A stretch of DNA of 36,632 nt from Reclinomonas americana ATCC 50394 (Eukaryota): positions 1,810 through 38,441 of the forward strand of contig PS015151.1 in NCBI GenBank assembly GCA_048213135.1. The letters are read 5' to 3'. Below are positions 1 to 36,632 of the stretch, one piece after another. A program made the position numbers and the translations under genes. Position 1 is the stretch's first letter; each line of letters opens with the position of its first letter. A model generated the notes under the pieces. It made no database searches, was not told the origin of the DNA, and worked only from the letters and a program-made list of their open reading frames with translations.

Positions 1-2965
1 GGTCACGGCGAGTGCGCCATTGATGGTTCGCGCGATCCCTGTTGGCAGTGCGACCGTGCGGGAAGTACTTGTGCAGCAGCATCTGGCAGCCCTGCGTGAA
101 ATCGGGGCAGTTGCCGTCGTCGAGTCGGTCAGTGATGGCAGCCAACAAGCCGCCCAGATCCGCATCGGCAATGGCCGCCTCGTAGTCGATCATGTCTGTC
201 GAATGCACGTGTGAGACAGCGAGTCGTGATGCACTGACTGGCATAAGTGCAACTCACCGTGTGACGAGTGGAAAGCATCCAGCAGGCGCACGCACTCCGC
301 CAGCGACTGCATGCCGACCTCGGACTGGGAGCGGACGTACAAATAGTTACGCACGTCGTGCATGTACTCGCCCACCAGACGGAAGCCGTGGTTTTCGGCA
401 AACGAATTGCGCGCATGCTTGCGGGCAGCTGTCGCCGTTCCTCGTGCGCCAGAGTCGCCTGAATCCAACGGTTGGTGAGCACAAGGAACACTACTGGGTG
501 CGCAAACAAGGCCAAGGCACGCAACGAACGAGAGCCGTGAGGCAATTCGCAATGTGTGCGATTTCCGTGTCGAAACGCTCCGGCACATTTTGTTCACTCG
601 GCTCGCCACTATGCATGCAAAAGAGAGTTGAGCTCATCAACATGAGAACGAACGAGTTGACAAGACAGAATACACACCGCGCAGTCGTCTTCCAGCGCAT
701 GAGCATGCTGGCCACCAAGTCGTACTGCTGCACAGCCTGCATCGTGTCGCAACAAAATAATCAGCACACTTGTGCATCGACAAAGTCGAGAGACGGATAA
801 ATAACAGACCTCTGCCGACAGCGGATCGACCTGGCCCAGGTGACCGAGGCACTGAACGGCCTTGAGCGACACGTACGCGTCATCGCGAGCCACGTCGTAC
901 ATCTCGTCGCTATGCTGCGCGTGCGTGCGATCACCGGCCGCCGCCAGGAACGACAGCGCTGGAATGCCGCCGTCTTTGAAGACGTACTTGGCATTTGGCT
1001 CGTTGCCTGTGACGAGAGAGTGAGGGATGGGGACAGCGAGTGCGTGGGAGGGCCATGATGAACTACGCACCCTCACACGCCACGAAAATCAGCTCAGTGG
1101 CGACCGCCGTCTCCCATTCGGCTTGCGGTGAGCGGTTCAGCAGCATGCTGTACGGGAAGTGGGGTGTAAGTTGTTGCATTCGACAAGCAAACACACAAAC
1201 GCATCGTCCACTCACCTGCCGACGACAGCTTTGCTGGTTGACTGCTTGCGCGACTTGCGCTCACGCAGAAGCATGGTGGCGTGCACTGAATCGAACTCAT
1301 CTTGCGTCATGACAGCCATGCTGCAAGAGGAGGGGAGTTAAAAATCGACAAGGGACAAGAAAATGTACCACACACAACACCGACCTCAGATCCTTGCGCA
1401 GTGGCGGGCGAATGGATCCTTTTGTCTCGGTGGCCGTGGGGTGAATCACATGGCGCGTGTCGAAGCGACGTGGATCGCCCTGGCGACGGCGGCTGAAACG
1501 GTGCGGCCGATGACCAAGGTGCTCCGACAGTTCCTTGTCGTGGCTAAAGTGCGCCGTGGCACTCATGGCCAACTGCACGCGATACTGATCCTGCTCTGTC
1601 TGGTTGCGCTCGCCGACACGCGGGGGAATGTTGTGCATTCTGCAAGGGGGGGCAAGGGTGAGGACCAGCCGATGTGAAGAAAGATGAGGGCGTGCGGCGA
1701 GGACGCAACTCATGCTGCACCGGCTCCGACAGGTACAACTGGGTGATGCACCACCGGAGCCCCTCGCCAGTGCGGAATCGCGTCTGGTTGTCTTGATGTT
1801 GGTCTGTGTGTGGGGGGCATTATGATGAGCATTTTTCGTGCAGCAGGCGCAGTCTTTCAAACACGCACCCTTCATCAGCAAGTAGAGCACGGCAGCCGAC
1901 AAACGCTTGATCTCCGGCCCATCCATGTAGCCCTTGCCGGCGAGCACGCGCACCAGGTTCTCGACCAGACCGGCCCTGCCAAGCGCCGTCTGCGCATTCA
2001 CCACTGCACGCAACGCGTACACACCCGTGAGCAAGCCACACTCACAAACGACACACTCTGGGCGCGCGATCGCAACTGTACGGGCGAATCTGCAGCGACT
2101 CCTCGACGAGCATCATGGCCATCGTCCACGGGTGCGGATGCCGCGACTTGATAATAATGTCACTCAACACCGGATACACGCTCGTGTTGTGGAAGACATC
2201 GGGCAGCGTGTCTTCGTGAGCCTCACTGACCGTTGTCTGCCGGGGGGAGTGATGAGACAGTGATGACGAAGACAGAGTGACAGAAGGAAGACAAAGACTG
2301 AAGACCGAGAAGATCATCGTGAGTGGAAACAACACAGATTCGATGCGCTGAGTGACGAGAAAGCATCGCAAGTGAGACGCTGAGTAGCGCAGTGACTGGA
2401 AGGGAGCAAAAGGCATGATAGTGGAGTGGCACGGAATCGATGAGCCGTGATGACGACCGGAAAAATGCACCTCACTGGGAAACAGAGCAGCGACATGCGA
2501 CACACACTCTCACTCACTCTCACACTCTCACTCTCTCTCTCTCACACACACACACACCTTAGGCGCATCACGCTGATTGTAGGCGACCTCAAACTCATGT
2601 CGCTGTCGCTTGAGATCATACAACAACTCGCCCATTTGATGCGGAGTCAGCTCCTTGCGCTGTCGACCAAGAAGCACCTGTCACACAACACAAACACAAA
2701 GAGACACATAAAGAGGAAAGAGAGTGAGAATCATGTCATTGAGAAGAGTAACCGCTCTCGGAGTCCTGACGAAATGCGCGTGTTTTCTCTTCTCTCTCTC
2801 TCTCTGTGTGCTTACCTGCAACTGGCGTAAGTCTTCAATGATTGCGCACTGGCACTGGACCTCGTCTGAGCGTGTGGAGAGCACGACATTGTCGAGTGGG
2901 CGAGAGGTGCTGGTGCCCATCGCTCGGAAACTCTCTTTCGTGTGGTTTTTGCCAACTTCGGACAT
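1..2965 (-). CDS. Multi-exon armadillo/ARM-repeat-like helical protein, apparently 3' truncated by the window edge
   Basis: Joining GT..AG-bounded exons gives helical ARM-like segments: VNAQTALGRAGLVENLVRVL...IKRLSAAVLYLLMKDQHQDNQ, ETAVATELIFVACEGNEPNAKYVFKDGGIPALSFL, YVSLKAVQCLGHLGQ. The frame is open to position 1. The ATG at 2965 and the exons between 2240 and 2560 are uncertain. Confidence 0.6.
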
Positions 2966-3382
2966 GATGATGAGGTGCGGGACATGGCGGCGTAAAGGAG
3001 TGCTATCTTTGAGCGTATAAGTGTGTGTGTGTGTGTGTGTGGCAGTCGCGTGGCCGACGAAGGATGGGCGAAGAGAAGGAGAGATGAGAAATGAAAGCAC
3101 GAAAGAAGTTCGACGTCGAAGTCGTCGTAATTCGAGAAGCTGCGGCCTGTGCGGGTACAAGCGACAGACTCCTACAACGATTCAAGTAACTGTTGCTTTG
3201 CCATCAGGATTGCAACTGGTGAATTCGATGGTGCTGTCTCTGTTAAATGCAGCTCACGTTGCTCCCCACTTCCCGCTTCCCTCTCCATCACTCGTACAGT
3301 GTATATTATCATTATCATTATGGCGTTCACATTGTTTCATGGAATCCTTGCTACTTGTACAACTATTCTCTCTCTTTCCTTT

Positions 3383-4882
3383 TCAGCACATGTCCACCGC
3401 CTGGTGGTCGTCGGGAACGCTGCCGGGAATGAGGTCGCTCTCCGTGTCGCTCGACCCCGTCTCAATGTCACTGTCACCCGCGTGCTGGTGGTGGTGGCCC
3501 TTGCCGGCGTGGATGACGGCCGACGGGTGCGCCGCGTACTCCTGGTGCTTCGCCTGCTGCGGCTGCACGACCACCGGCACCAGTGGCTGGCGACGGCTGT
3601 TGGCCGAGGTCGGGCGCGACGACGACACGGTCTTGCACGAGTGGTGGTGGGCGACGACCGAGGTGCGCGGCGTGGAAAACACCGAATCGGGTGCCGTGGC
3701 GCTGGCGTCGTCGGCATCGCTGCACGTGGTCGACGTGGCGGTGAAGGCGCCACCGTTGTTGGTGGACGCCGCCGCCTGCTGCCCGGCTTGTGTGGCGACG
3801 GCCATGAGCGGTGCGCTCTGCTGCACCACGTCCGTCACCCACTCGTCAATGCGCTCAAACAGCGTCTCCACACGCTCCAGCTCGTGTCGCACCCATCGCG
3901 GTTCCGTGCTGAGCACGTCCAGGTATGAGTCGTGGCGGCGAATGCCCGTCTGTGAGGGGAAGAGGGATGAGATGAAACTGCGATGATGGTGGAAGACCAA
4001 CAACAAAGACGCGAGTGATGGGGCAGCACCAACCTCGGGATCAATGACCTCGTGACCGCGGGTGAGCAGCAGCAACTTTGGCCGCAACACGTCCATGCTG
4101 CGCTTCAGCTCCTCGATCGACGGCACCGGCTCGTGATCGACGGCCGCATTGGGCGCAGCATCGCGTGCCGCCGCCACCGTGATGCCATTGGTGCGCGCCC
4201 CGAAATCGCTCTGCTGCTTGGCCAGCAACTGCATGCGTCGCTGATCGCTGAGTCGGTGCAAGATACGCTCCGTCGTCTCCCGCTCCAGCTTGCTCGCCTG
4301 CTTCCACGGCTGCGACGCCGCCGTCTCCACCTCGGCCTGCCACGTCGACGACGCCTGCGAGTGCACCGATCGCATCGACGTGCCATGCGCGTGATAACCA
4401 GGCACACGAGCGCCGCCTTGCGTCGCCAAGAACTGGGGCGTCGTCTGCTGCTTCGACATGGCGGCCGCATGCGGATGCTGCGGTCGTACTTGCTGGCGAT
4501 GCGGGAGGCCCGAGTGCGTCGTGGCGCGGACTACCGGCGCCGGTGCTTGAGGGGACACCGATTGCTGTTGAGTGTCACGTGGCGAGCTGCGCGATGATCG
4601 ACGGTGCCCGCTGTCCGGCACACTGTCACGCGAGGCACGCTGTCGCTGCTGCTGTTGCTGCTGTTGTTGTTGTGCTGGCGGAACGACAATCGATCTTTGC
4701 GAGGCCACCTCAGTGACCGCGCCCGAGATGGTCTCCTCACCACCACGAGTGCCATACTGTTGCTGGTGTTGCTGCTGCTGCTGCTGCTGCTGTGCTTGCA
4801 GCTGCTGGTGCGGCTGTCGTTGTTGCATGTGCGCAGGGGTAAAGGCCACTGTCCGTGTGCCGACGCTGTGCTTGCAACCCAT
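3383..4882 (-). CDS. Gln/Ser-rich hypothetical protein (~471 aa) with predicted N-myristoylation/palmitoylation N-terminus (MGCKHS)
   Basis: Long ORF 3383-5020; the first in-frame ATG at 4882 gives MGCKHS. PolyQ tracts. One likely in-frame 84-nt intron at 3950-4033 (GAG|GTTGGT...CCCCTCACAG|ACG). Confidence 0.65.
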   Translation of the reverse strand: MGCKHSVGTRTVAFTPAHMQQRQPHQQLQAQQQQQQQQHQQQYGTRGGEETISGAVTEVASQRSIVVPPAQQQQQQQQQRQRASRDSVPDSGHRRSSRSSPRDTQQQSVSPQAPAPVVRATTHSGLPHRQQVRPQHPHAAAMSKQQTTPQFLATQGGARVPGYHAHGTSMRSVHSQASSTWQAEVETAASQPWKQASKLERETTERILHRLSDQRRMQLLAKQQSDFGARTNGITVAAARDAAPNAAVDHEPVPSIEELKRSMDVLRPKLLLLTRGHEVIDPEVGAAPSLASLLLVFHHHRSFISSLFPSQTGIRRHDSYLDVLSTEPRWVRHELERVETLFERIDEWVTDVVQQSAPLMAVATQAGQQAAASTNNGGAFTATSTTCSDADDASATAPDSVFSTPRTSVVAHHHSCKTVSSSRPTSANSRRQPLVPVVVQPQQAKHQEYAAHPSAVIHAGKGHHHQHAGDSDIETGSSDTESDLIPGSVPDDHQAVDMC

Positions 4883-5271
4883 GTGATCGTTGAGGAATGT
4901 GTGGGAGGATGTGTTTAGGGGGTGTGTGGGGTGTGCTTGGTCAGTGCTCGCGTCCCACGGAGTAAAAAAACAGTAAGGCTGTGGCGGTAAACCACCACAC
5001 TGACATTCCCCAGCATCCAAGGGCCAACGAAAAAATTAACCGTCAAACCACCCAGAAATAGGGCCGCAGCTGTGTGAGAGATGTGAGGGTGTTAAGAGTG
5101 TGTGTGTGCGTGTGAGTGAGAGTGAGGGAGGAGAGTGGCGTCATGGCGGTGTGCGTGAGCGAGAGAGTGTGTGTGAGTGTGGGCGTGCCGGGCCAATTGT
5201 CTCAAAAACCAATTTGTCCAACAATAATAAAAATGCAGCTTTTCTTCTGCCCGGTGATGAGAGTACGTTCA

Positions 5272-6753
5272 TTAGAAAATCTTGGCATACCCACGATGCG
5301 GCCACCGCTTGGCGGCGACCACCAGCAGCAGCACACTGAGTGCCAGCGACAATGCCAGCGTGCCGGCCGCAATCTGAAAGTACGTGGCGTAGCAGTGGCG
5401 GCCGTAGCAGAGCAGCGTGACGGGATCGGCCTCGCGGTCGTACAGCGCGCCTGACACGGCGTCAAAGACGACGGGGCCGACGGCCACGGGAGCGGTAAAG
5501 ATGGAGAGCAGGGCGATGAAGGAGAGGCGGTCTTGCTCCATCACATCGCGTGGCACCGCGCGACCCGGGAAGGCAAAGTCGACCACCAGCGTCCAGCTGG
5601 CGCCATACGCAAAGGCATTCATGCTCGTCAGCACGTACATCAAGGTCACGCCGTTGGCGAGCCACGCCACCACCGACACTGTCAAGTGCAAGAAGCAGAT
5701 GGTGATAAGCGCCACGTGGCCGTGCCACGCAGGCGCGTGCTCGTGCATCCACAGCGAGCCCAAGGTGCGGCCGGCAAGCTGGCCGGCACAAAACACGAGA
5801 AACATGTAGGTGACGTCGTGCCGATTGCCGCCCATCGACAGCACCATGGCGCCCATGTTGTTGGTGAAGTTGATGCCGACGGCGAACACCACATTCAGCA
5901 CCAGCAGCACCACGTACACCATCGGCTGCGTGAACATCACACGGTACTCGCGCAACGCCTCCTTCAGCAGGTTCGTGCCGTCGCTCCCCGCGGGCTGGGC
6001 GGCGGTGGCAGCAGCGCCCTCTGCCGCGCTCTGCTCAACGTCGCCCGCGTTTGTCGACCCCGCGGCTGTCGGCAACAACTTGCGGCGCTCCGTCGTGCCG
6101 CCGGTCTCGTGCTTGTACGAGACTGCGAACCACCACGAGGTGGTGGCCACGCACACCAACTGCAGCGTGCCAAAGATGACAAACGTCACCGCCAACTTGG
6201 TGCGCACGTGCGCCTCCGTGTCGAGAAACGTGTACATCACGGCGGCCACGGCGCCGGTGAGCGCATACGAACTCAAATACGCATGCTGCACCATGCGCCG
6301 CTGCGCCGGCACGTCACTGTCCCTGCTGGCCACGTTCATCGCGGGCCCACACAGCGAGACCTCGCCAATGCCCATCAGCGCAATGGCGATGCCAAGCGGC
6401 GCAGCAGCAGTCGGCGCCAGCCACATGCCCAGTGCGCCCGTGAACCAGCCGACTAACACGGCCACCTTGGCGATCAGCACGGTGGCGCGAGGGAATCGCG
6501 AGCCCAGCGGCCACAGAAACAGCTGCGAGGCACAGCCGGCGAGGTAGCCAATGGAGCAGAGCACGTTGGTCAGCTTCTGTGTGAACTCGCCGGCCGTCTT
6601 CAGATCGGCGGCAAAGGCGCCAATCGAGTAAAAGAGGCCGCCTGTCACCGCCAGGAAAGGCAGGCCAAAGTTGGCCAGGCGGCGCAGGTGTGGCGGATTC
6701 CCGCGCCCTTCTGCCGGCGTCGTGGAAGACACGGTGTCTCCTCCCCCAGTCAT
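5272..6753 (-). CDS. Major facilitator superfamily transporter, nodulin-like (NFD4/Mch1-type), 493 aa, intronless
   Basis: Two hydrophobic bundles of about 6 helices separated by a hydrophilic loop. AGQLAGRTLGSL motif in the second half and C-terminal GALYDREA...LCYGRHCY, typical of nodulin-like MFS proteins. Confidence 0.8.
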   Translation of the reverse strand: MTGGGDTVSSTTPAEGRGNPPHLRRLANFGLPFLAVTGGLFYSIGAFAADLKTAGEFTQKLTNVLCSIGYLAGCASQLFLWPLGSRFPRATVLIAKVAVLVGWFTGALGMWLAPTAAAPLGIAIALMGIGEVSLCGPAMNVASRDSDVPAQRRMVQHAYLSSYALTGAVAAVMYTFLDTEAHVRTKLAVTFVIFGTLQLVCVATTSWWFAVSYKHETGGTTERRKLLPTAAGSTNAGDVEQSAAEGAAATAAQPAGSDGTNLLKEALREYRVMFTQPMVYVVLLVLNVVFAVGINFTNNMGAMVLSMGGNRHDVTYMFLVFCAGQLAGRTLGSLWMHEHAPAWHGHVALITICFLHLTVSVVAWLANGVTLMYVLTSMNAFAYGASWTLVVDFAFPGRAVPRDVMEQDRLSFIALLSIFTAPVAVGPVVFDAVSGALYDREADPVTLLCYGRHCYATYFQIAAGTLALSLALSVLLLVVAAKRWPHRGYAKIF

Positions 6754-7686
6754 CTCTCACGCAGCAGTCAGTACTTGTCAGATTGCGACGACGTATCGTC
6801 GGGTTGCCGCGTTGTCGGGTTTCAGGCGGAGAGGCAAACCCGGCGCAGGGTGTTTTTTCGGGCGGCACCTAGAGTGCTGCCGGCAGGGCGCTGTGAGTGT
6901 GTGGGAAAATAAAATGGATTGTGGACCGAGGACACACTGGCGAGACGTTCGTTGGCAACTGCGGTTGGGGATTTTTTCTCTGTGACGTGAATCTCATGTG
7001 GAGGTGCATGGAGGGCTTGTGGTGCATGCATTTGCAGAGTGGTTGCGAATGGCGGCGTTGGCTTGGATGTCGACGTCGACGTCGAAGACATTATCTATGG
7101 AAGTCTGGTGAGCACGGTCGTCGGCGACAGCAGGCCCCTAAGCTTCTTCACGCGCAGCTGGTGCTGACTAGATCCGTGCAGCTGCCGTGGTCGACGTGAG
7201 CCACTCGCTGCAGCATACCCGATTTGGCAACTTCGAATTCGAACACGACCTGTCGAACTCGTGATTTGTTGGCTTGTTGACGGGTCGACACCGCGCTGCC
7301 GCATCCCACAACCGTCCCCTGCACGGGCACCGACATAACATGCCGTCGTATTCATCAGGATCCACTCACACAACCATGCGAACTTAGCACAAGCAAAAGT
7401 CGTAAGAATTTTTCGCCGAAAGGCGACCAGAGCGACTGTGGTCGGGTTGAGATGCGTTGGCGCTTGATCGCGCCAGCGCTACTCCCCGATCACAATAAAC
7501 ACCCACTGGGAAATAAAAGCGAAAAGACTTGCGATCAGCACGAATTCATGGTCGTCCGACGAATTCGAACCGGCCACGGCAATTTCGTTGACGCTTCCTT
7601 CTTTCTCTAGTCCAACCGTGCTCCAAGAGCCAGCACAATCGTCAGTCCTGATGGCAGAAGCAGCAGGGTTTCATGAGACTCTTTTG

Positions 7687-8536
7687 NNNNNNNNNNNNNN
7701 NNNNNNNNNNNNNNNNNNNNNNNNNNNNNNNNNNNNNNNNNNNNNNNNNNNNNNNNNNNNNNNNNNNNNNNNNNNNNNNNNNNNNNNNNNNNNNNNNNNN
7801 NNNNNNNNNNNNNNNNNNNNNNNNNNNNNNNNNNNNNNNNNNNNNNNNNNNNNNNNNNNNNNNNNNNNNNNNNNNNNNNNNNNNNNNNNNNNNNNNNNNN
7901 NNNNNNNNNNNNNNNNNNNNNNNNNNNNNNNNNNNNNNNNNNNNNNNNNNNNNNNNNNNNNNNNNNNNNNNNNNNNNNNNNNNNNNNNNNNNNNNNNNNN
8001 NNNNNNNNNNNNNNNNNNNNNNNNNNNNNNNNNNNNNNNNNNNNNNNNNNNNNNNNNNNNNNNNNNNNNNNNNNNNNNNNNNNNNNNNNNNNNNNNNNNN
8101 NNNNNNNNNNNNNNNNNNNNNNNNNNNNNNNNNNNNNNNNNNNNNNNNNNNNNNNNNNNNNNNNNNNNNNNNNNNNNNNNNNNNNNNNNNNNNNNNNNNN
8201 NNNNNNNNNNNNNNNNNNNNNNNNNNNNNNNNNNNNNNNNNNNNNNNNNNNNNNNNNNNNNNNNNNNNNNNNNNNNNNNNNNNNNNNNNNNNNNNNNNNN
8301 NNNNNNNNNNNNNNNNNNNNNNNNNNNNNNNNNNNNNNNNNNNNNNNNNNNNNNNNNNNNNNNNNNNNNNNNNNNNNNNNNNNNNNNNNNNNNNNNNNNN
8401 NNNNNNNNNNNNNNNNNNNNNNNNNNNNNNNNNNNNNNNNNNNNNNNNNNNNNNNNNNNNNNNNNNNNNNNNNNNNNNNNNNNNNNNNNNNNNNNNNNNN
8501 NNNNNNNNNNNNNNNNNNNNNNNNNNNNNNNNNNNN
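7687..8536. other. Assembly gap
   Basis: Run of N. Confidence 1.
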
Positions 8537-9016
8537 TTGTTGTTCACAGTCTTCTCGCAAGCGGGGCTTTGACGAGTCTGCAACGATATCACCGAATTTC
8601 ACGGCGAATGCGAATGTACCTTGGCGCTTGCGAGACGTTGCCTTCTGCAACCCGGACCACAAGCATTTCACGCCCCCACTCGCTAGATGGCTGCACTCGT
8701 CCAGCGCTGCTGTTTGAGTCGCCAGAGCGCTGCGAACTCAATCGACGCCTCAATATCGGTCTCCGTTTTCGGCCAACTCGCGTTTACTTTTCCTCTTCCT
8801 CTTATGCCATGTAAGTGGATATCAATGCGCCACAGATGTACACAAGAGATTAACCGCTGGCATGCCCCCGGCCGAAGCGGTGGAAGATAAATCGACGTCA
8901 GCATGTCCGACTCGAGTGCGCGCGCGCGCGAAAAGCCACTCACTCGCCGTTGCCACAGCGAACATTGCGTCAGTGGCAGGCACACAGACATACACGCACG
9001 CGCGCTCTCTCGCACC

Positions 9017-12000
9017 ATGTCCTTCACTGAGCGCATGCGGCCACCGACGCCGCCACATGGGTGGGGCGAGGTCGACTCGGCTGAAGAAGTTCCCGAACCC
9101 GAACACGCGTACGACGACGTGACTCGCTCCCCGCGCTGGCCTCTCTATCACGTGCGACCCGGTGGCGAAGACGTCGACTATGCCTACTGGGAGTCGTGAG
9201 TGATGCGAGCATGAGAGACAGAGAGAGAGAGAGTCTGAAACTTTTTGCTAACTCGTTGTTGTCACGCTCCTGTCACACACACACTCTTTCTCTCGCTGTG
9301 TGTGTATGCAGTGTTGCTCGACAGATTCAGACGCCACTGTGGGTCTACGTTGCGTTGAGAATGCATGCATGTGTGTGTTGCATCTTATTCTTCTCTCTCT
9401 CTCTCTCCTCCACGTGATTGCTGACGAAGAGAATCACGTCGTGTGCATTCACACAGGATGTGGAGAACATGTGCATGCGATACGCCAACAGAGTTGCGTT
9501 TCACGCAACTTCTCTCTCTGTCTGTCTCTCTCTCACTCTCTCACAACCTGCTCCTCTCTTTCCCCCCTCCTCAGAGCGCCCTCGAGCTGTGGAACTCTCC
9601 ATCACTCGCTGAGCTCCTCAGCCGCTCGTACTCTGATTACTCGGCCGAGGGATTGCGCTTCTTGGAGAAGGCGAGTACAGTTGCAACTCTAGCTGGTGTT
9701 TTCCAGTCTCTCTTTCTCTCGTTGCTGACTTGTTGCAGGTGATGGACGAGTGGCATACACGAATCCCTGTGCCGTGCAACTACACATACAATGTTGCGCT
9801 TTCTCTTGTCCCTCCACTTACACTGAGTGCTGCTGTTGCTGACTGTGTATCGTGTTCTTTGTGCACAGCCCAAGGTGTGCGCTACCAATGTCATCGTTTG
9901 CGTCTGTGCATGTGCCTCATTGTCGCCCGTGCGTCTGTTATAATTAGGGACAACCGGTGCACACGCGCAGTCTGTGGACGCCGTACTTGTCGCTGACTGG
10001 GCGTGCCCTGATCCAAGTCGAGGCCTTGCCGCTGCCTGATGCGATGCGCCACGAACGCTACATGCGACTCCGTGGCGATGGTCAGTGGTGTGCTCACCAC
10101 CTCCCCCTTTTACCCCATGCCTGGTGTATTCATGAGTGGGTTACCTGTGCTGCCGCGCAGTTATTCGTCGCGCTCGCAGCTACTTGTCCGTCTACTGTGA
10201 GGATGGCAGCGCCACGATTCACAACGGTGCTGCGGCACAGGCGCACGATCTCTCCGGCACCGAGTACTACGAGGAGGTGCGCGACGCCACAGAGCCGGTG
10301 CATTTCGAGTGCCGCAATCGCGCCGCCGGGCACACCGAGCGCGTCGAAGAGTGCCCGTGTGCAGCGTGCTCGCCGAACAGCGATTTTTGGCGACACCGAT
10401 TCCTCGCGCACTTGGAGGACCGAGAGGCTGTGGCGCGCCTCGTGCAAGCAGTTGTGTGCTCGTGGCGAGCAGTTGTCGCACGCGCCTGCTGTCTGCTGAC
10501 TTTGTGGGTGTAGGTGTTCGTCGAGGGCACAATCTTTTCTCTGCCTCAAACTCGGGCGCTGATGCCGAGTGGCAGACGGTGCGCTGCGCGACAGGCGTTG
10601 GCCATGAACGATGTGTCTCTTACTCTTTCTTCCATTCCTCCCCAGTTATCACAGCGTGTTCGCGCGACGGCTCTTGCTGCAAGAGAGCGGTCCGCGCTTC
10701 TTCTTGGTGGAGGAGCAGGACGTCACCGACGTGATTGAGCAAACCGGCGCCGTGCACAGCCTATCGAGCGCACTCAGTTTGGTGAAGCAGCCGCTGGCGG
10801 TGGTTCGCATCGCTGTGGATGCCGTGCAGCACTTTGAAGAGGCGCGTCTGACTCACATCTCGAACGTATGTTGTTTGTGACACACACGCCCTCACACGTG
10901 AACACAGACGGCCGACATGGAGGCTCTGTGCAAGGGCTTTGTGGTGCAGTTTGCCAACTCGGCGTTTTGCAAGGAATGCGGCAATTGCGATCCTTCGTGC
11001 CCTGCGTCGCTGACGGGCGAGGCGCTGGCGACTGTCGTGGCTGCCGAGGACGTGGACAGTGTGCTGCTGCACTTGTTGCGCGCAGTGCAGTCGGGCGAAG
11101 AGGTGCCGTATGCTTTCTTGCCAGCAGGAGAGTTCGGCACTCTTCGTCACATCGGTGTCTCCCTATTACAGGCTTCGGTGGAGGCTCGAGTGCGTGCGAT
11201 AGACAAGTGGTGCCTGTTTGAGATCAAGCCGGTACCGCGAGATAGTGTTGCGTCACTGTCGTCGCGAGTGCGTGAAACTTGGCTGGCGCGCTGATCACTC
11301 GCGTGCAGGCACTGCGCAATGAGTCGACGAGCGACAGTCTCATCGTCGAGCTCACCGATCTCAGCGAACGCAAGGCCTCCCAGCGCACCATCACCGTGTA
11401 TGAGGACATTTTCGAGTTGCGTGCTTCACCAATGCCGCGTTTTCTTTCTTCTTCCTTGGCCTCCTTCTCCAATTCCGTCTGCTTCTCCTCCACTTCCTTC
11501 TCGTCCTCCACCTCATCTTCACCCATTTCTCTTCTTCTTCACCCTCAGTCTCCCCTTCTCCCCCTCTCCCCTTTTCTCTCCTTCTCTCTCTCTCCCTCTC
11601 TCTCCCTCTCTCCGTCTCCTCCCCTCTCTCCTTCTCTCTCTGCTCCCCTTCCCTTCAGAGTTCTCATCGCATTCCGCGCAGAAACATCGAGGTCGGCGTC
11701 GTGGTCTTCAACATTGACAACGCGGTGAACTCTGATCTGTCTGGTCAGCACGGATCTTCCGTGTGCGACGTTGACCTCAAGCTCGAGGTTGCCAACAATG
11801 CCTTTCGCCAGTGGCTCGCCCTGCATGGACGTCGCCAGCGACCCAGTGAAGATGCAAGTTGCGCTTGCATTTATTCCTGCACTTTGTTACCGTGGTCGCT
11901 CTCGTCGCCCACTCATTAATTTCGCGCGACTATGTGCAGGCTCGCTGTTGACAGCAGCAGCGGAGATGCGCAGTACCAGTCAGCGACCGAGTCACTCGAG

Positions 12001-15000
12001 TTTGGATTCATGTTGCGCTGTATTATTGAGTGATTTTCTCTGTCGCGCGCCGGCTGACCCCTTGCATCCTTCCCGCCGCCGCAGTAACCGACTGCAGCAT
12101 CCAAGGCGAGGATTTTGCCGAAGACTGCCGCATCCCGGAGCATGACAGCCAGTACTACAGCCACCCGGCTCGATTGAGCATTCCACGCAACCGGCGCGAG
12201 ATGCCCGAGCTCCCGCCAGAATTGCGCACGTCCTTCCTCGTCGCCGAGTATGTGACGGTGGCCACCACACGGCAGGCGCGCATTGTGCCGCGGTTTCACA
12301 TCTATGGCTGCATTTGCATGCTGCGCATCTTTCCGCTGTCGAGCGGCGGCACCACCTCCGTCGGCCTGGCACTCATTGACATGACCGAGCAGTTCAACAC
12401 GCGCCAGGAGCTGACGTGCGTGGGGAGAGGATGGGAAGCAGGGAGAAGTAATCCCTCGCCTGAGTGCTCATCTGCGTTCGCGGCAGGTTGCACCGACGCG
12501 CCATGGAAAGCACCAAGGAGGGCCTGCTCATCATCAAGCGCGTGGAGCTGGTGCAGCAGTGCGTGGTGCAATTTGTCAACTCGGCATTCTTGCGCATGTT
12601 TCCCGAGGACCTGAATGCCGCCGCGGCTGGCGGTGATTCCAGCGTGTCGAGGTGCGTGTGTGTGCGCGCGCTTGCGTCCTCCTTCCGTCTGTGCTTTCAT
12701 TCTCACGCTGCGTCGACCGCCGTAGTTCCCGATCATCGTCCGAGATGGCCGATTTGTACATTCCACTGAATGAGTTTTTCTCCGATCGCCACGTCCCCGA
12801 CACGGCCAGCAGCCTTCTACAACAATACTTGCTCCAGGGGTCCACGTCGACGGCCTCCTTTGAGTGTGACAACGGGGGAAGCGTGACGCGATGGAGCATT
12901 GTGTGCATGAGGTGTGTGCGTTGTGGGACTTTTGGTTGAGAATGCTGGTATCACAACTGAGCTGCTCTGTTCTGTTGTCGCAGGTGGGAGTCGGGCTCCG
13001 ACTCGTCCTACGTACTAACGGCGACCGATGTGACTGCCGAGAAGCAGTACGAGGCCAATTTGCGGGCTTCAAAAGAAGCGGCGGAGGCTGGATCGCAAGC
13101 CAAGGGCGAGTTCCTCTCCAACATGAGTCACGAGCTGAGGTTGGTCCTCGCGCGCGTGTGTGTGTGCCTCTTTATCTCGATCATCGCCGACTGTGCATCT
13201 CATCACGTGCCACAGGACGCCGTTGAACTCGGTGATTGGCATGTGCAGTGTCATCATGGAGACGCCACTCGACGAGATGCAGCGCGATTGTGTGGCCACC
13301 ATCCAGCTGGCCGGAAAGGCACTGCTTGACCTCATTCAGGACGTTCTCGACCTCAGCAAGGTGGAAAGCGGGAAGTTGGTGCTGGAGAGGAGACCATTTT
13401 CACTCATCAGCTGTGTGGAGAGTGCGGTGGAGATTGGTAAGTAGTATTGCAGCACTGCTGTTTCTCCTTATGCCCGTGTCTAATATATTCTGCTGGCAAG
13501 TGTACACGGCGGCGTCGGACAAGGGTCTCGAGTTGGCGAGTGTGTGCTCCACCACCATCGACGAAGTGGTGAGCGATGAAGCGAGACTGCGGCAGATCAT
13601 TCTCAACCTCCTGTCCAACGCCGTCAAATTCACCGAAGTCGGTACGTGTGTGTGTGTGTGTTTGTGGTCTTTCTTGTCATGGCCGCCCGTGCTTACGTCG
13701 AGGCGGGGGCGCAGGAAACGTGGTGCTGCGAGTGTCGTCACTCGATGCGGCAGCCTACGCCGAGAATATGGAGCGATACACGCGATGGCAGCCGGGTATC
13801 GTCCTCAGCGCGAGCGAAGTGCCACCAGTTGAGTTGTCATCGAGCGACTAAAGGTCGGCGCAATTGGACCCACTCACCCCTTCACTTTGGCTTGCAGTTT
13901 GACGACGATCTGGCCGCAGTACTGGTGTCGGTGAGCGACACCGGCATTGGTATGCCAGAGACGGCCAAGAGCCACATTTTCCAGCAATTCGTACAGCTCG
14001 ACGCCTCTGTCACTCGTCGTTTCGGTGGCACCGGTCTCGGTGAGTCTATTTAGTGCAGGGCGTACGGCAGCAAAGAATGGATATTCATTATCCTGTGACA
14101 GGTCTGGTGATTTCGAAAGAGATTGTGCGACGCCTCGGTGGCGTCATTTGGTTCGAGTCCATTGAGGGTGTCGGCACCACATTCTTCTTCACGTGTCAGC
14201 TCGGCAGACTACCTGGTGGGTGGTGGCCACCACACCGATCCCAGCCAGTAGCTGCGCATTCTGCTCACCGATTTGCCCCCGCACATGCAGAGGCGAGTCA
14301 GGAGGCCGGCGTTGTTGAGGCGTCGCAGAGTCGGCGATCGGTGATGGAGGCATGCCGACGGTACGCAGGTCAAGAGGTGGTGATCGTGACACCGCGTGCG
14401 GCAGTGGAAGAGTCGATACAACAGCACGTGCGTTCGGTTGGCTGCCGTCCGCGCATCATGCGCGCCCAGGAGGAAGTGTTTGAGCTGCTTCGCGAGTGGT
14501 CGTCTGCAGAGCCACCATTCTCGGTACGTGTTATTTCTTGTGTCCTCCCTTGCTCACCTCACTTGCCGACCGTGTTCTTTCGACAGACGCCGCGGGTGGT
14601 GGTGCTGGATACACGATTACCGTGGGTGATGGAGTGGACAAACGAATGCCTCAACGCTCTGTTGCGTGTTGTGGTGTGCGCTACGTCTTGCAGTTCTCTC
14701 CTCATTCGTCCTTTGCCACACAGAGAGCGACTGCAGGCAGGTCCATTACAGTTGCCACCACTAATATTATTCGGGCAGCGCAGTCAGCGGCCAGCAGGTG
14801 TGTGGCTCGGGGAATTTCTCGTGTGCTTCTCACTGACGGTTGATGATGATGACGATGAACAGGACTGTCGTTGCACGTGTCGTGCATGTCGCTCCCGGTA
14901 CAACGACTGCCATTTTGCAGGGATCTGTCGGAGCGATTCGCCGTGTTCCAACAGCGTCTGCTGTCGCCGACTCACGCGCCGGTCGCCGGTCCATTGACCG

Positions 15001-15789
15001 CGACTGCGGAGTGTGACAGCAGTGACACACATCATGCGGAGGGCTCGAGCAATGCGTTGAATGTGCTGGTGGTGGAGGACAACCGCTTGAATCAAGTTGC
15101 GTGAGGCACCGCCTGCTCACGTGAGGAACTGTCACGAATGCTCACTCGGGAGGTGCGTGTGTGTGCGTGTGCACGCGTGCAGAAAGTCATCATGCGACTG
15201 CTTGAGGTTTGTGGTGATCTGTGTTGTTCGGAGCGAGTATCCTCACTGACGCCGCCGATCCGTCCGCCGCAGCAACTCGGCCACCGCGTTGTTGTCGAGG
15301 AGAACGGGCGCTGCGCGCTCAACCGACTGGCGGAGGAACCCACACGCTTCCATTGCGTGTTGATGGATTTGGTTTCGTTCTCCCCTTCCCCTTCCTCACA
15401 AACAAAGTCCTCTCTGCCTGACGCGAGCGTGCGGGATGATTGCAGAACATGGCCGAAATGGACGGTCTGACGGCCACAGCGAAACTTCGTGCGGTGTGTG
15501 TGGTGTGGTGGGTGCACGATATTGCTGCGATACAGGTGGCTCACTGTGCTATCAGGATCCGCGCTTCACGGACCTATTCATTGCCTGCGTGACAGCGGAC
15601 GCTCGCCCGGAGACGCGCGGACACTGCATGAGTGTGGGCATGAATGATTTCCTCGTCAAGCCCATCCACAAGCCAAAGCTGGTGGCCACCTTGGACCTGT
15701 GCCAGCAGCACCTCCGCCAGCAACGGCGACTCTCCGCCACAATGCCGACGCCGACGACGCCGACGATGACACTGGCAAGCGCACCATGA
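9017..15789 (+). CDS. Soluble hybrid sensor histidine kinase HK1 (~5 PAS/PAC-like modules, HisKA, HATPase_c, degenerate receiver, receiver); 32 exons, ~1409 aa
   Basis: H-box [19 protein letters not shown]-box [18 protein letters not shown]1 [10 protein letters not shown]2 [22 protein letters not shown], receiver VLVVEDN...VLMDLNMAEMDG...VTADA...FLVKP. All 31 introns can be placed with consistent phase (e.g. exons 9017-9195, 9312-9348, 9457-9492, 9575-9670, 9739-9792, 9869-9874 ... 15556-15789), and most positions match the paralog. Confidence 0.93.
11416..11681 (+). repeat. Intron expanded by a CT-rich low-complexity tract
   Basis: 266-nt intron dominated by (CT)n/CCCTCT repeats; the homologous HK2 intron (18765-18833) is 69 nt. 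Confidence 0.8.
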
Positions 15790-16166
15790 TAAAACGCGAC
15801 TCGTGTGCTTCTCAGTGCTCATCATCGCGGACACTCGCCATTGGCGGAGTTGCGGCGGGTACGGTGTTCGGAAATGTGTGGTGGTTGTTATTGGAGACCG
15901 AGGTGAGTCCGAACAGGCAGCCTGGAGGGCTGCGCGAGTTGTACCCGGCGTGCGCAACGGTTGTTGTATCTCTGGCGGTCGAGTGTGTGAGGAGCAAGGG
16001 TACCGGTTCAAGAAGGCCTTTTGCATGCGATCGACGCAAAGGGAGTAGCTGCGCGCTTGATTGCCAAGTGCAGGCCACCAACCGTAACACCGAAGCAAGT
16101 AAAACCAGTCGGAGCTTTGCAGACGAGGCAAGCAAGCCGCGGAAGTCGCGAATATGCGGCGATTCT

Positions 16167-16184
16167 CCAATTGGCAGCCAATCA
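16167..16184 (+). promoter_or_regulatory. Putative CCAAT boxes upstream of HK2
   Basis: CCAATTGGCAGCCAATCA about 120 nt upstream of the ATG at 16300; AGCCAATCA matches the NF-Y consensus. Motif match only. Confidence 0.3.
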
Positions 16185-16299
16185 CTTTTGTATTTTGTTG
16201 TTAATTGGAGCAGGCACACGTCAACGACGAGAGAGAGAGAGAGAGAGAGAGAGAAGAGTGCTGTGTGATCAGTGTGTGAGAGAGAGACACACGCCCAAC

Positions 16300-17771
16300 A
16301 TGCCGTTTGTGTACTTGGAGAAGATGCGACCTCCGACTCCTCCTCATCCGTCCGCCGACGATGAGGAGAGCGTCGCTGCTGCTGCCGAAGTCGATGATGA
16401 GGGAGGCAGTGGCGTGGGACGAGGACGCGCGTGCGGGGAGAGCTCGAGAGCAGGAGGAGAGGCGATGAGCGCAGGACACGCGAGAGAAGTGTCGCCGTTG
16501 TGGTCGCGTTACAGCGTGGTTCCCGGAGGCGAGGACATTGATTATGAGTTCCTCGAGAGGTGCGCGCGTGTGTGTGTGTGTGAAAGAGAGAGAGTGTGTG
16601 TGTGTGAATGCGAGTGTGTGCGTGCCTGGTTTCCTTCCGCGAATGAGTGTCCATCTTTGGCGAGTAGGCGATTTTCTTCTCACCCGACAGTACAGACTGG
16701 CCGCGCAAGTGCAGACTCCCTTTTGGGTGTTTGTTGCGTCGAGTGTGTGTGTGTGTGCAAGCCTCATCGAGAGAGCATAAAATGATCTTCGTTTTTCTCT
16801 GTTCATTTCAGGACTTGGATCACTATTGCATGCGCTTTGCGAACAAGGTGCGTCCTCTCTTCGCTCTCCCTTGGTGTGCGGTAAGCGCAACACTGAAACA
16901 TGTATATCTGTGCGCACTATAATAACAGAGCGCACTGGAGTTGTGGAATTCCCCGTCGTTGAGTGAGATGTTTAGTCGCTCGTTCAAGGATATGAGCGCC
17001 GAATCCAGCATGTTTTTGCGAAAGGTGTGCCGAGAGTTGTTTTTCTCGCACCCATGTCCTCGCTCACTCACCCTTTGCCTGTGCACCAGCTGCGAGAGCA
17101 GTGGCATTCACAGATCCCGGTTGTGGTGAATTTCACGTATAACGTTGCGTATTTGCTGTATTGCCTCAATTGCCGTTTTGGAGGTTACTAATTGTCGCAC
17201 AGCCCAAGGCAAGCGCCCTTTTGTCGAATGGAGTTTTGCCATCTGTTTCTGTTGGTTAACTGGTGAGCGCAGGGCAAGGCGGTGCGGACGCGATCTCTGT
17301 TGTCGCCGTATGTATCACTGTCGGGCCGGACGCTGCTCTTCAACGAGGCCACGCCACTGCCGGAAGCCTTGCGCAACGAGCGCAACATGCGATTGTGGAC
17401 CGATGGTGCGCCTGGTTTCTTCATTGTGACCCTCCGGCCACCGACCGTGGCTCATCACCAACCTCCTCCTCCTCCGCAGTGATTCGACGCACGTCGAGCT
17501 ACGTCTCCGTGTATGCCGAGGACGGCAGCGTGGTATTCCACAACGCAGCCGCCATCGAGGCATACAATGTGATCGGTGCCGAGAATTTGGTCGAGGTTCG
17601 CGATGCGGCCGACAATGACCTGTTCGAGTGCCGCAATCGCGCGACCCCGACGGGCGGCGCGGAGGCCGTTGCGTGTCCGTGCGCTGTGTGCTCGCCGCAC
17701 AGTGATTTCTGGCAGCTTCAGTTTTTGCCGCACCTCGACGATCGCCGTGCCGTGCAGATGCTTGTCAAATC

Positions 17772-17810
<39 letters not shown>

Positions 17811-20800
17811 TTCCAAGCGTGCTACTCTTGTCACAGCTGGCTCACTCGATACCGCCGTCAGGTGTTTGTGGACGGCGAGTCGTACTCGGCGCCGCAGCTG
17901 CGCGCCACGATGCCCAACGGCCGACGGTCTGTCTGTCTTCACGAGTGTCTCTCTTCTCTACATGGGCCCCGTCTCAGCTGTTCTTCTTCTGCCGTCGGCG
18001 CAGATATCACCGTGTGTTTGCCCGGCGGCTGCTGCAGCAAGAAAAAGGATCGCGCTTCTTCCTTGTCGAAGAGCAAGATGTCACGGACGTAGTGGAGCAG
18101 TCCGTGGCGATGCACACGTTGACGAGTGCACTCAGTCTGGTGAAGCAACCCCTCGCTGTGGTGAAGATTCCGCGATGTGCCTTGGAAGAGTACGAAGCGG
18201 TATGCAAGGGGGAGAAAGCGGATTGATGCTCACTCTTGATGCTCACTCTCGGACCGTGCAGTCATTCGATCTCAGCGCACTTCATCTCGGCTTCAAGGTG
18301 CAGTTTGCCAACACAGCCTTTTGTCACGAGTGTGGCGAGACGAATGGAGCGGTCGTGGGCAGTGGCCTCTCGTCGCTGGTGGCGGTGGTGGACGCCGATG
18401 CCGTGGTGTTGACTACCACAAGATCCATTCGCACGGGGCACGATGTTGCGTAATAGAGAAGATGCAGCATTTGTTGACTCGAGGATCTTCTGATGGCGAT
18501 GCTGGCGCAGTCTTCGCTGGAGGCTCGAATTAACACTGGCAACGGGCAGACCAAGTGGTGCCTGTTGCAGTTCAAGCCAGTACCGCAAGACCACGTGCGT
18601 CTGCCTCATTCCCCAAACGCATTGTGCGTGATTCCACTCACGGTTCTTCTGCCGCAGGCTCTCTGCTATGATGGTGCGGCCGACAGCGTGATTGTGGAAC
18701 TCACGGACCTTAGTGAGCGCAAGGCTGCTGCGCGCACCATTACCGTGTACCAGGACATCTTTGAGTTGCGCCTTGCTCATGCGGCGCCTCCCTCGGTCGG
18801 TCGCGTCCTTGTCTCACGCTTGCATGCACACAGCAACATTGAGGTTGGCGTGATTGTCTTCAACACAGAGTCTCTGTCGCAGCTGGACCTGGCCGGTGAC
18901 GATCAGTCCGAGACGTGCCAAGTCAGTCTTCCCGTGGAGGTGGCCAACCATGCATTCCGCAACTGGTTCCAGTGGCACGGTCGACGGTGTAGTGCGCGTC
19001 AATCGGGTTGCGTCAACCACGGCGAAGACTTCCGAAAAAGACAATCTTCACTCACGCGTACACTTGGCAGTCACGGAGGATGCGCTGGACGGTGTCGACG
19101 GCGACGACGACGATTCAATTGACAGCGATGTCGATTTTGACATTGGCGACAGCATCAGCATGCATTCGGAGGGCAGCCGCAGTCGATATTCACATCGGAT
19201 GTCCAGCCGTGCGCTGCTCAAACCGGCTGCCGAGTTGAGCAATCTGCCAGCGGCGCTAAAGACGCGATACCTGCTCAACGAGTACCGGCTGGTGGCGACC
19301 ACGCGATCGGCTCGCATCGTTCCACGATTCCAGCTCCTCGACTGCATTTGCATGCTGCGCATTTTCCCACTCTCCAGTGGCGGCGCCACTTCGGTCGGCA
19401 TTGCCGTCATCGACATGACCGAGCAGCTGAATGCTCAGCGTGAACTCACGTTGCGTGCGTGTGCTTCTCTCAGTCGTGCACCTTGACAGCATGGTGTTGC
19501 TCACGGCTGTTAATTCGTGTGTACAACTCGCAGACTGCACCAGAGGGCCATGGAGAGCACCAAGGAGGGTCTGCTGGTTGTGCGCAAGCTGATGCCGTCG
19601 CACCAGTGTGTGGTGCAGTTTGTGAATTCCGCGTTCCTTCGCATGTTCGCCGACGATGCGGATGTGTCCGGCCTGAGGTACACGTAGCTGCTCTCTCTTT
19701 CTCTCTGTTTCCTGTGTCTTCAGGCAGCCTCATCGTTGGCAACTGCAGTTCGCGTTCCGTATCGGGTAACAACTTTGACTTGTGCTTGTCGGTGACCGAG
19801 TTTTTCCGAGATCGCGGTGTGCCGGGCCATGTTATCGCTCGGCTACAGCAATACTTCCACCAGAGCGACACTGCACCAGACTCGTTTGCGTGCGAAACCG
19901 GCGACCTCGCCACGCACTGGAATGTGGTCTCCATGCGGTTGAGTCTCGTGTTGAGGGTGGGCGGAGTCCATCTACGCGAAAAAACTCACATCGCACGGTC
20001 GTCTCCCTCTTTTTGCAGGCTTCAAGCTGGCGACGACCCGTCGTTTGTGCTGACGGTGACCGATGTTACGGCTGAGAAGCAATACGAAGCCGACTTGCGA
20101 GCTGCCAAGGAGGCTGCCGAGGCCGGGTCGCAGGCCAAGAGCGAGTTCCTCTCGAACATGAGCCACGAGCTGAGGTTTGTTCTCATGCCGATTGATCATC
20201 GCCCTCGTGTGCTGTTGAGTTCATCTGCCCTCTGTCGCTGCCGCGCCCTGCAGGACGCCACTGAATTCGGTGATCGGCATGTGCTCCGTTATCATGGGCA
20301 CGCATTTGGACGAAATGCAGCGCGATTGTGTGGCCACCATCCAGTTGGCCGGCAAGGCACTGCTTGACCTCATTCAGGACGTGCTCGACCTCAGCAAAGT
20401 GGAAAGCGGGAAGTTGGTGCTGGAGAAGAGACCATTCTCGCTCCTGAGCTGTGTGGAGAGTGCTGTGGAGATTGGTGAGCTTTGTTTGCATTCGTGCTGC
20501 GAAAGCGACCGAAAAGAACTCATGTGTCGGCTTGCAGTGTACACGGCGGCCATGGAGAAGGAGTTGGAGTTGGCCAGCGTGTATACGGCAGGCGACGATC
20601 ATGTGATCAGCGACGAACCGCGCTTGCGGCAAGTCATTCTCAATCTGCTGTCGAATGCCGTCAAGTTTACACAGTCTGGTAGGGCAAGGCCACCATCGCG
20701 TGCACCAATCCAAGTATCTTATGCTCACTGTGGCCGGCACAGGGCATGTGGTGCTGCGTGTGAAGGAGTTGAATGCCGCCTCGTACGTCGAGGTGATGGA

Positions 20801-22682
20801 TCAGTATCGCCAGTGGCGACCGGATGTTGCCGATGAGGAGATTCCTGCGGTTGCGTCGGGGATGAGTCTGTTGTTTTCCCCCCTCTTCTCATCTTCTCAT
20901 GCGAGTCGGCAAATCGCACAGTTTGACCCCGAGGCGGCTGTTATCCTGTTTTCAGTGACAGACACGGGTATCGGAATGCCCAAGTCGGCCAAGGACATTA
21001 TCTTCCGTTCGTTTGTGCAGCTCGATGCGTCTGTCACACGTCGCTTTGGTGGCACCGGTCTTGGTGAGTCGCACACATAGTGGCAGAGAGGGTTGTGATA
21101 CAAACGATGCTGACAATGGTTGTAGGCCTGGTGATTTCGAAAGAGTTTGTGCGTCGACTCGGCGGTGTGATTTGGTTCGAGTCCGTCGAAGGTGCAGGCA
21201 CCACGTTCTTGTTCACATGTCAGCTCAGTCGAGTGTCACAGGAAGATGGTGCGCGCATCATCTGCTTTGCTGTGTCTCTGTTGCGCATGAAAAGCTGATT
21301 GCTGTTGGGAGCAGGCAACTCCAGCATAGGCAGCAGCATGGTGCTTGATGTTGGCGACGCTCGTCACGCTCGCATTCTGAGACAGGCGCGCAGCATATGT
21401 CGACTGCACTCCGTCACTATCGTGTCGGAGGGGCAAGTGCTAACGGAGAGTGTTCGAGCGCACGTACTGGCCGCTGGCGCCAGGTGTGATGTTGTCACCA
21501 ACGCAGACGACGCGCGTGTTTGCATGACGCAATGGGCGGCCACTGGTGGTCTGGTTAAGGTTTGTAGCGTGTGCGACTTTCTTTCATTGATTGTGGCTGA
21601 CGCTTCTGCTGAGACAGTCACAGCGTGTGTTTGTGCTCGATGTGAGGCTACGTGGCGCCGTGGAGCTTGTGCACCATTTGTTGAGCTTATCGTTGCGCCT
21701 TGTGGTCTCTCGCTTGCCCGTGTGTGGTGGTGTGTGGTACTCACACGCGCGCGTGCGCAGAGCGAGTCGATGCGGTGCGGTAACTACCGATCCGCCGCTG
21801 ATCTTGATCGGGCGGCGCAACTGGCGCCCTGAAGGTGCGCAGCGTGTATTTGGTGTCGACATCTCTGTCGATCTGCGTGCTGATTCCTGCGACAGGCCTT
21901 CCGCCCTCCATGTCGATCCTTTCTGTGCCCGTGCAACGAGTGATACTGCTGGAGCAGCTGACGCGTCGACTGGCCATTCAGCAACAGAGGCACGTGTCGG
22001 CGGACGAGCTGCCGACGGATCTGCTTGAAGCTGTCGACACGGAGGAGTCGTCGAAAGCGCTGAATGTGTTGGTGGTGGAGGACAACAAGTTGAATCAGAA
22101 AGTCATTGTGCGGATGTTGGAGGTGCGTCGTCGTTTGCGGATAATGTTGACTGTGCGTGTGTGTCTCACTGTGTTGGGCGTGCGCGCACAGCAACTTGGT
22201 CACTCGGCGGTGGTCGAAGAAAATGGTCGGCGCGCACTCGATCGGCTTCTGGCCGATGCGAGCCGCTTCCAGTGTGTGTTGATGGATCTTGTTGCGTCGC
22301 ATACTCTACTGGTGGTGCTATTGGTCGCGCCGGCATTCCTCTCACCTCCGTCGTTTGCGTTGCAGAACATGGCCGAAATGGATGGCATCTCGGCCGTCAT
22401 TGAAATTCGCAAGGTCAGCATTTGTTTTTGCTTGCCGCTTGTCTCCAGCGTGCTCACCCAACCACGCAGGATCCACGCTTATGCAACTTGTTTGTGGCCT
22501 GTGTGACGGCCGATGCACGACCCGAAACACGCGACCAGTGCTTGAGTGTGGGCATGAGCGACTACCTCGTGAAACCGATTCACAAGCCAAAATTGGAGAC
22601 TGTGCTGCGGAACTGTGTGGAGACACTACGCTGCACGCAGCAAGTGGCTGCGCGCAGTCCGTCGACATACACGATACCATAG
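16300..22682 (+). CDS. Soluble hybrid sensor histidine kinase HK2, tandem paralog of HK1; 30 exons, ~1420 aa
   Basis: Same domain order and motifs (MRPPTPPH N-terminus, [58 protein letters not shown]...VLMDLNMAEMDG...YLVKP). All 29 introns are phase-consistent and at positions shared with HK1. Confidence 0.93.
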
Positions 22683-22757
22683 TGGGGAAATGAGAAAAAA
22701 CTTGAAAACATATATGTGTAAAAAAAGAGTCTGTTATTGTTCACTGCTGGCTAAATA

Positions 22758-25700
22758 TCACGTCGCGGACTTGGCCGTGGGTATCTCACTGGCGTTGTCG
22801 ACCAAGGCGAGGGAGTCCAGGGCCGAGGCGCCCGCCGCAACACCACCCTCTTGCGTGCCAGTGGATTTGGTGCGCACCAGGTAGCCGGCAAAGTAGTTGA
22901 CGTACTCGGCCTTGCCATTGCTGCGAGCGAGGCGGGGAATGTGAGGCAGACAACTCACGGTAGGTGGCAGACACACAAAACGACACGACGCACCCCAAGA
23001 AACACGAGTAGATGCCAAACTCGCTTTGCACGGGTCCGTGGTACAGAGCACCGTCGCGCAAAATGTACGAGTTTTCCACCGACAGCGCATCAATGCGGCT
23101 CATTAGCGTGAACTCGGCACCGTAATGAATGCGCTCGTCGTCCGTCTGTGATGATGCGCGAAGTGAGTGGTCAGAAGACGAGTCTCCATGTTGCGAGCAC
23201 AGACCTTGGCGTCCAACACGCGCTGCACGGTGCGGCGCAGCTCCTCGCCAAAAAGCAGATTGCCGCCACCCTCGCGCTGCGGCTTGAGCACATAATTCTC
23301 CGGATGAGCCGCGGCGTCACGAATGGCAGCCAGTGTTGTGCTATCCGTGTCCTCGAGTGCAAACTGCCCCATGAACGTGGCGCTCAAGCGTTGCCGCTCG
23401 TCGGCGTCCGGCACAAATCTGCCACGTCGTTCAGGCGTGGCCTTCACAAGAAGAAGGGGCAGAAATATGTGAGCACGCAACTGGGCCAGCACGNNNNNNN
23501 NNNNNNNNNNNNNNNNNNNNNNNNNNNNNNNNNNNNNNNNNNNNNNNNNNNNNNNNNNNNNNNNNNNNNNNNNNNNNNNNNNNNNNNNNNNNNNNNNNNN
23601 NNNNNNNNNNNNNNNNNNNNNNNNNNNNNNNNNNNNNNNNNNNNNNNNNNNNNNNNNNNNNNNNNNNNNNNNNNNNNNNNNNNNNNNNNNNNNNNNNNNN
23701 NNNNNNNNNNNNNNNNNNNNNNNNNNNNNNNNNNNNNNNNNNNNNNNNNNNNNNNNNNNNNNNNNNNNNNNNNNNNNNNNNNNNNNNNNNNNNNNNNNNN
23801 NNNNNNNNNNNNNNNNNNNNNNNNNNNNNNNNNNNNNNNNNNNNNNNNNNNNNNNNNNNNNNNNNNNNNNNNNNNNNNNNNNNNNNNNNNNNNNNNNNNN
23901 NNNNNNNNNNNNNNNNNNNNNNNNNNNNNNNNNNNNNNNNNNNNNNNNNNNNNNNNNNNNNNNNNNNNNNNNNNNNNNNNNNNNNNNNNNNNNNNNNNNN
24001 NNNNNNNNNNNNNNNNNNNNNNNNNNNNNNNNNNNNNNNNNNNNNNNNNNNNNNNNNNNNNNNNNNNNNNNNNNNNNNNNNNNNNNNNNNNNNNNNNNNN
24101 NNNNNNNNNNNNNNNNNNNNNNNNNNNNNNNNNNNNNNNNNNNNNNNNNNNNNNNNNNNNNNNNNNNNNNNNNNNNNNNNNNNNNNNNNNNNNNNNNNNN
24201 NNNNNNNNNNNNNNNNNNNNNNNNNNNNNNNNNNNNNNNNNNNNNNNNNNNNNNNNNNNNNNNNNNNNNNNNNNNNNNNNNNNNNNNNNNNNNNNNNNNN
24301 NNNNNNNNNNNNNNNNNNNNNNNNNNNNNNNNNNNNNNNNNNNNNNNNNNNNNNNNNNNNNNNNNNNNNNNNNNNNNNNNNNNNNNNNNNNNNNNNNNNN
24401 NNNNNNNNNNNNNNNNNNNNNNNNNNNNNNNNNNNNNNNNNNNNNNNNNNNNNNNNNNNNNNNNNNNNNNNNNNNNNNNNNNNNGAGAGAGAGAGAGACG
24501 GATGATGGAGCAAGGGGACGACGTGAGGGGAGGAACTGATGACGGATGAACGCAGCGCACACCAATGCATTGCACAGGGGTGTGTGTGTGTGTGCGTGTG
24601 CGTGTGCGAGAGAGAGAGACGCACACACACACACACACACACACAAGGATGATAAAGATGATGGGAAGGGGGGAGGAGTAGGCGAGTGAGAAAAAGCGAG
24701 ATGGGAGAAGGAATAAATGGACTAACATCAGCTGGGGAGCGCGACAGAAGAGAGTGGAAGGAGAGGAGTGCGGGCGAATGAGCGGCAAAGAGCAAGGCGA
24801 GAGCGAAACATCACTTTCTAATCAGATGGAAAGAAAAAAGGTTGAATCTGGAAGAGAGAAAGAAGAGGGCGGAAGTGAGAGGCAAACAGCAGGGGGGAGA
24901 GCGAAAACAGCACAGTCTGAGCAGTTGCAGAGAAAAAAAGCTCGTAACTGGAAGAGAGATAGAAGAGAGTGAGCGTGGGCGAGTAAGAGGCAACAGCAAG
25001 GCGAGAGAAGCCTGACTGCAAGACGGAGAGTCGGAGTGAGGAAGAGGGATGTTCGGAGAGTCGGGGACTTGCATGCAAGGCGACATCAAGGCCAGAGGAG
25101 TGGAACAGCCGACCACCGCAGTCGCTCTCCTCACTCCGAGACGTAAAGGACACCGATAGAGTGACCAATCAATCATTACAGANNNNNNNNNNNNNNNNNN
25201 NNNNNNNNNNNNNNNNNNNNNNNNNNNNNNNNNNNNNNNNNNNNNNNNNNNNNNNNNNNNNNNNNNNNNNNNNNNNNNNNNNNNNNNNNNNNNNNNNNNN
25301 NNNNNNNNNNNNNNNNNNNNNNNNNNNNNNNNNNNNNNNNNNNNNNNNNNNNNNNNNNNNNNNNNNNNNNNNNNNNNCCTCTTGCTCTGCTCCGCCGTCA
25401 ACGCGCCACCATGCATCTCCAAGAACAACCTATGCGCCGCCGCCATCGCATCAACCACACCATGCTCCGGCTGATTCTGCTCACTCAGTCGCCCAAAACC
25501 ATGTCGCGACGCCATGAACCGATGAAAGCGCGTCACGCGCGTCGCCAGCACCGCCAACGCCGCCGACATGGTATTGATCTCCACCATGCGCAGCGCATCA
25601 GAGCCTCCCATCGCCGGTGCATGCAGCATGTAATCCGTGCGATGAATGCCCAGACTCAGCACCTGCGCTCGCTTCTCCACTGGCACCGACTGATAGATGC

Positions 25701-26128
25701 GCATGAGATTGGCCGTGAACGCGTCTGTGCACGCGCTCATCAGCGACTNNNNNNNNNNNNNNNNNNNNTTGCATGCTATGAACATATGTGTGGACGACGG
25801 AACACACCCGCTTGTGCAACATGCGCGAGTGTGGAGGTGAGGAAAGTGGGGTGTCGCGCGACTGCATCCACGAGGCGATTCACACAGGCGGATAAGTCAC
25901 GGACGCGCTCGTATGCGCTGCGTGGAAGAAGCGCCGCGCGGAGAGTCACAGGCGCCACCATCATCGTCCCCGCAGACGAGGCTGAGAGAGAGTGAGAAAG
26001 AGAGAGTGAGAGAGTGAGTGTGTGTGCGCGCAACGAGAGACTGTGACACCAGGCGCAGGCAACGGCGGCCTCAGCAGGATGCCAGTGGAGGCGCAGTACC
26101 ATGCTGCGTCTTGCAACACACTCTGCAT
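22758..26128 (-). CDS. GSS: Glutathione synthetase, eukaryotic type (ATP-grasp), multi-exon, interrupted by three gaps
   Basis: Hallmark motifs APVTL, LGIHRTDYM, VEINTMSA, YVLKPQREGGGN, SEFGIYS, AGYLVRTK, EGGVAAG..ALDS. Stop at 22758; probable ATG at 26128. Confidence 0.92.
23494..24484. other. Assembly gap (inside GSS)
   Basis: Run of N. Confidence 1.
25183..25377. other. Assembly gap (inside GSS)
   Basis: Run of N. Confidence 1.
25749..25768. other. Small assembly gap (inside GSS)
   Basis: Run of 20 N. Confidence 1.
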
Positions 26129-26204
26129 GCTCACTCTCTCTCTCTCTGCAAAGACAAACACGAGCTCCGATCAACGGAGTTCACCTTTTTACTTTGTGTT
26201 TGCC

Positions 26205-26834
26205 ATGACGGAGAGTGTGTCGCTCACGCAGTTGGCCGCGTCGCCGTACGCGATTGTGTTTGTTGCACTGACCACGTTTGCTGTGTGGCTTGCCTGGTGA
26301 GTGAGACAAGACTGAAGAGAGGAAGACAAAGAGAGAAGAGTGCAAGTTTGTTTTGTGTTTTGTGTGCAGGAGTGTGCAGGAGTGTGTGCTTGTGGGTATA
26401 GGTGTGCGAAAAGTGCAAAGAAAGTGTGCAAAAGTGTGCGAAAGTGTGCAGAAAAGTGTGCATTAGTGGGGAAAAGTGTGCAAAGTGTGCGAAAAGTGTG
26501 CGGAAAGTGTGTGAAAGTGTGCGTTTGTGTGTGCAAGTGTGTGCCAGTGTGTGTTATGTGCAAGCATGTGCAGTAGTGTGCAAAAGTGTGTGCATAAGTG
26601 TGAAAAAGTGTGCAAAGTGTGCGAAAAGTGTGCATTAGTGTGCGGAAAGTGTGCAGAAAGTGTGCGTTTGTGTGCGTAAGTGTGTGCCAGTGTGTGTTAT
26701 GTGCAAGTGTGTGCAGTAGTGTGCAAAAAGTGTGCATCAGTGTGAAAAAGTGCGTGTTTGGTGCGTTTCGTGTGTGACAAGTGTACAAGTATGCATGTGT
26801 GTGCAAGACTTTGTGCGTTTCTCACTTGCTTTCC

Positions 26835-26868
<34 letters not shown>

Positions 26869-27448
26869 TGTTTGCAGGTGCGTGTCTGGATGGGCGACGC
26901 GCAAGTTGCAGCGTGTTTTGCTGCTGTTGCTTCGCGTGATTATTGTTGTTGCTGTTCTTGCGGTGATGCATGCGGCGTTTGTCAACTGGGAGACGCTGGC
27001 GCGTCGTGAGACGGTGGGCGAGGTGCAGCAGTGGGCGCAAAAGGCGGTGACACGTGTGCAGGAGCGCCTGCATAGCACCATTGAGAAGGTGTGTGTGCCT
27101 TGTCTTTCATGTGTGTGCCTTGTGCTGATATGCGCGCTGGCAGGTGTCTGTGCATTTCGGAGCGCCGCCGACGGAGATTGAGACGACTCCGCCGCTTGGT
27201 GAGGAGGACGAGGAGGAGATTGTCACTCCTGTTGAGGAGAAGGTGCGTGGGCGTGAGGTGCCTGCGTGCGTGTGTGAGACGTGTGAAGTGAGTGTGGCGT
27301 TGTGCAGGCGGTGGTGCAGGAGGAGGAGGCGCCGGTCGCGTCGCAGCAGCAGCAGCAGGAGGAGGCTGTCGCCGCTCATGACAATGTCGATGTCGATGAG
27401 GAGGACGACGACGATGACGATGAGGAGAAGACGCATGATGAGCTGTGA
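26205..27448 (+). CDS. Small hypothetical membrane protein (~180 aa) with two hydrophobic segments, an acidic tail and C-terminal HDEL
   Basis: Exons 26205-26296, 26878-27088, 27144-27242 and 27308-27448 join in phase through GT-AG introns and end ...DEEDDDDDDEEKTHDEL-stop. Not visible in the ORF track. Confidence 0.75.
26340..26870 (+). repeat. Degenerate intronic satellite (~10-nt AAAGTGTGC(A/G) units with a ~144-nt higher-order duplication) plus (GT)n
   Basis: Repeated AAAAGTGTGC units; the block GTGTGCGTTTGTGTG..AAGTGTGTGCCAGTGTGTGTTATGTGCAAG..TGTGCAGTAGTGTGCAAAA occurs near 26517 and 26660. Confidence 0.85.
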
Positions 27449-27711
27449 GCATCGTCGTGGAGATGCGGCGGCGGTGAGGCGACCTGTGAAGAGAGTGAAC
27501 ACACTTGGTGCGTTTGCATGCTGTCAGAGACAACTGTGCATGCTGCGCTGCGCAGGTGTAGGTATCTTGTGTGCTGTCTTGCACGCGATAGGCTGTCGCT
27601 GCATCCACCGCGACAACAGACACGCGTCGCACTGCATCGTGACCAATTACCAGCGACGTCGTCCATTGCAGCAGTGAACTCCGCTTCACGCTGCTTGCAT
27701 GGAGCCCCTCG

Positions 27712-27716
<5 letters not shown>

Positions 27717-27756
<40 letters not shown>
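27717..27756 (+). repeat. (GA)n microsatellite
   Basis: About 19 consecutive GA units. Similar (GT)n/(GA)n tracts lie at 3021-3040, 16228-16254, 17773-17808 and 35878-35905. Confidence 0.9.
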
Positions 27757-27758
<2 letters not shown>

Positions 27759-28116
27759 TGATAGAGACAGACGTTCTTCTGCAGAATGGCAAAGAGGATA
27801 TTGAGAGAGACACAGAAGTTTGAGTGTGAGGGATAGACAGACGCATACAGACTTCTAGAAAGATAGGTTAGTGCCCACGCTCTTATGCAGTCGCAGGGCT
27901 GGCAGGCCCTTTCAATCCGGATTCTCCGGACTGCATGATCGTTATAGAAGCACGGCTATGCACCTAAGTGGCAATCCCGGCCTCGACGTGGATCGCAATC
28001 AAACTTCGACGTCGCCAGCTGGAGCACAGGTCTTACGAGTTCCAGCACAAGCTATCGCACCACGCAATAGCGTACAGGAGAGCTCACAATTCCACGTGTC
28101 CTGATCCATTCCTGGC

Positions 28117-31100
28117 ATGTCCTCTCAATCCAATCACCCTTCGCCCTCACCCATGAGGTGGCCTCCCCGCCGCCTGCGCCACGGCGCTCTTGTTCTCCTC
28201 CTTCTCACCGCCACCGTCTCACTCTCTGCTCTCATCGGCTACTTTGCCTGCTACGCCTACTTCCACTGGCCACTCGCCGCCTCCTCCGCCGCCGACTACA
28301 ACATGCCTCTGGTGTGGCGCATGTATCACGGACGCGGAGCTTGGGTCCTCTTCGCTGTCGCCTTTTGTGTGCATGCATTAGTGGTGCGCGCACACAGTCA
28401 GTCATCTCTCACACACGTGCGATCATCAGTCTCCTAATCAATGAGGGTGGCAGTCGGTGAATCTGTTGCTTCTTGTGGCGGCGATCACTCGTCGCGCTGC
28501 GCAGGCGAGGTTATTGTTGTCTATCCGATCGATGGTGTCGGTGACTGCGGGATGGAGTGGTGTGTTGGTGCTGGGCTGGTGGATGTGGGTGTCGGGGAGC
28601 GCGTTGGCACCGGAGACCATTCTCTTTGGCATGTGTTGTATGGTTGGCGCGATGACCAGTGCTGGTGGGTGGATGGGGAGGGGCAGAGGGTGAGCAAAGA
28701 TCCGATACTGGCAGTGATTCCACTCTGATCTGTCTCTTTGTGGGCGAAAAGAGAGACGAGTGCGAGAGAAAAGGCGTGGGCGATCAGTGAGTCGATACAT
28801 GCAGCTGTTCCACTCTCTCTTCCCTCGTCCTTCAAGATAGATGAGAGGGTGAGTGTGGACGATCAGAGTCGATGTATGCAGATGTTCCATTCCGATCTCT
28901 CTTTGAAGAGATGCGTGATCCCACGAATGCACCTGCTTCACTTGGAACAGTCGCCTCACTCTCGTTCTTTCTCCCTCCGCCCTCTCCATATCTGTGAGCA
29001 TTGCAAGTGAGAAGGGGAGCGAGCGCGAGAGACAAGAATGAAAGAAGGATCTGTGATTCGGCAGTGGGGGAAGTACCAAGACCGAGAGAGAGAGAGAGAG
29101 AGAGCAATCGCTCGTTCGTCGCGATGCGCTTCTGCTGCTGCCACCCTCTCTCTATATCTCCTTCCCTTTCTCTCTTTGCATCGTGGGGGATTCGCGGTGA
29201 CGAACCCCATCCCATGCCTGTGCCGTCAGCTTTTCGGCGCTTCCTCCTGAAGAGAGAGGGCGGAAGAAGAAGAAGAAGAGGAAGAAGATGTGGCTGAGGC
29301 CGGGTGGAGACAGTCAGTGGCTCGATACATGCAGCTGTTCCATTCCGAGTTGTTCTTCTGTGTCTTTCTCGCTCTCTTTCTCTTTTTCTTTGAGGAGACA
29401 TGAGGAAGAGTGAATAATCGATGATCCCGGGGATGCACCTCGCCTCACTCTCTTTCTCCTTCTGCCCTCTGCATATCTGTGGGCATCGCGAAGGAAAAGG
29501 GGGACGAGCGCGAGAGTAATCACAAGAGAGAAGATAATGACATTGAGAGCAGTATCAGAATGGGAGGGAGAGACTCCCTCTCCCTTCTCCCTCACGCCCT
29601 TTCCCTTCTCCCTTCTCCCTCCCTCACCCCTCACCCCTTCTCCCTTCTCCCTTCTATCCCCCACAGCGGTAATGCTCATGTTCGCCGTGATCCTGCACGC
29701 CCGACGCGCACTCCGCCGAGAGGTTTCCCGCCGCAGCGCACTGCTGGTGGCCGTGCTGGTGGCACTATTATCGCTCTACTTGTCATCCAGTGGTCCGTTG
29801 GGCGCCCTGCTGAGACCTGTGGTGCTGCTGCCCGGCGCCTCCATTGCCTGCTTCCTGGTGTCGCACTTGGTGGAGGTGTTGTCGCCGTACATTGTCAGCG
29901 CGTATGCGCGCCGCCGGCTGGGCCTGCTGCTGGCCGTGATCATTGACGCGGCGGTTTTTGCGGTGTGCTTTGGTCGGCGTGACGAGTGGACACCGTGGAT
30001 GCCTGCGTGGGCCATCGTGCTCTTTTACTTTTTCATGCTGTTGATGGTGGCGTCGGTCGCCATGGCCCTCATTCCGGTGTCTTCCAATTCGATGTTGACG
30101 ACGGTGGCGGTCATTGCCAGCATAGCCAAGCCTGTGGTGCGTGTGCGGAAGCGGGAGGAAGAGCTCTCTTTCGCTACCTTGTCCCCTCTCGCTCATATGG
30201 TTGCAGGTCGGCTCCTGGCTGGCATCGGTCATTGTCGCTGCGCTGTCGGCGTTCGACTCACCTGGTCGCGAGTGGAACGCACGCACACTCAGTGTCGTCA
30301 GCGGCTGCGGTACCTTGCTGTTGCAGCTAATGGTCTGCGTGCGTGTGTGGCGAGGACATTGGCCTGCACGTTTCATCACCTACGCCTTGGTTGGATGTGA
30401 GTGCTGCTCCCTCCCACTGACTCCACTTTGCGTTCGTCCTCTCATGCTCGTGTGCAGTCTTGTGCATCTTCACTGTGCTCGACATTTTCGCCGGCATCAC
30501 GATAGAAATGGAGGGCGCAATGCGCACCATACTGCTTCACGTGATCCAGTTTGTCGTCTACTACGCCGTTGGGCGGTGCACGCGATGGCGGGACCGCACC
30601 ATGCATATTTGCATGGCCATTTGTATTGTGCTGGCCGTGTCTTCCAACACGGTGACCGTCACCGTGTCGGAGCTCTTCAAATCGATGCAGTTATCCCGCG
30701 TTGCCACCACGTGCCCGAACACGGCCGAACAGGGTTGAGTGTTGTCGATGCCACTTCTCACCGACGTCGTGTTGCTTGCTGATGTGTGATGGCACATGCA
30801 GCGTGGCTCATTCGCGACATGTGTGCCGAAACCGAATGGCCGCTGAGCCAGAGACGATTGAGTGCGGCGCGGAGGATAGAACTGGTGTCGCAGTGGTGCG
30901 TTCCTCGTGTGTACTTGTAATCGATGCCGCTTGCTCACTCTGTGACGCAGTGCCGCGATGGTGAATCGATGGCTGGTGTTCGGCTGGTGGATGGTGAGAG
31001 AGAGAGAGTGAGAAAATCCGGATGTTGATCAAATGGGAAGTGTCTCACATGCTTGGCAGATTGTCGCCGTGTTTATGACGGGCGTTGCACGACAGCACGT

Positions 31101-32308
31101 GCACCGGACACCGCTGCCGGCCCCTCCGTGCAAGTTGTATGCGCGGCAGCTGAAGGAGCGCCTGATCGATGTTTACGTGGAATTCTCGCCGTGGCTGTGT
31201 CTCGGATTGATAATGCATGTGCGCGGACTGCTCGACGGCACCGGTCACGAGCACGTGGCGTTGTACCCCTTGGTTGTTGTGTTGTCGGGTGCGTGTGTGT
31301 GTGTGCGTGTGCATAAAGTCCGGTAAGTGATTACTCACCAACCTGCTCAACACCCAGTGACTGCCAATATTCTGTGGCATCGACAAAGCCAAGTGGACAT
31401 GCGCACGCTGCCGCTGCCGCCATTAGTTGCCGCGGTGATCGGGCTGCTGTTTGTGAACCTGTCGCCCAGCTCCCATCGACTTGCGTGCGACACTTTTAGC
31501 TGGTGCATGTGTCACATTTGTCTGCGATACAAATGGTCGGACAATCTGTGGCGGGTGCTGGAGCGCGATGCCTTTGCGTCGGTACGGCGTGCACTCCTGC
31601 ACGATGAGCTGACAAGGATGTGCGCACGCTGATTCGATTCTGCTTCCTCGCGCAGCCATCGGAGTCGCAGTCAAAATTCGCCATATTCAGCAGTATGCGC
31701 AGCTACTACCGAGCCGAAGGCAAACAGTTTCGTCGCTCCCTGCTGTGTGATACGCTTCTCTTTCGTTGGGTCTCTCTGAGGCGACGATGCCTGGCAGACG
31801 CAACATCAAGGCTCCGCCGCCGGCCCCGCCACTGGCCGACATTGTCAGCAAGCGGGTTGCGGGGCCGCTGCATGCACCAATACTGGAATCTACTGCCGAC
31901 GCTCCGCCCGCGAAAACGGTGACGATTGTGGACGGCAGAATACGTGGCGGCTTTCTGCATCCACCCGTATTGTGGGACTATTTGTCAGCTCAGCTCCCTC
32001 CACCCAAACCGCCACCACGCAGCTGGGTGGTGCGCTACTCCAATTGGTGCATTCGTCACGGAACAGCACTGGTGCGTGACGCCTCTTGTGCGCGTTGATT
32101 GCATGCGTTCATGTTTGTTTGATGGCTGAGCGTCGCGCAGTTGCGAACGTATGCAATCACCATCGGAATCTTCATGTTGCTCGTGGAATGCACTTGGTTG
32201 CCGGCGGGACCTTCTCCGTTTTGCACCATCTGCGTGGCCATGTTTGTCGGCTGGTCGCTGCCGAGCCGAACTCAGAATCGAGGACTGGAGCTTCACGAAG
32301 AATTATAG
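28117..32308 (+). CDS. Uncharacterised multi-pass membrane protein (~833 aa, 12 exons), C-terminus ...LELHEEL
   Basis: Phase-consistent exons 28117-28368, 28454-28664, 29667-30136, 30207-30396, 30458-30733, 30802-30895, 30951-30993, 31060-31288, 31358-31581, 31656-31726, 31798-32071 and 32141-32308 give many hydrophobic helices. No family recognised. Confidence 0.65.
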
Positions 32309-32473
32309 CGAAATTATAAACACAATAGCTTTGTTTATCACATGCACATGCACACACACACACACACACACAAACATAACAGGACTTCCTCGCCAGTCGG
32401 TCAGTTGGCGCCTGGCGGTTGCGGCATGGTGCGCACATTGAACTTGCACTGCGCGAACGGGGACACAATGAGC

Positions 32474-33237
32474 NNNNNNNNNNNNNNNNNNNNNNNNNNN
32501 NNNNNNNNNNNNNNNNNNNNNNNNNNNNNNNNNNNNNNNNNNNNNNNNNNNNNNNNNNNNNNNNNNNNNNNNNNNNNNNNNNNNNNNNNNNNNNNNNNNN
32601 NNNNNNNNNNNNNNNNNNNNNNNNNNNNNNNNNNNNNNNNNNNNNNNNNNNNNNNNNNNNNNNNNNNNNNNNNNNNNNNNNNNNNNNNNNNNNNNNNNNN
32701 NNNNNNNNNNNNNNNNNNNNNNNNNNNNNNNNNNNNNNNNNNNNNNNNNNNNNNNNNNNNNNNNNNNNNNNNNNNNNNNNNNNNNNNNNNNNNNNNNNNN
32801 NNNNNNNNNNNNNNNNNNNNNNNNNNNNNNNNNNNNNNNNNNNNNNNNNNNNNNNNNNNNNNNNNNNNNNNNNNNNNNNNNNNNNNNNNNNNNNNNNNNN
32901 NNNNNNNNNNNNNNNNNNNNNNNNNNNNNNNNNNNNNNNNNNNNNNNNNNNNNNNNNNNNNNNNNNNNNNNNNNNNNNNNNNNNNNNNNNNNNNNNNNNN
33001 NNNNNNNNNNNNNNNNNNNNNNNNNNNNNNNNNNNNNNNNNNNNNNNNNNNNNNNNNNNNNNNNNNNNNNNNNNNNNNNNNNNNNNNNNNNNNNNNNNNN
33101 NNNNNNNNNNNNNNNNNNNNNNNNNNNNNNNNNNNNNNNNNNNNNNNNNNNNNNNNNNNNNNNNNNNNNNNNNNNNNNNNNNNNNNNNNNNNNNNNNNNN
33201 NNNNNNNNNNNNNNNNNNNNNNNNNNNNNNNNNNNNN
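32474..33237. other. Assembly gap
   Basis: Run of N. Confidence 1.
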
Positions 33238-33359
33238 AGGTACTATACGAATAAGAAAAAACAAAAAGAGGAAGTTGAAGTAAGAAGCAAACGAGAGGGA
33301 AAATAAGAATGAGAAGAGAAAAGTAGGAAGAACGAGGGTGGCGGACAAGAGGGAAGAAA

Positions 33360-33764
33360 AGTGTCGTCTTCCTCCTGCCCGTGCTTTCTGCCTTCTACTA
33401 ATCTCCATTGTCGTGATATTTTCGTCCTCTGCCTCTCTTTCTTCTCGTCCATGTACTCCTCTTCTTTCCACCTGTGCTTCTGTATTCTTCTCTCTCCATT
33501 TGGTTTTCTTCTCTTTCTCCTCCTTTCCCTCCTCTTCCTCTCCTTCTCCTCCACCGCGCCTTCCTCACTCTGCACTGCATTCCTGCCCTCAACCTGATTG
33601 TCCTTTTCCTTCTTTTCCCCTCACAGTTCCCCCTTCCCCAATCGTCCTTTTCCCTCTCTTTCCCTCATCCTTCTCCTTCCCCTCCTCCTTCCCCTCATCC
33701 TCCTTCTCCTCATCCTTCTCCTTCCCCTCCTCCTTCTCCTTCTCCTCCTCCTTCCCCTTCCCAG
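33360..33764 (+). repeat. Pyrimidine-rich low-complexity tract (TCCTTCTCC/TCCTTCCCC), probably intronic
   Basis: Almost pure C/T repeats ending in the acceptor CCCAG at 33764. Confidence 0.75.
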
Positions 33765-34293
33765 ATCCTCGGCCCCGTCGACGAATCACGCCGCTGCTCC
33801 GCCCCCGACGTGGAGGAACTACCCTACAAGATCCGCGCCGTGCAAGCCACCGGCGCCTGCTCGACAGCGGCGGCCGCTCACTGTGCCCTAGCCTCGACGT
33901 GCGTGTGCGGCAATGCCGTGTGCAGTCCTGGCGACTGCCAGGAGCGTCGCTTGCCGCCGTCCGCGGTGACCGTGACCGCCGGTGAGGTCGAGGCGGCGGC
34001 CGGCATGGCACAGCCAGATGTGGACGGAGTGGATGAGGTGTCGCTGCGTGAGGAGGCCATTATGGAGACGGAGCGGCAGTCGCGTGGCACAGCGGTGCGA
34101 GAGTATTTGGCGCGTGTGGTGCGCGTGCCCGCAGCCAAGGTAGTTACTTTTTGTGTGGTGTTTCATGGTCGTGTCGGTCTCGTAGCTCATGTGACACACG
34201 CAGCTGAACGACTACTGCCACGCGCTGCTGGCGGTGTGCGACGAGCACCTCTTGCAGCGAATGATGGCGCGCATGGATGAGCTGCGCCTCTGA
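33765..34293 (+). CDS. Last two exons of a hypothetical protein (Cys-rich segment then helical tail); the 5' part probably lies in the gap
   Basis: Exon 33765-34139 (ILGPVDES...CSTAAAAHCALASTCVCGNAVCSPGDC...VRVPAAK), GT-AG intron 34140-34203, exon 34204-34293 (LNDYCHALLAVCDEHLLQRMMARMDELRL-stop). Confidence 0.55.
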
Positions 34294-34702
34294 AGGAATC
34301 GAGGAAATGGGGGGAATAGTGGAAATTTGATGGTAATGATTATTGCACGGATGGGGGTGAGAGTCGCGGCGTGCATATATGTTGCCGCGCGCCGCCGCGC
34401 CCCACTGCGCCGCCCTGGGCTGTATGATTGAAACTAGGGCGTGCGGGGTGAGGGAGAGCGTGTGAGAGGGCGAGGAGTTGTTTTGTTTTGTGAAATAATG
34501 AAGAAAAGGTGTTATGTAATAAGATGCGATGCACACCACGATTTTTTAGAAAAAAAAACACCCATTGCCTTGCTAACGTCGACGGCAGGTTCACTCTGGA
34601 TCAACAGGCAGGCACAACACATTCACTTTGTTGATGAAACACGAAACAACTAAACAAAATCAAGCAACTCTTCTCGCATCCCTCCCAAGATCTCTCTTCC
34701 TC

Positions 34703-35800
34703 TCACAAGTGCGACTCAGGATCCAGGCTGCGCCGATGTAGAACTACCGCCGCCTCCTCCACGATGAAGCACCGCAGCACCATCTCTGGCAGACACCGCG
34801 AATCCGGCTCTTCGTCGACAGCTCTGCGTTGCATCTCCTGCACAGCCCACATCGCCGTTCGTGCTGTGTAGAGCTCAAATGCAGCAAGGCCGCACGGAGT
34901 GGACCACACTCGCAAAGCCGTGTCATAACTGCCACTCACGACATGCCGACCATCAGGTGAGACGGCAACAGAACGCACCATTCCGTTGCGTCCCTTCAAC
35001 TGTTGCACCTCTCTTCCACTTGCCAGTGACCACACTCGCACTCTCTGGTCAAACACATCACCTACACTAACAACGTGCTCACCGTCGGGGGCAACGGAGA
35101 CGTGCATTATAGAATGAGTGTGTCCTTCAAACCGCCGCACTTCTTTGCCAGTCGTCATCGACCACACTCGCACGGTGTCGGCGGGACTGCAACTCACAAT
35201 GTGCTGACCGTTGGGTGTAATGGCAACAGAATGCACCCAATGTCTGTGTCCCTCCAGTCGTCGCACTTCCGCGCCATTCTCCAGCGACCACACCCGCACA
35301 GTCCTGTCATTGCTTCCGCTGACAACGCAGAGACCATCTGGCGTGACGGCGTCAGATTTCACAAAGTTAGTGTGTCCCACCATTCGTCGTACCTCCTGCC
35401 CCGTCGCCAGTGACCACACACGCACGGTGTCATCCCTGCTCCCGCTGACAACGTGCTCCCCATCGGGAGTGACGGCAACAGATTCCACTTCCCTAGCGTG
35501 TCCCTCTAACCGTCTCACTTCCTCTCCACTCTCCAGTGAGCACACTCGCACAGCGTGATCAGAACTCCCACTCACGATGTGTCGTCCATCGGGAGTGACG
35601 GCAACAGAGTTCACATAACCCACGTGGCCCTGCAGTCGCCGCACCTCAGCTCCAGTCGCCAGTGACCACACTCGCACAGTCTTGTCTGTACTCCCAGAGA
35701 CGATGTGACGACCGTCGGGAGTGATGGCGACACACGTCACAGCGCCCGTGTGACAAGTGATGCACTTGGAGGGGAGGAGGGGAGAGGGAGTGGTGGACAT
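34703..35800 (-). CDS. Seven-repeat WD40 beta-propeller protein with a helical C-terminal tail, intronless (~365 aa)
   Basis: Seven ~42-aa repeats of consensus GHxxxVxSVAVTPDGxHxVSGSxDxTVRVWSLxxGxEVRRL; first ATG at 35800. Confidence 0.9.
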   Translation of the reverse strand: MSTTPSPLLPSKCITCHTGAVTCVAITPDGRHIVSGSTDKTVRVWSLATGAEVRRLQGHVGYVNSVAVTPDGRHIVSGSSDHAVRVCSLESGEEVRRLEGHAREVESVAVTPDGEHVVSGSRDDTVRVWSLATGQEVRRMVGHTNFVKSDAVTPDGLCVVSGSNDRTVRVWSLENGAEVRRLEGHRHWVHSVAITPNGQHIVSCSPADTVRVWSMTTGKEVRRFEGHTHSIMHVSVAPDGEHVVSVGDVFDQRVRVWSLASGREVQQLKGRNGMVRSVAVSPDGRHVVSGSYDTALRVWSTPCGLAAFELYTARTAMWAVQEMQRRAVDEEPDSRCLPEMVLRCFIVEEAAVVLHRRSLDPESHL

Positions 35801-36149
35801 GAGGAAGAGAGCAGGGAGCGGGGAGAGAGAGAGAGAGGAGCAGGGAGGCAACAATCAGCGCGCCGGTCGTCGTCGCAGTGTGTGTGTGTGTGTGTGCGTG
35901 TGTGTTTGAGATGACAGCTGATGATCTTTGAGATCGTGTTTGAAGACTCGCTTGTGGGACAGGTCGGCAATGGCACTTCCTCGCTCACGACTCACGGACG
36001 ACGACTTGCAGCAGGCTTTCATTGATAACGTTGAATGCAGGTGCGTCAACAAGGTGTACAACATTCATTTTGGGTCATAATAAAAACACGAAACAACAAA
36101 ACAAAAGGCAACTCTTTGACTCTCTGTCTCTCTCGTCCCTCTCCCTTTT

Positions 36150-36632
36150 TCACAAATGCGACTCCGGATCCATGCTGCGCCGGTGGAGAATAACCGCCGC
36201 CTCCTCCACGATGAAGCACCGCAGCACAATCTCTGGCAGGCACCGCGAATCTACTTCTTCGTCTTCGTCAGCGACAACTGCTCGTTGCATTTCCTGCACG
36301 GCCCGCATCGCCGCCCGCGCTGTATCGAGCTCGAAAGCAGCGAGACCGCACGGATTGGACCACACTCGCAAAGTATTGTCAAAGCTACCACTTACAACAT
36401 GCCGACCATCAGGTGAGACGGCAACAGAGCCCACATATCCGATGTGTCCGTCCAACTGTCGCACCTCTCTTCCACTTGTCAGTGACCACACTCGCACAAT
36501 CGGGTCAACCCCGTCGCCTCCACTTACAACGTGCTCACCGTCGGGGGTGACGGAGACGAATAACAAGCTCTGAGTGTGTCCATCAAATTGTCGCACTTCC
36601 TCGCCTGTCGCCGTTGACCACATTCTCATAGT
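36150..36632 (-). CDS. Tandem WD40 paralog, 5' truncated by the window edge
   Basis: The last two WD repeats and the tail PCGLAAFEL.TAR...DSRCLPE.VLRCFIVEEAAV.LHRRS.DPESHL are nearly identical to 34703-35800. The 3' flank is also duplicated; period about 1447 bp. Confidence 0.9.
   Translation of the reverse strand, partial: TMRMWSTATGEEVRQFDGHTQSLLFVSVTPDGEHVVSGGDGVDPIVRVWSLTSGREVRQLDGHIGYVGSVAVSPDGRHVVSGSFDNTLRVWSNPCGLAAFELDTARAAMRAVQEMQRAVVADEDEEVDSRCLPEIVLRCFIVEEAAVILHRRSMDPESHL

Follow-up and report, generated by a model that had tools for sequence, protein, structure and literature searches.

The choice of the exact phosphodiester bond that is cut at a 5′ splice site is still partly open, with pairing to U1 snRNA on one side and a later check by U6, U5 and Prp8 on the other, and in humans just a few atypical sites allow these two steps to be separated. 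Human 5′ splice sites in a shifted register were reportedly described by Roca and Krainer in 2009, and a bulge +2/+3 register by Roca et al. in 2012, the latter being said to have been confirmed at a few dozen sites in humans. In addition, many eukaryotes show "seesaw" dependencies, in which donors without G at the last exon base (−1) have stronger intronic positions. At shifted-register sites, according to a study and a review, every base pair with U1 is proposed to move along by one, with the cut remaining at GU (Tan et al. 2016, PMC4856993; PMC9311317). Parts of a preprint on Archamoebae give GUUUGU(U) donors and a U1 of AACAAAC for Entamoeba, and donors preferring GUGCGC and a U1 of ACGUAC for Mastigamoeba balamuthi; in those parts each species has a single consensus, and a second, shifted class is not described (bioRxiv 10.1101/2022.06.08.495308).

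We show that two tandem paralogues, the hybrid histidine kinase genes HK1 and HK2, frequently use a second class of donor that begins GTTG[C/A/T]G, is linked to the −1 base and equals the ordinary donor motif displaced by one base. While seesaw compensation strengthens the match without a change of register, here the whole intronic motif undergoes a discrete displacement of one base. Bulge +2/+3 sites also have an extra U right after GU and downstream positions displaced by one, but they keep a −1G:C9 pair, whereas here G at −1 is not favoured. As portrayed in partial accounts, human shifted-register sites share with this class the initial GU, a consensus match one base downstream and a last exon base that need not be G. 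Those sites are, however, rare exceptions, whereas the class accounts for 21 of the 58 introns of the two genes, about a third, with the motif GUUGCGU. Human sites also rely on long downstream complementarity, as illustrated in a passage of Tan et al. by the oligonucleotide ACAGUCAAGUAUA at −6.5 kcal/mol (PMC4856993). Mastigamoeba, in the portions of the preprint cited above, is likewise a GC-rich, intron-rich protist with GTGCG-like ordinary donors, where U at +3 is tolerated, and the G of a Mastigamoeba-type U1 would pair with C at +4 (+5 here); after GTGCG, Mastigamoeba favours C and the present locus T. Proteins encoded in the window show weak affinities, which lean towards amoebae. A literature search returned no description of a GTTGCGT donor class, which is a real feature and is new here as a variant of noncanonical-register donors.

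Our dataset is one window, the whole 36.6-kb stretch of DNA analysed, comprising the two paralogous genes and ab initio models of two others. Introns of HK1 and HK2 were placed by tblastx comparison of the paralogues with no donor motif used, the criterion being G[TC] (or AG) in both paralogues at an equal offset from an ungapped block; five unclear regions were placed by eye. Both models are open reading frames (1440 and 1433 aa, 802 residues identical), and HK1 has Pfam matches to HisKA, HATPase_c and a receiver domain. This placement yielded 58 introns, slightly fewer than the 60 counted in the initial annotation. In 24 of the 28 HK2 introns the alignment column and phase match an HK1 intron exactly, and the remaining four fall within gapped stretches. 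Of these introns, 57 are GT-AG and one is GC-AG, the single true GC-AG donor lying at position 9671. All 17 HK donors previously assigned to the class do begin GTTG[C/A/T]G (T at +7 in 14), but that count was low, and four further donors bring it to 21 (Table 1). The two minus-strand donors listed with them have the sequence attributed to them, but their intron status comes from an ab initio model only, which predicts a third donor of the class at 525.

Table 1. HK genes and donors of the new class (coordinates within the window; three exon bases in lower case before the cut; "added", beyond the earlier list)
Feature	Positions	Strand	Remarks
HK1, hybrid histidine kinase gene	9017..15789	+	31 exons/30 introns, 1440 aa; paralogue comparison model
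HK2, tandem paralogue of HK1	16300..22682	+	29 exons/28 introns, 1433 aa
tac|GTTGCGT, HK1 intron 2	9349..9355	+	homologous to 16733
aga|GTTGCGT, HK1 intron 3	9493..9499	+	paralogue aag|GTGCGTC at 16848
aat|GTTGCGC, HK1 intron 5	9793..9799	+	homologous to 17144
gca|GTTGTGT, HK1 intron 7	10451..10457	+	paralogue tcg|GTGTGTG at 17773
agt|GTTGCGT, HK1 intron 11	11247..11253	+	added; paralogue cac|GTGCGTC at 18595
cga|GTTGCGT, HK1 intron 12	11416..11422	+	homologous to 18765
caa|GTTGCGC, HK1 intron 13	11858..11864	+	added
cat|GTTGCGC, HK1-only intron	12012..12018	+	added
cca|GTTGAGT, HK1 intron 21	13828..13834	+	
tct|GTTGCGT, HK1	14661..14667	+	homologous to 21692
caa|GTTGCGT, HK1-only intron	15096..15102	+	HK2 continuous there
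ttt|GTTGCGT, HK2	16733..16739	+	
aac|GTTGCGT, HK2	17144..17150	+	
gat|GTTGCGT, HK2	18445..18451	+	paralogue gag|GTGCCGT at 11103
tga|GTTGCGC, HK2	18765..18771	+	
cgg|GTTGCGT, HK2	19007..19013	+	added; G at −1
cac|GTTGCGT, HK2	19450..19456	+	paralogue gac|GTGCGTG at 12416
gcg|GTTGAGT, HK2	19938..19944	+	G at −1; paralogue gag|GTGTGTG at 12912
gcg|GTTGCGT, HK2	20850..20856	+	G at −1
atc|GTTGCGC, HK2	21692..21698	+	
ctt|GTTGCGT, HK2	22291..22297	+	paralogue ttg|GTTTCGT at 15372
aca|GTTGCGA, minus-strand gene	2070..2076	-	first intron base 2076; ab initio model only
tga|GTTGCGT, minus-strand gene	1703..1709	-	first intron base 1709; ab initio model only
ttc|GTTGCGT, minus-strand gene	519..525	-	first intron base 525; ab initio model only
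agg|GTTGAGT, membrane-protein gene (candidate)	30734..30740	+	low confidence; ab initio model only, model unstable

The donors of this class are very probably real. Within HK1 and HK2, GTTG[ACT]G occurs 39 times on the sense strand and 21 of these copies are donors, compared with 58 of all 1062 GT dinucleotides, which excludes chance (binomial p = 7e-17). The same figure speaks against the view that the gene models are wrong, that other GT sites are used or that the genes are decaying, so that the class would be an artefact of placement. Motif-free and single-matrix gene finders were indeed noisy and picked other sites, and one intron pair is ambiguous (14216 in HK1 with 21249 or 21280 in HK2), but such an artefact is made very unlikely by the conserved domains that both full-length open frames encode, by the ungapped junctions and by the intron positions and phases common to both paralogues. 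Even harder to credit is that these introns are GC-AG introns cut three bases downstream (HGTT|GCGT), which would keep the frame; a single-matrix model drifted there at several sites, and frame alone is no discriminator. At all eight informative paralogue junctions (seven class switches and one intron missing from HK2), however, a cut before GTTG is the sole ungapped option, and the GTT|GC cut is disfavoured because it adds a residue and an alignment gap at each of them. These include the intronless HK2 junction, where the absence of an intron and the presence of NQK in both proteins fix the cut at 15096 exactly. Moreover, GC-AG donors would need an invariant exonic GTT across three phases (12, 3 and 6 of the HK donors in phases 0, 1 and 2, respectively). 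We give as little weight to the idea that recently inserted mobile introns (introner-like elements) share a 5′ end that reflects no mode of recognition. Both HK1-specific introns (12012 and 15096) belong to the class, but the 21 introns have no common sequence past their first 7 bases (ends compared by eye), range from 62 to 266 nt in length and resemble the other class at their 3′ ends; in addition, six intron positions have the class in both paralogues, and those introns therefore predate the duplication. None of the 25 donors, including the four predicted by ab initio models, matches the U12-type donor /RTATCCTT, positions +3 to +7 reading TG[C/A/T]G[T/C/A] with T at +7 in 19. Taken together, the class probably represents genuine GT-AG spliceosomal introns and a second abundant donor class with the consensus H|GTTGCGT. 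Against this picture, a copy with the complete consensus at 17668 (c|GTTGCGTG) sits inside a conserved exon and is apparently unused.

The use of these donors is strongly linked to the last exon base. In the HK genes, the new class makes up 18 of the 22 donors that follow a non-G base and 3 of the 36 that follow G (Fisher p = 1.6e-8), which bears out within these genes the association of T+3/G+6 with non-G at −1 that the initial annotation had derived from counts of 15/20 and 2/40. When the model-predicted donors of the two other genes are included, G occupies −1 in 4/25 new-class and 48/54 ordinary donors. Among the 21 HK donors of the class, −1 is A in seven, T in seven, C in four and G in three, the last against 6.8 expected by codon position. 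For the 3′ portion of the minus-strand gene, which was modelled without exon positions in the donor matrix, all three new-class donors follow a non-G base, while 9 of the 10 others follow G. Homologous introns can switch class together with the exon base: three such pairs had been pointed out earlier, their comparison sites 16848, 17773 and 11103 reading as quoted, and 15372/22291 constitutes a fourth. The other three of the seven switches (11247/18595, 12416/19450 and 12912/19938) occur without a change at −1, which weighs against the mechanism favoured below.

The displacement of the motif can be read directly from donor scores. With a weight matrix trained solely on the 37 ordinary HK donors, the 21 new donors reach a median of 7.7 bits if the reading starts one base downstream, against −8.7 bits in the normal register, so that in quantitative terms the class is the local consensus moved by one base; on the same matrix, the value is 5.5 bits for ordinary donors (leave-one-out) and −0.9 bits for 185 GTT sites that are not donors. 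Judging from these motifs, both classes appear to present an identical heptamer, G-(G/T)-T-G-Y-G-T, to whatever reads the 5′ splice site, the first G being the last exon base in G|GTGCGT and the first intron base in |GTTGCGT, and the cut would be placed before whichever GT occurs in the heptamer.

It is tempting to attribute this pattern to U1 pairing in a shifted register, as the initial annotation did by analogy with the human sites. Its account of a class that is real, common, linked to −1 and displaced by one base holds, but the conventional U1 5′ end (AUACUUACCUG, the form given by Tan et al. 2016) pairs negligibly with these sites in every register, the shifted one (mean −0.9 kcal/mol, against −0.4 in the normal register) being no better than the bulge register. 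The analogy with the human sites, given their long downstream complementarity, thus holds only if the U1 of this lineage has changed. With an assumed ACGUAC U1, which is that of Mastigamoeba and may not be the host's, the mean energies are −4.7 kcal/mol in the shifted, −3.6 in the bulge and −0.4 in the normal register, and the shifted register is the best at 21 of 24 sites.

We favour, with a probability of roughly 40% for the mechanism as a whole, a U1 shifted by one base, an altered U1 5′ end and a later selection of GU. U1 snRNA would be the most likely reader, pairing one position out of register, with G+1 opposite C9, U+2 mismatched against C8 and positions +3 to +7 paired. Shifted pairing would become workable if the U1 of this lineage were ACGUAC-like, with G in place of the second pseudouridine of most eukaryotes, an assumption borrowed from another organism that would let C+5 pair; the C found at +5 in 21/25 new-class donors suggests that their partner carries G there. 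The GU itself may be chosen afterwards by a later step involving U6, U5 or Prp8. We infer U1 as the reader, its altered 5′ end and a shifted rather than bulged register. At these donors the intronic positions match the consensus one base downstream, and the −1 base is freed from G. Such a free base would fit the +1 shifted register, which predicts no G preference, and the lack of G enrichment is consistent with C9 being occupied by G+1. Several observations sit less well with this mechanism. Pairing with U10 should enrich A at −1, yet A is only slightly enriched there, and the ordinary donors of the window prefer T over C at +6, unlike the Mastigamoeba logo. Also, with the ACGUAC U1, H|GTGCGT in the normal register would pair no less well than H|GTTGCGT in the shifted register, though H|GTGCGT is rare, and the preference of non-G exons for the new class is not explained by pairing energy alone. 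Somewhat less probable still is the broader proposition that this lineage may routinely dissociate the register of U1 pairing from the site of cleavage, with about a third of introns placing G+1 opposite C9 by means of a U1 with G at position 5 or of a second U1 isoform.

Two other modes of recognition have to be weighed against shifted U1 pairing. The new class could have a reader of its own, such as a second U1 isoform complementary to GUUGCGU (for example with A instead of C at U1 position 8) or a U1C or Luc7 protein, with −1 lying outside the recognised stretch. New-class donors are far more uniform than ordinary ones (C at +5 in 21/25 and T at +7 in 19/25, against C at +4 in 21/54 and G at +3 in 34/54), they have almost no pairing with the standard U1 in any register, and humans possess variant U1 genes whose 5′ ends are altered, just as Physarum has a mix of standard and modified U1s according to parts of the preprint (bioRxiv 10.1101/2022.06.08.495308). 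However, the two motifs differ at one position of the heptamer and the new class, read in the shifted register, scores above the average ordinary motif, so that one reader suffices; the two intron classes are, moreover, alike in length, 3′ end and composition. We thus consider a dedicated reader unlikely, and regard bulged pairing as more doubtful again. In the bulge register, G+1:C8 and U+2:A7 would form as usual, one of the U residues at +2 and +3 would be bulged, and +4 to +7 would pair like +3 to +6, giving the identical one-base displacement of intronic positions. This register has precedents in humans (a passage of Tan et al. 2016, PMC4856993, lists 68 sites with bulge +2/+3 and 51 with +3) and, with the assumed ACGUAC U1, it is the best one for sites with G at −1 (−9.2 kcal/mol at 19007, for example). 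Yet a −1G:C9 pair would add several kcal/mol, and bulged sites should therefore favour G no less than ordinary donors do, which the scarcity of G at −1 contradicts.

If roughly 30% of introns use a displaced signal, the separation of U1 pairing from the choice of the cut becomes testable in this organism through genome-wide statistics and its own snRNAs. Were shifted U1 pairing true, this would be the first organism with shifted-register recognition as a standard mode rather than a rare exception, a natural system for finding which later component fixes the cut, and, alongside Entamoeba and Mastigamoeba, a third example of possible co-evolution of donor motif and snRNA. On the practical side, gene finders with a single donor matrix will misplace introns of the new class, as did the single-matrix model here, which moved the boundary by three bases.

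The 3′ ends of the introns are similar in the two classes, with CAG in 19/21 new-class and 33/37 ordinary introns while a YTRAY motif within 8-60 nt of the 3′ end occurs in only 8/21 and 13/37, respectively. CTCAC-like motifs were also spotted by eye.

Donors that read GTTG(A/C/T)G very probably form a genuine second class of 5' splice site in the two kinase genes of this locus (a probability of about 0.9, judged from the sequence). These genes, HK1 and HK2, are tandem paralogues whose translated blocks are 31-87% identical, and the presence in both of HisKA, HATPase_c and receiver domains (Pfam; the receiver match lies under the Pfam cut-off) identifies them as hybrid histidine kinases, with sub-threshold hints of PAS domains in the N-terminal exons (Pfam E = 0.012 and 0.097). 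There are five N runs within the 36,632-base window, genic GC is 0.56-0.62, and scans of the whole window found no Rfam families or tRNA genes.

Because the initial annotation had placed introns by hand, we re-placed them without reference to the donor motif, requiring that both paralogues have a G followed by T or C (donor), or an AG (acceptor), equidistant from an ungapped tblastx block; five unclear regions were settled by eye. In the resulting models the reading frame stays open for 1440 aa in HK1 and 1433 aa in HK2, with a common end point and 802 identical residues, and there are 30 introns in HK1 and 28 in HK2. Alignment column and phase are identical to those of an HK1 intron for 24 of the 28 HK2 introns, and the remaining four are 1-13 columns off, inside gapped stretches. 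The only two HK1-specific introns both belong to the GTTGCG class and may represent either recent gains of that class or losses from HK2. For one ambiguous homologous pair, we counted the HK2 intron at the upstream donor, the choice less favourable to the new class; its HK1 counterpart lacks an in-frame stop and has a length that is a multiple of three. A single GC donor was found among the 58 HK introns. All 17 GTTG(C/A/T)G donors listed originally were recovered, 14 of them with T at +7, and their reported frequency of 17 in 60 introns was revised by the motif-blind placement to 21 in 58.

Coordinates of the genes, splice sites and other features (a slash marks the exon/intron cut)
Feature	Position	Strand	Detail
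HK1	9017-15789	+	
HK2	16300-22682	+	
New-class donors added to the original 17	11247, 11858, 12012, 19007	+	
HK1-only introns	12012-12084, 15096-15182	+	
Ambiguous homologous pair	14216-14290 (HK1), 21249-21333 (HK2)	+	HK2: atg/GTGCGCG at 21249 with acceptor 21312, or tct/GTTGCGC at 21280 with acceptor 21334
GC-AG donor	9671	+	aag/GCGAGTA; HK2 equivalent aag/GTGTGCC at 17025
Switches coupled to -1 (new, ordinary)	9493, 16848; 10451, 17773; 18445, 11103; 22291, 15372	+	
Switches without change of -1 base type (new, ordinary)	11247, 18595; 19450, 12416; 19938, 12912	+	
Ordinary HK donors after non-G	9196, 10866, 12416, 18595	+	C/GTGAGT, C/GTATGT, C/GTGCGT, C/GTGCGT
Donors resembling the new class	15372, 31727	+	ttg/GTTTCGT, aca/GTTTCGT; T replaces G at +4
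Ordinary donors after G reading GTTTGT or GTTGGT	13140, 15207, 20175, 21560		
Full-consensus copy in a conserved HK2 exon	17668	+	c/GTTGCGTG; apparently unused
Other exonic GTTGCG	11075, 31856		
Intron with donor hairpin	9493-9509	+	GTTGCG-TTTCA-CGCAAC
Predicted new-class donors, minus-strand gene	2076, 1709, 525	-	-1 base A, A, C
471-aa exon	5296-6708	-	
ORF	3383-5035		
HK exon	10157-10450	+	
WD40 ORF, 383 aa	34703-35854	-	intronless
Minisatellite	26421-26752	+	about 33 copies of AAAGTGTGCA, higher-order period 143

The sense strand of the two kinase genes (13,156 nt) contains 1,062 GT dinucleotides, 58 of them donors, and 39 copies of GTTG(A/C/T)G, of which 21 are donors, 10 exonic and 8 intronic; the antisense strand has 15 copies. 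The enrichment of donors among motif copies, 21 of 39 versus 58 of 1062 GTs, has a binomial p of 7e-17. We also considered whether these introns could instead be of the GC-AG type, cut three bases downstream (HGTT/GCG) in a frame-neutral manner. Eight junctions are informative in this respect, namely seven at which homologous introns switch class and one intron missing from HK2. A cut before GTTG leaves the paralogue alignment ungapped at all eight, and the GC reading is excluded by the one gap it costs at each. At the HK1-only junction at 15096, HK1 reads AATCAA/.../AAA and the intronless HK2 AATCAGAAA, with NQK in both; the GTTGCG donor is used there despite a GTGAGG five bases downstream. 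A gene finder with a single trained donor matrix slid to GTT/GC and other sites, and restricting it to GT donors gave excessive noise. Exonic copies of the motif, including an apparently unused one with the full consensus, indicate that the heptamer alone is insufficient for donor use. One new-class intron opens with a perfect hairpin that would sequester its donor; inspection by eye of the first 24 bases showed no such structure in the remaining 20 new-class introns of the HK genes.

As originally claimed, the new class is tied to the last exon base: it accounts for 18 of the 22 HK donors that follow A, C or T and for 3 of the 36 that follow G (Fisher 1.6e-8). Since paralogues are non-independent samples, changes between the copies weigh more than these counts. 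Among the 28 shared introns, the new class is present in both copies of 6, in neither copy of 15, and in one copy of 7. In four of the seven switches the -1 base is G in the ordinary copy but not in the new-class copy, and these include the three pairs named in the initial annotation, all of which hold; the other three occur with no change in the type of -1 base, and none goes in the reverse direction.

An independent, ab initio sample comes from the minus-strand gene in 1-2600, predicted with a donor model that lacks exon positions: all three predicted new-class donors follow a base other than G, and nine of the ten other predicted donors follow G. Two of the three had been reported as A/GTTGCG donors, and the A at -1 stands, with their intron status coming from the ab initio model only; for what the initial annotation called the ARM gene, the ORFs tested gave no ARM or HEAT match in Pfam. 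Predicted donors of the gene at 29.4-32.4 kb varied with the model, so we give that gene little weight. A pooled set of 79 donors contains 21 predicted in these two genes by a model with exon positions, which favour the -1 association, and is therefore cited for base composition alone.

In this pooled set, the 25 new-class donors have C at +5 in 21 and T at +7 in 19, with A, T, C and G at -1 in 9, 7, 5 and 4 cases. The 54 other donors have G at -1 in 48, G at +3 in 34, C, T, A and G at +4 in 21, 16, 12 and 5, G at +5 in 50 and T at +6 in 37. The consensus sequences are thus G/GTG(C/T/A)GT for ordinary donors and H/GTTGCGT for the new class; counted from the conserved G, the heptamers GGTGCGT and GTTGCGT are unlike solely at the second base. 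A weight matrix spanning columns -1 and +2 to +7, and trained only on the 37 ordinary donors of the HK genes, gives the 21 new donors a median of 7.7 bits when placed one base downstream and -8.7 bits in the normal register, with medians of 5.5 bits for ordinary donors (leave-one-out) and -0.9 bits for 185 non-donor GTT sites, 8 of which score up to the lowest new-class donor. The pattern is a single motif read at two offsets. Median intron length is 75 nt for the new class and 68 nt for the ordinary class, a CAG 3' end is present in 19 of 21 and 33 of 37, and no class-specific feature of length, 3' end, composition or branch motif was found between these 21 and 37 HK introns. Compared by eye at their 5' and 3' ends, the 21 new-class introns have no common sequence past their first seven bases, which makes a mobile-intron family very unlikely.

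To ask how such donors might be read, we calculated duplex energies for 68 donors (58 HK and 10 from the minus-strand gene) in the normal register, in a shifted register with G+1 opposite U1 C9, and in a bulge register (+3) that keeps the -1G:C9 pair and bulges one U. With the conventional U1 5' end, taken as AUACUUACCUG from the available text of Tan et al. 2016, the 24 new-class donors average -0.4 (normal), -0.9 (shifted) and -0.9 (bulge) kcal/mol, and the 44 ordinary donors -6.6 kcal/mol (normal); standard U1 explains the new class in none of the three registers. According to the same text, human shifted-register sites rely on long downstream complementarity, and the likeness of the new class to them is formal only, as it pairs negligibly with standard U1. 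The strong C at +5 implies a partner with G opposite. The available text of an Entamoeba preprint (bioRxiv 10.1101/2022.06.08.495308) describes co-evolution of U1 with the donor motif in Archamoebae, with U1 AACAAAC for donor GUUUGUU in Entamoeba, and U1 ACGUAC with donors favouring GUGCGC in Mastigamoeba balamuthi. Some ordinary donors of the window recall the Entamoeba consensus GTTTGT. Using an 11-mer with assumed flanks and the M. balamuthi core ACGUAC, which may not be the host's U1, the new-class means become -0.4 (normal), -4.7 (shifted) and -3.6 (bulge) kcal/mol, that of ordinary donors is -8.3 kcal/mol (normal), and the shifted register is best at 21 of the 24 sites. The +1 shift proposed in the initial annotation thus fails with standard U1 and fits with the assumed one.

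An altered, ACGUAC-like U1 would pair new-class donors one base out, and shifted-register recognition by such a U1 is the best-supported explanation, one we hold tentatively and at somewhat under even odds. What separates it from the bulge register is the exon-side composition at -1: a bulged duplex would retain the pair between a -1 G and C9, worth several kcal/mol, and the donor at 19007, which has this G, attains -9.2 kcal/mol, but -1 G occurs in only 3 of the 21 HK new-class donors, where codon position predicts 6.8. The shifted register has a weakness of its own in that the -1 position is only mildly A-rich. Moreover, H/GTGCGT is rare, although its normal-register pairing with ACGUAC should at least equal that of the shifted new class. 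These weaknesses hint either at a role for the G opposite C9 that goes beyond pairing energy or at a dedicated reader.

The new class appears to belong with noncanonical-register U2-type donors, among which its frequency and its discrete coupling to the -1 base would be unusual. No description of GTTGCG/GUUGCG donors was found among the papers listed by the literature searches, and the available text of the Entamoeba preprint makes no mention of a second donor class for Mastigamoeba. In its available text, the Mastigamoeba genome paper reports a GC content of 60.7%, an intron density of 3.4 per gene and, as the only FixL-like PAS-kinase-receiver genes, three of bacterial origin, features that resemble the kinase locus; however, the ordinary donors of the window favour T at +6, and those of Mastigamoeba C.

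A protein search with one HK exon (10157-10450) found no match among longer proteins. The HisKA exon matched 80 metagenome loci, at up to 61% identity over the best segment and up to 54% near full length; several lie on contigs of 70-940 kb, whose bacterial status is assumed, and none of the 80 provided a relative suited to intron comparison. The nearest full-length metagenome matches to this exon include bacterial-looking contigs of 70-130 kb, and the closest relatives of the kinase catalytic core (54% identity or less) are on contigs of bacterial appearance. Acquisition of the kinase genes from bacteria, if it took place, would imply intron gain on a massive scale.

Intron density across the window is very uneven, with 28-30 introns per ~4.3 kb of coding sequence in the HK genes, an intronless WD40 ORF, and a 471-aa exon that stands alone. 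The only relatives of the WD40 ORF are generic WD40 proteins from bacteria and fungi. For the 471-aa exon, a full-library protein search gave 49 relatives (best 33% identity); among the 28 checked, the only species named are Balamuthia mandrillaris, Paramoeba aestuarina, Mylnosiga fluctuans and Andalucia godoyi, two are annotated 'MFS family permease', and those from Balamuthia and Paramoeba include hypothetical proteins. These affinities hint weakly at amoebae. The minus-strand region 1-7336 may contain two genes. The ORF at 3383-5035 had no usable match in the ESM Atlas. Finally, a minisatellite lies in strong GC skew (0.30) upstream of a membrane-protein gene.
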